Shown here: piece by piece, positions 1 to 57,628 of the stretch | How positions within the stretch are numbered: position 1 is the stretch's first letter | How the letters are laid out: every line of letters begins with the position of its first letter | Origin: an uncultured Candidatus Saccharibacteria bacterium | GTDB taxonomy: Bacteria > Patescibacteriota > Minisyncoccia > Phycocordibacterales > CAIRYW01 | DNA length: 57,628 nt | NCBI GenBank assembly: GCA_964554765.1 | Contig: CAZKPS010000002.1 | Location: forward strand, 63,808 to 121,435 | Direction: 5' to 3' | Made by a program: the position numbers and the translations under genes | Notes under the pieces: model-generated | Told to the model about the DNA's origin: nothing | The model's database searches: none | Seen by the model: only the letters and a program-made list of their open reading frames with translations

Positions 1-2104
1 GGAACTCTGCAATACGTGAATAATCAAGCACTTCATCGAGAGCAGAGAATGCCTTGAGGACTGACGCATGTGAGATGATAAGTATATTTTTGCCTTTGTA
101 TTTGTTGTCTATTTCATAGAGAAATTCTCCCGCTCTTCTAATTACATCAGCATAAGATTCCCCCCCTTCGAAAGCGGAGTAATGGAATTTTTCTCCATAC
201 ACTTCATAAAGCTTAGTAAAGTATTCTTCGATTGATCGTCCATTCCAACCTCCTCCAACATTCCATTCCACAAGACGAGAATCTTCGATTATATGTTCCT
301 TTGTGATACCCAAACTATCGCACACCAAATGCATTGTTTCCTCAGTTCTTTTGAATGGTGAAACAAACACCAGGTCAGGCACAAATCCTTCTTCCTGCAA
401 TCTCTTTATTTCGTTTCTTATCACCTCCTTCCCATCTTCTGTAAGTGGTGCATTGTTCTTCGGGTCAAAATCCCAGACACCCTTGTTGTTGTTCTCGGTC
501 TTACCGTGTCGCATTGTCTTGTAGATATTGCCCGATTTCTTGGCATATTTTTTGAGAGTAGAGATCCTATCTACAACAACTCTCTCAGAACCATCTTCTG
601 AAAGCCAAATAGGAAGCGGTGTCCCCCAATATCTCTCACGAGAAATAGCCCAGTCTTTAATTTCTCGGAGCCACTCTCCGAATCTTCCTTCTTTTATGTA
701 TTCTGGCTCCCAGTTTATGTTTTTGTTTTCTTCTACTAGTCTGTCTCGGAGTTTGGACATACCGATATACCAAGAGTCCCGCGCATAGTAGATAAGCGGA
801 GTTTTACATCGCCAACAGTGTGGGTATGAGTGCGAATAGTTTTCTTGTTTGAAAAAATAGTTTTTCTCTTTTAGGTCATTAATGATATCTACCGCAACAA
901 GTGGCTTACCCTTTTCATCCACTTCTTTTACAAATCTTCCAGCGTATTTACCACACCATTCAAAGAAAGTTCCATCCTCTTTGACTGTGTGTTTTTTAGG
1001 AAGACCTTCTTTGTTAGCTAAACCGAAGTCATCATTACCATACATAGGGGCAATATGCACGACTCCTGTTCCATCTGTTGTAGTCACAAAGTCAGCAGCA
1101 TATATCTTAAATGCATTTTCTATATTGTCGGAACCAAAATTATCTTTCAGAAACGGAAAGAGTGGTTCGTATTCGAGACCAACAAGGTCCGATCCTCTCA
1201 TTTCTTCTAAAATTTCGTATCCCTCACCTAAAATTGAAAATCTCTCTTTTGCAAGAATTAAAATTTCTTCAACTTCTGAATTTTGACTTTCATTTTTGAG
1301 TTTCACCTTCCCAGGTACCATCTGCTGATGTGATTTTTGAGTTTTGACATAGACAATATCACTACCTACCGCCAAAGCAACATTCCCTGGCAAAGTCCAC
1401 GGAGTTGTGGTCCACGCCAAAATATATGTCGGGATTTCTGCATCCCCGCTTGCAAACTTGTGACTTGTGACTTGAAACTTTACAAAGACTGTTAAGTCTT
1501 TGACATCCTGATATCCTTGGGCAAGTTCGTGAGATGATAATCCAGTACCACATCGTGCGCACCAAGGTGCAATCCGATAATCTTTGTAGAGGAGGTTTTG
1601 TTCATTTACTTTGCCGACTACCCCCCAGAGACTTTCGATGTATGAGTTATGAAATGTAAAATATGCATTATCAAAATCTGCCCAATACCCAATACGCTCT
1701 GTAAAGCTTTTCCAGAGATCTATATATTCAAAAACACTTTCCTTACACTTTTTATTAAACGGAGCAACACCGTATTCTTCGATATCTTTTTTTGATTTGA
1801 ATCCCAAAGTCTTTTCTACCTGAAGCTCGACTGGGAGCCCGTGAGTATCCCATCCAGCGATTCGTGGTACATGGTACCCTCTCATTGTCTTGTATCGAGG
1901 TATCACATCTTTAAAAGACCGCGCCTCCACATGGTGAATACCAGGCTTTCCATTAGCTGTCGGTGGTCCCTCATAGAATACATAAGGTCCTTTTGGAGAA
2001 TCCTTTTGGAGGGTTTTTTTGAAAATATTATTCTCACGCCAGAATTTGAGTATTGTCTCTTCCCGCTCTGCTTGAGGGCTTTTTGATCTTGATGCATTAT
2101 CCAT
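1..2104 (-). CDS. ileS: Isoleucyl-tRNA synthetase, N-terminal about 700 aa. The ORF runs off the left window edge, so it is absent from the ORF track. A histidine-phosphatase-like domain is embedded after the GTPLPIW motif.
   Basis: Manual minus-strand translation from ATG 2102-2104: MDNASRSKSPQAEREETILKFWRENNIF..PPTANGKPGIHH..GWDTHGLPVE..TTPWTLPGN..WAISRERYWGTPLPIW. It then continues KTMRHGKTENN..FVSPFKRTEET..ISHASVL to the window edge. Confidence 0.85.
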   Translation of the reverse strand, partial: MDNASRSKSPQAEREETILKFWRENNIFKKTLQKDSPKGPYVFYEGPPTANGKPGIHHVEARSFKDVIPRYKTMRGYHVPRIAGWDTHGLPVELQVEKTLGFKSKKDIEEYGVAPFNKKCKESVFEYIDLWKSFTERIGYWADFDNAYFTFHNSYIESLWGVVGKVNEQNLLYKDYRIAPWCARCGTGLSSHELAQGYQDVKDLTVFVKFQVTSHKFASGDAEIPTYILAWTTTPWTLPGNVALAVGSDIVYVKTQKSHQQMVPGKVKLKNESQNSEVEEILILAKERFSILGEGYEILEEMRGSDLVGLEYEPLFPFLKDNFGSDNIENAFKIYAADFVTTTDGTGVVHIAPMYGNDDFGLANKEGLPKKHTVKEDGTFFEWCGKYAGRFVKEVDEKGKPLVAVDIINDLKEKNYFFKQENYSHSYPHCWRCKTPLIYYARDSWYIGMSKLRDRLVEENKNINWEPEYIKEGRFGEWLREIKDWAISRERYWGTPLPIWLSEDGSERVVVDRISTLKKYAKKSGNIYKTMRHGKTENNNKGVWDFDPKNNAPLTEDGKEVIRNEIKRLQEEGFVPDLVFVSPFKRTEETMHLVCDSLGITKEHIIEDSRLVEWNVGGGWNGRSIEEYFTKLYEVYGEKFHYSAFEGGESYADVIRRAGEFLYEIDNKYKGKNILIISHASVLKAFSALDEVLDYSRIAEF

Positions 2105-2202
2105 TTCGACATATTAGCATTTTTTACCCTGTTTTCAAAAACAACAGGACCGCCCTTGCGGGTACGCAAAGGCGGTCCTGTTTTAAACAAAAGGTGTGCC
2201 TA

Positions 2203-3231
2203 CTACCCAAACATCACTGCATAGACAATGCTCGCCACAAACGCGACAACAAAAAACACAACACCAAATCCAATAATAGATTTAAGGTATTTTCGAGTCT
2301 TTGCATATTTTGCCTCTTCGAATGGTGTCGCTGACATCTTTACACTTCTCCAGAGGTAATAATTCATCACCACAGAAAAACTTATACCAATGATACCTGC
2401 AATCATTGTCATAACATCAAGAAGCACCGAAACAGGAGTTGATGGCGAAGTAATCATCGGCTCCTGATGGAGCACCATCACTTGAAAATACAAGTCACCA
2501 AGACTCTGATAAATAATCGTCGCGTTAATGGGTGCCACGAGAATTAATGCCGGAATAATAGTAATAACCGAAATTCCTGTAGATCTCCAAAATACAGCAA
2601 ACTCTTTTCCGGATGCCAAAAGAAAACTATTCACAACAGCATCAAGCCCAGTCCTCTTATCAAAGAAATAGACATAGATAGAAAACATTCCCCTCACAAA
2701 GAAAATGATTGTGTATTTCACCACAACATAGAGAAGAGACACAATGAGTGCAATATTGAGCACTGTACTCAAAGATGGATAGCTCGAAATAGTATCAATA
2801 AGTAATGAGCCAAGAAGGAATATTGCACCTGACACTAGGAATACAATAGAAACAAATCCAAAATTAAGAACACCAATCAAAAACAATACAATGGAGATTG
2901 GGACAATCGCTTTTATGATAGACCAATACCACAAAGTAGGCTTTTGGATTCGTTCTCCTGAAATAACTTGCTCTACTACACATGGTGCCCCGAGTGTAAG
3001 TATTTTTACAAGCGAAGAAAAAATAAATCCAAAAATAGTGAACAGAATCACAGACACTATTACCGCAAGTGAGTCTGATTGCGGAATCAAATCGAGAACA
3101 ATAAAGCAAATGAGCACCGCTATTTCAATAGGAAGAAAAAGCAAGACGATAGTTTTCCAGTTTGTTTTATAAAATACCCAAGAACTCTTACAGATTTCTT
3201 TAAATGAAGTTAATTTTAGATTGTGTCCCAT
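2203..3231 (-). CDS. Multi-pass integral membrane protein, unknown function
   Basis: 342 aa ORF, almost entirely hydrophobic helices; no recognisable motif. Confidence 0.55.
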   Translation of the reverse strand: MGHNLKLTSFKEICKSSWVFYKTNWKTIVLLFLPIEIAVLICFIVLDLIPQSDSLAVIVSVILFTIFGFIFSSLVKILTLGAPCVVEQVISGERIQKPTLWYWSIIKAIVPISIVLFLIGVLNFGFVSIVFLVSGAIFLLGSLLIDTISSYPSLSTVLNIALIVSLLYVVVKYTIIFFVRGMFSIYVYFFDKRTGLDAVVNSFLLASGKEFAVFWRSTGISVITIIPALILVAPINATIIYQSLGDLYFQVMVLHQEPMITSPSTPVSVLLDVMTMIAGIIGISFSVVMNYYLWRSVKMSATPFEEAKYAKTRKYLKSIIGFGVVFFVVAFVASIVYAVMFG

Positions 3232-3491
3232 CCCGTTAAAAATATGAGCAATTATTAATATATCACTATTGTACAGTTAGACACCCCAATAATCCAGACC
3301 GTTCACCTAATATGCAATCAAACATTGATTGCACCAACATCCCGGCGGAGTGGTATGATGTCTTTAGAGACTTCGGAGGCGGGTAGCCGAGACTTGCACC
3401 ACAAGAGCACTTCTTATTTGCTAACTCAGTGAATACACCTCAGTAAGCAAATAATGTCGAACAAAAAATCAAGCTTGATTTTATGCGTGCT

Positions 3492-4406
3492 CTAAAGACA
3501 TCGTGCTGCGGAGCACTCTTTGCATTTTTCACTACACCAAGGCTTTCCATTCTCATCGAGACACTTCTCACAGCAGAGCATTCGAGCATTGCACTCTGGT
3601 CGAGCACAGTTCTGGTAGTTTTCGGTTTTTGATTCACAGAATTTGCACTTTCCTACGATTTCTCGGTCTCCCCCAAAATCCATCACCACTCGCCCATCGA
3701 ATGTATAGAGTGCCCCGAGGAAATCTTCACCGGGAAATGCCTCCATGTATTTGTGCATTCCACCATCAAGCTGATAGACATCTTTAAAGCCTTTTTTGAT
3801 CAAGAACCCTGATGCCTTCTCGCATCGCACTCCCCCGGTGCATACTGTTAAGACTTTTTTATCCTTAATGTTTGAGATCTCATCAAGCTTCTTTGGAAGG
3901 TCACGGAAATTTTCAAGTTTTGGGTTGATAGAGTTTTTGAAATGCCCTACATCAAATTCATAATCATTTCGCATATCGACGACGACAAAGTCCTCACCCT
4001 TTTCATACCATTTTTTGAGTTCCTGCGGTTTGAGATGTACACCTGTCTGATGTCGTGGATCAACATCATCCTCTCCGAGATGAAGTGACACAATCTCTGG
4101 ACGAACTTTGATTTTAAGTTTCGGAAATGCACTTCCTGTCCCCACACTATCTTTAAACTGAATGTCACTAAAGTTACCCATCCCTTTTGTCTTTGGATCT
4201 TGGTTTAGCTCTGTGAGCATTTTTCGATATTTAAGAGTATTTGCAGTTGTACCTTCAAGAGTTCCGTTGATCCCCTCTCTTGCAATAATGATTCGCCCCT
4301 TGAGATCGAGAGCTTCGCACACAGCTTTGTGCCAGACCAAAAGTGCCTCCGGATTTTCGATTGGGGTGTATTTGTAATATAGGATAATAGTGTATTCGTT
4401 TTTCAT
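3492..4406 (-). CDS. trhO: Rhodanese-domain tRNA uridine(34) hydroxylase-like protein (YceA/TrhO, UPF0176) with a Cys-rich C-terminal tail
   Basis: MKNEYTIILYYKY..GRIIIAREGINGT..CTGGVRCEK. The start was moved to the internal ATG at 4404-4406; the track ORF extension to 4544 is low-complexity. Confidence 0.8.
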   Translation of the reverse strand: MKNEYTIILYYKYTPIENPEALLVWHKAVCEALDLKGRIIIAREGINGTLEGTTANTLKYRKMLTELNQDPKTKGMGNFSDIQFKDSVGTGSAFPKLKIKVRPEIVSLHLGEDDVDPRHQTGVHLKPQELKKWYEKGEDFVVVDMRNDYEFDVGHFKNSINPKLENFRDLPKKLDEISNIKDKKVLTVCTGGVRCEKASGFLIKKGFKDVYQLDGGMHKYMEAFPGEDFLGALYTFDGRVVMDFGGDREIVGKCKFCESKTENYQNCARPECNARMLCCEKCLDENGKPWCSEKCKECSAARCL

Positions 4407-4540
4407 ATTGTGTATATTAGGGGAAAAGAGAGGAAAATTCAAGGCAAATTGAATATCGAATATTGAATATAGTATAAAATACTTGAACATAAAAAAGCGA
4501 AGAGGTTTAACTCTTCGCTGAACATTGAGGATGCCGAGAA

Positions 4541-5155
4541 TCATGCAACCAACGGAAAGCCGCGACTTTCCAAGAACTCTGCAATGCGAGCATCATACGC
4601 ACTCGTATGTCTGAAGACTTTGCACGCGAGATGCTCGCGCGTACGAAGCGCCGTATTGCCAGTCCCCTTCATGTCATTCAACACGAGATTGTAATCGTCC
4701 GGATCGACGACCACAGTCACCCACCGATGATTCTTTGCCGCGGAACGCAGCATGGACGGGCCACCAATGTCGATGTTCTCGATAGCTTCTTCGAGGGCAA
4801 CACCCTTCTTGGCAACGGTCTGCTCGAAGGGATAAAGATTCACCACCACGAGATCAATCGGGTGAATGAAGTATGATGCTGCGTTGCGCTGATCAGTTTC
4901 GTTGTCCCGACGCTGGAGAAGGCCACCATGAATTTTCGGATGAAGCGTCTTCACGCGACCGTCGAACATCTCGGGAAAGCCCGTGTAGTCCGAAACGTCG
5001 ATGATGGTAAGTCCCGCATCTTTGAGGTGTTTGGCCGTGCCGCCGGTGGAAAGCAGCTCAATATTGTGTGCAGCGAGACCTCGGGCGAAGTCAACGAGGC
5101 CGGTTTTGTCGGAGACAGAGAGCAAGGCTCTCGCAATAGGTGTGTTTCGTTTCAT
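4541..5155 (-). CDS. Stand-alone IMP cyclohydrolase / MGS-like domain (N-terminal domain of PurH); no AICAR transformylase domain
   Basis: [63 protein letters not shown]. Only 204 aa; visibly GC-richer than its flanks. Confidence 0.75.
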
Positions 5156-5385
5156 GAGAAAAAGCCGGTTGATTTAAGGTACGGCTGTGGTAAATCTACT
5201 CTGAAAATACTGAAAGTCAAATAGCGCTCCGCAAAATACTTTCTCCGAAGCACACATAAAATTCTGTTGAATTTTTGCTCAATCTCGCCCGCCCGGCTCC
5301 TTGCCCTATATAATCTGCTTTTACTATTGCAGATTATTAAGGGCGAGTCTCTTCAAAAAGTATTTTGACTCCGCTCCGGTGTTAA

Positions 5386-5427
5386 ATTCAAAATGCACGG
5401 CGCCTTTAGGCGCCGTGCATTTTGAAT
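5386..5427. terminator. GC-core palindromic hairpin, copy 1 of a 4-member family (ATGCACGGCGCC-tta-GGCGCCGTGCAT)
   Basis: attcaaaatgcacggcgcctttaggcgccgtgcattttgaat, about 40 nt downstream of the DoxX stop codon. Confidence 0.6.
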
Positions 5428-5464
5428 TGTATTTCCCTAACAACTGATAGCTAGTAGCTAAGAG

Positions 5465-5956
5465 CTATTTAGAACATTTCTCACAATCTCCACACTTCCC
5501 CTCTTCGCATCCCATTACACTACACACTTTGCAAGAAGCATCATTTTTATGACACTTACACCATTTTGAAAGTCCATATCGTCCAGCACCTGCACACATA
5601 AGCGCGAGGTTTGCTCCGAGAAGAGCAAGGTCGACCTCCGCTGCAGCAAATTTACCGAGCGCAGTTGGTCCACCGAATTTATACTTTACCATCACAATAG
5701 CGACGATAAGAATAATTGAGAGGAGTGCAGACGCGTACTGTACAAAGAGTCCAAGTACAAGAGCTGCTCCACCGAGAGCCTCAACGATTGCTACAACATA
5801 TGCCCAGAATGAGTTAAGTCCAATCTGTGAAAAGAACCCGATAGTCCCCTCCATATTTGTAAGTTTCTGAATACCATGAACAAGAAAGATTCCTCCCACA
5901 AAGAGTCGGAGTATCAAAAGTCCAAGACTTTTATTTTTATAACAACACATTTTCAT
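5465..5956 (-). CDS. DoxX-family membrane protein with a Cys-rich C-terminal tail
   Basis: LLILRLFVGGIFLVHGIQKL..EALGGAALVLGLF. The tail KWCKCHKNDASCKVCSVMGCEEGKCGDCEKCSK has 10 Cys in 33 aa. Confidence 0.7.
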   Translation of the reverse strand: MKMCCYKNKSLGLLILRLFVGGIFLVHGIQKLTNMEGTIGFFSQIGLNSFWAYVVAIVEALGGAALVLGLFVQYASALLSIILIVAIVMVKYKFGGPTALGKFAAAEVDLALLGANLALMCAGAGRYGLSKWCKCHKNDASCKVCSVMGCEEGKCGDCEKCSK

Positions 5957-6074
5957 AAAGATTAATTTTAGTAACTAATAATTAACACTCTTTTGAGTGA
6001 GGTAATTATAACACGAATACAAGTCAGAAGTGAAAGGTCAAAAGTCAAAAATATAAGTTAAAATTCAAAATTAT

Positions 6075-6107
6075 GAAGCCAGTGCCCACAGAGTGGGCAC
6101 TGGCTTC
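6075..6107 (-). terminator. Hairpin terminator after argS
   Basis: gaagccagtgcccacagagtgggcactggcttc, flanked by A/T runs. Confidence 0.6.
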
Positions 6108-6162
6108 ACTTTTAACTTTTTAATTAAATTTTTGAGTTCTGCCTTTTGAACTTTGACTTATT

Positions 6163-7854
6163 TTACATTCTGGTGAGAACCGGTATCCCAAGTAATTCCA
6201 ATCCCCTTTTCATTACAATACTAAACGCTTTTGTAATTGCTACTTTGTATGGAGCTTCTGGAGCGTCACTAACAATAACTCCCTCAGCATAGAAACTACT
6301 GAATACTGATGCCACTTCCATGAGGTATGTCGCAATATAATGTGCAGAATATTCTGCACCGGCTCGAGACACGACTTCAGGAAATCGATAAAGAATCTTT
6401 TCAATGTGTGAAATATGCTCTGGTGAATTATCAAATGAAATTTTGATTCCTTGTGCTTCAGCTTTTTCGATAATAGAAAATGCACGGACATATGCATATT
6501 GAAGATACGGACCAGAATCCCCTTTGAGATTCAGAATCTCATCCCAATCAAACACAATATCTTCAGAACTCTTTCGTTTTATATCATTAAACTTAAGAGC
6601 CCCTATCGCCACTTCCTTTGCTGTCTCTTTATTTATCTCCCCTGCTCTTTTGATCGCTTCTTCGATCACATCTTCAAGCCATATAACATTTCCTTTTCGA
6701 GTACTCATCTTACCTTCTTTGAACCGATAGAGTCCGTGTGCCACATGCACACGCTGCCCATCACGAACCCAGCCAAGCATTTTTTCGACTTCAAAGAGTT
6801 GCTTGAAATAAAGAGACTGCTCACCACCCACTTCATTGATAATTTTTACATCATTCCCATATTCACTTCGTCTCCAATAATCTGTCGCTAGATCTCGCGT
6901 TGCATAGAGTGTCGATCCATCAGTCTTTTTGATCATAAGTGGAGGAAGTTTATCTTCATCAAAAAACACAAGAGTTGCACCCTCGCTTTCTTTTAAAAGT
7001 TTTTTGTCTTCGAGCTCTTTTAGAATTGTCGGGATGAATTCTCCATAGACACTCTCACCTCTCCATGTATCAAAACTATTCACACCAAGTGCAAAATAAA
7101 TTTCTTTAAACGATGCGAGCGATCTCTCAATACAGAAAGACCAGATTTCTTTTGCCTCATTGTCTCCCGCTTCAAGTTTTACAAACCATTCTCTCCCTTC
7201 GTCTTCAAGAGTCGGATCCTTTTCGGCTTCATCGTGGAATTTGATATAGAGATTTACTAAATCATGAATTGGCTTTTCACTTTTTTTAATTTCTTCAATG
7301 TTACCCCATCTTTTGATAGCTACAATCATTTTACCGAACTGTGTTCCCCAATCGCCCAAATGATTATCGCGAATAACACTATATCCAAGAGCAGAAACGA
7401 TATTTGCAACAGCGTCACCAATGATAGTAGATCGGAGGTGTCCTACAGTAAAAGGTTTTGCAATGTTCGGTGAAGAATATTCGACTACCACCTTCTGACC
7501 ATCACCGATGTTAGAATTTCCAAAATTCTCATCCTTTATTATTTCTCCAATACTTTCAGCAAAAAACTCTCGTGAGAGATAGAAGTTAATAAATCCAGCT
7601 CCAGCAACCTCTATCTTTTCAATCTCTTTTATCCCTTCTTCATTTTTGATTTTTGAGATTTGATTTTTGATTTGCTCCGCGACTTCTCGAGGGGATTTAC
7701 CGAGAGCTTTTGCATACATAAGTGCCACATTAGTCGAATAGTCTCCATTTTTTATATCATCCGGATGTTCAAGGTTAACCACAGCCAAATCCAAGCCGAG
7801 TTCTCCCCCCACTTTCTTTATTAATTCCTTTATTTTATTAGCAATATCAATCAC
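6163..7854 (-). CDS. argS: Arginyl-tRNA synthetase
   Basis: 563 aa; SSPNIAKPFTVGHLRSTIIGDA; C-terminal DALR-type region ending ..GIPVLTRM. Confidence 0.95.
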   Translation of the reverse strand: MIDIANKIKELIKKVGGELGLDLAVVNLEHPDDIKNGDYSTNVALMYAKALGKSPREVAEQIKNQISKIKNEEGIKEIEKIEVAGAGFINFYLSREFFAESIGEIIKDENFGNSNIGDGQKVVVEYSSPNIAKPFTVGHLRSTIIGDAVANIVSALGYSVIRDNHLGDWGTQFGKMIVAIKRWGNIEEIKKSEKPIHDLVNLYIKFHDEAEKDPTLEDEGREWFVKLEAGDNEAKEIWSFCIERSLASFKEIYFALGVNSFDTWRGESVYGEFIPTILKELEDKKLLKESEGATLVFFDEDKLPPLMIKKTDGSTLYATRDLATDYWRRSEYGNDVKIINEVGGEQSLYFKQLFEVEKMLGWVRDGQRVHVAHGLYRFKEGKMSTRKGNVIWLEDVIEEAIKRAGEINKETAKEVAIGALKFNDIKRKSSEDIVFDWDEILNLKGDSGPYLQYAYVRAFSIIEKAEAQGIKISFDNSPEHISHIEKILYRFPEVVSRAGAEYSAHYIATYLMEVASVFSSFYAEGVIVSDAPEAPYKVAITKAFSIVMKRGLELLGIPVLTRM

Positions 7855-7872
7855 ACCATCATTTAACCATTA

Positions 7873-7890
7873 TTTGCCAAAAGAGGCAAA
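7873..7890 (+). promoter_or_regulatory. Conserved small palindromic motif TTGCC-AAAAGA-GGCAA, copy 1 of 4. Other copies are at 8261-8278, 8597-8618 and 8894-8915.
   Basis: tttgccaaaagaggcaaa is identical at 7873 and 8261. Degenerate copies are ttgttgccaaaaataagcaaaa and cttgttgccaaaattagcaaca. Copies 1-3 each lie 25-65 nt upstream of a small membrane-protein ORF; copy 4 precedes a stub with no ATG. Confidence 0.45.
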
Positions 7891-7936
7891 AAAAGTAATA
7901 TGATTATGAGCCAAATCAACAGTCCTTTCTCTCACC

Positions 7937-8191
7937 ATGAACACAATCATCTCATATCTTTTTCCACTACTCATTAATACCACTATCTTGTCTATCACAC
8001 TTACAATCATCAGGGTGAAATTTTCAAGAACGATTAACAAACTTAAAATGCGCCAGGGAGTGGATGAAAGACAACTTCACAACATGTATGCTATCGATTG
8101 GCTACTCGCTGCATTCTTTTTTGGAGTTTTGATTGTCACACTGATTATTGCAGGATCACTCCTCATCTGTCTGTGGATTACTCATTCATAA
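7937..8191 (+). CDS. Small two-TM membrane protein
   Basis: 84 aa with two hydrophobic segments; preceded by the TTGCCAAAAGAGGCAA motif. Confidence 0.4.
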   Translation: MNTIISYLFPLLINTTILSITLTIIRVKFSRTINKLKMRQGVDERQLHNMYAIDWLLAAFFFGVLIVTLIIAGSLLICLWITHS

Positions 8192-8303
8192 CCGTTAGTA
8201 TTCCTGCGAACAAAATATGACACAATGCACCCAACCATTGTGTTGTTTTTTATTTCAGAATTTGCCAAAAGAGGCAAAAATATGTAGTGTTGTTTCAGAA
8301 CCT

Positions 8304-8588
8304 ATGACGACTCTCATTATCATTGTTGCGATTGTTGGGTATGGATTTACATTTCTCTCCTTGTTTCGCATGAATCTTGTGTACTCAAAATACTGGAAAC
8401 TGCACAGCAAACAACAGAAGACCGAAGTGGATGATCCAGAACATGCTCGGGTTATAGAATTCAAAAGAGAGATATTGCCCGCAGCACTACATTCATACTA
8501 TGGTTGGGCTGCACTTCTGTCTGCCGTAGGCACAACAGTTCTTCTCGTAATCCTCGCAATCATCGCCCTCATTCAATCATTTGGATAG
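8304..8588 (+). CDS. Small two-TM membrane protein
   Basis: Start moved to ATG 8304 (MTTLIIIVAIVGYGF). The track ORF start at 8217 would place the conserved upstream motif inside the coding sequence. Confidence 0.4.
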   Translation: MTTLIIIVAIVGYGFTFLSLFRMNLVYSKYWKLHSKQQKTEVDDPEHARVIEFKREILPAALHSYYGWAALLSAVGTTVLLVILAIIALIQSFG

Positions 8589-8643
8589 AGGGATTTTTGT
8601 TGCCAAAAATAAGCAAAATGAGTATCCTATACACAGCAACATC

Positions 8644-8877
8644 ATGAACCTTGTCATAATATGCTATATTTGTAGCGCCATATTCTTTTGTCTGTTTTTA
8701 TCTCTGTCCTTCCGATACATATTGAACAGAAGCGAGTTTGCCTACGTATATATGACCCCTTGCGCGTGGACTTTTCTTTTATTTTTTACTGTTGCAAGCG
8801 CAATACTTGTAATAACTAGAATATTCCCTTCTTCCATTCTTTGGTTGGAGGAATTTTTTATAAATTCTAATTTGTAA
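8644..8877 (+). CDS. Small two-TM membrane protein
   Basis: Start moved to ATG 8644 (MNLVIICYICSAIFF), downstream of motif copy 3. Confidence 0.35.
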   Translation: MNLVIICYICSAIFFCLFLSLSFRYILNRSEFAYVYMTPCAWTFLLFFTVASAILVITRIFPSSILWLEEFFINSNL

Positions 8878-8996
8878 AATGTACTAGAGTGAACTTGTTG
8901 CCAAAATTAGCAACACACAACATCACAGCAATCGCCCTATTCGTTCTTGTCATCGTTGATCTTGTACTTCTGTATCCCTGAGACCAGGAGCGTTTT

Positions 8997-9668
8997 TTAT
9001 TGCAAAATTTCTCTTACTTTCTCCCAAATTTTTTCGTGAATCGTTTCTCGAGACATCATTGCTTCCCCATCGGCACAAGACACTTTTGTCCAGCTCCCCT
9101 TTTGCATCACGATATCGAGTGCGGCTTTTTGAGAATTTATCAGATACTCTGCATTCTCTTCTACCAAATCTCTCGCACCACCCTCTTTTGCAATTCTTTC
9201 TTGTACAAGATTTTTTACAATCGAATATGGAACATCAAGATAGATTATTAAATCAGGTCGTGGAAGTCCAAATATCTCGTGCTCAACTTTATCAATCCAT
9301 TTTAGATATTTTTCTCTTTCCTCAGCATCTTTTATCTTGCCTCCTTGATGAATCTGGTTTGCACTCACATATCTATCCATCACTACAGTCTCACCTCGTA
9401 GGAGTGCATCAACTATTTTTGATTTTGATTCGAAACGATCACAGACATATGGAAGTGATGCAATATATGGATCAAAATTCACAAAATCTCCATGCTCACC
9501 ACGGAGACACTCACGGAGAAATCCACCAAAAAGATTGTTATCATATTGAGGAAAATCGATTGTGAATTTTGGAATATTCTCTTTCACCAAATGTTCAACA
9601 AGCAGTTTTGTCTGCGTTGCTTTCCCAGATCCATCAGCACCTTCAATAACAATTAATCGCCCTTTCAT
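8997..9668 (-). CDS. tmk: Thymidylate kinase
   Basis: MKGRLIVIEGADGSGKATQTKLL (P-loop); 223 aa. Confidence 0.9.
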   Translation of the reverse strand: MKGRLIVIEGADGSGKATQTKLLVEHLVKENIPKFTIDFPQYDNNLFGGFLRECLRGEHGDFVNFDPYIASLPYVCDRFESKSKIVDALLRGETVVMDRYVSANQIHQGGKIKDAEEREKYLKWIDKVEHEIFGLPRPDLIIYLDVPYSIVKNLVQERIAKEGGARDLVEENAEYLINSQKAALDIVMQKGSWTKVSCADGEAMMSRETIHEKIWEKVREILQ

Positions 9669-10843
9669 TATTTACTTCTTAGTACCTTATCAATCTTCCG
9701 TGCGATTTTAATAAAATCAGTTTCTTTCTTTCCTCTCGTTGTTTCTGCAGGGCTACCAATTCGGATTCCCGATGGATCAAATGGACTTCGTGTTTCTCCT
9801 GGAATAGTGTTTTTATTACAAATGATTCCTGCTTTTTCGAGTTTTGCTTCTGCCTCTTTTCCTGGAATCCCCTTTCCATTCATCCATGTGTCGACAAGGA
9901 CAAGGTGTGAGTCTGTCCCACCAGAGACAATCCCCCATCCGAGTTTCTGGAGTTCAGTCGCCATCGCTTGTGCGTTCTTGATGACTTGCTTTGCATACTT
10001 TTTGAACGCTGCAGAATCATCTTCTTTGAGTGCAACTGCAATACCTGCAATCTGTCCCATATGTGGTCCACCCTGAAGTCCCGGGAAAATAGCTTTATCA
10101 ATCTTTTTGTTTATTTCTCGTGCATCCACTTTTGAGAAAATCATCGCCCCTCGTGGACCACGGAGAGTCTTGTGAGTCGTTGTAGTGACCACATCTGCAT
10201 ATGCAAATGGTGTTGGATATGCCTCCCCTGCGACGAGTCCTGCAAAGTGTGACATATCTACCATCATGAGAGCACCACACGCGTCAGCAATCTCTCGCAC
10301 TTTTTTAAAATCTACAATTCGAGGATACGCAGTAAACCCACACACGATAAGTGATGGCTTCTCTACAATTGCGATCTCTCGCATTTTTGCATAGTCAATC
10401 ATCTCAGTTTTTACATCAACAGGAATTGCGATTTGATTCCATACTTTTCCAGTGATAGAAACTTTTTGTCCGTGAGTGAGATGTCCTCCGAGAGTAAGTG
10501 GGAGTCCCATAATCTTCCCTCCTTGTGGTACAAGTGCGAGATATACAGCAAGGTTTGCAGGTGATCCTGAGAGTGGCTGCACATTAACCGCCCAATTATC
10601 ACGCTTCAGTTTAAAAAGTTTGAGTGCTCGATCCTGACAAAGAGTTTCGAGTTTGTCTGTATTTTCTTGTCCACCATAGTATCGTGCGAACGGATATCCT
10701 TCTGCGTATTTGTTATCAAAAATACTTCCAAGTGCTTCGAGTACATCTTTCGACACATAGTTTTCTGATGCGATAAGATTGATTACTCCCTTCTGTCGTT
10801 TTGTTTCTGCCTTTATAAGAGATGCGATTTGTTTGTCTTTCAT
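9668..10843 (-). CDS. glyA: Serine hydroxymethyltransferase
   Basis: NLIASENYVS..; TTTTHKTLRGPRG (PLP-lysine motif). Confidence 0.95.
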   Translation of the reverse strand: MKDKQIASLIKAETKRQKGVINLIASENYVSKDVLEALGSIFDNKYAEGYPFARYYGGQENTDKLETLCQDRALKLFKLKRDNWAVNVQPLSGSPANLAVYLALVPQGGKIMGLPLTLGGHLTHGQKVSITGKVWNQIAIPVDVKTEMIDYAKMREIAIVEKPSLIVCGFTAYPRIVDFKKVREIADACGALMMVDMSHFAGLVAGEAYPTPFAYADVVTTTTHKTLRGPRGAMIFSKVDAREINKKIDKAIFPGLQGGPHMGQIAGIAVALKEDDSAAFKKYAKQVIKNAQAMATELQKLGWGIVSGGTDSHLVLVDTWMNGKGIPGKEAEAKLEKAGIICNKNTIPGETRSPFDPSGIRIGSPAETTRGKKETDFIKIARKIDKVLRSK

Positions 10844-10896
10844 TTGATTAGAAAATTAATTAAATAAATATTCGGTTTTGAATTATTTAGATCATA

Positions 10897-11391
10897 TTAT
10901 TTAAATGTAATTTCGCTTCCTTCTTGTAAATACACATTTTTGATACCACTTTTTATCATTGTATCCCAACAAGGCTTACAGCACCACCAATGTCCCCAGA
11001 GGTATAAATCGGCACCACTCACCTTCTCTCTCCCGCACTTTTTAATCGCATCGAGGCAGGCTCTTGTTTCTGCATGATTTTTACTTGTTGCACATCCAGG
11101 ACAAAGCCAATATTTAGTTCCACTTCTTACCTTGAACCATTTCCTAATACAAAACCACTTCTTATGTGCCTCAATGAGCAGTTTTTTTCTATACCCAGAT
11201 TGATTTGATGCTTCACCAAGTATTACATCATTCTTCACCACGACAGCTCCTGTCGGATGATTCTGATCGGTTGAGTATTTGAGGGCACAGTTTTTTGAGT
11301 GGAGCATAAAATGATTATCTGAGGAAACAAAGAGTATTGACCTTCCTTCTGGGATGTATGGATATGTTATTTTGTTTGAATCATTCTGCAT
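10897..11391 (-). CDS. dCMP / cytidine deaminase family zinc enzyme
   Basis: NHAETRACLDAI and CCKPCW zinc motifs. Start set at the internal ATG 11389-11391 (MQNDSNKITYPY); the longer track ORF would overlap thyA. Confidence 0.75.
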   Translation of the reverse strand: MQNDSNKITYPYIPEGRSILFVSSDNHFMLHSKNCALKYSTDQNHPTGAVVVKNDVILGEASNQSGYRKKLLIEAHKKWFCIRKWFKVRSGTKYWLCPGCATSKNHAETRACLDAIKKCGREKVSGADLYLWGHWWCCKPCWDTMIKSGIKNVYLQEGSEITFK

Positions 11392-11409
11392 TCGTTTTAT
11401 AATACACCT

Positions 11410-12246
11410 ATGACCAAATTCGACCAAATCTATCAATCTCTCATCAGAGATATTATGACTAAAGGTGTCGAGGATATAAGTAAACGCCAAGGGGTCAAAA
11501 CCAAAGCGCTTCCAGGACTTACATTTCAAACCGATATTGAGAAGGATGGGTTTCCTCTCCTTACACTTCGGAGAATACCAGTCAAAATGTTTACCGCTGA
11601 ACAAATATGGTTCCTCTCTGGTGCAAGAAAGCCTGATGATTTTCTCCGTCACTTCACGAAGATATGGGACATATTTACCAACCCAAATGACGTGGTCACT
11701 GCAGCATATGGATACAGATGGAGAAAGCATTTTGGCCGTGACCAGATTGGACTCCTTATAAAACTCCTTGAAAAGGATCCTTCCTCAAGACACGGTGTGG
11801 TCATGATGTGGGACGCTCGCGAAGATGGTCTTGGTGGAACTAAAAAAGCTAACGTGCCCTGCCCTTATTCATTTACAGTCAACATCATTGCTGGTCGATT
11901 ACACCTACACCTCATAGTCCGTTCAAATGATATGGTACTCGGATTTCCTGCCGATGTTGCTGGGTTTGCACTACTCCAATGTATTCTAGCGCAAAGGCTT
12001 GGAGTGAAGCCTGGGATCTATACACACTCAATCTCAAATGCACACATTTACGATAACCATTACAACGGAGCAAAAGAACTGATCAAGAGAAAAAACAATC
12101 ACAAAAATATCATCCTGAAACTCCCAAAAAAATCTTTTGAGAGGGCTGAAAAAAAAGATGTAAAACTTGTCGAAGAAATAGTAGAAAACCTCGCCTCACA
12201 ATATAATCCAATGGAAGCTATAAAAGACCTTAAAATTACTTTATAA
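11410..12246 (+). CDS. thyA: Thymidylate synthase (ThyA family, divergent)
   Basis: DGFPLLTLRR..EQIWFLSG..YGYRWR..DQIGLLIKLLEKDPSSRH..VPCPYSF..RSNDMVLGFPADVAGFALL..AHIYDNH. Confidence 0.8.
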   Translation: MTKFDQIYQSLIRDIMTKGVEDISKRQGVKTKALPGLTFQTDIEKDGFPLLTLRRIPVKMFTAEQIWFLSGARKPDDFLRHFTKIWDIFTNPNDVVTAAYGYRWRKHFGRDQIGLLIKLLEKDPSSRHGVVMMWDAREDGLGGTKKANVPCPYSFTVNIIAGRLHLHLIVRSNDMVLGFPADVAGFALLQCILAQRLGVKPGIYTHSISNAHIYDNHYNGAKELIKRKNNHKNIILKLPKKSFERAEKKDVKLVEEIVENLASQYNPMEAIKDLKITL

Positions 12247-12253
12247 TACACAT

Positions 12254-12910
12254 ATGTCTATCCTCACAAAAAAACAAATCCTTGAACGAGTAAAAACAGG
12301 CAACATTACTTTTCATCCTAACCTTGATGAATTCCAAGTGCAGGCACACGCTATTGATATGCGACTTGGCTACACATTCCTCATACCAAAGGAATGGCAT
12401 ATGACACCAAATGGTCGAGAGGCACTCCGAATCGATCATCTCGATAAAAATAAGCCTGAATACTTTGAAGCGATTGAGCTTGAACAGGGTCAATACTTTG
12501 AACTTCTTCCTAATGAGCACGTGCTCGCTTCAACATTTGAGAGTGTGAAGGTACCAAATGACCTTATGGCTATTCTCTATCCTCGATCATCAACCAACCG
12601 AAAGGGGCTCTCAGTTGACCTCACAGGAATCGTAGACTCTGGATATGAAGGACAGCTTGTGATTCCGATTGGAAACAACACATCATCTCAAGTGGTGAAG
12701 CTTTACCCAGGAGAACGATTCTGTCAGCTTGTGTTTGAGTCACTCGTTGAACCTGTGGAAGCTGAAAAGAGTCGATACCACCAAAAGGATATTGTCGAAG
12801 GGTTCATTATGACCAAAGACGCAAAACAAAAAAGAGACGCTGATGAAATAAAATATGTTGCAGAAGGTAAAATGAAGGAATTAAAATCTGAAAAAGGAAT
12901 TAAATATTAG
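12254..12910 (+). CDS. dcd: dCTP deaminase family protein
   Basis: MSILTKKQILERV..IDMRLG..GIVDSGYEGQLVIPIGN..PGERFCQLVF. Confidence 0.85.
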   Translation: MSILTKKQILERVKTGNITFHPNLDEFQVQAHAIDMRLGYTFLIPKEWHMTPNGREALRIDHLDKNKPEYFEAIELEQGQYFELLPNEHVLASTFESVKVPNDLMAILYPRSSTNRKGLSVDLTGIVDSGYEGQLVIPIGNNTSSQVVKLYPGERFCQLVFESLVEPVEAEKSRYHQKDIVEGFIMTKDAKQKRDADEIKYVAEGKMKELKSEKGIKY

Positions 12911-12918
12911 TACTTTTT

Positions 12919-13257
12919 ATGACATTCGACGAATATCAAAAATTAGCATTAGCAACAGACCATTCAGCTGGACTCGATCTCAATAACCCAGATTTTTTTG
13001 CAATCGTACTTGGTCTCGCAGGAGAAGCAGGAGAAGTAACAGAAAAATTCAAAAAAATATACTGGCACAAAAAAGGTAAATGGGATGAGGAAGATAAAAA
13101 AATGATTGCTAAAGAACTCGGGGATATCCTCTGGTATGTATCCTGTATCTCAAATCACACAGGTATTTCACTCGAAGATATAGCAAAAGGAAATATCGAA
13201 AAACTTAAAAGTCGTGTTGAACGAGGAGTCCACCTAGGAAACGGCGACAATCGATAG
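12919..13257 (+). CDS. MazG-like nucleoside triphosphate pyrophosphohydrolase
   Basis: LGLAGEAGEVTEKFKK..ELGDILWYV..NIEKLKSR. Confidence 0.8.
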   Translation: MTFDEYQKLALATDHSAGLDLNNPDFFAIVLGLAGEAGEVTEKFKKIYWHKKGKWDEEDKKMIAKELGDILWYVSCISNHTGISLEDIAKGNIEKLKSRVERGVHLGNGDNR

Positions 13258-13274
13258 CTCAAACTTTTCAATCA

Positions 13275-13322
13275 AATAACAATCGTCACTTTCTACGGCC
13301 GTAGAAAGTGACGATTGTTATT
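13275..13322. repeat. 48-nt perfect palindrome with core CGTCA-NN-TTCTACGGCCGTAGAA-NN-TGACG, between convergent mazG-like and PaaX-like genes
   Basis: aataacaatcgtcactttctacggccgtagaaagtgacgattgttatt. Confidence 0.8.
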
Positions 13323-13800
13323 TTATACTGACCCCTTTCGCGAGCTTAAATGTTCTTATATTTTTCTGCATTCCCAACTGCTTTATATACTTTTTAAATT
13401 CCTGAGGAAGTGGTGATGGACCCGCCCAAACACTTTGCTGAATCATTACGTATTCAAATTTTTTTAATTGCTCCCGAAGCCAGTCTCTGTACTGTCTACA
13501 CTCCTCAGGAACATCAAACATCAGCAATAAATCCTTTTTAGAGTTTCTATCAAATGGTGATTCAAATTCTTTTAAGGAAACTTTATCCAAATACCTCCTC
13601 CCGTCCTCAGTTATTACCCAACCACCATTATCGTTTCGGATAAAACCTTTTCTACGAAGACGAGTAAGCGAAGTTTGGACTGATGACTTCTGACCTAAAA
13701 TGATTTCACATAAAGATGAAAGACTAGCCCTATGTCCACCCTTGTAGCGGATTTCAATATCCATTAAAATTTCAAGAATCTTGTATCCTATATTTGCCAT
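13318..13800 (-). CDS. PaaX-like winged-helix regulator (wHTH followed by a Cas2-like fold region)
   Basis: SLSSLCEIILGQKSSVQTSLTRLRRKGFI (wHTH-like); LLLMFDVPEECRQYRDWLREQLKKFEYVMIQQSVWAG (PaaX/Cas2-like). Start set at ATG 13798-13800. Confidence 0.5.
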   Translation of the reverse strand: MANIGYKILEILMDIEIRYKGGHRASLSSLCEIILGQKSSVQTSLTRLRRKGFIRNDNGGWVITEDGRRYLDKVSLKEFESPFDRNSKKDLLLMFDVPEECRQYRDWLREQLKKFEYVMIQQSVWAGPSPLPQEFKKYIKQLGMQKNIRTFKLAKGVSIK

Positions 13801-13823
13801 AGAATAATTATAGTACTTCAACA

Positions 13824-13863
13824 ATAGTCGTCAAATTCTACGGCCGTAGAATTTGACGACTAT
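13824..13863. repeat. 40-nt perfect palindrome sharing the TTCTACGGCCGTAGAA core, in the divergent promoter region between the PaaX-like and DHFR-like genes
   Basis: atagtcgtcaaattctacggccgtagaatttgacgactat. Confidence 0.8.
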
Positions 13864-13900
13864 GTATACTAAAGAAAATATTTAGTATATGATTATTATT

Positions 13901-14395
13901 ATGAAAGTATTCATTATTTCGGCACAAACTCTTGATGGTTTCATTGCCAAAGACAAAGGTCACTCCCCTTTTGATTGGACAAGCAAAGAAGATAAAGCGC
14001 GATTCGTTGAACTTTCAAAGAGAGCTGGAGTCATAGTAGTAGGTGCATCAACATTTAAGACCTTCTCCAAACCTCTTAAAGATAGGCTCAATATTGTTTA
14101 TTCGAGAGCAGAGACATTTGAGGGTGCAGAAACTACTTCTCTCCCCCCCACAGAACTCATCAGAAATCTTGAAGAGAGAGGATTCAAAGAAGTCGCAATC
14201 TGCGGAGGTTCACAGATCTATACAATGTTTCTCGAAGCTCAAGTTGTGGACACAATCTATCTCACTATAGAACCAATTCTCTTTGGTTCAGGTATTTCGA
14301 TATTTAACAAAGATTTAAATACTAAACTAGAACTCATATCAGAAGAAAAAACAGAAAGTGGAACATTAATGTTGGAGTACAAAGTTTTGAAATAA
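13901..14395 (+). CDS. Dihydrofolate reductase-like (RibD C-terminal domain family) protein
   Basis: MKVFIISAQTLDGFIA..VIVVGASTFKTF..ICGGSQIY..IEPILFGSGI. Confidence 0.65.
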   Translation: MKVFIISAQTLDGFIAKDKGHSPFDWTSKEDKARFVELSKRAGVIVVGASTFKTFSKPLKDRLNIVYSRAETFEGAETTSLPPTELIRNLEERGFKEVAICGGSQIYTMFLEAQVVDTIYLTIEPILFGSGISIFNKDLNTKLELISEEKTESGTLMLEYKVLK

Positions 14396-14413
14396 ATTAA
14401 TATAAAAACCACC

Positions 14414-15061
14414 TCAGGTAGAGGTGGTGCCGGATTTAAAGTATCTCCAGATGAGGTCTGCGACGTCGATGTTAAACGTGCTCGCAACTGATATTGTGCG
14501 TTCGAGGCAATCAATCACTTCCTCCGTTACCTTTTTGAGGTCAGATTCTTTGATCACCTCCTTGAGCATCTCAATTACGAGTTCATCAATCTCCTCTGAC
14601 AAATGCAAGGCGCGGATTAGTTTTGCCGTGTAAGACCTGTCGTTTGGATAGACCTCAAAGTCACGTGCTTGGAATCGCGACACCGAGATCTTCAGATCAG
14701 GCTTGAGCTGATATCGCTCGAGACGGACGAGTGGACGAGGAACTCCGGGATTGGTACATCCACAAGGCTTGAGGCCACAGTAGATGCAGAAATCTGGATA
14801 GGAAAGGGAGATTTCCTCCTGTACATCAATACCTCGATAATTCGCATACTCGATGAGACGAATGAAAAGCTCCAGGATTTTGTCGACCGGAACCTCCTCT
14901 GCCTTACGAATCTGACGAACAATCTTTTTTTTGAGACAGAAGATGTTGATTATCCACTTAATCCCTTGCCAAAGTCGACGACGACACAAGCCCCTTTCTG
15001 GTCTTTTACAAACTCTTTGTAGGTCAGCAAAAGTAAACCTTTTTTCGAGTGGTGCATTCAT
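14414..15061 (-). CDS. Hypothetical protein; the C-terminal all-alpha region is faintly MazG/NTP-PPase-like
   Basis: 215 aa ORF, GC-richer than its neighbours; LHLSEEIDELVIEM..VIDCLERTISVAS. Confidence 0.35.
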   Translation of the reverse strand: MNAPLEKRFTFADLQRVCKRPERGLCRRRLWQGIKWIINIFCLKKKIVRQIRKAEEVPVDKILELFIRLIEYANYRGIDVQEEISLSYPDFCIYCGLKPCGCTNPGVPRPLVRLERYQLKPDLKISVSRFQARDFEVYPNDRSYTAKLIRALHLSEEIDELVIEMLKEVIKESDLKKVTEEVIDCLERTISVASTFNIDVADLIWRYFKSGTTST

Positions 15062-15158
15062 AATCTACCCCACACATTACTCCTATTTACCAAAAAGTAA
15101 AGAAATAAAAAAACCGCCATATCACAATGGATGTGGCGAGCAACATATTGGTATCGAA

Positions 15159-15317
15159 TTACCGCGGTTGTTTGTTGCGATTGGGACACCAAAATCCGCA
15201 ACCATTGCACGTGTCTCGCTGTTGGCAGAGTGAACGTTGCATGATTGGGCGCAGAATACGACCTGGAAGGCCATAATGGCTAGCAGAACGACGACGTGGA
15301 GTTACAGATGCTTTCAT
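15159..15317 (-). CDS. Possible 52-aa Arg/Cys-rich small protein; could instead be part of a structured RNA
   Basis: Manual translation: MKASVTPRRRSASHYGLPGRILRPIMQRSLCQQRDTCNGCGFWCPNRNKQPR. Followed by the hairpin cgccacatccattgtgatatggcg plus a T-run. No clear SD sequence. Confidence 0.2.
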   Translation of the reverse strand: MKASVTPRRRSASHYGLPGRILRPIMQRSLCQQRDTCNGCGFWCPNRNKQPR

Positions 15318-15394
15318 GGTGATATGGATTTAATCCGTTTATTAATATACACCCAATTTTATATATGTAAATAAAAAACTCCCCATATGGGAAG

Positions 15395-15490
15395 TCAACG
15401 ACCAAAGCCGTGCATGAACAAGTGGAACGAGACAGGTGTCGGATATTGTGCACTGAAAGTGGATTTTGATGCAAAAAAGTCTGATTTCAT
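15395..15490 (-). CDS. Possible 31-aa small ORF with a strong SD and its own terminator
   Basis: aaaggaggtaaaaATG..; MKSDFFASKSTFSAQYPTPVSFHLFMHGFGR; followed by cttcccatatggggag plus tttttt. Confidence 0.3.
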   Translation of the reverse strand: MKSDFFASKSTFSAQYPTPVSFHLFMHGFGR

Positions 15491-15543
15491 TTTTACCTCC
15501 TTTCCAAATAACGAATTTAAGTGATAATAACACGCGGTATAAG

Positions 15544-15577
15544 AAAATGCACGGCGCCTTTAGGCGCCGTGCATTTT
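15544..15577. terminator. GC-core palindromic hairpin family, copy 2
   Basis: aaaatgcacggcgcctttaggcgccgtgcatttt, downstream of rplK. Confidence 0.6.
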
Positions 15578-15691
15578 TATTTGTTTTAACTTGAGAAGTT
15601 TCCTATTTCACCCCCACTCCCACATACTTTTCTGCTGAAAAGTTGTGTGAGCTCGCCTCGACCTTATCGGTCTCCGGTCGGTCGAAGTGTC

Positions 15692-16117
15692 CTATTTCAC
15701 TTCGACGCCCATACTTCGGCAAGTTCCTTCGATGATTTTGATTGCGGCTTCTATTGAACCAGCATTCAAATCTTGCATTTTCTTTTCTGCAATTTCTTTA
15801 AGCTGTGCCTTTGTAATTGTTCCCACCTTCTTCTTGAGATTTTCTCCTGAACCACTTTCGAGCTTGAGCATCTTTTTTACGAGAGCAGAAGCTGGAGGAG
15901 TCTTAAGGACGAAATCATAAGATCGGTCTTCATATACTGAGATTTCTACTGGGATGATATCTCCGTGCATCTGTGCAGTCGCATCGTTGAATTTCTTTAC
16001 GAAATCTCCGATGTTAATACCAGCCTGACCAAGTGCAGGACCTACTGGTGGAGCAGGAGTTGCCTTCGCTGCTGGAATCACCAATTTCAATTTCTTTAAT
16101 ACTTTCTTTGTTGCCAT
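15692..16117 (-). CDS. rplK: Ribosomal protein L11
   Basis: [26 protein letters not shown]; 141 aa. Confidence 0.95.
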
Positions 16118-16188
16118 AATTGTAATTTATTTAATAAATTTCTGTTGTTTCCTGAGAAGCCCCTCTCGGGCAAGAAACTATTCGGTCG

Positions 16189-16731
16189 CTATATTTTTCG
16201 AATTTGAAGGAAATCAAGTTCTACAGGTGTCTCTCGTCCGAACATTGATACCAATACCTTAACCTTTCCTCGCTCACTGTCAACCTCCCCTACTTTACCT
16301 TCAAGATCCTTAAATGGTCCATCTGAGATGATGACTGCGTCTCCAATATCGAGATCAATGTTGTGCTTTGTTGTACCTGAATTCATTCGTCCAAAAAGTG
16401 TATCAACTTCTTGTTTATTGAGGGGTACCGGGTATACTCCAGATCCAACAAATCCTGTTACACGAGGAGTGTTTCGTACTACATACCAAGAATCATCTGT
16501 CACAATCATATCTACGAGGATATATCCTGGGTAGATTTTCTCTTCTTCTTCCACTCTCTTACCACCCTTGACCTTGATTTTCTTTTCTGTAGGAACAAGC
16601 ACATTAAAAATCCGATCCTCCATACCTAGAGACTCGATTCGCTGCTTTAGATTTCGAAGCACTGCGTTCTCGTATCCAGCGTATGTGTGGATTGCATACC
16701 AATTTCGCTCTCCTTCTACTTGTTTTGCCAT
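16189..16731 (-). CDS. nusG: Transcription termination/antitermination factor NusG
   Basis: NWYAIHTYAGYEN..; C-terminal KOW (GDAVIISDGPFKDLEGKV). Confidence 0.95.
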   Translation of the reverse strand: MAKQVEGERNWYAIHTYAGYENAVLRNLKQRIESLGMEDRIFNVLVPTEKKIKVKGGKRVEEEEKIYPGYILVDMIVTDDSWYVVRNTPRVTGFVGSGVYPVPLNKQEVDTLFGRMNSGTTKHNIDLDIGDAVIISDGPFKDLEGKVGEVDSERGKVKVLVSMFGRETPVELDFLQIRKI

Positions 16732-16769
16732 AATTTAATTATTTAAAAATTGATAAAATCTAAAGTCTA

Positions 16770-16949
16770 TTAGAACAACTTTCCGACTCCGATTCGAAGC
16801 ACATAATCCAAAAGTCCGAGATAGATTGCTACCGCAAGAGAAAGAATAATCACAACAAGAGTAAACAGAGTTGTCTGCTTTCGTGAAGGCCAAGTAACAT
16901 GAGCCATTTCTGCCTTTACTTCTTTAAAATAATCAGTGATTTTAGACAT
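16770..16949 (-). CDS. secE: Preprotein translocase subunit SecE (59 aa; below the ORF-track size cutoff)
   Basis: Manual translation: MSKITDYFKEVKAEMAHVTWPSRKQTTLFTLVVIILSLAVAIYLGLLDYVLRIGVGKLF. Canonical position upstream of nusG. Confidence 0.8.
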   Translation of the reverse strand: MSKITDYFKEVKAEMAHVTWPSRKQTTLFTLVVIILSLAVAIYLGLLDYVLRIGVGKLF

Positions 16950-17065
16950 ATGGATTTGAATTTATACTAAAAAACCCCTCTCGGGGTAGGTAGTACAATA
17001 ATACACCACGAAGGAGTGGAAGTCAACGGGGTGGAATATTGAATGTCGAGGCTAGAATATAGCAA

Positions 17066-17095
17066 AATAAGCCGCCCCTACGGGGCGGCTTATTT
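17066..17095 (-). terminator. Hairpin terminator after the SIMPL-domain gene
   Basis: aaataagccgcccctacggggcggcttattt. Confidence 0.6.
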
Positions 17096-17137
17096 GAATT
17101 TGTATTTATCTATATACAAAATCCTATATTCAATCTT

Positions 17138-17935
17138 CTACTTAATCCTGTAAGTCACATTTACATTAACCGTGATCTTGTTCTGACCCTTTGCAATATC
17201 AGGCGCTACAGGAGAAGCTCCTCCACCAATACCCATTACCTTTGATTCCATTGCATACATAGGATAAGCAACACCATTTTGATCTTCGTAGAATGAAGAT
17301 ACTCCGACTATTCGTACCCCGAGTTCCTTTACAAGCGCACCTGCTTTTGTCTTTGCATCTTCGATAGCTTTTGATCGAGCTTCTGCCTTGAGAGCCTCAG
17401 AATCATCAATTGTAAATGTAAGACCACTGATATTTGTAACTCCAAGTGCCCCTACCTTAGAAAGAATATCCCCTGCTTTATCTGTGTTTCTGACTTTTAC
17501 AGAAATAGTTTGTGAGACTTCATATCCAATAAGTTTTGGTGATGAAGATGGGCAAGGATATTTGATACAGACAATCTGTGTGTAGTCATATTTTGGGTTG
17601 GCACTATAATCCGTTGTCTTTATATCCTTCTGTTCTATACCCACCTCTTTCAAATACTTCATCACCGCATTAGTCTTTGTAGAAGATTTATTGTTTGCTT
17701 CTGTCACATCTTTACCTTCTTCAGTAATTGAGAATGAAAATGTTGCAATATCAGGCACTGCAAATACTTCACCTTTACCTTGCACAGTAATCATATCCTG
17801 TATTGCAGTCGAACTCCTCTCTCCAATGTGTGCAAACTCATTAATAGATTTTGCTAAAAGAAGAACAGCAAGAAGCACAAGGACCGCGAGTAGTGCTTGC
17901 TTAATTTTCTGCGATGCCAATATATTGTTTTCCAT
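17138..17935 (-). CDS. SIMPL / DUF541 domain secreted protein
   Basis: N-terminal TM/signal; ITVQGKGEVFAVPDIATFSFSI..VMKYLKEVGIEQKDIKT.. Confidence 0.7.
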   Translation of the reverse strand: MENNILASQKIKQALLAVLVLLAVLLLAKSINEFAHIGERSSTAIQDMITVQGKGEVFAVPDIATFSFSITEEGKDVTEANNKSSTKTNAVMKYLKEVGIEQKDIKTTDYSANPKYDYTQIVCIKYPCPSSSPKLIGYEVSQTISVKVRNTDKAGDILSKVGALGVTNISGLTFTIDDSEALKAEARSKAIEDAKTKAGALVKELGVRIVGVSSFYEDQNGVAYPMYAMESKVMGIGGGASPVAPDIAKGQNKITVNVNVTYRIK

Positions 17936-17938
17936 AAT

Positions 17939-18250
17939 TTAATTATTAAATGCTTGTAAATATATCCGAGCCCTTATTATATCATCACTCAATCTCTTTT
18001 GTATCGCAGAATCCTGGGTCTTTAGGAACTCTGTAACTTCAGGGGTCTCCATAAGATTAACGAACTTTTCAAGTTCTTTAATATAAGCCAACCTCGGATC
18101 CGTAATCTCAACCCCTCCTACTTGCAACCAGAGTTTTTCTTCTGCAAGATTTGCCTCACCATCTTCAATACGAGCTAAAAGCACATCGAAATTACGACAA
18201 ATATTAGCAGCTCTCTTGTTATTCTCAAATGCAAACGGATCCGCTTCCAT
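17939..18250 (-). CDS. Hypothetical protein
   Basis: 103 aa ORF tightly packed between the folD and SIMPL genes. Confidence 0.4.
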   Translation of the reverse strand: MEADPFAFENNKRAANICRNFDVLLARIEDGEANLAEEKLWLQVGGVEITDPRLAYIKELEKFVNLMETPEVTEFLKTQDSAIQKRLSDDIIRARIYLQAFNN

Positions 18251-18252
18251 AA

Positions 18253-19107
18253 TTATATTTTTATTGCTTCACAGAGATTTTCAAACAAACTCGCTACAGT
18301 CATTGGTCCCACACCACCCGGCACTGGTGAGATTGCATAGACCAAATCCTTCACATCTTCAAACATTACATCGCCCACAAGTTTACGAGTCTCAACTTCT
18401 TCCAAAGTCTTACCTACCACACTGTTAGTCCCCACATCAACTATCACTTGCCCTTCTCTGACCATTTCCTTCGTGATAAGTCCTGCCCTCCCTACTGCCA
18501 CAACCACAATATCACTTTCTTTTACCACATCTTTGAGGTTTTCGGTTTTACTGTGGGCGATAGTGACCGTCGCATTTTCTTTAAGTAGAAGCATCGCCAT
18601 CGGTCGCCCCACAAGTAATGATCGCCCAATAACGAGAACCTTTTTACCAACCAATTCTATATTATATTCTCGAAGGAGAGACATTACACCTTTTGGTGTT
18701 GCAGGCACAATACCGGTATCATCTCCTTGAAATATTTTTGATTGGTTGAACGAATGTAGTCCATCAACGTCTTTCTTTGGATCTATTGTTTCGATAAGAC
18801 TTCTCTTGTCCAGATGTTCTGGAATTGGAAGCTGTAATATTATTCCGTGAATATTATTGTTGGTATTCAGTTCATTGATTTTTGCAACAACATCATTTTG
18901 AGAAACATCTATATTGAGAGTTATGTGTTCTACTTTGGCACCTATTTTATCTGCAAAGGCTTTCTTGTGTTTGATATAGATATTTGACTCTTCGATAGCT
19001 CCAATCTGGATAATTGCAAGTACTGGCATCACACTACTCCCCTCAATTCGCTTTTTGAGTTTTTCTGCTATTTCCCTACTTAGTTTTTTGCCATCGAGTA
19101 GTATCAT
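18253..19107 (-). CDS. folD: Bifunctional methylene-THF dehydrogenase / methenyl-THF cyclohydrolase
   Basis: MILLDGKKLS..YIKHKKKAF-type region..GIILQLPIP..VLVIGRSLLVGRPMAMLL..PVPGGVGPMT. Confidence 0.95.
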   Translation of the reverse strand: MILLDGKKLSREIAEKLKKRIEGSSVMPVLAIIQIGAIEESNIYIKHKKAFADKIGAKVEHITLNIDVSQNDVVAKINELNTNNNIHGIILQLPIPEHLDKRSLIETIDPKKDVDGLHSFNQSKIFQGDDTGIVPATPKGVMSLLREYNIELVGKKVLVIGRSLLVGRPMAMLLLKENATVTIAHSKTENLKDVVKESDIVVVAVGRAGLITKEMVREGQVIVDVGTNSVVGKTLEEVETRKLVGDVMFEDVKDLVYAISPVPGGVGPMTVASLFENLCEAIKI

Positions 19108-19181
19108 AAGGATAACTCTAGCATATTTTAAGTATAAAAAAAGGCGGTTTGCGAAAGCAAACCACCGAATCCGGCCACCAC

Positions 19182-19593
19182 TTAATCGTGAATAATGATT
19201 CGCTTGCTAACTGGGCAAAGAACAAAACTCAACCCTTTTGAAATCAATTCACCTAGGAGTACAGCAAACTCCTTTCGATTCTTGGGAATATCCATAACAT
19301 CTAAGGAAAGTTGAAACCAATCAACTTCCCTAAAAATGTGGCAAGACGGAGGTGTAAATTCCGAATTGCCATCAACTCGCCATAGTCGTATAACAAGGCC
19401 CCGATTCTCCTGTGAGATGTCTTGCCAGTTCCTCCTCAGTGACAAAGCCTCCTTGACTCCTTTTTGGAAACTCAAGACGAACCCCAGATTCGCCAAATGG
19501 AATTACAGACGGAAAAGGCAGGTCATCGATTGCATTTGCAAGATAGACGAGCAGTAATTTATGGTTTACACCTCTGAGATTGAATTTCGACAT
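19182..19593 (-). pseudogene. Two overlapping same-strand ORFs (73 aa and 104 aa) that would fuse into one about 136-aa protein with a 1-nt frame change
   Basis: ORFs 19372..19593 and 19182..19496 overlap in different frames. A gggg run lies in the overlap (..ggagaatcggggccttg..). Confidence 0.3.
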
Positions 19594-19887
19594 ACGATAT
19601 GGTTGTTAGTGAAAAAAAACAAATATCCAATATCTTGAGGTTTCCCTCTCGGATAGGTGAGCTCCGTTGTTGAAGCGCACCATCCCAAAAGCGAAATAAA
19701 AACACCAGCCCCTTTACAGGACTGGTGTTTTTGGAGATTACGCAAAATCACTAATCCTGTATAGGATTGTTCCAGAAATAGAACCCAAAGAAATTTCGTG
19801 TGACTTTTAACATAAGGTATAGAATACTCTCAAAATCAGAAAAGTCAAATCGATGGAATATTGAATATTGTATGTGGAATATAGTGA

Positions 19888-19907
19888 GATGCACGGCGCC
19901 GTGCATC
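19888..19907. repeat. GC-core palindromic hairpin family, copy 3 (shortened variant)
   Basis: gatgcacggcgccgtgcatc. Confidence 0.5.
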
Positions 19908-19933
19908 TTCCTTGGATACTTGTTACTTGAAAC

Positions 19934-19953
19934 CCTGCCTGCCGGCAGGCAGG
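19934..19953 (-). terminator. 20-nt perfect GC palindrome directly after the kinase stop
   Basis: cctgcctgccggcaggcagg. Confidence 0.5.
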
Positions 19954-19967
19954 TTGATTACTTACCC

Positions 19968-21326
19968 CTATTCTTTTGGCAATGAAATAAAGAATGTTGC
20001 CCCTTTTCCTTCCATTGATTCATACCATATCTTTCCTCGATGTTTTTCTACAATAAGTTTTGAGAAATAAAGCCCCAATCCTGTTCCTGATGAATGCGCA
20101 TCTCGAGCATTATTAGCTCGGAAAAACTTTTTGAACATATTCTCTCTTTGAGATTCTGGAACACCGATACCAGAATCCTTAATATAAATTGTGTGAGAAG
20201 TATTGGCATCAATATATCCTATTCGGATTGAACTTTTTTCTCCGGAATATTTTGCCGCATTGAGGATAATATTTGAGAACACTCTTCCTATTTTATTGTT
20301 ATCACACGGACAGTACACCTTATCAGGAACATTACCTTCATACACGACAGCGATTTCTTTTCGATGGAGCGCTTCTCCAACATCTGCAACAACACTCTTT
20401 ATAATATCCAAAAGATTATAGTCTCCTATAGAAAGCGACATCTCAGTATCCTGTTCAAGATGCCCCACATCGAGAAACTCCTCAACAAGCTCTGCGAATT
20501 CATCACTCTGCATCATCAAGTCTTTTACATACGAAGACTGATCGGCAGTCAAAATTCCAAAATCTTCATGTACCAACGCTCGAAGTCCTCCTTTCATCTT
20601 TGTTACAAATCCTCTAATCTCGTGTGACATAAATGATGTAAATTCTAATTTTACATTGTTGAGCTCATTTAATTTTTCACGAACTCTCATCTTATGAAAA
20701 ACAAACAAAAGCATCGCAAGAACAACAGCTACCACAAAAGGAAACAGGGAGACCAGTATAATATCCTTTATGAGTTTCGTTGCATCAATATCAATCCCAA
20801 CCATTGCTACTGGTAGTCCAGTCTTCACAGAGATAATAGGAGCAGATGCACTCACCCACCTTCCCCAAGCATCAGTATATGGATCCTCAGCAAAAGAAAC
20901 GCCTCGCAGGAAATTATCTATCTCATTTTTGGTAGTCTGTTCATACAACTCACCTGGTGGAGAATATGTATCACGTGACTCAGGACTCTCCGAATCGACA
21001 TAAAAGAAAAGCTTTTCTACATCTTGCCGATATCCCAGTATATACAAGAATCGTGAATCTTCATTAACAGATCTCAGATCAACCAATTTCTTCTTCAAGT
21101 AGATATAGTTTGGATTTAGCAGATCGGATTCATTACCCTGAAGACTTGTGAGCATATCAGAATCAAGTGTTCGTGCAATATTATCAACACGATTGATAAG
21201 TGCATTTTTTTCATTTTCATACACTATGTGTCCAAAATACCAAGAGATTACAGCACCTAAAATGAGAATAACGACAGTTTGAAAGATGACGAAGGATTTT
21301 GAATAAAATGAAAATCTATTATTCAT
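19968..21326 (-). CDS. Sensor histidine kinase (N-terminal TM, extracytoplasmic domain, TM, HisKA, HATPase_c); no response regulator adjacent
   Basis: FTSFMSHEIRGF (H-box); NIILNAAKYS (N-box); DSGIGV, GTGLGL (G-boxes). Confidence 0.85.
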   Translation of the reverse strand: MNNRFSFYSKSFVIFQTVVILILGAVISWYFGHIVYENEKNALINRVDNIARTLDSDMLTSLQGNESDLLNPNYIYLKKKLVDLRSVNEDSRFLYILGYRQDVEKLFFYVDSESPESRDTYSPPGELYEQTTKNEIDNFLRGVSFAEDPYTDAWGRWVSASAPIISVKTGLPVAMVGIDIDATKLIKDIILVSLFPFVVAVVLAMLLFVFHKMRVREKLNELNNVKLEFTSFMSHEIRGFVTKMKGGLRALVHEDFGILTADQSSYVKDLMMQSDEFAELVEEFLDVGHLEQDTEMSLSIGDYNLLDIIKSVVADVGEALHRKEIAVVYEGNVPDKVYCPCDNNKIGRVFSNIILNAAKYSGEKSSIRIGYIDANTSHTIYIKDSGIGVPESQRENMFKKFFRANNARDAHSSGTGLGLYFSKLIVEKHRGKIWYESMEGKGATFFISLPKE

Positions 21327-21456
21327 CCCGTTTAGAAGCAGGTCGCGATTGCCTCGCTTGTGCTTAAATTTATTTTATAAATACTTCGATCTGCTTTAAT
21401 CATTGTTTTATTTTTCAAAGTTAATCGTGACCGCGGCTTCTAACGGGATTCATATC

Positions 21457-22095
21457 TTACTGATTACAAAGAAGGTCGGGCCCTGAAAGATACCACTCTG
21501 CATCACCGCCAACTATCTTCATGCATATTCTAACTTTACCAATACAAGTCATCGTGCATGAATATCCACCGTAATTCTTGCGACCTTCCCATGAAAAGCA
21601 TCCGTTTGGATCTACAGCTACAGCACCATGATTTCTTCCTTCACCTGAATCATAAAAAGACAGTCGAGTATCTCCAGGTGAACAAGCAATGTATCCGCCG
21701 CCGTATACTTCATATGTATAACCACACTCACCATCACTTCTCATTACTGTACCGTCGGGACAAGCGCCACCTGGGAGATATTTAGGGGGTGTCACCCATC
21801 GTGTGTTTCCTATACCATCAGACACCAAAATCCTCCCCTCACCCTGTGTCCCATTTTTTATTTGTACTTTTCCCGTAAAAGTCGCTCCACCAAATGAAGC
21901 AAACCCTTGAACACCAAGACTACCCAATTTCCTTTGGGCTGATGAACCCTTATTTATCGGTGGTAGAGTATCTCCATCTGGACCACCGCTTGTCGGTGCA
22001 ACCCAAGAAGATGTAACATCACTTAGTGTGACAATAAGTGCAAATGCAGTTGATAATAGTATTAGAATTTTGGTTTTTTTGTTCATCTTTTTCAA
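21457..22095 (-). CDS. Secreted/anchored paralog A: conserved N-terminal module plus a Cys-rich C-terminal domain
   Basis: Signal/TM, then SWVAPT..PPINKGSSAQRKLGSLGV..FTGKVQIKNGTQGEGRILVSDGIGNTRW. C-terminal domain has C..PDG..C.Y..C.PGDTR..PNGC.SWEG..C..C. Confidence 0.6.
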   Translation of the reverse strand: MKKMNKKTKILILLSTAFALIVTLSDVTSSWVAPTSGGPDGDTLPPINKGSSAQRKLGSLGVQGFASFGGATFTGKVQIKNGTQGEGRILVSDGIGNTRWVTPPKYLPGGACPDGTVMRSDGECGYTYEVYGGGYIACSPGDTRLSFYDSGEGRNHGAVAVDPNGCFSWEGRKNYGGYSCTMTCIGKVRICMKIVGGDAEWYLSGPDLLCNQ

Positions 22096-22109
22096 AATAA
22101 GGCTCCTAT

Positions 22110-22700
22110 TTAATTATAGGTTGTCTTTGCACGACATTGCACAGCACATCCTGCACCACCGAAATTACTTGCACCCTCCCATCCAATACACCCATTTGGT
22201 TCAACAAGTGTAATTCCATGATTACCTCCTTTATGTCCACTTGTACCAGTATCTACAGCAGCAATACGTGTGTCTCCTGGTTTACAATATGATGCAACAC
22301 CAGTATTCACCCAGTACCCACAATATGGCAAACCACGATCAGTCATCTTGGTCGAACCTGGAGGACAATCCCCTAGACTCAGCTTGTGCACCGCCACTGG
22401 TTTAGCAGGGAGACGAGTCCATGTCGCGTTTCCAGCACTATCAGAAGTGAGTGCATAAAATTCTCTTTGTGTACCATCTGCGATTTTAAATCCACCAGTA
22501 AAAACACTGTTACCAAATACAGCAAACATACCACTAACGCCAAGTGTTCCGTTCTTGATCTGGTCCATTACGAGAGCAGTCACAGGCGCGTCAATACCTC
22601 CTGCTGGCGCAGGACGTGTTGGAGATTTCCATGCATAAATATTCAATGCTCCGAAGCAAAGCATTATCAAAACAAACAAAGATAAAATATATGTCTTCAT
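22110..22700 (-). CDS. Secreted/anchored paralog B: same N-terminal module plus a Cys-rich C-terminal domain
   Basis: AWKSPT..QIKNGTLGV..FTGGFKIADGTQ..LTSDSAGNATW; CPPGS..CGY..CKPGDTR..PNGCIGWEG..C..C. Confidence 0.6.
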   Translation of the reverse strand: MKTYILSLFVLIMLCFGALNIYAWKSPTRPAPAGGIDAPVTALVMDQIKNGTLGVSGMFAVFGNSVFTGGFKIADGTQREFYALTSDSAGNATWTRLPAKPVAVHKLSLGDCPPGSTKMTDRGLPYCGYWVNTGVASYCKPGDTRIAAVDTGTSGHKGGNHGITLVEPNGCIGWEGASNFGGAGCAVQCRAKTTYN

Positions 22701-22703
22701 AGA

Positions 22704-23039
22704 TTATTCAAGTCCCATCAAAATTTTATTTTTTTCTTCATCTGTCATTGTGTTTTTAGGCTTTGGAATAGAATTGAGCTGTCTTGCAGCATCAGTCGGA
22801 TTATACACCTTATCTGTTGATAAGTTTAAATCGTTTGCAATATTCATCTTTTGGGCCTGAGTCAAAGGTGCAGGTGTTTCAGGAACAATCACTGGGATAG
22901 GAGGAGGAACATCAGAATATATAGAGTACTCTTCATTAATGACCAATAAACTCCATATAATAATAAAACTCAAAACAACATAAATAAGAGTCTTAATAAA
23001 GATTTTTATGAAAGGTTTTGGTTCTGTGTGTATATCCAT
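22704..23039 (-). CDS. Membrane-anchored Pro-rich hypothetical protein
   Basis: 111 aa; one TM, then PPPIPVIVPETPAP. Confidence 0.45.
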   Translation of the reverse strand: MDIHTEPKPFIKIFIKTLIYVVLSFIIIWSLLVINEEYSIYSDVPPPIPVIVPETPAPLTQAQKMNIANDLNLSTDKVYNPTDAARQLNSIPKPKNTMTDEEKNKILMGLE

Positions 23040-23048
23040 AGATTAAAA

Positions 23049-23360
23049 TTATGGTAATGGTTTCCATGATGCATTTCCATCTTTGTCAGAGGTAAGATAT
23101 TTGCCTGCCCCTTGTGTTCCATCTGCAATTCTCACTCGTCCAGTAAATGCAGTATTACCTGTTACTAGAAAATTACCGTCGATTCCAAGTGGTCCTGCTT
23201 TTATTTGAGTATTGGACCCAACATTGATTGGCGTAGGAGCATCAGCAGTAGGTGGTGTTCCTGTGGGAGCAGTCCAAGAATAAATAATGTTTGCACCCAA
23301 AACAAAAGTTGCAATTGCAAGAATCGTTGAGACTATTTTTTTTAGATTATTTAAAAACAT
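23049..23360 (-). CDS. Secreted/anchored paralog C: N-terminal module only
   Basis: MFLNNLKKIVSTILAIATFVLG..SWTAPT..PINVGSNTQIKAGPLGI..FTGRVRIADGTQGAGKYLTSDKDGNASW. Start set at the internal ATG. Confidence 0.55.
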   Translation of the reverse strand: MFLNNLKKIVSTILAIATFVLGANIIYSWTAPTGTPPTADAPTPINVGSNTQIKAGPLGIDGNFLVTGNTAFTGRVRIADGTQGAGKYLTSDKDGNASWKPLP

Positions 23361-23488
23361 ATAAGATACAGCTCGACTTTTCAATAATATTATATCAAAA
23401 TAAAAAAATAATTTATACAACCACTGTTTATAACCGCAAAGCTAATATTATTTGTATTTGTACGTGAAAGGAATATAATTGCTATGTA

Positions 23489-23944
23489 ATGACACCTAAT
23501 TCCGAAAATTATATAGATACTACAGGACATCCTGACACATACGGTGATCTTTGGACCATTGCAGAAAATTGGACCAATCAAGGTCAACTAGATCCATTGG
23601 AGATTAAAAATAAGACGTCGCTTTTTCTTGACCCTGTACAGATTCAGGGGTCCATCCGTGGGAATGATCTATACGAACACTTGAAGCAAAAAAATATTTG
23701 TGTACTGAACGCGATAACATGGCAATATTTAAGATCACATCCAGGACTAATCCCTGAGGAATGGAAGACTGGAAGTAAGGGTAACGCTCAATACATCTTT
23801 TTCTGGGGAACAATCGATCGAAGTCCTGATGGTGATCTTTATGTAAGATATATTTCTTGGACGGGCGGAAACTGGGTATTTAGCAACTATCTTTTGGGAG
23901 GCAATTGGCACGAGGACTTCCCTGCCATAGTTATGATTAAATAA
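23489..23944 (+). CDS. Hypothetical protein
   Basis: 151 aa ORF followed by the hairpin accgccaaaaggcggt (23947-23962). Confidence 0.45.
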   Translation: MTPNSENYIDTTGHPDTYGDLWTIAENWTNQGQLDPLEIKNKTSLFLDPVQIQGSIRGNDLYEHLKQKNICVLNAITWQYLRSHPGLIPEEWKTGSKGNAQYIFFWGTIDRSPDGDLYVRYISWTGGNWVFSNYLLGGNWHEDFPAIVMIK

Positions 23945-24426
23945 AAACCGCCAAAAGGCGGTATGTTTGCGAGCATTTGCTCACTATCTGAATAGAGCCT
24001 CTTTCTTCGAGGCAATTCCTTCTTTTCAGGAACTTTTATTGTTCGATAAGTTTCAAACTTAAAAGTCTTAATTCCCCACTGATTGGTACCAATAAATTCC
24101 AGATGAATGACTTTTTCGCCAGGGGTTTTTGAAGGTAGCTCGGTCACACGAATCGTCACTTTCTTACTCAACTCAAATGATTCTTTGAACTCATCAGCTT
24201 GAATGATTTCGAGTGGCAGACCCCTCTCGTGGTCTCTAACATCTAACTGGACAGTACCCTTTTCCTTACCTTCCTTTATTTGAACCACATCATATACCCC
24301 TTTGAGAAATTGATAGTATTCCAAGGTATCAACTGGGGGGACCTTGACGTCGAGGCAACTATCACATTGATCAGCATAAGAGATTTGCAGGAAAGAAAAT
24401 ATTGCGAGAAATATATTTGTTTTCAT
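23887..24426 (-). CDS. Hypothetical secreted protein
   Basis: MKTNIFLAIFSFLQISYA signal-like start at the internal ATG. The 3' end overlaps the convergent gene by 58 nt. Confidence 0.4.
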   Translation of the reverse strand: MKTNIFLAIFSFLQISYADQCDSCLDVKVPPVDTLEYYQFLKGVYDVVQIKEGKEKGTVQLDVRDHERGLPLEIIQADEFKESFELSKKVTIRVTELPSKTPGEKVIHLEFIGTNQWGIKTFKFETYRTIKVPEKKELPRRKRLYSDSEQMLANIPPFGGFYLIITMAGKSSCQLPPKR

Positions 24427-24470
24427 AGTAGGTGCTCCTAAGTAAAATTGTATACCTGACACACCAATAG

Positions 24471-24962
24471 TCAAATAAATCTTAAGAATGTATACCCTAC
24501 ACCTTTTGACAATATCTCTCTATCAGATAGTTCAGGCCTACTGAGACGATATCTCATTAGTATTATTTGCTTCAGTGATTCAGTATCTTTTATATTATTC
24601 ATTGAGTATTCAAATATTTTTGGGTCTAATGATTCGTACATAATATTATTCCCCACCTCAACACATTCAGCAAAATAAATATCTTCGTATGAAAGAAGTG
24701 GCAGCACCGCTTCCCCGTTCTTTTCATAGCCATTTCTTATTATTTTTGGGAGTGCATATTTTTCACCCACTCTATGCGATGTTGATTCGAGATTGAAATG
24801 TGTAAAATATTTTTTTGTCCCATCTATATTATTGTATTCTGACTGGTGAATTCGAATATGTGAAAACACCCCTAAACTTTCAAAGAGATTTCTCATCTCA
24901 ACCAATTCTTCTTTGTTATCTCTTAAGACAAGTATTTGTGATTGTGGTTTCATGGTATGCAA
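24471..24962 (-). CDS. Hypothetical protein
   Basis: 163 aa ORF with a 4-nt overlap to the downstream gene. Confidence 0.4.
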   Translation of the reverse strand: MHTMKPQSQILVLRDNKEELVEMRNLFESLGVFSHIRIHQSEYNNIDGTKKYFTHFNLESTSHRVGEKYALPKIIRNGYEKNGEAVLPLLSYEDIYFAECVEVGNNIMYESLDPKIFEYSMNNIKDTESLKQIILMRYRLSRPELSDREILSKGVGYTFLRFI

Positions 24963-25030
24963 AGGAAGTGAATTAAATAGACCTATATTTTAACACCATA
25001 AGTTTGATTCTCTCTAGCCTCTACCTACAG

Positions 25031-25076
25031 TGATAAAAAACAAAACACCCTGCAGAGGGTGTTTTGTTTTTTATCA
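25031..25076. terminator. Bidirectional hairpin terminator
   Basis: tgataaaaaacaaaacaccctgcagagggtgttttgttttttatca. Confidence 0.6.
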
Positions 25077-25211
25077 TGGGCGACTTCAGGTTCACTAATT
25101 TTCTATTTATGGATAAGAGGATTATGGATGAATTGGAGGAGAAGTTAGACTTTATCCGTAATTTCCAAATAAAGGATTATTAGGAAAGGGTAAAGGATAG
25201 ATTGGCCAATA

Positions 25212-25925
25212 TCAACCTATTTTACCAATCTCTTCCTTACGAAATATAACCTTAGGCACTTCATCAGGTATCCCTGACAAATTCACCCTTATATCTTCGC
25301 AATTTTCCATCCCTCCACCTAATTCATTCAAGGTTTTGCCCGTGATTTGGTTAAGAAAAGCTGCTTGTGGAACCTCATGTGTAATGGCAAGATAGTAAAT
25401 TTTTCTTCCTTCTGGCAGTCCTTCTGATACCCTGTTTGAAATCCGCACGATTTTATTTAATCTCTCTGCAATATTTTCTGGCTCCTTTCCTTCTAAGACA
25501 TTCGGATTTTGTAGCCAGTATTCAACAGGATCCTCAATTCCTTCTTTTGCGAGTGGACCGATCACACCCCCAGCTTGAATTGATTGTCTAGTACGCGAGA
25601 TCAAAATATCAACATTTTCTATATGTTCTTGTGCAATTCGTTCTCTTATTGTACCTTCCATAATACTTTGTGTTTCTTGCGCCCTTCTAACTGGACTGGT
25701 AAGAAATTTGATCAAACCTCCGCCATTTTGCACAATCTCACTTAGTATCTCTATAGCTTTTTCTTTTGCGTGCTCCCTACCTATCTGTGTCAAAGCCGCA
25801 TCAATACTTTGATCTTCCGCTTCTGCATGACGAATAAAGCGAAGCTCAACTTCACGACCCTTATCTTTTTCCATTCCTTCAATATCTGAAGAATGATCTG
25901 GACCCTTTGGTAATTCCTCAATCAT
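25212..25925 (-). CDS. Histidine phosphatase (phosphoglycerate mutase-like) family protein
   Basis: ELRFIRHAEAED (RH[AG]E catalytic motif)..SPVRRAQET..ITHEV. Confidence 0.7.
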   Translation of the reverse strand: MIEELPKGPDHSSDIEGMEKDKGREVELRFIRHAEAEDQSIDAALTQIGREHAKEKAIEILSEIVQNGGGLIKFLTSPVRRAQETQSIMEGTIRERIAQEHIENVDILISRTRQSIQAGGVIGPLAKEGIEDPVEYWLQNPNVLEGKEPENIAERLNKIVRISNRVSEGLPEGRKIYYLAITHEVPQAAFLNQITGKTLNELGGGMENCEDIRVNLSGIPDEVPKVIFRKEEIGKIG

Positions 25926-27382
25926 ATAGTTAATATCACTTCTCCTGTCTCACCATTCAAAGTAACAGTGTCATTATCTTTGATAATTTTAGTCCCGTTT
26001 TTTGTACCTGTAATACATGGGATTTTAAATTCCCTTGAAATTATTGCTGCATGACTAGTTATTCCTCCCTCATCTGTGATAATACCCTTTGCAAGTTTAA
26101 TTATTGGAAGCAACTCTACTGTTGTCATACGGGTAACTAAGATATCATCTTTATTAAACTTTTGAATATCTTTCTGAGAGATGATAATCTTTGCTTTGCC
26201 GCTAACTGTTCCATTGAATGCAACAGCTCCTTTAATTTGCTTGTTATTAGATGAATGATCCCGTTGTTCCACTTTTTCTATTAATCCCTCCGCTTCTTCC
26301 CCTTCCGTAATTGTAAATATTCCGTCTTTGAATAACAAAAAAGATGCAGACATTCTTTTATTTAGCTTTTTCTTTGAAAGAAACTCACCTTTTATCATCA
26401 GATGGTGCACTTCCTCTGGTTGGAGCCATTTCACATCTTCAGAAGTAAGATTGCGGCGCCTCCCTATTTCACCAAAGAGCTTCTTGCTTAAGTGATGTGA
26501 GATCGCAAAAGTGTTTCTTGCTGTTAAACGAATCCATGTCGCAAGCGATATATACTCAAACAAATAGGCAATATCCTCAGACATTTGTAACTTTTTAATT
26601 AGTTCAGTCTTGTCCTTTTTTACCTTCTTAGAATATTTCTCAAGTGTACTGATTTTCTCCCTTATCTCATTAGAAGAATAGTTGCTTAACTCTTCAAGTT
26701 TTTTTAGAAAATGACTCTCGTCCCAAGATTTCACTTCGTCACTGATAACCGGCAAACCCCCAAAGAGAAATGTATGGAGTTTAAGTAATTTATCTTTTTT
26801 TGTATCTGAAAGCCTATTGTTCTTTAGGAGATGGCTAATTTTAAATAGAGCAAGTTCCTCTTCTTGAATAAGAGTGTACTCAGGCCAAACAGAAAGTCTG
26901 GCATATATTTCATCAAACTGACTCGTATTCTCTTTCAATGCTTGTTTTAGCCATGCTGTTGTTTTCACCTCACATGTTTCCGTATGAAGACTAAGATTGA
27001 AAGATGGGTACAGCAACTTATAAGCATCACAGAAGCGATCATAAAGATTCAACAATTTTTTATCAGAAACTTTTCCTAGGTCCGTTTTCTCTAAGTAGCG
27101 ACTTATCTTTAAAAGCCTTTTGCGATCTTTTTCAAAAACTTTGCGAACTTTGCCAATAAAAGAAGGATGGTCCTTAATCACTGACTCTATCTGAAGACTT
27201 ACCTTCCTTGTGTCCTCCGGATCTGTCCATTGAGTGAATTTCATTCCTCTTCTTGTAGTAAGCCTATGTTGTATTGAACACCCAAAGACCTGCCCCATAT
27301 ATCCCACAGAGGAGATAAACATATAGTTCTTCCAAAAATCAGATTCCCGTTCCACAAGCTTTACCCACTTTGTTTCTTCCAT
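25922..27382 (-). CDS. Protein with an unknown 380-aa N-terminal region and a C-terminal PEP-utilising-enzyme mobile (swivelling phosphohistidine) domain
   Basis: C-terminus: DDILVTRMTTVELLPIIKLAKGIITDEGGITSHAAIISREFKIPCITG. 4-nt overlap with the downstream phosphatase gene. Confidence 0.7.
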   Translation of the reverse strand: MEETKWVKLVERESDFWKNYMFISSVGYMGQVFGCSIQHRLTTRRGMKFTQWTDPEDTRKVSLQIESVIKDHPSFIGKVRKVFEKDRKRLLKISRYLEKTDLGKVSDKKLLNLYDRFCDAYKLLYPSFNLSLHTETCEVKTTAWLKQALKENTSQFDEIYARLSVWPEYTLIQEEELALFKISHLLKNNRLSDTKKDKLLKLHTFLFGGLPVISDEVKSWDESHFLKKLEELSNYSSNEIREKISTLEKYSKKVKKDKTELIKKLQMSEDIAYLFEYISLATWIRLTARNTFAISHHLSKKLFGEIGRRRNLTSEDVKWLQPEEVHHLMIKGEFLSKKKLNKRMSASFLLFKDGIFTITEGEEAEGLIEKVEQRDHSSNNKQIKGAVAFNGTVSGKAKIIISQKDIQKFNKDDILVTRMTTVELLPIIKLAKGIITDEGGITSHAAIISREFKIPCITGTKNGTKIIKDNDTVTLNGETGEVILTI

Positions 27383-27530
27383 ACAATTGCAGTATATCAG
27401 AAAAATAGTGTCTCAGTTATACCTACTAAACTAGTCTTAATTTCTTGGGGTCGCGTGGTCGCGCGTGTTAGAAAAATATTCGAGGAGAACGACGATGCAA
27501 CAGTTTACATTCCGAGCTTCAAGAATTGCT

Positions 27531-27977
27531 ACCCCACACCTGCGCTCACTATATCGAATAAATAATTCTTACTCCTGCATTTTACCTGCAAATGCAGGTG
27601 TCCACCATTTTCCGCCCTTTTTAAATGGTGGTTGACCGCCGTTTTTTCGCCGTTTATAAACGGTGTCACCATACACTCTCACTCACTATCTACTCTAAAA
27701 ATCGGTTCCCGTTAATTTCCCGTTATTACGGGAACCTTGTAGCGGTTACCCCACAGTCTCATTCACTATTTTGTTTTGCTCAACGAGAACCGTAATCAGC
27801 GTAAATTCCTTGCGGACCAACTTGCCTGTTATTTCCCTGTTCTATCAGGTTGACCACCGTATTTCGACCGTATTAACGGTCAGGAGTTAACAGGCATGAT
27901 CAGGCGTTTTCAGGCTGCAATATTTTGCCACAAATCGGACTTACGGCTTATTTCACCCCACCTTGCTCTACACTATT
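27531..27977 (+). repeat. Four direct copies of an about 22-nt motif ACC(C/A)(C/T)AC-N9-CACTAT, at 27531-27556, 27667-27690, 27748-27770 and 27954-27977. Six X-N-X-N-X' modules (27574-27881) are interspersed.
   Basis: accccacacctgcgctCACTATa / accatacactctcactCACTATc / accccacagtctcattCACTATt / accccaccttgctctaCACTATt. Example modules: CCTGCAttttaCCTGCAaaTGCAGG and TTCCCGTtaatTTCCCGTtattACGGGAA. Confidence 0.8.
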
Positions 27978-28469
27978 TCCCAGCGCAGCATTAATTTTCT
28001 GCGCGAGATCACTCGGATCGAAGCGGCCATGATTGCTCAACCTCAAGAGCGGCACACCAGCTGCTTTGAGAATGCGTTCGACCTCCTTGTCTCTGTCCTG
28101 CCTGTCGGACCGTTCATGAGTTTGGTCATCGAGCTCGATTGCGAGCTTTGGAGCGATGTATGCTCTATCGCAGAGTACAAAATCCACTGACTTGCCGTTG
28201 ATGTGGCTAAATGCGCCGCGCCAGTTCTGGCCGGCTACTTTATGATCAACGATTGTCGGAAGATGGGCTTGGGCGAAAATCAAATAGTCCTTACCAACTG
28301 CTTGGACCAGAGCATCATGACATTCATACTCCGCTCGAGAGAGGAAGAACGGCTTTCGCTTGTATACATAACCTTTGGGACCAACCGGATCAGCACCACC
28401 CTTTCGCAAGAACTCGATGAGCGCAGCAGCTGTAATAATTGCGATCAATAAAATAATAAGTTTCGTCAA
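27948..28469 (-). CDS. DUF2726-like (PD-(D/E)xK nuclease-related) protein with an N-terminal TM
   Basis: SVDFVLCD..PKLAIELDDQTHE..RDKEVERIL.AAGVPLLR. GC-richer than the upstream operon genes. Confidence 0.6.
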   Translation of the reverse strand: MTKLIILLIAIITAAALIEFLRKGGADPVGPKGYVYKRKPFFLSRAEYECHDALVQAVGKDYLIFAQAHLPTIVDHKVAGQNWRGAFSHINGKSVDFVLCDRAYIAPKLAIELDDQTHERSDRQDRDKEVERILKAAGVPLLRLSNHGRFDPSDLAQKINAALGNSVEQGGVK

Positions 28470-28474
28470 AACAC

Positions 28475-28813
28475 TTATTTTTGAATTTCCTCGTAATCTT
28501 TTTTATTGCCACCAATCCGTATGTAATCCTCGCAGCCATCAACTGAAATAGCACCACACGCGCATGGGACCATTTTCTTGTGCGTGTTCCAGTGGATTTC
28601 TGTGCCGCATTTTTTGCACTTGATATAAGTATCTTTCTTATTTTTCTTGTTGTACTCATTAAGCTCCTCCCTTGTGATCGGCCGGTAGATTTTATCCATA
28701 ATTGTCAAAAGTACAGTCGCCTCAGTCATGGCGGTTTCGTCATCGATATCCTGGCCGGGATTCTCTTTACGCCAGATTGCCTTGTATTCTTCTAGGGCTT
28801 GTTTTGAAATCAT
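28475..28813 (-). CDS. Small protein: N-terminal helical module shared with ORF 39285..39545, plus a C-terminal zinc ribbon
   Basis: EEYKAIWRKENPGQDIDDETAMTEATVLLTIMDKIYRPIT; CKKCG..17..CACG. Confidence 0.45.
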   Translation of the reverse strand: MISKQALEEYKAIWRKENPGQDIDDETAMTEATVLLTIMDKIYRPITREELNEYNKKNKKDTYIKCKKCGTEIHWNTHKKMVPCACGAISVDGCEDYIRIGGNKKDYEEIQK

Positions 28814-28816
28814 ATA

Positions 28817-29566
28817 TTAAGATTTTAGAAATTGTTTAAATCGAGGATGTCTTTCTGCCTCAGCTTTCAGAATATTACCATCTGCCTCAAGCTCTTTTAA
28901 TCGCTTCACGAAATTGTCTACAAAAGTTAGCTGCTTAACGCCTTTATTAATTCCATAAAATAGATCCATCAAGCTTAGTGCAATATTACCAATCATCCAC
29001 AGATCAGCCTTAACATGGTGCTCCTCTCCCTTATCAAAGAAATCAGTCTTAAATTTGTAATCAGCCATTGAAAAGTTATTAAAAGCATAAATGATGTTTG
29101 AGTGGGCACAAGATTCATTAATTGAATTTTTCATGTTTTTAATAAAATCTGAGTGCTTACGATGGTTATTTTCAATCCATTGACGACGTTTTTTATCTAG
29201 TGTGTCAGAGGTATCGAGAACTCCGTCTTCTCCATCAACCACAAAATCTTCTTTATTTGGATTGGCTAGTCCATAAGCAGCATTCACCCCAGCTTCAAGA
29301 ACCTGCCTTAGATTAAGCATTGCTTGAATATGATGCAGTCTCACCACCGAGAAAAGTGCAAGTGTGTGATACTTTTTTATCTGAGACAGAAAGGCCATAA
29401 ACACCCAGGCATCAGGTTTCGCCTCTTTCAAAAAATTATTAAGAAGATCATTGAAACCTGCTGCATTACGAAATGCATCACCATACTTTTCCTCTGCTTG
29501 AGGAATCATTTCTCGCTCAGCATCAAGTATGTCGTCAATAGTTTCTATGTCTTCAATCTTTTTCAT
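28817..29566 (-). CDS. Hypothetical all-alpha protein in the R-M operon
   Basis: 249 aa; start/stop coupled to both neighbours. No motif I can name with confidence. Confidence 0.45.
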   Translation of the reverse strand: MKKIEDIETIDDILDAEREMIPQAEEKYGDAFRNAAGFNDLLNNFLKEAKPDAWVFMAFLSQIKKYHTLALFSVVRLHHIQAMLNLRQVLEAGVNAAYGLANPNKEDFVVDGEDGVLDTSDTLDKKRRQWIENNHRKHSDFIKNMKNSINESCAHSNIIYAFNNFSMADYKFKTDFFDKGEEHHVKADLWMIGNIALSLMDLFYGINKGVKQLTFVDNFVKRLKELEADGNILKAEAERHPRFKQFLKS

Positions 29567-30372
29567 TAGATATTAATCTCATTATTTTTTACGACCATCG
29601 CACCCTGGCTGGCAACCACATCTCTTACAGATAAAATCCTCTCTTTAAAGTCGTTGGAACTTTCTGCAAGTGATTTTTTGCAGTCGTTACTCCATTTCAT
29701 AATCATTAGTTTTGCGGACCCTTTCACGATCTCGTATAAATCCTCAGGCGATATAAATCGCGCCTTGAAGTGGGTGGCTTTCTCTAGCCGTCTAGCTTTC
29801 TCATCTAAATACGCATGTGATACCCCGAGTCCCTTGCCGACAGAAAAGAAATGGGTTAATGAATTTCTTAGTTTACGAACATCATCCACTGTAATACGCT
29901 TCAATCTATCTTTATTCTTCTTACCCCATTCATTTTCTGGACTCAAACAGAAATCCTTTATAAACACCTTTATCGTTTCTTGATTCATTACTAGCCTACG
30001 TATCACATCATCATCTGAAGTCTTATTGTCGTAAGCGGTATTTAAACAAAGTAAAACCTCTAGGTGGGCAAAAAGAACAATCATCTCTGATCTTACTGGT
30101 CTCTCAACTTTCAGCTTTTCTGCAATAGTCTGAGGGTGTTCGGAAAAGTTGTAATTGAAATCTATTGAATTTTCTTTTAGCTTTTGGGCAAGGAATTGTA
30201 CGAAATCTATAGTCTCAAGATATTGTTTCCTTATAGATTCCATCTTGTTATCCAAATTCAATAGATTTTCTGTTTCCTTTTCAATTTCTTGAAGGAAAAT
30301 GATAATGGGATGCAAATCGGGTGAAATTACCACTTTTTCTTCATCAAAGATAAAATGTGTACTACTTTCCAT
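29566..30372 (-). CDS. HEPN-motif protein (Abi-like)
   Basis: VRKLRNSLTHFF contains the Rx4H HEPN signature (R169-H174). Starts 4 nt after the res stop. Confidence 0.5.
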   Translation of the reverse strand: MESSTHFIFDEEKVVISPDLHPIIIFLQEIEKETENLLNLDNKMESIRKQYLETIDFVQFLAQKLKENSIDFNYNFSEHPQTIAEKLKVERPVRSEMIVLFAHLEVLLCLNTAYDNKTSDDDVIRRLVMNQETIKVFIKDFCLSPENEWGKKNKDRLKRITVDDVRKLRNSLTHFFSVGKGLGVSHAYLDEKARRLEKATHFKARFISPEDLYEIVKGSAKLMIMKWSNDCKKSLAESSNDFKERILSVRDVVASQGAMVVKNNEINI

Positions 30373-30376
30373 TTTA

Positions 30377-32641
30377 TTAATTCAAATCCAAGAATTCCCA
30401 TTCTTTTAGATTATTGGGATCGTAAGAATAGATATGGTTACCATTGATTCTCCAACTGCTCTTGTCGTGGAGAACAATCCCACCAAAAAGCTTTTTACCT
30501 TTCTTGCTGTGGTCTTTGATATATTTCGCCAATCCTTCAGCTCTCGATTTTGCCAACTCTGCCGTATAACCACCCTTAGTATCAAACAAGCCAATACTTC
30601 CGTCTTTCATAAGCACAATAAAATCAACATAGAATGCCTTTTGGAGCCCATACTCTGTATGTGGGACCGCAAAATAGGTTGAATCACTCTTGCCGTTCTT
30701 AAACCACCACGTTACTTTCTTTGCTTTCTCCAGGACGTCAATAAAGTCACCTTCGATATCACTATCTTCTTCGAACATATTCAAGGAGTTACCGCCCGTG
30801 ACTTTCGCAAAGTACGGTTGAATTATTGACCGTTTATAATCTTTCTTTGTGAATGAAAGATTGTAGTTAATTATCTTAGGGATATTCCACAACTCATCGT
30901 TCTCAACTAATTCGCTTTTACCCTTACCCACTTTTTCTTCGTAAAGTTCTTTGGCTTTATTGATTGTGTCAACAAATGCCTGCTTGTTTTCTTCGGCTAG
31001 AACTATTGCCTGAATCTTTGCCCAATCATCAACACCCATCTTGAACGACTTATCGAAGAAACGATAGATGCAATCATTTATTCTTTTGATTGAACGCAAC
31101 TCTGGGGCAAACGGGGCAAGATTATTACGGACAAACATATCAAAGGCATTCTGTAACTCAACCTCATTCTTAGGGATATCCAAGGTCCCCTTCTTTTCTA
31201 TACTTCTCACTTCCTTATCAGGATCGACAATTGTTCCATCAGCAATAAGCTTAGTGCTTACAATTGTACTTTTTAGAGAAACTCGTGATTTAAGTTTTAA
31301 TTGTTCTGCTGCATCAAAGAAGACCGGAACAAAATCCGATGATAGTCTAGTTTCTTCTCGGAAACGCTTCGAATGGTACGAAACCAAATTAAGATCCTCA
31401 TAATCATCCCTTCTTTTTCCTTCAAAGACTGTTATGTAATCACGAGAAATATCTTCAGCAACCTTTATATCTTCAAGGCTAGTATAAACATATCCAAGGT
31501 TAAGGTCCTGGTCCTTATAGTGATGTTGTTCCGGCATTCGCATAATACGACCGAGAGTTTGAATAGAGAAAGTCATATTCTCTTCTCTCCACTGTCTAAA
31601 GAGGACCAGTATAGAAGCTCGGGGGCAATCCCAACCAAGCGCAATAGCCTGTTTGAAAATCATGACTTCAACTTCGTTCTGATTTTTCTCAATATTATCG
31701 AGGTTTATCTTATTGTCTTTTTCAGAGAGATAGACAGCCAGCTTCCCATTCTCTGTAGTAATTCCATATTTTGTAAGTAACTCAACAACAACATCCTTTT
31801 TATCCGGAATTCCTGACTTAGAGTCTGGAATTTGAATAAGTAACAATGGATTAACGTTAGCACCTTCTTTTTCCAACTTCTTAGAAAGTTCTAAGCGTTT
31901 CTTAAGGGCACTCTCAAGGACCAGCTCGTCTGCCGCCTTATCGTTCTTTTTCTTATCAATAAGATAATCATTGAATCCTTGGTTAATGGCTATCTCCTTT
32001 TTTATCATTCCTTCCTCTTTCACATCCTTTAGCTCAACCTCTACGATTCTATTGGCATTATTAAGCTGCGGAGTAGCAGAGACTTCGATCGTAACCTTCG
32101 GACCGATATCCTGAATCAGTTCTTTTGACTTATCACTGCTTGCAGTATGGTGACTTTCATCAATAATCAAGATGATTGTTCTGCCTTCATCTTTTGTCCT
32201 AGCAATTACTGAGGTGAGATTATTATCACGCTCATTTGCGCGAACATAGACATTGTCTTTTTTGTTTATACTTGCCCAGTTTAAAAACAAAACCTCATTT
32301 TCAGCAATTCTTTTATCTTCCAAATCCTCAAAATAGGAACATTTAATACCTACACCAAACTGGTCATAATATTTTTTAAGGTTATTACGACTCTGGTCGT
32401 GTAGCTTGTTAACTGCAAGCCAGATAAAAGAGAATTTCTTACCATCAACTCGTGAGTCAATAAGGCGTTTTAAAAATTCAGCCATCATCAAGGTCTTACC
32501 AGACCCCGTTGGAGACTTGAAGATACAGACTTTGTTTCCATCTGCATCCAAAAGCCGATTGACTTCTTGCTTTAAGTCAACGATAGCTCTTTCTTGATAA
32601 TTTTTAAATTCGATCCACATATTTTTATTTGAAAATTTCAC
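30377..32641 (-). CDS. res: Type III restriction enzyme Res subunit (SF2 helicase plus C-terminal PD-(D/E)xK)
   Basis: FKSPTGSGKTLMMAEF (motif I); LIIDESHH (motif II); C-terminal VDFIVL..GLFDTKG. Confidence 0.8.
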   Translation of the reverse strand: MKFSNKNMWIEFKNYQERAIVDLKQEVNRLLDADGNKVCIFKSPTGSGKTLMMAEFLKRLIDSRVDGKKFSFIWLAVNKLHDQSRNNLKKYYDQFGVGIKCSYFEDLEDKRIAENEVLFLNWASINKKDNVYVRANERDNNLTSVIARTKDEGRTIILIIDESHHTASSDKSKELIQDIGPKVTIEVSATPQLNNANRIVEVELKDVKEEGMIKKEIAINQGFNDYLIDKKKNDKAADELVLESALKKRLELSKKLEKEGANVNPLLLIQIPDSKSGIPDKKDVVVELLTKYGITTENGKLAVYLSEKDNKINLDNIEKNQNEVEVMIFKQAIALGWDCPRASILVLFRQWREENMTFSIQTLGRIMRMPEQHHYKDQDLNLGYVYTSLEDIKVAEDISRDYITVFEGKRRDDYEDLNLVSYHSKRFREETRLSSDFVPVFFDAAEQLKLKSRVSLKSTIVSTKLIADGTIVDPDKEVRSIEKKGTLDIPKNEVELQNAFDMFVRNNLAPFAPELRSIKRINDCIYRFFDKSFKMGVDDWAKIQAIVLAEENKQAFVDTINKAKELYEEKVGKGKSELVENDELWNIPKIINYNLSFTKKDYKRSIIQPYFAKVTGGNSLNMFEEDSDIEGDFIDVLEKAKKVTWWFKNGKSDSTYFAVPHTEYGLQKAFYVDFIVLMKDGSIGLFDTKGGYTAELAKSRAEGLAKYIKDHSKKGKKLFGGIVLHDKSSWRINGNHIYSYDPNNLKEWEFLDLN

Positions 32642-34322
32642 GATACACCTTAAGGATCACTTCGGGAATAGCACAAAGTGTGACCTTCGACTTTACATCC
32701 TTAAACTCCTTCTCATGAGGATCGTCTCCCAATGAGAACACATAGGTATTAAAGGAACCATCAATTTTATTGATAGCTTTTTTATAATCTTCTATTGCAT
32801 CTTCGTAAAAAACGATACCAACATACTTATCCTTTCCTTTGAAAATCTTAAAATCACTACCATCTTTTATTTCTTCAAAGGCATCTTCCTTGATACACAA
32901 CATGTCTGTAGACTCACTTACAAGCTTTCGTTTATTACGATCTGTTGGTTCTGCTTCAACAAAATCATTTGTATAGTACTTCAAGCCACTGCCTAACCCC
33001 GTCACTTTTTCGCCTTTAGTATCTTTATATCCACCAATTACCTTTTTAATTCTCGGGTAACAAATGTCTGTACAAATATTGTTTTCATTATTTGTACAAA
33101 GAATAAATTTACGGTTACCTCCATCTTCTTGATTCAGCTTCAAAACTGCATGGCCAGTACTACCCGAACCGGCCATAAAATCTAGAATCGTCGCATTTTT
33201 GTCTGTACTTAAGGTAATGATCCTTTTTAATAGTGAAGTTGGCTTTGGGGAATCGAAGCTGTTTTCTGGAAGCAATTCTTTTAATTCACGTCTTGCATCA
33301 TCATTGCTACCCACCTCGTCATATAGCCATAGGGTTTTTGGAATAACACCATCTTTCATTTCATTTAGGTATTTCTTTAATCGAGGGACTGCCGTTCCTT
33401 TTGCTCCAAACCATATCTGATTCTCCTCATCAGCTTTTCTTAGAGTTTCCTTACTAAAACGAGGATACGTTCCAGGTGGTGGTCCCCAAGTAACACCATT
33501 TTTAAATGTATAAGAATATCCTGAATCACTCTCACTACCACTTTTAGCATGTAGTGGTTGCGTCATCCATGGACCACGAGGGTCGTTATCAGCATTTTTG
33601 TATCGGTCATCTTGCTTCTGTGTCCTCGGTAGAAGGTTTAACTTAAAGTTCTCTGCTTTTTTTGCATAACAAAGAATAAAATCGTGGGTGGATGAAAAAT
33701 ACTTAGCATCGTTACTCTGAGTATACTTCTTCTGCCATATTATATTGGCAATAAAGTTTTCCTCTCCAAATACTTCATCGCAAAGCATCTTGAGTGGCGC
33801 ATGTTCATTATCATCAATACTTATAAAGATTGCTCCGGTTTCTTTGAGAAGGCTTCTTGCTAACCTTAGTCTTTTTTCCATGAAAGCAATCCATTTGCTA
33901 TGCCTAAACGGATCTTCTTTTTTAACATACCCACTCGCAAATCTATCGTTGTAAATAAAATCGCTGTTTCCTGTGTTGTAAGGAGGGTCAATGTAAATTA
34001 AATCTATAGCCTCCTGGTGAGTAAAATTTAGTACCGCCAAAGAGTGATAGTTATCTCCCTCTAAGAGTAGGTTAGTAATTTCAGAATCCTTATTGAGGAT
34101 TTGTTTTGTTTTTACCTCTTTCAAAATAGGAAAAGGCTTACCCGCCATTTCATTAGGAAACATCTCGTTAGGAGTTCGAGCATCAGGATTGATTAGGATA
34201 TCAATCTTTTCTTCAGGGACATCTCTATGCCAAACGAGACCGTAAGTAGTCTCACGGATTCTTTTAATCTCTTTTATCAACTCATCTTTGGACCACTGGT
34301 CGTAATCAATTTTTTTAGCCAT
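32625..34322 (-). CDS. mod: Type III-like DNA methyltransferase (Mod; N6A/N4C beta class)
   Basis: DLIYIDPPYNTG (motif IV); ILDFMAGSGSTGHA (motif I); 17-nt overlap with res. Confidence 0.85.
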   Translation of the reverse strand: MAKKIDYDQWSKDELIKEIKRIRETTYGLVWHRDVPEEKIDILINPDARTPNEMFPNEMAGKPFPILKEVKTKQILNKDSEITNLLLEGDNYHSLAVLNFTHQEAIDLIYIDPPYNTGNSDFIYNDRFASGYVKKEDPFRHSKWIAFMEKRLRLARSLLKETGAIFISIDDNEHAPLKMLCDEVFGEENFIANIIWQKKYTQSNDAKYFSSTHDFILCYAKKAENFKLNLLPRTQKQDDRYKNADNDPRGPWMTQPLHAKSGSESDSGYSYTFKNGVTWGPPPGTYPRFSKETLRKADEENQIWFGAKGTAVPRLKKYLNEMKDGVIPKTLWLYDEVGSNDDARRELKELLPENSFDSPKPTSLLKRIITLSTDKNATILDFMAGSGSTGHAVLKLNQEDGGNRKFILCTNNENNICTDICYPRIKKVIGGYKDTKGEKVTGLGSGLKYYTNDFVEAEPTDRNKRKLVSESTDMLCIKEDAFEEIKDGSDFKIFKGKDKYVGIVFYEDAIEDYKKAINKIDGSFNTYVFSLGDDPHEKEFKDVKSKVTLCAIPEVILKVYREIFK

Positions 34323-34328
34323 ATAAAT

Positions 34329-34556
34329 TTATTTAATCAGATCATCAACTGTTACTTTCAATGCGTCCGCAATCTTCTTCAATGTACTCACTCTTGGATC
34401 TTTAGTAGAACCACTCTCAATCTTTGCAATCGTGTGGTACGCCAATTTAGCCTCTTGGGAAAGAGTTCCTTGGGTCCAATTACCTTTATTCTTAAGCTTC
34501 TCAAAATTCTTTTTGAGATTCTTTACGATTTTTGTCGCTTCATTATCTGTTGCCAT
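34329..34556 (-). CDS. XRE-family HTH protein (likely controller protein of the R-M operon)
   Basis: WTQGTLSQEAKLAYHTIAKIESGSTKDPRVSTLKKIADALKVTVDDLI. Confidence 0.75.
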   Translation of the reverse strand: MATDNEATKIVKNLKKNFEKLKNKGNWTQGTLSQEAKLAYHTIAKIESGSTKDPRVSTLKKIADALKVTVDDLIK

Positions 34557-34680
34557 TTGATATAACTTTACTCGTATAATTATATCATTGTACGAACGTA
34601 GTTCATAGCGAAAAAACAGGAGTTATCCCCTGCCTAATCGCCTTATTTTCCTTCTGTTTTAGGTATCTTTTGTAGTCTCA

Positions 34681-35001
34681 TCACTTCATGATCCTAAATC
34701 GTCGCATTTCACGCTGCGCTTTTTCCATATCTTTGATTACCTTGAGATAGATTGCTCGAGTCCTTTTACTCCTCGGATTGTTCTCGACAAACATGAGATC
34801 GTCGTCATCGATAAAGCTCGCAAGTGATATGTACGATGCGGCGAGGATGCGTATCCGTTCTTTGATCGCCATCCTCATTTTTATTTTAGGTTCCGGAAGA
34901 GATGAAAGCGGGTTGAGTATCCCTTTTCTGTACAGTCTGCGAATGTGTTTGGCGGCATCTTTTACCGCTTCAATATCATCTTCCACGGCAGACACGAACA
35001 T
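34681..35001 (-). CDS. Hypothetical protein (GC-richer block)
   Basis: 106 aa ORF. Confidence 0.35.
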   Translation of the reverse strand: MFVSAVEDDIEAVKDAAKHIRRLYRKGILNPLSSLPEPKIKMRMAIKERIRILAASYISLASFIDDDDLMFVENNPRSKRTRAIYLKVIKDMEKAQREMRRFRIMK

Positions 35002-35005
35002 ACCG

Positions 35006-35338
35006 CTATCGCCGAGGGAAAGCTAGCTTTTTATCTTTGAAAAATAATTCGAGATATTTTTTATCTCCCTTGAGCCCGACATGCCAGAGCACCACGCTCT
35101 CGACCGGCTGAATTTCTTTGTAATCGTAAATGGTGATTACGGCCGGCCGCTTGTGCGAGGTCTTGAAGGACCACTCTGCCCGGACCTTGTTGTCGCCAGA
35201 TTTCCATTTCCCCTCTACGGTCCGATCATTCGGTGCGCCAAGTTGGTCTATAAGTCCTTGGTACGGACCGACAATGTAGCCGACAAAGCTCGATCCCCTG
35301 ACATCCTGTGGCTCTGCTTTTACAAAGCAATTTTTCAT
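35006..35338 (-). CDS. Hypothetical protein downstream of the RT
   Basis: MKNCFVKAEPQDV..GKWKSGDNKVRAEWSF..VITIYDYK. Start uncertain (35338 or 35422). Confidence 0.35.
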   Translation of the reverse strand: MKNCFVKAEPQDVRGSSFVGYIVGPYQGLIDQLGAPNDRTVEGKWKSGDNKVRAEWSFKTSHKRPAVITIYDYKEIQPVESVVLWHVGLKGDKKYLELFFKDKKLAFPRR

Positions 35339-36478
35339 ACACCCACACACATACCGAAGACCCCGTAAGAAGTCTAGTTCGAACTTTTCGGAATTTCGGC
35401 GACACGCCGTGAAGATCGGCAAGATCGCTGAATACCCTTACTTTTGATGGAAAAGCGTACACGCGGGCGAACAGGTGGCAATTACGGGGTAAGAAGCTCG
35501 TCTGCGAGACGTGTCTGCCGGATTTCAGCCGTTTTTGCTTTGACCTGTTGCTGCAACTTCCAGCTGTTACCATGACTTAAAAGCCCGAGATATGACTGGA
35601 TCGTTTCTTCTTTCCCCTGCTTTGCCTTAATGCCATTCATCATCCTGCGCTTGGTTGCGGTGCGTAGGACGCGATGATCTGGAAAATGCACCCAGCCTAA
35701 AAAGTCCACACCGGATGCCACGGTGCTGATTGAAATTTTATTTGGATGCATGGTGAGCTTGAGTTTGTCTCTCAAAAAATCCTGCATCAGTGGCAAGATA
35801 CGTTCGAGGTAAACGCGATCGTGAGACACAACAGCAAAGTCATCGGCATAGCGAATATAATATTTTGCTTTGAGCCTATGCTTCACAAATTGATCGAACT
35901 CATTCATGTAAACATTCACCAGGAGCTGCGATGTAAGGTTACCGAGCGGAAGGCCAACACCTGCCGTAGTTGAATTGAAGCTGGAGACGATCATCGACAG
36001 TAGCCAGAGGATATCTTGGTCCGGAATATACTTACCCATTATTGCGAGCAAGGTGGTCTGATCAATATTCGCAAAAAACTTTCTAATGTCACACTTCAGG
36101 ACCCACGTTGAACGTGTGTTGTTTTGCGAAACGATATTGAAAAACTGTTTGAAGCGCCTTATCGCTCTATGTGTTCCCTTTCCAGGTTGGCACGAGTAGG
36201 AATCAGAAATAAATGTTTTAGTAAAAAATGGAGAAAGTGTGCGATGCAGAGCATGGTGCAATAGCCTATCTTGCACACTCGCCTTGTGTATATCGCGTGG
36301 TTTGGGATCGGAGATTTTAAACGCCTGATATTTCGAATGCGAATATGTTTTCGCGGCAAGCTCGCGGTGGAGAGAGATTATATTCGTCATTAAATTACGC
36401 TCGAACTCTTGAACGTCTTTACGAGCTCGCTTGCCGCAAACAAACTCTTTCCACGCTTCGAGGAGATTATCGAGCGAA

Positions 36479-36928
<450 letters not shown>

Positions 36929-36946
36929 GGAGAGAAATGAAGTGAG

Positions 36947-37049
36947 TTGCGAACGCCCGCAAACCACCAGTTGTCGTTCCAGTCGTTGTCGTTGCGGTTG
37001 ACGTTCACCTTGCGCTTGTCGTTCCAACGGTTGAACGTGGCGTAGCATT
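36947..37049 (-). repeat. DGR template repeat (TR), 103 nt, sense on the minus strand
   Basis: Aligns to 37386-37488 at an offset of +439. The sense strand encodes CYATFNRWNDKRKVNVNRNDNDWNDNWWFAGVR, rich in AAC codons. Confidence 0.9.
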
Positions 37050-37292
37050 GTACAGAGTCTCGTCTGCGTCACTGCCTCTCGAATACTCTCAAGGCTGTAT
37101 CGAATCCGGCATCATAATGCCTTAAAACTCTGTACCAAGTAGCTTCATTTTTTTGAAGTGTCTGCATGCACCACCCTATCTGAAGCCTTAACCGCAGATA
37201 CTCTCGGTGCATGGATACTGGGTTCGGTAGTGGGAAGCCGTAACCGCCCGCATATTCACCTACTGCCGACATAAGTATAAATGATTTTGTAT

Positions 37293-37334
37293 AAAAAATT
37301 TAGCCCCACTCCGACGAATCGGAACAGGGCTAAA
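37293..37334 (-). terminator. Rho-independent terminator after the DGR target gene
   Basis: Minus strand: tttagccc-20 nt (inner ccgattcgtcgg hairpin)-gggctaaa, followed by tttttt. Confidence 0.6.
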
Positions 37335-37347
37335 GACTAAGTTTCTA

Positions 37348-37361
37348 AGGACCGGAGTCCT
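37348..37361 (-). promoter_or_regulatory. Small GC hairpin with a 4-nt loop about 25 nt downstream of the VR; candidate DGR target-recognition hairpin
   Basis: aggac-cgga-gtcct. Confidence 0.3.
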
Positions 37362-37381
37362 GAGACACTCAGTGTTGAGAA

Positions 37382-38002
37382 CTACTTGCGAACGCCCGCA
37401 AACCACCAGCCGTCGCCCCAGCCGTCGTCGCGGCGGCCGACGCACACCCCGCGCTCGCCGAGCCAACGGCGGAACGTGGCGTAGCACCAGTGGCCTTTGG
37501 CGTCTTTCCAATGAGTGCCGTGAGGCTTCTCATCAGCGAAGGCAGGGTCCGCCTCGTTGACGGCTGCGACGGAAATCGGATCAGCGGGCTTGAGACCACG
37601 CAGTTCGTATTCCTTGTCGAGGTCGTCATCGGAGATGAAACCGTTGCGCTCCGAGAGATCGGGTTTGAAGAACACGATCTCGGCTTCGTCGCCCTCGCCT
37701 TTCGGCATCGCATCCACGACCTTACGGTCAGTGTATTGCGCGCGGCCGGTGGCTTCGATCGCCTCTTGCTGAGTGCGACCGCGATTCACCGGGACCTTGC
37801 GGACGATGAGGTTCGAGACCGCTTCAGCGCGTTCGCGGAAGGGAGAGAACATCATCATTCCGAGATTCTCGACTCCGAGAACCTGTTGGGCGACGTCTGA
37901 GGTGATCGAGGAACGATGCTTGCGCATCGCGTCCCGGAGTTTGTTGACGGCGTTTTCGATTTGGCCGTCGGTCATTTCGGCTGCAGTCATGATCTGTGTC
38001 AT
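37382..38002 (-). CDS. DGR target protein, 206 aa, no signal peptide; the VR encodes the last about 34 aa
   Basis: ..HWCYATFRRWLGERGVCVGRRDDGWGDGWWFAGVRK*; SD aaagga 8 nt upstream of the ATG. Confidence 0.85.
   Translation of the reverse strand: MTQIMTAAEMTDGQIENAVNKLRDAMRKHRSSITSDVAQQVLGVENLGMMMFSPFRERAEAVSNLIVRKVPVNRGRTQQEAIEATGRAQYTDRKVVDAMPKGEGDEAEIVFFKPDLSERNGFISDDDLDKEYELRGLKPADPISVAAVNEADPAFADEKPHGTHWKDAKGHWCYATFRRWLGERGVCVGRRDDGWGDGWWFAGVRK
37386..37488 (-). repeat. DGR variable repeat (VR) at the 3' end of the target gene
   Basis: 22 mismatches to the TR, and every one is at a TR adenine on the sense strand. The 3'-most 24 nt (ctggtggtttgcgggcgttcgcaa) are identical to the TR (IMH-like). 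Confidence 0.9.
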
Positions 38003-38266
38003 GGTGTCATCCTTTCATTTTGATTTCCCTCTACGCCGAGGAGGCACTATGGGCCAGTGTGGTCATAGCGAGGAGAGGCCTGAATCTCAAGCCACTTTTC
38101 GCTATGACCAACTCGCAAGTCGTATCAAAGAACTACCCATACAGTATACACCTAAAATACCTATTTGTCAATGTATTTCAGGTTCTGTCAACTTTACCCC
38201 ACGGACCACCTCACCGTATTGGAAAAATGGCTAAAAAAGAGTAGATTTAGGGAAATTACTATTACC

Positions 38267-38908
38267 ATGACCCCAGCTGCAAAGATACGGTTTGTGAAGA
38301 ATCGAATTGAAGACAAAGTTGCTATATCGCCGAAGGGACCGATTGTTTTTGGTATAAGCAATATCTATTCGCAGACTTTTAATATTTTCTCCGATGAGCA
38401 GTATTCGATTCTCCTCAAACTCGAAGAGGAAGGCTATATAAAATCCCTGGTCCCAGTCGCAAAATACAAAGTGAAATTTGAAATGACTGGCAAGCCTCTC
38501 GATCCGTTCGGTATCATCGCCATGAATGCCGCCAAGGGCAAGAAGCCGGCACGAGTAGCTGTAAAAGATACCCTGCTCATGACTAAGAACCTCGAGCCCG
38601 ACTTTGAGGTAAGCGGTCTTGCCTCATATTCTGACGGGACCATTCGATACAAGGACACGATCGTTCCGCTTCGGGGTCAGCTCAAGGATTTGTGCCGCAT
38701 GTTCATGCGCAATCCGAAACGCATCCTTACCCGCGAGGACATCAAAGAGAACATCATCGCTGCGGACAAGCGCAAATCCATTCCGAAAATCACCATTTCA
38801 AAATACGTAAGCGAGCTCCGTAATTCATTGAAAGTTCATTTCAAGAAAGATGTGATCTACAGCCAAAAAGACGAGGGCTGGTACTTCGACCCGAACAAAA
38901 AGAGCTAG
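38267..38908 (+). CDS. Protein with a C-terminal OmpR/PhoB-type winged-helix DNA-binding domain
   Basis: LRGQLKDLCRMFMRNPKRILTREDIKENI..ISKYVSELRNSLK..GWYF. Start set at the internal ATG (MTPAAKIRF). Confidence 0.5.
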   Translation: MTPAAKIRFVKNRIEDKVAISPKGPIVFGISNIYSQTFNIFSDEQYSILLKLEEEGYIKSLVPVAKYKVKFEMTGKPLDPFGIIAMNAAKGKKPARVAVKDTLLMTKNLEPDFEVSGLASYSDGTIRYKDTIVPLRGQLKDLCRMFMRNPKRILTREDIKENIIAADKRKSIPKITISKYVSELRNSLKVHFKKDVIYSQKDEGWYFDPNKKS

Positions 38909-39009
38909 AAATCCAATTCATTTCTGAATATTGAATGAGCGCACTCACCGAAACTGTGGGTGCGTTTTCATATTGAACACGCGCATTACCAATCTAGCGA
39001 AATTACTCT

Positions 39010-39282
39010 ATGAACAGAAAATTAAAGCCTCGGTCCCGAGAGGACGATGAGGCATCAGTGTTTACTACGTACGACCTTGGAGTATCGGCGGCACTCTTGT
39101 GCCTCGGGTACAAGCTCATCCGCTTGGACCGCGATGATCCTCGCAAGGCTCTTTTCGTATTCAGGAAGGATGCGGACATCGACGCATACGCCAATCAGTA
39201 TTTTTCAGATCAGCTCAAAGTCAAAGCCCGGTCGTTCTTTGACAGCATCAAGGCTCTGAAGAATAAGCTGTACTCCGAATAG
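39010..39282 (+). CDS. DUF5659-like small protein
   Basis: VFTTYDLGVSAALLCLGYKLIRLDRDDPRKALFVF.. Confidence 0.45.
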   Translation: MNRKLKPRSREDDEASVFTTYDLGVSAALLCLGYKLIRLDRDDPRKALFVFRKDADIDAYANQYFSDQLKVKARSFFDSIKALKNKLYSE

Positions 39283-39284
39283 CT

Positions 39285-39545
39285 ATGCTCCTGCTGGACG
39301 CAGACATCAGCAAATTCCAGGAGCTTTATAAGGCTCGCTTTGGAGTGGATATAAGCCGGGAGGAAGCATTGGCAAAAGGCACTCAGCTTATTCGCCTGAT
39401 GGAAATCGTCTACAAGCCGATGACTCCAGAAGAGCACGAACAGATCCACAAGCGACGGCTCGAAACGCTTCCCTTACTAGCGCATAAATTACAAAATCAT
39501 GAATCTACAGTCACTTACGATCAAAGAGGAGCTCGACAAAATTAA
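39285..39545 (+). CDS. Small helical protein, paralogous to the N-terminus of ORF 28475..28813
   Basis: ISKFQELYKARFGVDISREEALAKGTQLIRLMEIVYKPMTPEE. Confidence 0.45.
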   Translation: MLLLDADISKFQELYKARFGVDISREEALAKGTQLIRLMEIVYKPMTPEEHEQIHKRRLETLPLLAHKLQNHESTVTYDQRGARQN

Positions 39546-40845
39546 AGAGCGCATTACCCCGCCGGACCCGATCACCCTTGAGCAGGTCCGCGAGGTATTG
39601 GACCTCACCATCAAGAAAGATGACGGCAATAAAATTATTACCTTTCTTGCCATGCTTGCAGCGTACACCGACAACGCGCAATTCAATATCAGTTTTAATG
39701 CTCCATCGTCGTCTGGCAAGAGCTTCATTCCTTTGGAAATTTCTAATCTCTTTCCCCAGGAAGACGTGATGAAACTCGCCGGGGCATCGCCTACTTCTTT
39801 TCTCCATGAGAGCGGTGTGTATAAAAAGGAAACGAATGAGCGCTTTATCGATCTCTCAAGGAAAATCATTATCTTCCTTGATATGCCACACTCTACGCTT
39901 TTAACAAAACTCCGATCACTCCTGTCCCATGACGAAAAAGAAACGAGGCATAAAATCACCGACAAGACCGAGAAAGGCGGTACGCGCACAAAGACCGCCG
40001 TCATCAGAGGCTTCCCGTCAGTCATATTCTGCTCGGCCAATGCCAAAATGGACCAGCAGGAAATGACCCGCTTCCTGCTTCTCAGTCCTGAAATAAATCA
40101 GGAGAAAATACTTGCAGGTATTCATCAGTCATCGCGCAAAGAATCCGACAAAAAGAAATATTACAAAGAGCTCAACGAAAATCCTCTGCGCAAGGCTCTT
40201 ATCGAACGTATCGCTGCAATCAAAGCCGAGGGTGTTGATGAAATCATTATCGAGGACGAGAAGGCCGTCGAGCAGAGGTTTCTTTCTCACATACAAAATC
40301 CGCAACCGAGAAACCAGCGTGATATAAAACGCATCTACTCGATCATCAAGTCGGTCGCCCTTTTGAATGTCTGGCATCGCAAACGCCAAGGCACTACCCT
40401 CTACGCATCCGAATTCGACATCGATACCGGCTTTGAAATTTGGAATAAGATATCCCTCTTTCAGGAGCTTGAAATTTCCCCTTACCTCTACGACTTCTAC
40501 TCGCAAATCATTCTTCCTTTATGGAATCGGGACCAGATCGATGAGTTTGGTGATCCCGTACCCGAAGAAAAGAAAAGGGGTGTTACCCGACAAGACATGC
40601 TCAAGCAATTTGCCCACGTCTATGGTGGCAACCTTGGCATGTTCCGGCTCCGCTATGACTATCTGCCAAACATCGAATCGGCCGGTCTTATTTTCCAGGA
40701 ACCGGACCCGAATGATCGCCGACAACTCCTGACATACCCCACGACGGCAATAAGAAGGCTCGAGAAAGCTGAGGAAATACATAGTGCGTACGAGCCGGGG
40801 GTAAACGTTGAAAACGAGATAAAACCCGAGGATGTTCCGTTCTAA
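39499..40845 (+). CDS. P-loop NTPase, likely replication/primase-helicase-type protein of the mobile element
   Basis: FNAPSSSGKSF (Walker A); IIFLDMP (Walker B-like); 448 aa. Confidence 0.5.
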   Translation: MNLQSLTIKEELDKIKERITPPDPITLEQVREVLDLTIKKDDGNKIITFLAMLAAYTDNAQFNISFNAPSSSGKSFIPLEISNLFPQEDVMKLAGASPTSFLHESGVYKKETNERFIDLSRKIIIFLDMPHSTLLTKLRSLLSHDEKETRHKITDKTEKGGTRTKTAVIRGFPSVIFCSANAKMDQQEMTRFLLLSPEINQEKILAGIHQSSRKESDKKKYYKELNENPLRKALIERIAAIKAEGVDEIIIEDEKAVEQRFLSHIQNPQPRNQRDIKRIYSIIKSVALLNVWHRKRQGTTLYASEFDIDTGFEIWNKISLFQELEISPYLYDFYSQIILPLWNRDQIDEFGDPVPEEKKRGVTRQDMLKQFAHVYGGNLGMFRLRYDYLPNIESAGLIFQEPDPNDRRQLLTYPTTAIRRLEKAEEIHSAYEPGVNVENEIKPEDVPF

Positions 40846-40914
40846 GGGACTTGCAATTACCCCATAAGGAAGCTAAAACAGCAACACCCCTTAGCATTAA
40901 CATTACCCAATTAT

Positions 40915-42501
40915 ATGGCTACAAACGTTGAATATTTCATGTATGCCCGCAAGTCCTCTGAGTCTGAGGATCGGCAGGAGCAATCAATCGAGGATCAAGT
41001 AAACCGTCTCAAAGAGCGGGCTAATCAGCTTGGTATTTCGGTCAAAGAAATTCTGACCGAGGCAAAGTCTGCTAAGCAGCCAGGCCGGCCGGTCTTTAAC
41101 AACATGCTCAGACGAATTGAGAAAGGTGAAGCAAAAGGAATCCTCTGCTGGCAGATTAACCGCTTGGCACGTAATCCAATCGATAGCGGAAAGCTAAGCT
41201 GGATGCTTCAGAAAGGAATCATTGAATCCATCCAGACGATGGAGCGTGAGTATTTGCCTGACGATAACGTTCTCTTGTTCAGCGTTGAGAGCGGTATGGC
41301 AAATCAATTCATCATCGAGCTTCGCAAGAACACCAAGCGCGGCATGCATGGTAAGGCTGATCGTGGCTGGTTCCCCTCAAAAGCTCCAGCTGGCTATATC
41401 AACGAACGGCTTGAACACACTATCCAGCCGGACCCTGAACGTTTCGACCTCATCCGCAAGATGTGGGACCTTATGCTTACCGGAAACTATACGCCAGTGA
41501 TGATCGCTGAAATTGCGAGCAAGGAATGGGGCTATCGATCCCTGAAGAGCAAAAGAAGTGGCGGAGTGGAAATGGCTCCGAGTGTCATCTACAAAATGTT
41601 TAAGAATATTTTCTATACGGGAATGTTTGAATGGGGCAAGAAAATCTACAAAGGAAATCATAAACCAATGATCACCCTTGAGGAGTACGATCGGGTCCAG
41701 GCTATTTTTGGCAGAACCGGAAAACCGAGAGGCCAGACACATGAGTTTGCATTCACTGGACTCATTCGCTGCGGTCTGTGTAAGTCAATGTATACCGGCA
41801 CAGAAAAGACGAAGCTCATAAAGAAAACTGGCGAAATGAAAACCTATTGTTACTACCACTGTGGCGGCAACAAGAAAAACTCAACGTGTAAGGCACGAAA
41901 CCCTATCAATCTTATTGACCTCGAACAGCAGATCGAGCTTCTGCTTGAGGAATACACTATACTCCCCGAGTTTCAGACCTGGGCCATCGAGGCTCTAAAT
42001 CGCAATAACGATAAAGAGATCGAGGAGCGTACCAAGATTTATGAAATGCAGCACAAGACGGTAGTCGAGTCCCAGACCGAGCTCGATAACCTGACTAAAA
42101 TGCGCTACCGTGATCTTATCGACGATGACACATTCGTCAAAGAACGCGACGCTCTCAAGGAAAAGATTGCCCGCTTACAAGCGAAACTTCGGGAAACCGA
42201 GGGACGTGCCTCAAAGTGGCTCGACCTCACTGAGCAGGTATTCAGCTTCGCTTGTTTCGCTCGAAAGGAGTTTGTTATGGGAAATCTCCAGCGAAAGCGT
42301 GAGATATTCTCGGCGCTCGGCCAAAACTTCTATATCAAAAACGGCAAAGTCTTCATTACAGCTAACGAATGGTTCCAGCCAATCAAAGAAGCATACCCTG
42401 AATTTAGGGCTGAATTTGAGAGGTTAGGACTGAGAGAATACAGTTCTGTTGAGGCGCGAAATGTCGCTTTTCAACAACTGATTCTCGAATGGGGCGGCTA
42501 G
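40915..42501 (+). CDS. Large serine recombinase (integrase); its stop codon lies inside tRNA-His
   Basis: YARKSSESEDRQEQSIEDQ (catalytic Ser region)..ILCWQINRLARN; recombinase and Cys zinc-ribbon region (CGLCKS..CYYHC); coiled-coil C-terminus. Confidence 0.9.
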   Translation: MATNVEYFMYARKSSESEDRQEQSIEDQVNRLKERANQLGISVKEILTEAKSAKQPGRPVFNNMLRRIEKGEAKGILCWQINRLARNPIDSGKLSWMLQKGIIESIQTMEREYLPDDNVLLFSVESGMANQFIIELRKNTKRGMHGKADRGWFPSKAPAGYINERLEHTIQPDPERFDLIRKMWDLMLTGNYTPVMIAEIASKEWGYRSLKSKRSGGVEMAPSVIYKMFKNIFYTGMFEWGKKIYKGNHKPMITLEEYDRVQAIFGRTGKPRGQTHEFAFTGLIRCGLCKSMYTGTEKTKLIKKTGEMKTYCYYHCGGNKKNSTCKARNPINLIDLEQQIELLLEEYTILPEFQTWAIEALNRNNDKEIEERTKIYEMQHKTVVESQTELDNLTKMRYRDLIDDDTFVKERDALKEKIARLQAKLRETEGRASKWLDLTEQVFSFACFARKEFVMGNLQRKREIFSALGQNFYIKNGKVFITANEWFQPIKEAYPEFRAEFERLGLREYSSVEARNVAFQQLILEWGG

Positions 42502-42564
42502 AGAGAATCGAACTCTCGATACCGGTTCCACAAACCGGAGTTTTACCACTAAACTATAGTCGCC
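42490..42564 (-). tRNA. tRNA-His (GUG) with G-1 and an encoded CCA; A4:C69 acceptor mismatch
   Basis: Manual cloverleaf: G-1 GCGACUA / D GUUU-AAAC / anticodon stem CCGGU, loop UUGUGGA / T GAGAG-UUCGAUU-CUCUC / UAGCCGC-C-CCA. Confidence 0.85.
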
Positions 42565-42619
42565 ATACATTCATCGAATAATGAAGTAATCAATTTATAC
42601 CAGAAAAACCTCGATAAAT

Positions 42620-43375
42620 CTAGTCCAAATAAAGAAGAGTTTTAAGATTGGGATTTAAAACATTTTTTAGTGATGTGTATGGAATTATAACCTCTGGTCT
42701 CCCTACTACATAAGGTCCCACCTGATAATCACTAAATACAATATGAAATCCATCAGGTTCAAGAGTCCAGATGCTAAAATTATCCGCTGTAGGTTTTGTG
42801 CCATCCAGAGCAAAACTATATGTCTCTAGATTTGGGTCTACTTTTTTAAGTTCATCAAGAGATAGAATCGAGAGCCAACTTAGATAATCACCGACAAAAA
42901 CTTTATCGAGGTTTATTCTTTCTCCAGTATTAGCATTATAAATAAAAGTATTTATCGCTGTGATACCATGTGCCCCACCAGAATAGGTGTAAGTTTCAAA
43001 AGATATATTTATAAATGGAAGTAGTTTAAAGTCATTCTTGACTGCCACCTTACTAACATAGGTAAGTGCTAGATCTGATCGTGTAAGTCCTGGATCACTG
43101 AGCATGCCTTCAAAATCTGACTTTGCCTTCTCTACCCCATCCGTAGCCCATCGCTTGAGTTCACTATTTATTCTTGCTTTTGCAATATCTGAAATACCTG
43201 ATGTAATCTGTGGGTACTCAGCATCTATTTGATATTTATCCTTTTCTCCACCGAATGAAATTTTTTCGATAGAGTATATAAGCACCCCTAGTTTATGAGT
43301 TATCTGCCAGACATATCCCCCAACAAAAGCTATGACAATACATAAGATTAAAACCCCAAGGTGTCTTTTTTTCAT
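42620..43375 (-). CDS. DUF3298/DUF4163 (RsiV/PdaC-like) domain protein, membrane anchored
   Basis: N-terminal TM; ..TYTYSGGAHG.. Confidence 0.6.
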   Translation of the reverse strand: MKKRHLGVLILCIVIAFVGGYVWQITHKLGVLIYSIEKISFGGEKDKYQIDAEYPQITSGISDIAKARINSELKRWATDGVEKAKSDFEGMLSDPGLTRSDLALTYVSKVAVKNDFKLLPFINISFETYTYSGGAHGITAINTFIYNANTGERINLDKVFVGDYLSWLSILSLDELKKVDPNLETYSFALDGTKPTADNFSIWTLEPDGFHIVFSDYQVGPYVVGRPEVIIPYTSLKNVLNPNLKTLLYLD

Positions 43376-43627
43376 ACACTAAGTGTAACATAAATAAATC
43401 AGAGAGGAGGCGCGGTAACAAGTCTTTAGAGTCAGGCGCGAGAGAAGAACTCTCGGCTTATGGCTTTTTTGTATTTGTGGTCACGAATCACTAAGTCTGC
43501 TCACCCGCTTTGCAGGTTGCGCGGACTAAGTGTTCGCGACTCCACCTCGCCCGTTACAAAGCAACATGGCTGCGGCTCGCACATAAATACAAAAGAACTG
43601 GAGCAGTCCAGTTCTTTTGTATTTATG

Positions 43628-43711
43628 TGCGCGAGAGAAGACTCGAACTTCCATGCCCTTGCGGGCGCTACCACCTCAAGGTAGTGCGTCTACCAATTTC
43701 GCCACCCGCGC
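43628..43711 (-). tRNA. tRNA-Leu (GAG), long variable arm
   Basis: GCGCGGG..GGCGAAAUUGGUAGACGC..CUACC-UUGAGGU-GGUAG..variable arm..GGAAG-UUCGAGU-CUUCU-CUCGCGC-A. Confidence 0.85.
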
Positions 43712-43791
43712 ATTAGGCCCTATACTACTAAAATTTAGGATAATTTCAACTTTTTCATTTTCTGATACAATATTAGAAACATTTTTTATAT

Positions 43792-44727
43792 ATGGACACA
43801 TCAACAATCCTTACAACCGTTCTTTCACTTGTCGTTGTATTTCTATTTGCTATTCAAAAATTTAGTCATCAAATACAACGTGTTGCAGGAGATAAACTCA
43901 AAACAATTTTAAATAATTGGACCAATACCCCAATTAAAGGTGTTGTAAGTGGTGCATTTATTACTAGCATCATGCAGTCTTCTACCGCAACCTCTGTGAT
44001 TCTTGTTGGACTTGTTAATGCAGGAGTTATTGCTTCATATAATGCAATAGGTGTTGTTATTGGTGCCAATATCGGTACCACAATTACCGCTCAACTCATT
44101 GCGCTCAATATGACCTATATAGCACCTATCATTGTCATCGCCGGCTTTATTATTTCTCATACTCGCACACGTCTCAAAAAATACGGTAAATCAATTTTTT
44201 ATTTTGGAATTATTTTTCTTTCCCTTTTTATCATTTCAAACATTGTCTCCCCTCTCAAAGATAATTTAGAACTACAAAAACTACTTGTTCTTATGTCGAG
44301 TCCGTACACTGCAATACTTGCAGGGGCGATTATCACTGCAATACTCCAGTCGAGCTCCGTATTCACAGGACTTGTCATCATTCTTGGAGCACAAGGACTT
44401 ATAGGACTCCCTGCTGCGATCGGATTCATGTTGGGTTCAAACATTGGATCTCCACTCACCGCAATTATTGCAAGTACCAGTGCAAGTTTTGAAGCAAAAA
44501 AAGTCGCAGTTGCTCACATACTATTTAATATTGTCGGAGTTATAATATTAATTCCTCTTATATACCCATTCATGTCACTCCTTCAACTTATAAGCAATGA
44601 TACAACTCAACAGATAGTAAACGCTCATTTCTTGTTTAATATAATATGTGCGATTATTTGTCTCATCTCTTTCAATTATTTTGAGAAGCTTGTTCGCAAT
44701 ACAACAAAGATGATGTATAAAAACTAG
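43792..44727 (+). CDS. Na/Pi cotransporter family membrane protein
   Basis: Duplicated motif: SIMQSSTATSVILVGL and AILQSSSVFTGLVIILG. Confidence 0.75.
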   Translation: MDTSTILTTVLSLVVVFLFAIQKFSHQIQRVAGDKLKTILNNWTNTPIKGVVSGAFITSIMQSSTATSVILVGLVNAGVIASYNAIGVVIGANIGTTITAQLIALNMTYIAPIIVIAGFIISHTRTRLKKYGKSIFYFGIIFLSLFIISNIVSPLKDNLELQKLLVLMSSPYTAILAGAIITAILQSSSVFTGLVIILGAQGLIGLPAAIGFMLGSNIGSPLTAIIASTSASFEAKKVAVAHILFNIVGVIILIPLIYPFMSLLQLISNDTTQQIVNAHFLFNIICAIICLISFNYFEKLVRNTTKMMYKN

Positions 44728-44753
44728 CAGCGTTTGCTTCGCAAACGCTGCTA
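44725..44753. terminator. Bidirectional hairpin terminator
   Basis: tagcagcgtttgcttcgcaaacgctgcta. Confidence 0.6.
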
Positions 44754-44770
44754 CAAATGGAGGGGTTTAC

Positions 44771-45007
44771 TCACTTTTTGGCTTTTTGTTTCTTAGCATC
44801 TTTAGTCCTTTTCTCGGCCTCAGTGAGCCAGCCGTAGCCTTTGAAATATTTCACCACCTCATTAACACTCTCTCCAAACCTCGTCACACGACGGCGTCCA
44901 ATCTGACCCGGACAACCACCATAGTAGCGATATTTTTCGTAATCTGTCATAACAACCACCTCTTTACGTCGAGGTGACCAACGCCATTCTTTCAGATAGT
45001 CAGCCAT
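44771..45007 (-). CDS. Small basic hypothetical protein
   Basis: 78 aa ORF. Confidence 0.35.
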   Translation of the reverse strand: MADYLKEWRWSPRRKEVVVMTDYEKYRYYGGCPGQIGRRRVTRFGESVNEVVKYFKGYGWLTEAEKRTKDAKKQKAKK

Positions 45008-45120
45008 ATAATTTGAGTTGAGTTGAAGAACATTTTCTGTCTAGGCACACACCCAAACAAAAACGAGCCCAATTAAGGACTCGTTTATTTTTTCAACCAA
45101 TTGAAAAGACTGACGAATCC

Positions 45121-45528
45121 TTAATTAGACTCGCTGACCACTTCTGAAGAAGCAGATGTTTCTTCATCTTTTCGCATCATCTCTGCTCGCATTCGCTTTG
45201 AGAGTTCCTTCTGAGCTTTTTCTCGAACATAGTAGAGCTTTGCCTTTCGTACCTTTGCTCGTCTTACTACCTCGATCTTCTCTATGAGCGGAGAATAGAG
45301 TGGATAGATCTTCTCTACCCCATATCCATTAGCAACACGTCGAACAGTGAGAGTTGCTCCCGCTTCTGTACCATGCTTTCGTGCGAGAACCATACCTTCG
45401 AAAATCTGAATTCGAGTCTTACCCTTTTCTTGAATCTTCTGATGTACCTTAACAACATCTCCAGGCCGAATATCCTGAGCTCGTCGCTCTTCTATATTTA
45501 CATTTGCTGTTTTCGCAGTCGCTTTCAT
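45121..45528 (-). CDS. rplS: Ribosomal protein L19
   Basis: [36 protein letters not shown]...[11 protein letters not shown]. Confidence 0.9.
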
Positions 45529-45711
45529 AGGGTAGTAAAATTAAACTTTATTATTATACCTTGCTAAATTCTGTGTAATATCTATATTTATAAGCTTTTA
45601 TATATAAATGGGGACGATTTACTAACATCACCTTATACACATTTGACTTAAATTATTGTAAGACTTTAGCACATATTTCTTTTTAAGGCAACTTCATTTA
45701 TAATCTTTAGA

Positions 45712-46680
45712 TTGATGTCAAACATATCGAAATTCTCTAAAAATAAAAGCGGTTTCACCCTGATTGAGCTATTGGTAACTATAGCCATCATAGGAATACT
45801 CAGTAGTGTAATACTCACATCTCTTAGAAATGCTAAGGAAAAAGCTATAAATTCTAATATCAGGTCAGCGCTTGCCCAACTAGTACCACTCGCCTCCGAT
45901 ATCGATAATCTCCAAGGAGAAGACGAGGGCGTGGCTGAGGATTTGAGTGCATGTCTAAGTTTATTCGAAAATGAAGATATACGTAAACTTATCAATTTTG
46001 CAGCCAGCCAAGCAGCAAAGCCAGGCATATATACAAACTGTTCTAAGAGCTCAAGAAATTATAATTTTACTTTTATGGCACCGAAGTTTGGTGATGATAC
46101 AAACAGTTTTTGTGTTGATACCGATTCTGGAGTGAAAGAAGTTTCCAACGACAATAGACAAGCGATATTAGATAATTACTCTTGTAATGCAGTGACAGAA
46201 TCGAGTGAGGCGGTCCCAGACAATACTGAGGAACAAAATAATACAAACCCTACTGAAGAACAAAATGATTCTGGCTCCGCAGATGATTCTCTTTCTATGA
46301 CCGTATATATGGATTATTCTAGCAGTGAATTAATCATTGGATTTAATCAGCCTATCGATGCAATTTCTGATCTCGGCTCAATACAAATATTAGATGCTAG
46401 TGGTGCAGATAAGACAATTTGGCAAAGTGGATTAATCGGATCCCCAGATGGTATTGAACAAACGTTTAGATATAGTATGGGTAGTCCCTTTTCAAACATA
46501 TATGAAAACCCCTGCTTTATAGGTGATACAGACCATCCATATGACCCAGAAATTGGAGAAAGAAATGGTCCATACCAAGCAGTGTTTGGAAATATAACAG
46601 GAGTACGTTCAGGATTTACAAATAGCATCAGCGCCACAATAGACTTTAATTGCGGACAATACTATTCGTTATATCCCTAA
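45712..46680 (+). CDS. Type IV pilin-like protein (prepilin N-terminal cleavage/methylation domain)
   Basis: KSGFTLIELLVTIAIIGILSSVIL. Confidence 0.8.
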   Translation: MMSNISKFSKNKSGFTLIELLVTIAIIGILSSVILTSLRNAKEKAINSNIRSALAQLVPLASDIDNLQGEDEGVAEDLSACLSLFENEDIRKLINFAASQAAKPGIYTNCSKSSRNYNFTFMAPKFGDDTNSFCVDTDSGVKEVSNDNRQAILDNYSCNAVTESSEAVPDNTEEQNNTNPTEEQNDSGSADDSLSMTVYMDYSSSELIIGFNQPIDAISDLGSIQILDASGADKTIWQSGLIGSPDGIEQTFRYSMGSPFSNIYENPCFIGDTDHPYDPEIGERNGPYQAVFGNITGVRSGFTNSISATIDFNCGQYYSLYP

Positions 46681-46683
46681 TAT

Positions 46684-47400
46684 TTAGCCAAGACTCTCTA
46701 TTGCAGAGACAAAATCATCTGGAAAGGGAGATTCCACCTCAATGAGTCCACCCTTAAGATCATTAAATATGAGTCTTTTTGCATGAAGAGCAAGTCGTCT
46801 AAATCCATACACACTTTCTCTACCTGGAGCATAGAGCGAATCCGCAACCACAGGGTGGCCCAGTGCTTGCATATGTACACGGATTTGATGTGTTCTGCCC
46901 GTCTGTGGCCACAGTTCAAGAAGTGATGCCGGCATAGTATTTTTCACTACCTTGAATTTTGTTACTGCCTCACGAAGTTCTCCACGGGTTTTGTTACCTG
47001 TCGCCCACTTACGAACACTCCCTATTGCTCGACCAATAGGTCTCGCAATAATTCCCCTTTCGTCTTTCATTCTTCCGTATATAAATGCACTGTAAGTCTT
47101 TTTTATTTTTCTTTCTTTGAATTGCTCTTTCAAATGTTCATACCCCCTTTGGGTTTTTGCAATAAGAAGCACCCCTGAAGTCTCCTTGTCTAGGCGATGT
47201 ACAATACCGTGTCTCTCTATTTTTTCTCCGTCTTCAAGCTCAATTGATTCCCCCACATCTTTTGCTTCAGGAAATTTTTTAACAACCCAATCAGAAATTG
47301 TTTTTTCCTTTGTTTTACCATCGCCGTGCACAGCAATACCTGAAGGTTTATCTATGGCGACAATGTCATTATCTTCAAAAAGAATTTTTATGTCTTTCAC
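46684..47400 (-). CDS. RluA-family pseudouridine synthase
   Basis: HRLDKETSGVLLIAKT; ..RTHQIRVHM.. Confidence 0.85.
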   Translation of the reverse strand: MKDIKILFEDNDIVAIDKPSGIAVHGDGKTKEKTISDWVVKKFPEAKDVGESIELEDGEKIERHGIVHRLDKETSGVLLIAKTQRGYEHLKEQFKERKIKKTYSAFIYGRMKDERGIIARPIGRAIGSVRKWATGNKTRGELREAVTKFKVVKNTMPASLLELWPQTGRTHQIRVHMQALGHPVVADSLYAPGRESVYGFRRLALHAKRLIFNDLKGGLIEVESPFPDDFVSAIESLG

Positions 47401-48326
47401 TAAGATATTTTAGTTATTTTGAGATGGTAATGAGACTTGAGGAAGAAATAGCCAACAGTAGCAAAAGTAACCACAGGTGAGACCCATTCAGGGAGATCAA
47501 AATGGAACGCATGGAGAAGCATTATAAGTCCAAGGAAGAATATAGAATACATAGCCCCATTTTTAAGGAATATATATTTCTTCACGTTCTCAACATTTGA
47601 AATTGTAAGCTGTCGAAGAACGATTGCTCCGATACCATTACCAATAAGAATAAGAGGTACGGAAAGTGTAAACGCGAATGCGCCGAGCACTCCATCGATA
47701 GAAAATGTCGCATCAATCACTTCAAGGTATAGAATTTTGCTGACGTCTGATTTTTTTGATGATCCGTGAAGAAGTTCTTTTTCTGCTTTTTCTGCATTTT
47801 CCTTAAATCCGTGTGTGATGAAAAACGCAGTCGAACCAACCACAGCACCAAACGCCATCATCGGATTAACCTTTAATGCCTCCCAAACAACCACAGCGAG
47901 AATTATTGATACGACTGCAAAAAACCAAACTCCCTGTCGATGAAAAAATGCCTCTCCTACAAGCCCATATGTTTTCTTCTCAAGGAATAGCCAATGAAAA
48001 AAAAGAAACACAAGAAAGATTCCACCGCCCGCCATAAGTATAGGTGCCGACTCGTGGATTGATTCTGCTACAATAGGGTCATTTGAAAACGTAGCGGTAA
48101 AAGCACCTAAAAAACCTAGTTCAGGGTTTGTAGCCCAAATAATCACCCAAGGGAGAAATCCTCTAATAATAAACACTGCAAAGAGGATTCCATAGAAGAG
48201 GAACCACTTTCGCGCCTTCGGAGACATCGTCTCAAGCACCTCCGCGTTAACAATAGCGTTATCAGCACTTGAAATAATTTCGAATAATGCAAGACCAAGT
48301 ATGGTCAAAATTGATGCGGTAATCAT
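47400..48326 (-). CDS. TerC/DUF475-family integral membrane protein
   Basis: LFEIISSADNAIVNAEVL; multi-TM. Confidence 0.55.
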   Translation of the reverse strand: MITASILTILGLALFEIISSADNAIVNAEVLETMSPKARKWFLFYGILFAVFIIRGFLPWVIIWATNPELGFLGAFTATFSNDPIVAESIHESAPILMAGGGIFLVFLFFHWLFLEKKTYGLVGEAFFHRQGVWFFAVVSIILAVVVWEALKVNPMMAFGAVVGSTAFFITHGFKENAEKAEKELLHGSSKKSDVSKILYLEVIDATFSIDGVLGAFAFTLSVPLILIGNGIGAIVLRQLTISNVENVKKYIFLKNGAMYSIFFLGLIMLLHAFHFDLPEWVSPVVTFATVGYFFLKSHYHLKITKIS

Positions 48327-48382
48327 TCAAATAGTATAGCACCTATTGATAAATTCCAAAAAATGGTTATTATTATCAAACC

Positions 48383-48455
48383 GGGCGATTAGCTCAGTTG
48401 GTAGAGCAATTCATTTACACTGAAAAGGTCACAGGTTCGAGTCCTGTATCGCCCA
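48383..48455 (+). tRNA. tRNA-Val (UAC)
   Basis: GGGCGAU-UA-GCUC-AGUUGGUA-GAGC..loop UUUACAC..ACAGG-UUCGAGU-CCUGU-AUCGCCC-A. Confidence 0.85.
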
Positions 48456-48510
48456 CAAAAATACAAAAACACGAGATAATGTCTCGTGTTTTTGTATTTT
48501 TGTGGGCGAT
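48448..48510 (+). terminator. 63-nt hairpin whose 5' arm begins with the last 8 nt of tRNA-Val
   Basis: atcgcccacaaaaatacaaaaacacgaga-taatg-tctcgtgtttttgtatttttgtgggcgat. Confidence 0.7.
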
Positions 48511-48667
48511 AGGAAGCAAATAGTTTTGCTTCCGTACAGGACTCGAAAGGATTTTCTATGTTTATAAGATTTTAATAAATCGAATAAACAAGAAAATCAC
48601 CTGCGACGGTAGTCGAGAGTCCTGTATTTTGTAATCCAAACCTGTAAGGTTCGAGAGTCCCGATCAT

Positions 48668-49309
48668 CTACCCCAACCTCTTCCCATCCCTTCCCCATTC
48701 CTGAACCTTACCTGCCCTCCTCTCTACAGGATCAGCAATACGTAACATCTTTATATTTTTCTCTGGTGCCACTTTAAAATGTTTCAGACTATCAAGAAGC
48801 ACTGATATTTCCCAAAGATCTTTTTCTTCGGTCACCCAATTACCTTTAAACTTCCGAAGGTCGTAGGGGTTCGAAAAACTCCGTAGTGTCTTTCGTCCAT
48901 CCTTGTCCATAAACCATTCGTGAAAATACGACATCGCAAGCTCGCGAATCGTCTTGTATACAGGATCACGATAACGGATGGTTCCGTGATTGGTCTTGCT
49001 CACACATCCCCAATATCCATTTATTTTATAGGGAGCAATGACATGATCCACATCATCATCTGTTGATTTCATATCCATAATGAGTGGTTTGTATCCATGT
49101 ATCCAAAGTGCGAGTGCTCCGAGGAGTGCACCCTCAAGACAATGTGCTTTATTCTCTCGGAGTGTCCGTCTTGGAGATTTGTTTGTCTCCCCTTCGAGTT
49201 CAAAATTAGTCGGGATATCATCGATGAAGTCTTGGATCTTCTCGGGAGTATTGAGTTTCTCTAAAATCGAGAGTTCTGATTTTGTAAGATTGAGTTTTTT
49301 TAAATCCAT
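48668..49309 (-). CDS. Hypothetical protein, possibly transglutaminase-like Cys-His fold
   Basis: ..ENKAHCLEGALLGA..DVDHVIAP..; low-confidence motif reading. Confidence 0.35.
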   Translation of the reverse strand: MDLKKLNLTKSELSILEKLNTPEKIQDFIDDIPTNFELEGETNKSPRRTLRENKAHCLEGALLGALALWIHGYKPLIMDMKSTDDDVDHVIAPYKINGYWGCVSKTNHGTIRYRDPVYKTIRELAMSYFHEWFMDKDGRKTLRSFSNPYDLRKFKGNWVTEEKDLWEISVLLDSLKHFKVAPEKNIKMLRIADPVERRAGKVQEWGRDGKRLG

Positions 49310-49836
49310 AAATAATTCCTAATGAAAAATACTATAACCGCAACAATAACAAGCAATATCTCAAGATAAAAGAGTGGGCTTATAAGAAGATGTCTCCACA
49401 AGTTTTTCCAAGTCGATAAAGTAAATTCTCTTCTTCTAAATAATGTATACTCTTTTTTCGAAAAAGGTTTAAGCCAACCAATACCCACAGAAGAAAAAAT
49501 CGAATCGCAAACAAAATGACTCCACGGACAAAGCCAGAGAAGAAGTCCTAATACTTTTCCAAAATTAGAATCTGTAAGCAGAAAAATAAAGAGACCGATA
49601 GCAAGCCAAAGAAGTGGTATATGAGTGATGTGATCCCTGTGCCCAGTTAATGCAGTCACACTCGTTGTTTTCTTTTTAAGGAAACTAAAAAATACATCGA
49701 GGTCTGGACCATCACCAAGCAGTGCCCCGATTGTAAGGAGAATTGCCTGCTCATTAGGAGTAAGTGTAAGTCCAGATAAAGTAACAACCCCGAGAGCTGT
49801 GAGATACCCTGCTGCAATGTGACCTGGTAATACCAT
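49300..49836 (-). CDS. Membrane-bound metal-dependent hydrolase-like (DUF457/YdjM-like) protein
   Basis: MVLPGHIAAGYL..GDGPDLD..HRDHITH. Confidence 0.45.
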   Translation of the reverse strand: MVLPGHIAAGYLTALGVVTLSGLTLTPNEQAILLTIGALLGDGPDLDVFFSFLKKKTTSVTALTGHRDHITHIPLLWLAIGLFIFLLTDSNFGKVLGLLLWLCPWSHFVCDSIFSSVGIGWLKPFSKKEYTLFRRREFTLSTWKNLWRHLLISPLFYLEILLVIVAVIVFFIRNYLWI

Positions 49837-50328
49837 AGGGTTAGTTTAGCATAAAAAATAATTGGATTTGTTGTCACGGATATTTTGCTCGTTGTCTCTC
49901 GCAAAATTCCTCGACCCTGACTCGCTCCCCGCTAGGACATCGGTTGTTACACAACCAGTATCCCGATTGGAGATTTTATTTCGTAAACTCATAAAATCTG
50001 CTCAATCGGGCTTCGGCAAGCCATCCCAGGCTTGCCAGGATCGTGAGTACACTCATCGGTCACAAGTATTTTTCCGCTGAAAAATCTCGCGACCCCGACT
50101 CGTGCCATCGCACTCCGTCTTTCGATTCCTAGCGGTTCCTCCAGCGACAAAAAAACACCGAGTAATTCTCGGTGTTTTTTTGTCGGGTGCCCCCGCTAGG
50201 AATATCTCCCTCGACTAAACTTTTGCCGTCGCAAAAGTTTGTCTGGTCACCGCCTCGTATTTTTCTCTACTGAGAAAAATATACTCCGGCGTTCGATTCC
50301 TAGACGAAAGTGCGTTTAGCACTTTCTC

Positions 50329-50382
50329 GGGGGCATAAATAAAAAAAGCGCCCTAAAGCGCTCTTTTTTTATTTATGCCCCC
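50329..50382 (-). terminator. 54-nt hairpin that includes the last 7 nt of tRNA-Arg
   Basis: gggggcataaataaaaaaagcgc-cctaa-agcgctctttttttatttatgccccc. Confidence 0.7.
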
Positions 50383-50447
50383 GCTAGGAATCGAACCTAG
50401 AATAACGGCTTAGAAGTCCGCAGTTATATCCATTTAACTACAGGGGC
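50376..50447 (-). tRNA. tRNA-Arg (UCU)
   Basis: GCCCCUG-UA-GUUA-AAUGGAUA-UAAC..loop CUUCUAA..CUAGG-UUCGAUU-CCUAG-CGGGGGC-A. Confidence 0.8.
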
Positions 50448-50479
50448 AATTGGTGAAAGACCGTTACAAATTAACACAA

Positions 50480-50797
50480 TTATTGAGCTGGGTCAATTGA
50501 GACTTTTTTGTTGGACTCAATAATCCTAAACTCATCTGCCCTCTTACTGTATATATCTATCATTTGTCTTAATTGTTCTGCATTCACACCTGTTTTAGGT
50601 GAAAACTGCTTATCGATTCTTATCATATTTCTTTCCCCGACCGCCAAATAGAGATTAATTTGAAACAATATTGAACCTAGTAGTGCGACAATAAAAAGTG
50701 TAAAAATAATTCTCCAGTCCTTATCCGCATCACTCCCGATATTTCTAAAGAAGTGTACTACTTTTTTCCAAAAAATTTTTGGTGTCAGTCTTTTCAT
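50480..50797 (-). CDS. Small membrane-anchored protein at the end of the pilus-assembly cluster
   Basis: 105 aa, one TM. Confidence 0.35.
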   Translation of the reverse strand: MKRLTPKIFWKKVVHFFRNIGSDADKDWRIIFTLFIVALLGSILFQINLYLAVGERNMIRIDKQFSPKTGVNAEQLRQMIDIYSKRADEFRIIESNKKVSIDPAQ

Positions 50798-50813
50798 TTA
50801 ATTTATGAATTGA

Positions 50814-51446
50814 TTAGCTATTTGTATCATTAACAACCTTCTCTTCAAGATCACCGGAATCATTTGAAGTTGGGGTATTTGTCTTTTTGACTGCCCATAC
50901 AATCATCCCTACCTTGAGTTGCCACTCTCTGACGCCAGATTTCTTCTTACCATTTACTATCGAATCTTCTGTTTTCACATTAGTGAGTGTAAATGAATTT
51001 ATTGTCGATTTATATGGCAACCTCTCCAATAGACCGAGCAGATTGACCATCCCTGACCATTTACCATTACTACTTATGACAAGTGTAAGTTTCTCTTTGC
51101 CTGGCGCATTAGATTCAACACTCGAGTCTTCTGTGACTGAATCAACAGATCCTGTGACACCCACTTCCTTCATAAGACCCTCTATAGTTTGAATAAAATT
51201 AACTATTGAATCATGCCTCAAAAACAATGCGGAGACCGTTTCCCCCTCAGCGACTGTTACTCGAAGATTTTGCTCTATATCCTGCAGATTTTTGAGCTTT
51301 ACCTCTGCAGCTCTTGTTGCTTCATAAAAATTGGCAACGTCTTTTTTACTTTCATTTAGGCTGTTATAGAAATATGCATATATCAATGCGCTTAAAAACG
51401 CCAAGATAAGAGAAGATATGAGAAGTATGTTATTTTTTTTACTCAT
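50814..51446 (-). CDS. PilO-like pilus assembly protein (position- and topology-based call)
   Basis: N-terminal TM plus coiled coil, downstream of the PilN-like gene. Confidence 0.35.
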   Translation of the reverse strand: MSKKNNILLISSLILAFLSALIYAYFYNSLNESKKDVANFYEATRAAEVKLKNLQDIEQNLRVTVAEGETVSALFLRHDSIVNFIQTIEGLMKEVGVTGSVDSVTEDSSVESNAPGKEKLTLVISSNGKWSGMVNLLGLLERLPYKSTINSFTLTNVKTEDSIVNGKKKSGVREWQLKVGMIVWAVKKTNTPTSNDSGDLEEKVVNDTNS

Positions 51447-51463
51447 TGTATAAATCCTATTTT

Positions 51464-51997
51464 CTAAAACTTGCCAAGTAATGTGATACTAAATTTTACA
51501 TCTGTCTGTTTTGCAAGGTTTGATACAGGAAGATCCACAGAAGTAAACATTAATTCCTTTTTAAGATTGTTGGAGAACATCAATAGGCTTGCACGGTCCT
51601 TTGCCACCCCTTGAATGTTAATACTGCTCTGTGCTCGAACACCTCGTGTGTATCCAAGGGATATAATGGATATATTAGTTGTTGTCTGGTCTAGAATCGC
51701 ATTTATTGCTGCATATAGCCGAGTCTCGTCCGGTTTTGCGAGAGCAAGATCAGACTGAATTTGATTCATAGTTGTAGTTAAACCATCCTTATCTTTTAAT
51801 TTTATCTGTTTTGAAAGTGTGTCTGACTGTAACTCGAGTGTTGATTTCTGAGACTCAAGTGAGATATACGATGGAAACAAGAGTGCAGTATTGATAACAA
51901 AAAAAACAGAGACAGAGAACAAGAAAACAACAATGAGTCTTATTCTATACTCCTTAAAAAGTTTTTTCTTGTGTTGTTCTGGTAGAAGTGTGAACAT
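51464..51997 (-). CDS. PilN-like type IV pilus assembly protein
   Basis: MFTLLPEQHKKKLFKEYRIRLIVVFLF.. typical PilN N-terminus plus TM. Confidence 0.5.
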   Translation of the reverse strand: MFTLLPEQHKKKLFKEYRIRLIVVFLFSVSVFFVINTALLFPSYISLESQKSTLELQSDTLSKQIKLKDKDGLTTTMNQIQSDLALAKPDETRLYAAINAILDQTTTNISIISLGYTRGVRAQSSINIQGVAKDRASLLMFSNNLKKELMFTSVDLPVSNLAKQTDVKFSITLLGKF

Positions 51998-52006
51998 ATA
52001 TTATGA

Positions 52007-53059
52007 TTATACCTCAGTTGGCAGTACGAGACCCAGAGCTGTTGCATACGAAAGGGAGTCTTCAAAAGAAATCTCGGGCACTGTGTCTTTATAATAATCA
52101 ATATTGGTCCAAACATTCGATATTTCAACAGGCATTTTGAGAGACGAGGAGAGATAGTCAGCAAATCCAGGAATCGCAGCGTCTTTACCGCAAAGAATTA
52201 TCTTTTGAACTGGAGACCCTCCTCCATTTGTTTGCTTTATCCAGTATGCCGAAACACGTAATATTTCATCTCGAAGAACAGATATAGTCGAAGCGAGTCC
52301 TGTTGCGAATGACTCACCATCGCCCGTTGTCTTAAACAGACCTTCCTTGTACTTAATCTTGCGCGCTTCTTCAATATCAACCCCAAATTGCTTTTGAATC
52401 GCACTTGTAAGTTGTGCTCCTCCAAAGCTTGTTGTGGAACTGAACTGTACAAACCCATATTCCACAACACCCAGCATTGTCTTCTCTCGAGAGAGGTACA
52501 CAAGCAAATGAGATCCGACATAATTTCTCTCAACAATTGATCTCGAAAGTGCCCCCGATTCAACCATATATGATACCGCCACCATACCACACTCTTCGAG
52601 AATGGAATTATATTTGTTTATGACATCGCGAGAGACCACAGACACTACTGCTATCTTTATATCCTTTTTAGGAAGAATATAATAATCAAATAGCGCTTCA
52701 GTGTCTTGAATAGGAACATTTTCCTCGAGATGAAATTCGATGTTGTTACGAATTTCTTGTGAAGTATCTCCTGTTACCTCCATTGTAAAAAGATATGTCT
52801 CTTCTTCTGGTAGTGACATTTTTACATAGGTAATACCTTCAGTTCGTTTTATTTCTTTAAGTACATTTTTAAGAGATTCATTACTCAGAACGCTCTCATT
52901 AGGCTCGAAAGCTCTTTTCCCGTATCGCCCAAGTTTAAAACTTTCTCCTGTACTTTGGAGCTCTGCAAAATGCAATGACTCTCGACCAATATCGAGACCC
53001 ACATAAGAAAATTTTAAGAATCGTGGTGTAGGAAAAAATTCAAAAATCTTTTTAAACAT
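52007..53059 (-). CDS. pilM: PilM-like type IV pilus assembly protein (actin-like ATPase fold)
   Basis: YVGLDIGRESLHFAEL... Start moved to ATG 53057-53059, because the track ORF extension runs through the conserved hairpin. Confidence 0.6.
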   Translation of the reverse strand: MFKKIFEFFPTPRFLKFSYVGLDIGRESLHFAELQSTGESFKLGRYGKRAFEPNESVLSNESLKNVLKEIKRTEGITYVKMSLPEEETYLFTMEVTGDTSQEIRNNIEFHLEENVPIQDTEALFDYYILPKKDIKIAVVSVVSRDVINKYNSILEECGMVAVSYMVESGALSRSIVERNYVGSHLLVYLSREKTMLGVVEYGFVQFSSTTSFGGAQLTSAIQKQFGVDIEEARKIKYKEGLFKTTGDGESFATGLASTISVLRDEILRVSAYWIKQTNGGGSPVQKIILCGKDAAIPGFADYLSSSLKMPVEISNVWTNIDYYKDTVPEISFEDSLSYATALGLVLPTEV

Positions 53060-53104
53060 TAGTCTAATTATATAGCGAAAGAACAAAATAATGAATAGGA
53101 AAAT

Positions 53105-53137
53105 AAAATGCACGGCGCCATAGGTGCCGTGCATTTT
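53105..53137. terminator. GC-core palindromic hairpin family, copy 4 (variant)
   Basis: aaaatgcacggcgccataggtgccgtgcatttt. Confidence 0.6.
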
Positions 53138-53161
53138 TTCCTTTTTCTTTTTACCTTTTAC

Positions 53162-53548
53162 TTAGTTCGCTTTTGTCCCCTCCTCTACCGCATCATCAGC
53201 TTTGAGAAGTGAAAACGGCTTGTCTCCACCACCGAGAGCAAAAAGCATTCCATTACTCTCAAGTCCCATCATCTTTCGCGGAGCAAGATTTGTGACGAAC
53301 ATACATTTCTGCCCTACTAAAACCTGTTCATCTGGAAAATACTTTTGAATCCCAGAGAGAATTTGTCGCGGACCAGACTCTTCTTTAAAATCCACCTTGA
53401 GCTTGAGAAGCTTATCTGACCCTTCGATTTTTTCTGCACTAAGAATTTTGCCCAAAGTCACTTCAATCTTTTTAAGATCATCAATAGATATCTTTGGATC
53501 CTCTTTTATTTCTACCACCTTCTCTTCTACTTTTATTTCGTCTGACAT
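53162..53548 (-). CDS. tRNA-binding domain protein (CsaA/Trbp111/EMAP-II-like)
   Basis: GKILSAEKIEGSDKLLKLKVDF..RQILSGIQKYF..VTNLAPRKMMGLESNGML. Confidence 0.8.
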   Translation of the reverse strand: MSDEIKVEEKVVEIKEDPKISIDDLKKIEVTLGKILSAEKIEGSDKLLKLKVDFKEESGPRQILSGIQKYFPDEQVLVGQKCMFVTNLAPRKMMGLESNGMLFALGGGDKPFSLLKADDAVEEGTKAN

Positions 53549-53553
53549 GCGTA

Positions 53554-53940
53554 TTATTTTAAATTTTTTAATTGATCAATATATGATTGTAAGATTATGG
53601 CTGCTGCCGATGCATCAATCATATCACTATCTCCCTGAATCCTTGTCGCCCCATAGGTACTGTAGAATTCTGGCTGGAGTACCACTTCAACACTCTCTGC
53701 TTCTAATAGTCCCTTGAACTTTCGAATACCTTCCATAATAGCATTCTCGGTCCCATCGAGATTTTTACTCTCACCCAAGACCACTTTACTGATTTTTTCT
53801 TTTTTTACAATCTCGAGAACAGTCTTCAAGAGGTCTTTGTCATTATTCATAACCGAACGAGGAAACGCCATACCACTGTCTGTATCTGCAGTGGCAAGCC
53901 CTACCCTCTTTGACCCATAATCTATCCCTAGGATTTTCAT
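53554..53940 (-). CDS. ruvX: Holliday junction resolvase-like RuvX/YqgF
   Basis: MKILGIDYGSKRVGLA.. Confidence 0.85.
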   Translation of the reverse strand: MKILGIDYGSKRVGLATADTDSGMAFPRSVMNNDKDLLKTVLEIVKKEKISKVVLGESKNLDGTENAIMEGIRKFKGLLEAESVEVVLQPEFYSTYGATRIQGDSDMIDASAAAIILQSYIDQLKNLK

Positions 53941-54097
53941 ATATATGAGTATACCCGGGCACTAAACATAATACAAACAATGTTTTTCATTATTAAGCAT
54001 AAAAATAATTTAATGTTCTCAAACATATTCGGCTTAATGCACGGGCAAGTCACTGTATTGTGAAATTCAGCTTTTTCTGATAACATAGCCCAATATT

Positions 54098-54185
54098 GGA
54101 GGAGTCGCATAGTGGTTTAGTGCACCTGTCTTGAAAACAGGAGTGCCGCAAGGTACCGCGAGTTCGAATCTCGCCTCCTCCGCCA
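54098..54185 (+). tRNA. tRNA-Ser (UGA) with a long variable arm; its 3' end is the integration site of the nirK element
   Basis: GGAGGAG..CCUGU-CUUGAAA-ACAGG..variable arm GAGUGCCGCAAGGUACCGC..GCGAG-UUCGAAU-CUCGC-CUCCUCC-G-CCA. Confidence 0.85.
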
Positions 54186-55628
54186 GTTAGGAAATGAAGT
54201 CATTGGCTCGCCCGCTACGCGGGCTCGCCAGCCGTTTTTCGCCGAAAATTCAAGCCGTTTTGAATTCAGCATAAAGTTCGAGCCGACATTTTTGAGAAAT
54301 GCGCGGATTTGCGTTTTGTCGCCTTGCGACAAAAGAATTTTGGCTTGGCTGCTCAATAAAATCACTTCTCGCATCGGTTCGAGCCAATTATTTCCCTTTT
54401 GTTCAAAATCTCTGATTTCTTGGTCAATATCGGCTTTCTCACCCAACAGTTTTGCTTTCTTTGCTTGATACTCGTCCGGCGATATTCCTTTGCCATCAAT
54501 GTAGATATCGAGAAGCCGATCTATTTTCTGCTCCACTTCCGCTTTTCGGGTTTTCAGATTTTGAACAAAAGAAACACCCTCATTTTGAATACTCGCTTTT
54601 TCGCGGTCTAACTCGGCAAGCATATTGTCTCGCCAGTCATCGGGAATAGAAACTTTTTGAATGACGGATTTCATCTGTTCAACAAGGGCTTCCTCGCGGA
54701 GATACTTTTCATCACAGGTTTGCTTTTTCTTGGTGCAACGATAGTAAATATGTCCCTTTTGGGTTTCGGCGGTAATGAGGCAACCGCACTTTCCGCATTT
54801 CATAAAGCCGGAAAAAGCAAACTCGTGTTTTCGCTTTCTCTTTTTCTTGCCCCGATTGTTCATTACTTGTTGAACAGCATCAAAAAGTTTCTTAGAAATA
54901 ATTGGCTCGTGGCTTCCTTCATATAGCTCGCCGTTGAAGCGGAAAGTTCCGTAGTAAAAGGGATTTTTAAGCATTCGCTGGACACAGGAGGTGGAAAGAA
55001 CATTGCCTTTGTAGCTGTCCATTCCCGTATCCGCCAAAAACTGCTTGATATTTTTAAGCGTGTTGTCGCCGGTGGCGTAGAGTTCAAAACATTCTCTCAC
55101 CAACATCGATTTTTCTTTATCAAGGTCAATGCTCTTTGTTTTTGAATTGTTGAGATAGCCGAGTGGCGCAAACCCCGGCCATATTCCTTTTCGCAGTTTT
55201 TGGCGGTGGCCTCGTTTGATGTTTTCACTTAAATTGTCCACATAGTATTTGCTCTGACCAAAGGCAATGTTCAGCATAAATTTCCCTTGTGGCGTGCTAT
55301 CAAACCAAAATGTAGGAAATTTGAGGTCTTGGATTTTTCCTGTGTCCAGCAGATAAATAATCTTTCCGCCGTCTATGGAGTTGCGAGCTAATCTGTCCGG
55401 GTGCCAAGCCAAAATTCCGCCGGCTTCTCCGGCGCAAATCCGATCCAGCATTTCTGCGAAAATCTTTCGCCCAGGTTCTTTGGCAGTTTGCGCCTCGCTC
55501 AGCGAGGCGACGATTTCAAGTTTTTCTTTGGCGGCAAATTCTTTCAATTCAGAAATCTGGGACTCAAGAGACATCACTTGTCTTTCTTCGCTCTCGGTAG
55601 ATTTTCGTGTGTAGATAAAGTATTTCAT
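54117..55628 (-). CDS. Large serine recombinase (integrase); the last 20 codons are read from tRNA-Ser antisense sequence
   Basis: YTRKSTESEERQVMSLESQ..ILAWHPDRLARN; zinc ribbon CGKCGC..YYRC. Homologous to the recombinase at 40915..42501. Confidence 0.9.
   Translation of the reverse strand: MKYFIYTRKSTESEERQVMSLESQISELKEFAAKEKLEIVASLSEAQTAKEPGRKIFAEMLDRICAGEAGGILAWHPDRLARNSIDGGKIIYLLDTGKIQDLKFPTFWFDSTPQGKFMLNIAFGQSKYYVDNLSENIKRGHRQKLRKGIWPGFAPLGYLNNSKTKSIDLDKEKSMLVRECFELYATGDNTLKNIKQFLADTGMDSYKGNVLSTSCVQRMLKNPFYYGTFRFNGELYEGSHEPIISKKLFDAVQQVMNNRGKKKRKRKHEFAFSGFMKCGKCGCLITAETQKGHIYYRCTKKKQTCDEKYLREEALVEQMKSVIQKVSIPDDWRDNMLAELDREKASIQNEGVSFVQNLKTRKAEVEQKIDRLLDIYIDGKGISPDEYQAKKAKLLGEKADIDQEIRDFEQKGNNWLEPMREVILLSSQAKILLSQGDKTQIRAFLKNVGSNFMLNSKRLEFSAKNGWRARVAGEPMTSFPNWRRRRDSNSRYLAALLFSRQVH
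54180..54269. repeat. 90-bp arm (P') at the left end of the tRNA-Ser element; a perfect inverted copy is at 55660-55749
   Basis: ccgccagttaggaaatgaagtcattggctcgcccgctacgcgggctcgccagccgtttttcgccgaaaattcaagccgttttgaattcag, compared by eye with its reverse complement. Confidence 0.9.
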
Positions 55629-55659
55629 AAAGATTTAGAAAAGCCCGCTTCTGGCCTTA

Positions 55660-55749
55660 CTGAATTCAAAACGGCTTGAATTTTCGGCGAAAAACGGCTG
55701 GCGAGCCCGCGTAGCGGGCGAGCCAATGACTTCATTTCCTAACTGGCGG
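55660..55749. repeat. Inverted copy of the 90-bp P' arm, 31 nt upstream of the recombinase start
   Basis: Reverse complement of 54180-54269. Confidence 0.9.
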
Positions 55750-55851
55750 TGTCTGTTTGAAAATATCCGAACGGAACTCTCTGGGCTCGGCGGGCGGAAT
55801 TCCCCCCACACCCCCCTTCCGCCCGCCTCGCCTTGAACCGGAGCGGAAAGG
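55746..55851. repeat. Inverted copy of the 106-bp P arm; shares the 4-bp core gcgg with the preceding repeat
   Basis: gcggtgtctgtttgaaaatatccgaacggaactctctgggctcggcgggcggaattccccccacaccccccttccgcccgcctcgccttgaaccggagcggaaagg is the reverse complement of 57472-57577. Confidence 0.9.
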
Positions 55852-55944
55852 CAAACTGCCAAAGAATCTTTCAAAAATGTCGGCTCGAACTTTATGAAGA
55901 CCAGAAGCAGGCTTTTCTTTTCTGAATTGAAATAAATCATAAAA

Positions 55945-55994
55945 CTTGATAGTATGATACTGATAGTGTATCAAATCATTTTAATACTATCAAG
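55945..55994. promoter_or_regulatory. Nested inverted repeats upstream of the XRE gene (candidate operator)
   Basis: cttgatagtat..(gatac-tgatagt-gtatc)..atactatcaag, 12 nt before ATG 56006. Confidence 0.4.
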
Positions 55995-56005
55995 ATAATG
56001 AAAGT

Positions 56006-56212
56006 ATGGCAACTGCAAATAACATTGGTGAAAATATAAAGAAACACAGGACTAAATTGGGGCTTTCGCAAGAAGATTTTGCCCAAAAGTCCGGTGTGAA
56101 ATACACGACCCTTACTAAAATTGAAAGTGGGGTTATTAAAACACCGTCTGTTGTTTTGGTGGCAAGAATTGCCAAAGCTCTTAGCATTTCAATAGAAGAA
56201 TTGATAAAATAA
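56006..56212 (+). CDS. XRE-family HTH regulator
   Basis: LGLSQEDFAQKSGVKYTTLTKIESGVIKTPSVVLVARIAKALSISIEELI. Confidence 0.8.
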   Translation: MATANNIGENIKKHRTKLGLSQEDFAQKSGVKYTTLTKIESGVIKTPSVVLVARIAKALSISIEELIK

Positions 56213-56216
56213 AACT

Positions 56217-57440
56217 ATGGAATTATTTTCGTATCTTTGGCAGTACATTGTCCAGACGCTCGGTCTCTTCATCGCATTTGTGGCCGCGGCGGTCTTTATT
56301 TACATGGCGCTCAGGCGCATGCACTCGCGGTGGATTACGGCAGCGTTTGTTGCCATATTCTTAGGCGTTTCTGTCGCGTTTTACGTCCCAAATGGACTAC
56401 CCAACGCATTTCAATATCCTTTTTCCCTCACTACATTCGGGCCAAGCGAAGGCCCCGTGCTTCCATTTAAGAACGTCCTCCAGTTTTTCAAGAATTTCAA
56501 CTCTCTCGAGCGGGTACAAAACATCGCGAAGAACCCCGTCGACCTGCCACCGCCCGTCAACCGTTCGGAACCGCAGGTGGTAAAAATGGAACTCACCACA
56601 AAAGAAGTCATCGCTGATATCGCCCCGGGGGTTACGCTCAACTATTGGACGTTCAACGGCACCGTACCCGGGCCTTTCCTGCGCGCCCGCGAGGGTGACA
56701 CCATCGAACTCACGCTCAAAAACGATAAGACGAGCCTTCACACGCACAACATTGATCTCCATGCGGTGAACGGCCCAGGCGGAGGCGCCGTTGCGACGAA
56801 CGTGGAGCCAGGCGAATCAAAGACATTTCGCTTCAAGGCCCTTAACCCCGGCCTCTATGTGTATCACTGCGCGCATCCCAATGTACCGAGCCACATGACG
56901 CACGGGCTTTACGGGCTCATCCTCATCGAGCCGAAAGAAGGGCTGCCTCCGGTTGACAAGGAGTTCTACGTCATGCAGGGAGAGTTTTACACGTCGGGGT
57001 CTCTCGGCCGTAAAGGCCTACAACTCTTCGACGCGCAGGCGATGCTCGATGGCAAACCACAGTACGTCGTTTTCAACGGAAAGACTGGAGCACTCACGGG
57101 GGACACTATGAACGTAAAAGTTGGAGACACCGTTCGTCTTTATATAGGCAACGGCGGCGTGAACCTTATCTCAAACTTCCATGTTATCGGCGAGATTTTT
57201 GACAAAGTATACCGGGAGGGAGATATCGTGAGTCCTCCGGCAAGAAGTGTCCAGACCACACTCATTCCAGCAGGAGGAGCGACGGTCGTCGAGTTCAAGG
57301 CTGACTATCCGGGTAATTACATACTCGTCGACCACGCACTCGCTCGGATGGACAGGGGCGCTTGGGGAATATTGAAGGTCACCGGTGAAGCGGACTCGTC
57401 GATTTTCGACGGGAAGATCCAGGCTGGGCGTGGGCATTAA
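56217..57440 (+). CDS. nirK: Copper-containing nitrite reductase-like (NirK, two-cupredoxin-domain) protein with an N-terminal double TM anchor
   Basis: HTHNIDLHAVNGPGGG; LYVYHCAHPNVPSHMTHGLYGLILIEP (HC..H copper ligands); GC-rich relative to the backbone. Confidence 0.75.
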   Translation: MELFSYLWQYIVQTLGLFIAFVAAAVFIYMALRRMHSRWITAAFVAIFLGVSVAFYVPNGLPNAFQYPFSLTTFGPSEGPVLPFKNVLQFFKNFNSLERVQNIAKNPVDLPPPVNRSEPQVVKMELTTKEVIADIAPGVTLNYWTFNGTVPGPFLRAREGDTIELTLKNDKTSLHTHNIDLHAVNGPGGGAVATNVEPGESKTFRFKALNPGLYVYHCAHPNVPSHMTHGLYGLILIEPKEGLPPVDKEFYVMQGEFYTSGSLGRKGLQLFDAQAMLDGKPQYVVFNGKTGALTGDTMNVKVGDTVRLYIGNGGVNLISNFHVIGEIFDKVYREGDIVSPPARSVQTTLIPAGGATVVEFKADYPGNYILVDHALARMDRGAWGILKVTGEADSSIFDGKIQAGRGH

Positions 57441-57471
57441 ATAGGTTGCCGCCAAAAAAACTTGAAATCGT

Positions 57472-57577
57472 CCTTTCCGCTCCGGTTCAAGGCGAGGCGG
57501 GCGGAAGGGGGGTGTGGGGGGAATTCCGCCCGCCGAGCCCAGAGAGTTCCGTTCGGATATTTTCAAACAGACACCGC
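57472..57577. repeat. 106-bp arm (P) at the right end of the tRNA-Ser element
   Basis: Ends ..caaacagacaccgc, directly followed by the presumed native tRNA-Ser terminator. Confidence 0.9.
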
Positions 57578-57625
57578 AAAATTAAAAAATACCAAGGAAT
57601 TCCTTGGTATTTTTTAATTTTGCGG
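57574..57625 (+). terminator. 52-nt perfect palindrome; inferred to be the native tRNA-Ser terminator displaced by the insertion
   Basis: ccgcaaaattaaaaaataccaaggaattccttggtattttttaattttgcgg. It is followed by agg, which would complement the cct of the tRNA 3' end. Confidence 0.65.
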
Positions 57626-57628
57626 AGG

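Follow-up and report, generated by a model that had tools for sequence, protein, structure and literature searches.

A hairpin array at one end of a Patescibacteria island: a candidate structured RNA region between a recombinase gene and a DUF2726 operon

What is the cluster of short direct and inverted repeats in the middle of a 57,628-nt stretch of DNA (hereafter the window) from a Patescibacteria chromosome? The first-pass annotation described it as a 565-bp non-coding region with four direct repeats and six modules, in each of which a word is repeated about 11 nt downstream and then inverted (X-X-X′). As shown in Table 1, the region is in fact composite: 27383-27447 is host flank, 27451-27565 is a fragment of a recombinase gene, and the fourth direct repeat (R4) lies in a DUF2726 ORF. 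What remains as a non-coding array is the stretch 27566-27947 (about 380 nt). Thus, the earlier remark that no ORF explains the repeats is wrong for the left 118 nt (the recombinase tail) and for R4, while the rest of the array is indeed non-coding. The array matches no known family of RNA or DNA elements.

An integrative island and its divided recombinase gene

It is well supported that the array region is the inner side of the attL site of an integrative island of about 15 kb (27448 to ~42494), and that this island integrated at the 3′ end of a tRNA-His gene by means of a large serine recombinase. All related contigs lose similarity to the window at 27445-27448, and their flanks vary contig by contig. 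Homologous units found in differing genomic contexts have a common start, (T)GGG(G)T, and all the homologous arrays, at least 10 in number, begin at GGGT. In unrelated metagenomes, the unit 27448-28468 recurs at about 92% identity, ending sharply at 27448 and 28468 amid different flanks. The island has the recombinase gene at one end, two junctions with a common core, one of them in the tRNA 3′ end, and an end that occurs in varied contexts, as expected of a serine-recombinase element. The guess that the region may be an element boundary was therefore correct, since the array lies directly inside attL of an integrated island. It had also been suggested that the region separates backbone genes from a restriction-modification/defence block; the boundary stands, but it divides the host chromosome from the island, and the restriction-modification genes are island cargo. 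The host flank is now upstream of a PEP-utilizers-domain gene (25922-27382, minus strand), and the nearest homologues of the genes flanking the island are about 50% identical. In the contigs of the source run, no joint of an excised circle or of an empty site was found, just a unitig break at 42463-42492.

It was revealed that integration splits the recombinase gene. Its main part (E = 7e-65 against a PHROG integrase) ends in the integrated state with ...LILEWGG*, and the stop codon is within tRNA-His. The crossover site is inside the recombinase gene, 34-37 codons before the stop, and thus the last codons and the rest of the gene lie at the two ends of the island. Joined over the junction, the composite protein gives a colinear alignment (E = 2e-42), and one related island (L064) has an intact convergent recombinase gene ending with ...FRGAVVEEVRTIFEKRNDATIYIPDMQSIAVLA*. 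In the excised circle, the detached fragment would be rejoined to 40915-42498, making the recombinase gene whole. A narrow literature search returned no paper on such gene splitting for serine integrases.

On the other side of the array, the DUF2726 gene travels together with it. The following gene for a small helical protein fused to a DUF7695 zinc ribbon is a conserved backbone gene of related islands; the helical protein gave a confident three-helix model, for which no PDB match with E < 1 was found. The promoter-like piece at the head of the cargo operon is also present in two related loci (L002 and L003), 45 nt upstream of the DUF7695 gene. The cargo of the island family includes type I, IIG, and III restriction-modification, Shedu, and toxin-antitoxin genes as well as a diversity-generating retroelement. 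A link between the array and this retroelement (TR/VR at 36947-37047 / 37386-37486) was rejected because related arrays occur without it. A guide RNA of IscB/TnpB or a retron RNA upstream of a 486-aa gene was also rejected, since that gene encodes the PEP-utilizers-domain protein and lies outside the unit.

Table 1. Features of the array region and of the island in window coordinates
Feature	Position	Strand	Remarks
Host flank	27383-27445		formerly downstream of tRNA-His, before insertion; outside the repeated unit
attL core TGGGG	27446-27450		same letters as the attR core (42490-42494)
Detached 3′ end of recombinase gene	27451-27565	plus	encodes (WG)RVVARVRKIFEENDDATVYIPSFKNCYPTPALTISNK*
R1 repeat ACCCCACACCTGCGCTCACTATAT	27531-27554	plus	encodes YPTPALTI of the recombinase tail
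M1	27571-27601		CCTGCA-N5-CCTGCA-AA-TGCAGG; long hairpin with 12-nt arms and a 7-nt loop
M2	27602-27631		CCACCATTT ... AAATGGTGG; inner copy CCGCCC degenerate
M3	27634-27667		CCG-N8-CCG-N8-CGG; T6 spacer kept in all orthologues
R2 repeat ACCATACACTCTCACTCACTATCT	27668-27691	plus	from repeat search and motif count
M4	27703-27737		TTCCCGT-N4-TTCCCGT-N4-ACGGGAA; most conserved piece, nearly invariant in 11 arrays
R3 repeat ACCCCACAGTCTCATTCACTATTT	27748-27771	plus	from repeat search, motif count, and comparison between arrays
Branched unit	27823-27896		outer stem TGCCTGTTA/TAACAGGCA around M5 (CCTG words) and M6 (ACCGT words)
DUF2726 gene	27948-28469	minus	Vsr-like PD-(D/E)XK nuclease fold, N-terminal hydrophobic helix; Pfam E = 4e-27
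R4 repeat	27955-27978	plus	minus strand encodes NSVEQGGV, the C-terminus of the DUF2726 protein
Gene for ~58-aa three-helix protein fused to DUF7695 zinc ribbon	28475-28813	minus	helical part very conserved
Promoter-like piece TTGCCA-16-TACGCT	35450-35481	minus	conserved; head of cargo operon
Large serine recombinase, main part	40915-42501	plus	Pfam Resolvase/Recombinase/Zn_ribbon_recom; PHROG integrase
tRNA-His (GTG), integration target	42490-42563	minus	attR core TGGGG (42490-42494) in the tRNA 3′ end

Direct repeats and hairpin modules

A repeat search found four in-register 24-nt copies of the direct repeat, here called R, starting at 27531, 27668, 27748, and 27955. The four copies of the first-pass annotation were thus borne out, with two of its starts (27667 and 27954) off by one. 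The motif ACCCCAC-N9-CACTAT occurs three times with no mismatch in the window, always in the array, and R2 has two mismatches. At up to two mismatches there are 8 matches against 0.84 expected, and none of 100 shuffles reached 8. In other elements, free-standing small helical proteins end with the same R-encoded tail. The likeness of R to T7-type phage promoters had been regarded as superficial, and rightly so, since the motif was found nowhere outside the array, and two of its copies, R1 and R4, belong to the coding sequences of convergent genes; only CACTAT(A) is in common, and no phage-type polymerase was found in the scanned part of the window's ORFs. A general promoter motif was rejected on the same confinement of R and for lack of sigma-70-like spacing in either orientation. 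A CRISPR array was rejected because the repeats are 71-79% identical to the reference copy, their spacing is irregular (137/80/207), and the "spacers" are paralogous hairpins; no Cas match was found in the neighbouring genes.

The X-X-X′ modules are real. I scanned for an exact 5-mer that recurs after 9-14 nt and is then followed by its reverse complement, and recovered M1, M3, M4, and M6, while M5 was detected with a 4-mer and M2 is imperfect (CCACCA / CCGCCC / TGGTGG). In the four exact modules, all within 27574-27880, the spacing is exactly 11, and triples with this spacing were found only here in the window. Other X-X-X′ matches in the window were few with scattered spacings, and shuffled sequences gave 3.8 at any spacing. 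Every module has the geometry CYG-N8-CYG-N6/8-CRG, and 37 distinct modules with the 11-nt spacing and CYG/CRG cores were collected. An array unit consists of one R motif, an A-rich leader, and one to three hairpin modules.

How do these modules fold? The first copy of the word, extended by its flank, pairs with the inverted copy in a stem of 9-12 bp, leaving the second copy in the loop, from which a shorter rival hairpin can form. The outer flank pairs with the first copy alone. The 3′ arm of M2 can alternatively pair with CCGCCGTTT of M3. Folding and pairing analysis thus agreed with the earlier proposal of two alternative hairpins per module. The M1-M3 block folds far better than its shuffles (z = -5.1 and -4.8 on the two strands), folding z-scores are from -4.4 to -5.1, and the energies are equal on both strands. 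The stems are almost purely Watson-Crick, and G.U versus A.C oppositions (10 versus 12) show no strand bias. Such equal energies and the absence of a G.U/A.C bias are expected if both transcripts must fold. In RNAalifold alignments of orthologous arrays, the pairs are kept, but double changes that compensate each other are nearly lacking. Compensation is evident among paralogous modules and in the M1 of one array (L062), where the three copies of the word co-changed to CCTGTA/CCTGTA/TACAGG. Paralogous modules supply most of the covariation support, and template-switch mutation is another process that could make them alike.

Rfam gave no match at gathering thresholds, the best at E <= 10 having 16 bits against a threshold of 51. 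No intrinsic terminator was called in 27000-28500, while canonical terminators are frequent elsewhere in the window (36 in 1-20000 versus 14 expected), and the array hairpins lack the T-runs typical of canonical terminators in this genome. The hairpin at the M2/M3 junction is followed by T6 and is terminator-like on the plus strand only.

The repeats had also been read as an origin or as a helically phased array of the iteron or partition-site type. The cumulative GC skew is monotonic through the region, which speaks against an origin. A phased array does not fit either, since the words differ per module and covary with their own inverted copy, and the 11-nt spacing is local to the module; the R spacings (137, 80, and 207) are out of phase. 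The 10-11-bp periodicity of A/T tracts over the array is unremarkable (12-50% of background windows are as high), and array-wide A/T-tract phasing or bent DNA was rejected as not significant. No rep/par domain was found in the neighbouring or island ORFs scanned.

Homologous arrays and RNA contigs

Is the array conserved? A search for homologous arrays, as the first-pass annotation had proposed, found relatives in at least 10 other Patescibacteria contigs, always at the same position, each with 3-5 R units and 3-10 modules. It has a wide distribution, from freshwater and groundwater to wastewater and marine samples. Nothing in the plasmid and phage collections compared by BLAST matched the array, and the exact M4 pattern was not found in viral contigs. 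The rest of the window (57 kb) shows no enrichment of the array words, for which reason a dispersed palindromic repeat (REP/BIME) or an uptake sequence was rejected. Whole units have been gained or lost at R: several homologous arrays (L056, L062, and L070) lack the R4-R3 segment (27770-27954), and one RNA contig has a deletion joint 27747->27955. M4 and R3 are identical between arrays of about 80% overall identity.

Array sequences are also present in metatranscriptome assemblies. In these assembled, strandless contigs, the array is covered at about 5-50 times the depth of the neighbouring DUF2726 ORF; the metatranscriptome contigs X26-X29 and X31 have a depth of 20-260 over the array against 0-26 over the ORF. 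In the DNA runs in which both are covered (X2, X7, and X9), the two depths are similar. Contig depth is a poor measure of expression, and the depth of the array may be inflated because conserved pieces collect the k-mers of many strains; M4 has the highest RNA contig depth. One RNA contig joins the DUF2726 ORF to the array, and others run over attL into the host flank.

Possible functions and known systems

What might the array do? I lean, tentatively, towards a structured RNA region, placed at the end of the island, where the 3′ ends of the recombinase gene and of the convergent DUF2726 operon meet. The array would be a strongly structured 3′ region shared by two convergent transcription units. 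One unit would be the cargo/DUF2726 operon, which would carry the array in both the integrated and excised states, and the other would be the recombinase mRNA, which would contain the array in the excised circle only. The hairpins, on whichever strand or strands are transcribed, may give stable and abundant 3′ fragments, and may shield each unit, as well as the host gene beyond attL, from opposing read-through; the two hairpin registers may have a part in this. Since integration uncouples the array from the recombinase gene, recombinase expression could depend on whether the island is excised or integrated. The RNA reading gives no reason for the recurrence of the stem word in the loop. A sequence-specific binding partner would account for the strict 11-nt spacing and for the sequence invariance of M4, including its loop, better than a bare hairpin does.

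Such a partner might bind duplex DNA, each module being a palindromic operator (CYG-N6-CRG) preceded, at a distance of one helical turn, by an additional half-site. Candidate binders encoded by the island would be the small helical protein, the DUF7695 zinc ribbon, DUF2726, or the extra C-terminal segment of the recombinase, with a role in regulation, synapsis or architecture, partition, or replication of the excised circle. The 11-nt and 9-nt core spacings are invariant across all modules, M4 is kept at the sequence level even in its loop and spacers, and the array adjoins attL and the recombinase gene. Moreover, another island type (L064, L066, and L067) has 4-5 direct and 4-5 inverted units of 10-11 nt in the same place (TGGCTCTTT / TAGGGCAAA), which resemble classical iterons. 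However, each module has its own word, which covaries with the inverted copy in that module, the modules are out of helical phase with one another, no Rep/Par protein was recognised among the island genes, no GC-skew signal is seen, and the fold of the small helical protein has no DNA-binding match. I consider a DNA-binding array unlikely. It is also rather unlikely that the array is a mutational by-product, in which slippage and intrastrand template switching in a convergent spacer make and homogenise 11-nt duplications and quasi-palindromes, unequal crossing-over at R alters the number of units, and the transcripts are functionless read-through. The gain and loss of units at R, a flip of the central AA/TT of the M1 palindrome between arrays, the few compensatory changes between orthologues, and the lack of strand bias would all be accounted for. 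On the other hand, position, orientation, and module order are kept while the DUF2726 genes are only 72-94% identical, M4 and R3 stay identical amid surroundings of about 80% identity, the T6 homopolymer of M3 has a constant length in 9 orthologues, and the array survives the loss of DUF2726.

All observed unit indels end in R, and the joint 27747->27955 shares 7 letters, which might suggest that R is a site for a serine recombinase or another enzyme, with attC-like hairpins, at which units or perhaps whole genes are inserted and excised. R is the 3′ end of the ORF abutting the array (DUF2726 or the small helical protein, at two different junctions), one array (L074) ends at R1 without the recombinase fragment, and the letters ACCCCA in R are complementary to the att core TGGGGT. 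Yet 24-nt direct repeats are sufficient for deletion by homologous recombination or slippage, cargo genes have no flanking R, and the likeness to the att core extends over just 6 nt. Large serine recombinases use pseudo-palindromic sites of about 40-50 bp, whereas R is not a pseudo-palindrome. Such cassettes thus seem quite improbable. Multi-hairpin intergenic regions are typical of single-strand origins, and the hairpin potential is equal on both strands; hence, the hairpins might fold in single-stranded DNA on cell entry (e.g., natural transformation) or during single-stranded replication, and prime complementary-strand synthesis or act as single-strand promoters. No sign of a single-stranded stage was seen, no HUH/Rep gene is among the island genes, and the plasmid and phage collections gave no match, so that this function is very unlikely. 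The higher abundance of array RNA than of nuclease ORF RNA, the repeated units with G-poor single-stranded R segments between hairpins, and the joint movement of nuclease gene and array would suit an RNA antitoxin or decoy for the DUF2726 nuclease, processed at R and stabilising the island in the manner of type III toxin-antitoxin systems. This is the least probable of the readings, since arrays also occur without DUF2726 and many DUF2726 genes without arrays, TRF finds no near-identical tandem units, and the array is downstream of the gene rather than upstream. In addition, DUF2726 has a DNase-type fold (PMC3424549, PMC3710099), and no PADLOC match was obtained.

In a bolder form of the RNA proposal, the array would be a mobile element's regulatory RNA of a new, state-sensing kind, setting the expression of the recombinase and accessory genes according to whether the island is integrated or free. 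The modules would be bistable because the stem word is repeated in the loop, and the array would be wired to the recombinase only in the excised circle because the attachment site is inside the gene. Either this or its counterpart, in which R and the hairpins are a new cassette site of a large serine recombinase, is improbable at present. If the array proves functional, as an RNA or as a substrate of recombination, it would represent a new class; otherwise, it would clearly exemplify concerted evolution among quasi-palindromes. The mobile elements and regulatory RNAs of Patescibacteria (CPR) have hardly been explored. This study defines a family of tRNA-targeting serine-recombinase islands with defence cargo, whose backbone consists of the small helical protein, the DUF2726 nuclease, the hairpin array, and a recombinase gene split by integration. 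The predicted attP/attB sites and the reconstituted recombinase could serve as a new integrase system.

Several known systems share features with the array. Plasmid iterons and centromeres (e.g., the 11-bp repeats of R1 parC and the pMV158 origin) have many in-phase copies of the same word and adjoin rep/par genes. The array resembles them in having short words one helical turn apart, in direct and inverted copies, on a mobile element. In contrast, each of its words has three copies only and differs per module, the modules are unphased, and no rep/par gene was found. Like integron attC arrays, the array lies beside a recombinase gene, its units are alike in structure and not in sequence, and ORFs extend into the repeat; unlike them, the recombinase is of the serine type and not IntI, the "cassettes" are gene-free and 56-183 nt in length, and R is direct and non-palindromic. 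The type III antitoxin RNA ToxI has tandem, near-identical repeats of about 36 nt upstream of an endoribonuclease toxin gene. The array is likewise a repeated, abundant RNA beside a nuclease gene on a defence-carrying element, but its repeats are neither tandem nor near-identical, it is on the downstream, convergent side of the gene and exists without DUF2726, and its neighbour has a PD-(D/E)XK DNase fold instead of being a ToxN-type RNase.

REP/BIME elements of enterobacteria are dispersed in hundreds of copies per genome and stabilise RNA 3′ ends. Similarly to these mosaics, the array combines short palindromic units and specific linkers in variable number at gene 3′ ends or between convergent genes. 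However, it is tied to one island backbone, and REP elements do not repeat the stem word in the loop. Division of the integrase gene on integration is known for the SSV1-type archaeal integrases and for the int gene of myxophage Mx8, where attP is inside the gene; these are tyrosine recombinases. The island shares with them a crossover inside the recombinase ORF, a tRNA 3′ end as the target, the separation of the 3′ part of the gene, and the change of the encoded C-terminus, whereas its enzyme is a large serine recombinase from which only the last 34-37 codons are detached. In phage lambda, attP is between int and sib, and sib is one RNase III hairpin. As with sib, a structured RNA element past the 3′ end of the recombinase gene is moved away by integration, which could in principle make expression state-dependent; in the island, in contrast, the gene itself contains attP, and a variable array of 3-10 short hairpins with R motifs stands in place of the single hairpin.

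Probable integration into tRNA-His and splitting of the recombinase gene

The region 27383-27981 had been described as non-coding and as a possible element boundary. In unrelated metagenomes, from freshwater and groundwater, contigs share with the window a ~1-kb unit (27448-28468) that is ~92% identical. Similarity drops sharply at both ends of the unit and the flanks vary between contigs, as was confirmed on loci L017 and L018. The unit is made up of the DUF2726 gene together with 500 nt of the stretch called non-coding; neither the PEP-utilizers gene nor positions 27383-27447 belong to it. The description as non-coding holds for the array proper, but the leftmost 118 nt of the unit encode the C-terminus of a large serine recombinase (from 27440 onward in frame 0, WGRVVARVRKIFEENDDATVYIPSFKNCYPTPALTISNK*), and R4, the last of four direct repeats, consists of DUF2726 codons.

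In a more distant relative (L064), the DUF2726 gene is convergent with an intact gene for a large serine recombinase of 557 aa ending in ...FRGAVVEEVRTIFEKRNDATIYIPDMQSIAVLA. The integrated copy in the window ends abruptly (...LILEWGG) within tRNA-His. When its main part, 40915-42501, is joined at WG to the fragment 27451-27565, the product is colinear with the L064 enzyme across the junction (E = 2e-42). TGGGG is common to the left and right island junctions (27446-27450 and 42490-42494), and at the right one it is the complement of the tRNA-His 3′ end (...CCCCA). All homologous loci have the same (T)GGG(G)T at the start of the unit, beside unrelated sequence. The simplest reading is that a ~15-kb island integrated into tRNA-His and that attP, the site on the free island, is inside the recombinase gene. 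Thus, integration appears to have split the recombinase's own gene by a crossover in the ORF that detached the last 34-37 codons before the stop. It is very probable that the region is an island end with a split recombinase gene. Since the source run showed neither an excised circle nor an empty site, and there was no close relative to compare, the mobility of the island is argued from comparative anatomy.

Some tyrosine integrase genes, such as those of SSV1 and Mx8, are known to be partitioned when the element integrates into a tRNA gene. A limited literature search turned up no such arrangement for large serine recombinases. Six Saccharibacteria loci (L009, L012, L014, L031, L032, and L036) have distant DUF2726 genes, 40-45% identical, with a large serine recombinase gene upstream of DUF2726 on the opposite strand, within ~1-2 kb. 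Thus, the association of the DUF2726 nuclease with a recombinase is broader than the array-bearing lineage.

Features of the island and its neighbours (window positions)
Feature	Position	Strand	Remark
PEP-utilizers-domain gene	25922-27382	minus	left neighbour of the described region
Array proper	27566-27947		
DUF2726 gene	27948-28469	minus	right neighbour of the described region
DUF7695-DUF2726 gene pair			between island ends
Three-helix protein (~58 codons) fused to DUF7695 zinc ribbon	28475-28813	minus	
Two unknown ORFs			between island ends
Type III restriction-modification system			between island ends
Small ORFs			between island ends
Promoter-like piece TTGCCA-16-TACGCT	35450-35481	minus	32 nt; head of minus-strand block
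Diversity-generating retroelement (DGR)	35482-37486		between island ends
DGR reverse transcriptase	35482-36600	minus	
bAvd-like ORF of DGR	36431-36928		
DGR TR/VR repeats	36947-37047 / 37386-37486		101 nt, 80% identity
DGR target ORF	37382-38002		206 aa; repeat at its 3′ end
Winged-helix protein gene and 448-aa ORF			between island ends
Large serine recombinase gene, main part	40915-42501	plus	15 kb from its C-terminal fragment
tRNA-His	42490-42563	minus	contains recombinase stop codon

Repeats and modules of the array

Both repeat patterns reported in the first-pass annotation are real and non-random, and its coordinates are correct to within one base. A repeat search returned four 24-nt R copies in register at 27531, 27668, 27748, and 27955. 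In the whole 57.6-kb window, ACCCCAC-N9-CACTAT matches without mismatch only at three R positions; with up to two mismatches, there are 8 matches versus 0.84 expected, and no shuffle attained 8. The window was also scanned for modules (M1 to M6: a word, its direct copy, and its inverted copy) as an exact 5-mer, a second copy of it 9-14 nt on, and its reverse complement shortly after. Four modules were found within 27574-27880, every spacing being exactly 11, versus few matches with scattered spacings outside the array and 3.8 in shuffles. M5 is recovered with a 4-mer, and M2 has an imperfect copy, just as first described. The M1-M3 block has a folding z of about -5 on either strand.

The array matches no Rfam family and nothing in plasmid, phage, and viral-contig collections. 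The suggestion of an origin was abandoned, as the GC skew does not turn at the region. Nor did helical phasing hold up: A/T-tract periodicity is ordinary and the spacings of R do not keep phase. A scan of the window for array words ruled out a dispersed repeat or uptake sequence, and repeat searches ruled out a CRISPR or tandem array. The hairpins are not canonical terminators, although such terminators are used elsewhere in this genome, and the array is not linked to the retroelement. The likeness to T7 promoters had rightly been regarded as superficial; it is confined to CACTAT(A), and the motif around it is codon sequence in two genes. R1 encodes YPTPALTI of the recombinase tail, and R4, on the minus strand, NSVEQGGV at the end of DUF2726. 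In other islands, an R-encoded tail (NSEDKGGVK, NSEDKGGVTQ, or NSAEQGGVK) forms the C-terminus of a small helical protein that stands alone; the array comes directly after that gene, without DUF2726. Thus, R is the edge where whichever abutting ORF enters the array.

I compared 11 arrays (window, L018, L002, L003, L054, L056, L062, L070, L074, L075, and L077). Each has 3-5 copies of R and 3-10 modules, always oriented alike, and presence or absence is by whole unit (R, A-rich leader, and modules). The R4-R3 segment is absent from L056, L062, L070, and one RNA contig (joint 27747 to 27955, 7 letters shared), and extra units with new words (ACTGCA, CGTTG, GCTGGCTG, GACTGT) are present in L054, L056, L070, and L074. 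All 37 distinct modules have the geometry CYG-N8-CYG-N6 (or N8)-CRG. The first two copies are identical over about 7 nt, and complementarity to the inverted copy extends only into the outer flank of copy one. Thus, the predicted stable fold is a hairpin of 9-12 bp with the stem word again in its loop, and a shorter hairpin is its rival. The three words of a module change together, most clearly from CCTGCA/CCTGCA/TGCAGG to CCTGTA/CCTGTA/TACAGG in L062, and M4 and R3 are identical between arrays with ~80% overall identity. Since alignments of orthologous arrays show conservation rather than compensation, the RNA structure is predicted, not proven.

The M2 3′ arm can pair with the M3 words too. 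On the plus strand, 27622-27650 (this arm and the first M3 word) forms a terminator-like hairpin, AAAUGGUGG-UUGA-CCGCCGUUU followed by more U, which needs G.U pairs and is therefore specific to that strand. The RNAalifold consensus fold of the M2-M3 block has a related pairing using the second M3 word copy.

No such array was found at more distant DUF2726 loci. A sister island type (L064, L066, and L067) has 4-5 direct TGGCTCTTT-like units at 10-11-nt spacing and then 4-5 inverted TAGGGCAAA-like ones instead (L064 2514-2605; L066/L067 2514-2660). In L064 they sit between DUF2726 and the intact recombinase gene; L066 and L067 retain only a recombinase 3′ fragment there.

Cargo and backbone genes

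The promoter-like piece is 94% identical between genomes, and its copy in L002 and L003 (3586-3617) is directly upstream of the DUF7695 gene. In the window, the piece and the DUF7695-DUF2726 pair are ~6.6 kb apart, separated by small ORFs, an HTH gene, type III mod/res, and two unknown ORFs, which suggests a hotspot for cargo insertion inside one operon. Thus, the restriction-modification genes and their neighbours are cargo inserted in a conserved backbone. At the equivalent place, related islands have type I or IIG restriction-modification, Shedu, DUF4268, HigB/HTH, or other cargo. In the source run X1, unitig depth differs between 30771-33526 and 33560-42492: it is 5.8-6.3 over the type III genes, 9.1 at the left end, and 12.6-14.2 in the right part, and the assembly graph breaks at 30771-30790, 31980-31996, 33526-33560, 36529-36569, and 42463-42492; these differences and breaks suggest co-existing strains with different cargo. 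The DGR looks complete (reverse transcriptase, Avd-like ORF, repeat pair, and target), and its region has a G+C content of 0.45-0.56 versus about 0.38-0.40 elsewhere.

The three-helix protein belongs to a very conserved ~60-aa family of Patescibacteria (MISKQALEEFKEIWRKENPGQDIDD...), free-standing in many islands (L064 copy, 1807-1995). In the neighbourhood, RNA contig depth peaks at the 5′ end of its gene (up to 383). The protein is a candidate recombination directionality factor; a search for a structural match found none.

Transcription and possible function of the array

Expression was read from assembled contigs of public runs, which carry no strand information. In DNA metagenomes covering both (X2, X7, and X9), the depth of the array is similar to that of the DUF2726 ORF. 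In the wastewater metatranscriptomes X26-X29, array bins reach 20-260 versus 0-26 for the ORF, and a variant of the array is present in the marine metatranscriptome X31. One RNA contig connects the ORF with the array; others run from the array across the left junction into 0.5-1.3 kb of host flank. These data indicate that the array is transcribed and accumulates, contig depth being a crude measure in which conserved pieces pool reads from many strains. An early impression of plus-strand preference from wobble pairs was not borne out by the full count (10 G.U vs 12 A.C), and the two strands fold with equal energy.

The most economical model has the array functioning at the RNA level, as a structured 3′ region of the convergent cargo/DUF2726 operon that would be shared, in the excised circle alone, with the restored recombinase gene. 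With attP inside that gene, the array would be attached to the recombinase message when the island is free and not when it is integrated, which would allow state-dependent control. Lambda sib is an example of such control, and the control proposed here is alike in manner. The model accounts for the position of the array, its Watson-Crick symmetry on both strands, its abundance in RNA libraries, and its retention when the adjacent gene changes. It does not explain the stem word in the loop, the invariant 11-nt spacing, or the sequence invariance of M4. These three features keep four other readings alive: the array may be bound by a protein as duplex DNA, R may have a role in cassette recombination, the array may act as single-stranded DNA, or it may have arisen neutrally by slippage or template switching. 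The RNA mechanism is proposed only tentatively, at clearly less than an even chance, and the combined statement of an island end with a split recombinase gene plus this mechanism falls a little short of even.

The array is rated as a structured intergenic repeat at the end of a mobile element, here an integrative island whose recombinase gene is partitioned. The chance that it represents a regulatory RNA or recombination substrate of a new class is modest. The array shares single features with REP/BIME mosaics, iterons, attC arrays, ToxI repeats, and sib, but departs from the defining features of each.

Follow-up and report, generated by a model that had tools for sequence, protein, structure and literature searches.

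A118/LI, SPbeta, phiC31, Bxb1, CcrAB of SCCmec and XisF use the same three-domain recombinase as the element described here. As in prophages and islands driven by large serine integrases, a short core is shared between sites, integration yields attL and attR, and the attP half-site motif lies about 5 bp farther outward than that of attB. Those elements have one attP and, once integrated, only attL and attR, whereas here a second, inverted attP is kept. Also unlike them, conservation is limited to the left half-sites, the crossover marks the end of the integrase ORF, and the element, only 3.4 kb in size, contains no excisionase-like gene or candidate directionality factor in its ORF list. In the Hin/hix H segment of Salmonella (and Gin, Cin, Pin), a serine recombinase gene likewise lies between inverted sites, and inversion alters what a flanking promoter reads, as it would in the element. 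However, Hin belongs to the small invertases, acts on 26-bp sites with a Fis enhancer and switches frequently, whereas the element has a large integrase, arms that measure 77–156 nt across its family, one attL and one attP as sites, and a single strongly dominant orientation. Tn3/gamma-delta (tnpA/tnpR) likewise has a serine-recombinase site, res, between divergent genes, and its recombinase can repress its own promoter; res, however, is a three-subsite resolution site, used as a direct repeat on cointegrates, while autoregulation in the element is something we infer.

Two bracketed segments with four possible isomers are likewise found in the yeast 2-micron plasmid (FLP/FRT, 599-bp inverted repeats) and in herpes simplex UL/US, and the 2-micron recombinase gene lies within one segment, as here. 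FLP, in contrast, is a tyrosine recombinase, and its plasmid replicates and has equimolar isomers; the element is without a replication function and its isomers are strongly skewed. The attP of CTXphi (two inverted dif-like sites folded in ssDNA) and integron attC show that inverted copies on the same strand can form a duplex site, although these involve tyrosine recombinases exchanging one strand pair, and a single-stranded stage is hypothetical for the element. Tycheposons and other tRNA-targeting islands are likewise small, carry modular cargo and include tandem arrays and relatives that lack an integrase, and a minority of tycheposons use large serine recombinases; most, however, are cyanobacterial tyrosine-recombinase elements, often with replication genes, and an internal mirrored attP is not described for them (bioRxiv 10.1101/2020.12.28.424599).

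The analyzed DNA (the window, 57,628 nt in all) stops 51 nt past the end of the element. The parts are ordered tRNA-Ser, P', integrase, inverted P·P', XRE-nirK, P and terminator (Table 1), so the element consists of an integrase between P' arms and a cargo between P arms. The perfect inverted repeats which the initial annotation had reported around each module were recovered by a repeat finder run on the window, at 90 nt (54180-54269 with 55660-55749) and 106 nt (55746-55851 with 57472-57577), both 100% identical. A script could not extend either by even one base, and the chance expectation for such pairs in 4.6 kb is about 7e-48. The inner copies do overlap by the core GCGG (55746-55749), and the reverse complement of 55660-55851 equals 57472-57577 followed by 54184-54269 at 192 of 192 nt. 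The annotated reading that the joined ends give attP, with a full inverted attP inside, is thereby upheld. Each non-coding part of the element is present as an inverted pair within one strand.

Table 1. Features of the element and its tRNA target (window positions).
Feature	Position	Strand	Evidence or remarks
tRNA-Ser(tga)	54098-54185	+	ARAGORN; Rfam tRNA, 61.7 bits
Specific attB half-site B = tRNA-Ser 3' end (T-arm + acceptor)			B-side consensus gGtTcgaatcC in 42 loci
Large serine recombinase (integrase), 503 aa	54117-55628	-	ORF list; Pfam Resolvase + Recombinase + Zn_ribbon_recom
Crossover core CCGC at attL (tRNA positions 71-74)	54180-54183	+	Common to attL, inner site and attR
Outer P' arm (core + 86 nt)	54180-54269	+	Inverted repeat I2, 100%
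K, last strongly conserved integrase codons (KNVGSNFM)	54270-54295	+	Inverted copy 55871-55896, 26-nt perfect match
Integrase codons ~29-53	55473-55544	-	Inverted repeats I9, I10, I11; census
q, part of codons ~29-53	55473-55491	-
17-nt perfect palindrome GCCTCGCTGAGCGAGGC	55492-55508	-	Between n1 and q
n1, part of codons ~29-53	55509-55544	-
u, 22 nt, directly upstream of integrase start codon	55637-55658	+	Inverted repeat I7, 91%, with 55897-55918
Internal complete attP (P·core·P'), inverted	55660-55851	-	Inner P' arm 55660-55749, inner P arm 55746-55851
Left cargo-module border	55851-55918	+	q copy 55851-55869, Ks copy 55871-55896, u' 55897-55918
Divergent promoter-like hexamers	55927-56012	.	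+ 55927-55955; - 55993-55965 and 56012-55984
20-nt inverted repeat, putative XRE operator	55945-55964 / 55975-55994		Inverted repeat I12; overlaps hexamers
XRE/Cro-type HTH regulator, 68 aa	56006-56212	+	Pfam HTH_3, 1.5e-15
Cargo: copper-containing nitrite reductase NirK, 407 aa	56217-57440	+	TIGR02376, 359 bits (cut-off 296)
n1 copy: integrase codons ~29-41, sense on + strand	57439-57471	+	Inverted repeats I10, I11 (17 nt, 100%)
Outer P arm	57472-57577	+	Inverted repeat I1, 100%; attR core 57574-57577
Displaced tRNA terminator (B'), 52-nt perfect palindrome	57574-57625	.	Inverted repeat I4

At the left end attL reads tRNA·core·P', and at the right end attR reads P·core·terminator; the CCA of tRNA-Ser(tga) comes from the element. 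In relatives (n = 20) the cores were 3–7 nt long and held the same tRNA register as in the window. In the outer P arm, the specific attP half-site is formed by the proximal part, GTTCGGATATTTTCAAACAGACA, and a GC-rich hairpin by the distal part; a 26-mer of this arm was found in at least 120 metagenome contigs. In 42 loci GTTCG on the P side lay 5 nt farther from the core than GTTCG of the T-arm on the tRNA side, and P is a P-type half-site mimicking the tRNA T-arm with GTTCG shifted 5 bp outward. Such an outward displacement of the motif in attP relative to attB is the rule quoted as a large-serine-integrase signature (PMC11722253). Sequence conservation was confined to the B and P half-sites, the right half-sites (B') of different loci being unrelated to each other. 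The far end of the terminator palindrome holds a second, inverted attB-like core (57622-57625), and in L001 the palindrome is followed by a tRNA-like 3' end in reverse complement.

Pfam domains, together with the SPbeta and A118 integrases as PDB relatives, place the recombinase as a large serine integrase, in keeping with the annotated tRNA-Ser-targeting element of this type. Beyond what had been annotated, the integrase ORF has no stop before the crossover, and its frame runs via P' and the core into the tRNA. The minus strand of the outer P' arm codes for the conserved C-terminus ...GWRARVAGEP..FPNWR, and in homologues this tail is conserved as far as NWR at the core. K contains a T-arm-like GTTCGAGCC, and K with its inverted copy also occurs in L009, L010 and L013, with a census total of 26 elements. 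Two of the copies at the cargo borders derive from n1 and q. The left border resembles the integrase gene minus codons ~54–445, and in relatives its order was unchanged, with at least 95% identity to the element's own integrase. The n1 copy abuts the outer P arm and, over 26 elements, had a mean identity of 99.3% to the own integrase.

The block u was conserved in a 25-element alignment and, with its partner, brackets an inner 238-bp segment. Promoter-like sites were found only on the XRE side of the inner attP, in a consensus scan whose hexamers were not significant against shuffles and which did not rise above shuffled background. The XRE gene adjoined the inner site in the relatives examined. 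NirK has a hydrophobic stretch at its N-terminus, and the GC content of the cargo was 0.52–0.58 vs. ~0.40 in the flanks. Pilus and competence-type genes adjoin the element, and a second copy is flanked by TfoX.

The mirrored internal attP is the standard layout of a large family of tiny tRNA-targeting serine-integrase elements in ultra-small Patescibacteria, whose members carry accessory genes, e.g., nitrite reductase. The layout is previously undescribed: as the initial annotation had supposed for serine-integrase elements, no earlier description was found in the literature searched. The search it had proposed, for homologous integrases with the same mirrored sites, returned this structure as the family norm. 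Most relatives share it, with integrases just 52–97% identical. L009, L010 and L013 have both repeat pairs or one of them, with other cargo and other tRNA-Ser isoacceptors, and the tRNA genes occupied by relatives are those for Ser, Gln, Leu, Trp, Val, Arg, Tyr and Asn. A P' copy directly precedes the integrase in 51 of 59 relatives (only genes with enough flank counted), and the abutting P pair was present in 30 loci. The arms vary between elements, whereas within an element they are about 99–100% identical (median 99%); most intact elements have perfect arms, and a minority diverged ones. The border copies were 98–99% identical to the element's own integrase vs. 82–91% to those of others; the repeated parts evolve in concert.

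The inversion of modules foreseen in the initial annotation does exist in nature: L049 and L091 carry a flipped integrase module, and L022 (1 of 30 loci) a flipped cargo module. Among genes with a resolvable 3' end, 72 of 88 integrases read into the tRNA, vs. only 2 loci with the tRNA on the integrase 5' side, so the two attP copies are not used equally, contrary to the proposal of integration through either. A freely reversible switch likewise finds no favor, since the other orientations are seldom found and an integrase module, once flipped, appears to decay. Inversion is most likely possible but rare, and leads to decay. Re-use of attL is demonstrated by tandem arrays (L215, L214, L217) and by direct P·core·P' junctions (L167, L109, L098). 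Truncated-integrase (A2) and integrase-less (S) derivatives are common in metagenomes, with Ks|u' junctions in L218–L221 and P'|u' junctions in L188, L162, L181 and L129; P·core sites with room upstream were 25 S-type vs. 8 W-type.

The explanation that we favor, held tentatively and with confidence a little short of even for the whole of it, regards the window element as intact and as belonging to a large family of Patescibacteria integrative elements, miniature in size (~3–8 kb) and driven by a large serine integrase. Most likely, the inverted attP in the integrase–XRE control region would be acted on by the integrase and would keep the modules linked. The internal attP would be a working integrase-binding site, and transcription of the integrase from the putative leftward promoter beside XRE would have to cross it, so bound integrase could throttle its own synthesis, by analogy with resolvase at res. 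Because only the B and P half-sites are conserved, the tRNA-proximal junction would stay attB-like; new copies could keep inserting there, giving tandem arrays, and its recombination with the internal attP would invert the integrase module rather than excise it. A direct-oriented internal attP would allow the integrase to exit without the cargo, whereas the inverted one would leave the modules linked and mobile only as a single unit. The observed orientation would be the active one, and a flipped integrase module would lose its promoter; the inverted Ks and u copies would then become direct repeats, and deletion between them would produce the A2 and S derivatives. The junctions of the decay products are exactly as this explanation predicts. 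Against a regulatory and linkage role, an attP of ~50 bp would suffice, and neither the perfect 90- and 106-nt copies nor the 16–37-nt integrase fragments at the cargo borders, which track the own integrase, are accounted for. Circles with two identical attP would also predict alternative integration products, which are nearly absent. Canonical large serine integrases are not known to recombine attL with attP, and an attB-like attL is therefore an extrapolation from the arrays. The single flipped cargo (L022), lying between two P-type sites, fits homologous arm recombination as well as or better than integrase action.

It is unlikely, though worth weighing, that the element is purely cis-regulatory, with the internal copy mattering only as an integrase leader and recombination there incidental. 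A leader from the leftward promoter would carry rc(u'), K, rc(q), P and P', which would be antisense to the region of ribosome binding and to three stretches of the ORF itself; within P', a GC hairpin precedes T5. Consistent with this, no promoter-like site lies between the inner P' arm and the integrase start codon, conservation in the control region is highest in the blocks K and rc(q), the copies change along with the own integrase as paired RNA segments would, and a hairpin in P' has a compensatory change between the window and L010. However, the transcript is a predicted one, it does not include the n1 copy or the outer P arm when the element is integrated, pairing at the RNA level allows G-U and would not require 100% identical DNA, and a coding role also explains the conservation of P'. 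Rather unlikely, too, is a single-strand fold, in which the element ends would pair with the internal site on one DNA strand (P'/rcP' and rcP/P duplexes, the modules as loops) to give a 192-bp duplex attP. Natural transformation is assumed to be the main route of DNA entry in Patescibacteria, and the fold could arise after it or on the lagging-strand template, presenting a double-stranded attP as in CTXphi; alternatively, it could be a splint for host nucleases and ligase, allowing precise circularization without an excisionase. The pairing of all non-coding parts within one strand would fit, as would arms far longer than a serine-integrase site requires, their perfection in most intact elements and divergence in a minority, as if pairing were needed for propagation, the lack of an excisionase-like gene in the ORF list, the pilus/competence-type neighbors and TfoX, and the presence in each module of the other module's "joined ends" in contiguous form (Ks·u'; n1·pal·q). 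A serine integrase, however, cleaves both DNA strands, and a hairpin attP recombining with attB would break the chromosome; moreover, nothing points to single-stranded forms, the six repeat pairs cross each other and so cannot all fold together, and the isomer bias is not accounted for.

Host recombination on the arms, isomerizing the element in the manner of herpesvirus genomes or the 2-micron plasmid while gene conversion homogenizes them and the integrase stays inactive at the internal site, would account for near-identical arms and for both modules being seen inverted at low frequency (L049, L091, L022). We consider it quite improbable, as roughly equal isomers would be expected and one dominates (72 integrase genes reading into a tRNA vs. 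2 loci with the tRNA on the 5' side; cargo flipped in 1 of 30 loci), the repeat boundaries match the crossover core and att half-sites to the base, and the 16–37-nt border copies are too short for RecA-driven conversion. Contigs of 1.6–1.9 kb with only one module, present in many assemblies, and an identical cargo module with a different right flank (L003/L004) might suggest two adjacent transposon-like units moving separately, an integrase with 90-bp and a non-autonomous cargo with 106-bp terminal inverted repeats. Yet assemblers yield short contigs at perfect repeats (L007 is exactly the unique part, and L006 ends 30 nt into both arms), and the arm types are two halves of one attP, joining the tRNA and the downstream DNA as attL and attR. 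With no target duplications seen, and no P-arm-bounded cargo module seen directly inside a tRNA, such units are very improbable. That integrated and excised forms were assembled into a chimera, or that a single event of aberrant recombination produced the layout, as the initial annotation had entertained, is hardly credible. The window does stop shortly after the element, and repeats of this type can mislead assemblers, but another assembly, which extends beyond the window end (ENA ERZ15185866 NODE_651), has the structure at 100% identity. Because the k-mers used (127, 141) exceed the arms in length, reads support the junctions. The layout is the norm across independent assemblies and deep divergence, and the same architecture is shared by dozens of MAGs that differ in study, assembler, sequence, cargo and tRNA target.

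A repeat search of the window revealed two perfect inverted pairs, of 90 and 106 nt, whose inner copies overlap by GCGG. Scripted comparison showed that the right arm joined to the left arm is the reverse complement of the inner copies over 192 of 192 bases, and that neither inverted repeat extends beyond its ends by a single further base; the computed chance expectation for such pairs is about 1e-47. The repeat description in the initial annotation was thus exact. The 90-nt arms (P') enclose the integrase gene and the 106-nt arms (P) enclose the cargo module, with an XRE regulator gene and nirK as the only other genes. No stop codon precedes the crossover in the integrase ORF, which therefore continues through P' and the core into the tRNA gene. 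NirK has a hydrophobic stretch at its N-terminus, and the GC content of nirK (0.52–0.58) is much above that of its surroundings.

Features of the element in the tRNA-Ser gene (window positions; P and P', half-sites of attP)
Feature	Position	Strand	Description
tRNA-Ser(tga)	54098-54185		ARAGORN and Rfam; CCA end contributed by the element
Serine recombinase (integrase)	54117-55628	minus	503 aa; ORF list and Pfam
Outer P' arm	54180-54269		90 nt
n1 to q in integrase gene	55473-55544		Includes the palindrome
Palindrome	55492-55508		17 nt, perfect; in the integrase gene between n1 and q
Inner P' arm	55660-55749		90 nt, inverted copy
Internal attP	55660-55851		Inverted
Inner P arm	55746-55851		106 nt, inverted copy
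q copy	55851-55869		Integrase codons ~47-53; adjoins inner P arm
Ks copy	55871-55896		Integrase codons ~446-455 or ~455-463; adjoins inner P arm
Cargo border with Ks and u'	55851-55918		u', copied from the 22 nt that precede the integrase start codon, contiguous with Ks
XRE regulator	56006-56212		68 aa; ORF list and Pfam
NirK	56217-57440		407 aa; above the NCBIfam equivalog cut-off for copper nitrite reductase (TIGR02376)
n1 copy	57439-57471		Integrase codons ~29-41; adjoins outer P arm
Outer P arm	57472-57577		106 nt

The window integrase scored over the cut-off for Pfam PF00239, PF07508 and PF13408 (resolvase catalytic, recombinase and zinc-ribbon domains), the three domains of a large serine integrase, and its nearest solved structures in a PDB search were the SPbeta and A118 integrases. 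As in attP and attB of that class, the sites have only a short core in common, CCGC in the window and 3–7 nt shared by attL, inner site and attR in 20 relatives, always at tRNA positions ~71–74. Shared cores were CCG(C) for Ser, GCAC for Leu/Tyr, CAGC for Gln and TCCAC for Val; a palindromic crossover dinucleotide was rejected as the origin of the mirrored junctions, no register being self-complementary in every core. Alignment of 42 loci at the crossover gave the consensus gAaa...GtTCg.A.ttttT..aa.a.aca before the core on the P side and gGtTcgaatcC....c.c. before the core on the tRNA side, with GTTCG starting 5 nt farther from the core in P than in the tRNA, where the motif is the T-loop. In large serine integrases, the outer zinc-ribbon motif lies ~5 bp farther from the centre in attP than in attB half-sites (PMC11722253). 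The 5-nt offset holds for the left half-sites only; P' and B' are without such a motif, B' sequences are unrelated across loci, and P' codes for a conserved integrase C-terminus, ...KNVGSNFILKDKKFNFAPKIGWRALAEGEP..F.NWR, ending at the core. On these sequence features, namely the offset, the core and the identity with the joined ends, the internal site is truly an inverted, complete attP, as the initial annotation had read it, and the outer junctions are a true attL (tRNA·core·P') and a true attR (P·core·terminator). The empty site is predicted as ..CCTCCTCCGC joined to AAAATTAAAA.., and the circle junction as n1·P·core·P'·K, where K, Ks, q and n1 are stretches of the integrase gene.

The same 4.6-kb structure was found, identical, in NODE_651 of ENA ERZ15185866, a contig that runs 127 nt beyond the window end, and at least seven further assemblies had the cargo module at 100% identity. 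One contig matched the unique stretch between the arms exactly, and a second ended 30 nt into both arms, the way in which assemblers break at perfect inverted repeats. On contigs L003 and L004 the cargo module adjoins a different right flank with a TfoX_N gene, which points to a probable recent movement of the element. Among close relatives, L009 combined an integrase 92% identical with a different cargo, a tRNA-Ser gct, and pairs of 106 and 90 nt; L010 had an integrase 80% identical and pairs of 110 and 87 nt; and L013 had an integrase 94% identical, a tRNA-Ser gga and a 90-nt pair. A scan of species-representative genomes returned 80 loci with integrases 52–97% identical, nearly all in Patescibacteria MAGs from various assemblers. 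In total, 72 integrase genes were convergent with a tRNA and met it at its 3' end (Ser, Gln, Leu, Trp, Val, Arg, Tyr or Asn). Of the 59 integrase genes with enough flank, 51 were preceded, just upstream of the start codon, by an inverted copy of their own 3' arm, and a second, abutting pair bracketed an XRE-plus-cargo module in 30 loci. Loci showing the P' pair alone were not integrase-only elements, as their inner P' arm was still accompanied by a full P half-site, and the outer P arm lay beyond the fetched flank. Misassembly or chimerism, which the initial annotation had wished to see excluded, is contradicted by the independent assemblies and by this recurrence. The suggestion of a product of aberrant recombination is likewise not supported, since the layout recurs family-wide in relatives that differ in sequence, cargo and tRNA target. 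The family is very abundant and comprises at least 7,889 protein clusters at E ≤ 1e-20, with at least 468 loci in species-representative genomes. The viral collection IMG/VR yielded only seven weak relatives (≤50% identity), which indicates a cellular rather than a phage family, and a phage origin was rejected.

The repeated parts evolve together within each element. The arms of the window differed from those of L009 at 3 of 106 and 6 of 90 nt, and those of L010 were far more diverged. Within elements, 24 of 52 P' pairs and 13 of 30 P pairs were at 100%, with a median identity of 99% for both pair types and a tail down to 89%. Arm divergence showed no link with integrase decay, nearly all integrase ORFs being intact at any arm identity. 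Short copies of stretches of the integrase gene form the borders of the cargo module, and they were present in about 25 diverged elements, at 98–99% identity to the element's own integrase versus 82–91% to the integrases of other elements. The cargo module thus holds Ks·u' and the integrase gene holds n1·palindrome·q, so that each module contains the joined ends of the other. No derivation of this structure from simple elements by a series of standard attP × attB reactions was found, and the reciprocal joined-end copies are regarded as the main fact left outside such reactions.

Two full elements in tandem were found in L215 (1–9108), where the integrase of one reads into the P arm of the next, and similar arrays in L214 and L217. 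Direct arrays of integrase-less cassettes, with P·core·P' between units, were found in L167, L109 and L098. Both kinds of array indicate that the tRNA-proximal junction was re-used as a target. In L222 cargo modules lie on both sides of one integrase; array cargo (L215, L214, L217, L222) included a TaqI-like restriction enzyme with methylase, a DNA methylase, LMWPc, DUF4145 and flavodoxin-like genes. Integrase tails of the form ..IRT.F.. that read into P (about 12 among 120 listed) were discarded as a sign of circles or flipped forms, the contexts examined (three and L222) being tandem or mixed arrays.

Module inversion, anticipated in the initial annotation, does occur, and it is rare in consensus assemblies: the integrase module was flipped in L049 and L091, with the tRNA at the integrase 5' end (2 loci versus 72 integrases reading into a tRNA), and the cargo module in L022 (1 of 30 loci). 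In L049 (2564–4400), the flipped module lies in a tRNA-Trp with two unlike P' arms, and the internal core is CCGCCA (tRNA-Ser type) versus GTGCCA at the junction, which suggests exchange between elements of differing tRNA targets. A direct rather than inverted attP in the inner 238-bp segment was found in none of the 59 integrase loci; L038 and L069 had small direct K-like matches only. In four loci (L218–L221) tRNA·P'·u·integrase·Ks is joined directly to u'·XRE·cargo·P, and the integrase tail is missing; in four others (L188, L162, L181, L129) tRNA·P' is joined directly to u'·XRE·cargo·n1·P, without integrase and with differing deletion end points. Judged by sequence, these junctions would be those expected if a flipped integrase module lost the DNA between repeats that had become direct.

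The exact 26-nt P half-site of the window occurred on at least 120 metagenome contigs with >100 different right flanks; the judgeable ones comprised 25 that looked like simple islands lacking an integrase and lying behind a tRNA (tRNA-Ser in nearly every case), 8 mirrored elements and 5 arrays. Among contigs sharing this half-site, integrase-less cassettes (tRNA-Ser·P'·XRE·cargo·P, as in L188, L211, L162, L181, L184 and L129) and direct arrays were commoner than full elements. The cassettes may represent either products of decay or satellites that are mobilised in trans. On contig L198 (~1931–2400, plus orientation), a small GIY-YIG nuclease-like ORF directly follows the P·core junction in place of the expected P'.

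Large serine integrases, major tools of genome engineering, are textbook one-way machines: the element has a single attP, its integrated form has attL and attR alone, and excision requires a recombination directionality factor, for which we know of no common sequence signature. The present elements share the enzyme and the site logic of this class but lack one of its defining features, the single attP, a complete inverted attP being present in the window and in 51 of 59 relatives. Hin/Gin switches also carry the recombinase gene within the invertible segment, but they use a small recombinase with a C-terminal HTH, inverted sites of ~26 bp and an enhancer, whereas here the protein is a large integrase, the arms are of 90 and 106 nt and the sites are attL and attP. 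The Tn3 res site resembles the internal attP in lying between divergent genes. Insertion sequences and other terminal-inverted-repeat transposons move alone to many targets, usually with target duplications; here the arms represent att half-sites, joined to the 3' end of a tRNA and to the DNA downstream of it. The model for IS607 serine transposases scored 31.6 bits versus a cut-off of 110. The geometry is like that of the herpes simplex genome and of the 2-micron plasmid, which replicates from an origin and amplifies with the help of a recombinase that acts on a pair of inverted sites, but the window element has no replication gene in the ORF list or Pfam results and is chromosomal, in a tRNA gene. 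In CTXphi and integron attC a tyrosine recombinase acts on a substrate that arises when one strand pairs with itself; the window element has a perfect potential for such pairing over 192 bases, but its enzyme is a serine recombinase. Tycheposons resemble the family in population structure, with arrays, tRNA targets and cargo cassettes that lack an integrase. None of Hin, res, 2-micron, herpes simplex and tycheposons is known to have a mirrored attP inside it together with gene fragments that co-evolve, and full-text literature searches found no description of the layout, in agreement with the initial annotation. The mirrored attP is real, conserved and, as far as found, undescribed, a variant architecture of serine-integrase elements that is widespread in Patescibacteria. 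Its anatomy is well supported and its mechanism partly so.

The reading that we tentatively favour, and rate a little short of probable, combines an attP in a control region, an attB-like junction, linkage by inverted orientation and an active dominant isomer. The internal attP would sit in a putative control region, the 380 bp that separate the integrase gene from the divergently oriented XRE gene. In a consensus scan, promoter-like hexamers, non-significant alone, occurred only on the XRE side, as did an operator-like 20-nt inverted repeat. Transcription of the integrase would have to cross the internal attP, and bound integrase could limit its own synthesis, as resolvase does at res. As B and P are the only conserved half-sites, the tRNA-proximal junction would stay attB-like, hence the arrays. 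If the internal attP were directly oriented, its recombination with that junction could part integrase from cargo; with an inverted attP the same reaction would merely flip the integrase module, and excision would proceed only as integrase plus cargo. The dominant orientation would be the functional one, a flip probably cutting the integrase from its promoter. A flip would also make the Ks and u copies direct repeats, and deletion between them could yield the common truncated and integrase-less forms. This combination does not account for copies so long and so perfect, for the co-evolution of the integrase fragments, or for the one-way integration of a circle with two identical attP sites.

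In another reading the internal copy would be purely regulatory, antisense to its own integrase ORF in a leader RNA: K and q would then co-vary as observed, but n1 and the outer P arm have no place in such a scheme, which we consider unlikely. A more far-reaching proposal, with a rather slim chance of being correct, regards the mirrored attP and the reciprocal joined-end copies as an adaptation to single-stranded DNA in naturally competent Patescibacteria. An incoming donor strand would fold on its inverted repeats, rebuild a duplex attP and be trimmed and sealed into a precise circle without an excisionase. Every repeat would be put to use, the scheme would be fitting for naturally competent hosts, and only perfectly matching repeats would spread, so that perfection would be a condition for propagation and concerted evolution would follow. 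Set against this, cleavage of a hairpin attP by a serine integrase would leave the chromosome broken, and there is no sign of a single-stranded stage. If the proposal is true, no serine-integrase element before this one would have made use of a folded single strand, and transformation would offer islands a new route of transfer.

Homologous recombination between the inverted arms, with both modules flipping back and forth, agrees with the single flipped cargo module of L022; the skew between isomers and the base-exact coincidence of the repeats with the att cores conflict with it, and it seems quite improbable. Two independent inverted-repeat transposons, each with its own pair of arms, are contradicted by the att logic and by the recurrence, and no module alone with both arms at another kind of site was found among contigs sharing the P half-site, leaving this very improbable. 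The same att logic and recurrence across relatives reduce the likelihood of misassembly to almost nothing. The perfect co-evolution of repeated parts, which extends to integrase fragments of 16–37 nt, points to a life-cycle step absent from current models of serine integrases.

Gene flow in Patescibacteria is poorly understood, and this family appears to be a main vehicle for their accessory genes, with nirK, restriction-modification genes and redox proteins among the cargo seen. Its members recognise the tRNA T-arm and its mimic, re-use their own junction, build arrays and shed integrase-less cargo cassettes. A universal tRNA motif serves them as attB, and each site has one specific half-site, an att logic that may also find practical use.

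The native target is a perfect palindrome of ~62 nt (window 57574–57628 and 1–185 of the overlapping contig L001), in which the tRNA-Ser 3' end is followed by a 52-nt palindromic terminator. Just beyond the window end, L001 has the reverse complement of a second tRNA-like 3' end, with tctcctccgc, the T-arm-like ggcgagattcgaacgcc and an 8-bp hairpin insert, which would place a second, inverted attB-like core at 57622–57625. Neither ARAGORN nor Rfam called a tmRNA or tRNA there, because the contig ends at that point. To the left of the tRNA, at 53554–53940, 53162–53548 and 52007–53134, lie host genes for RuvX, a tRNA-binding-domain protein and PilM-type pilus assembly, a neighbourhood consistent with a competence or pilus locus adjoining the insertion site.
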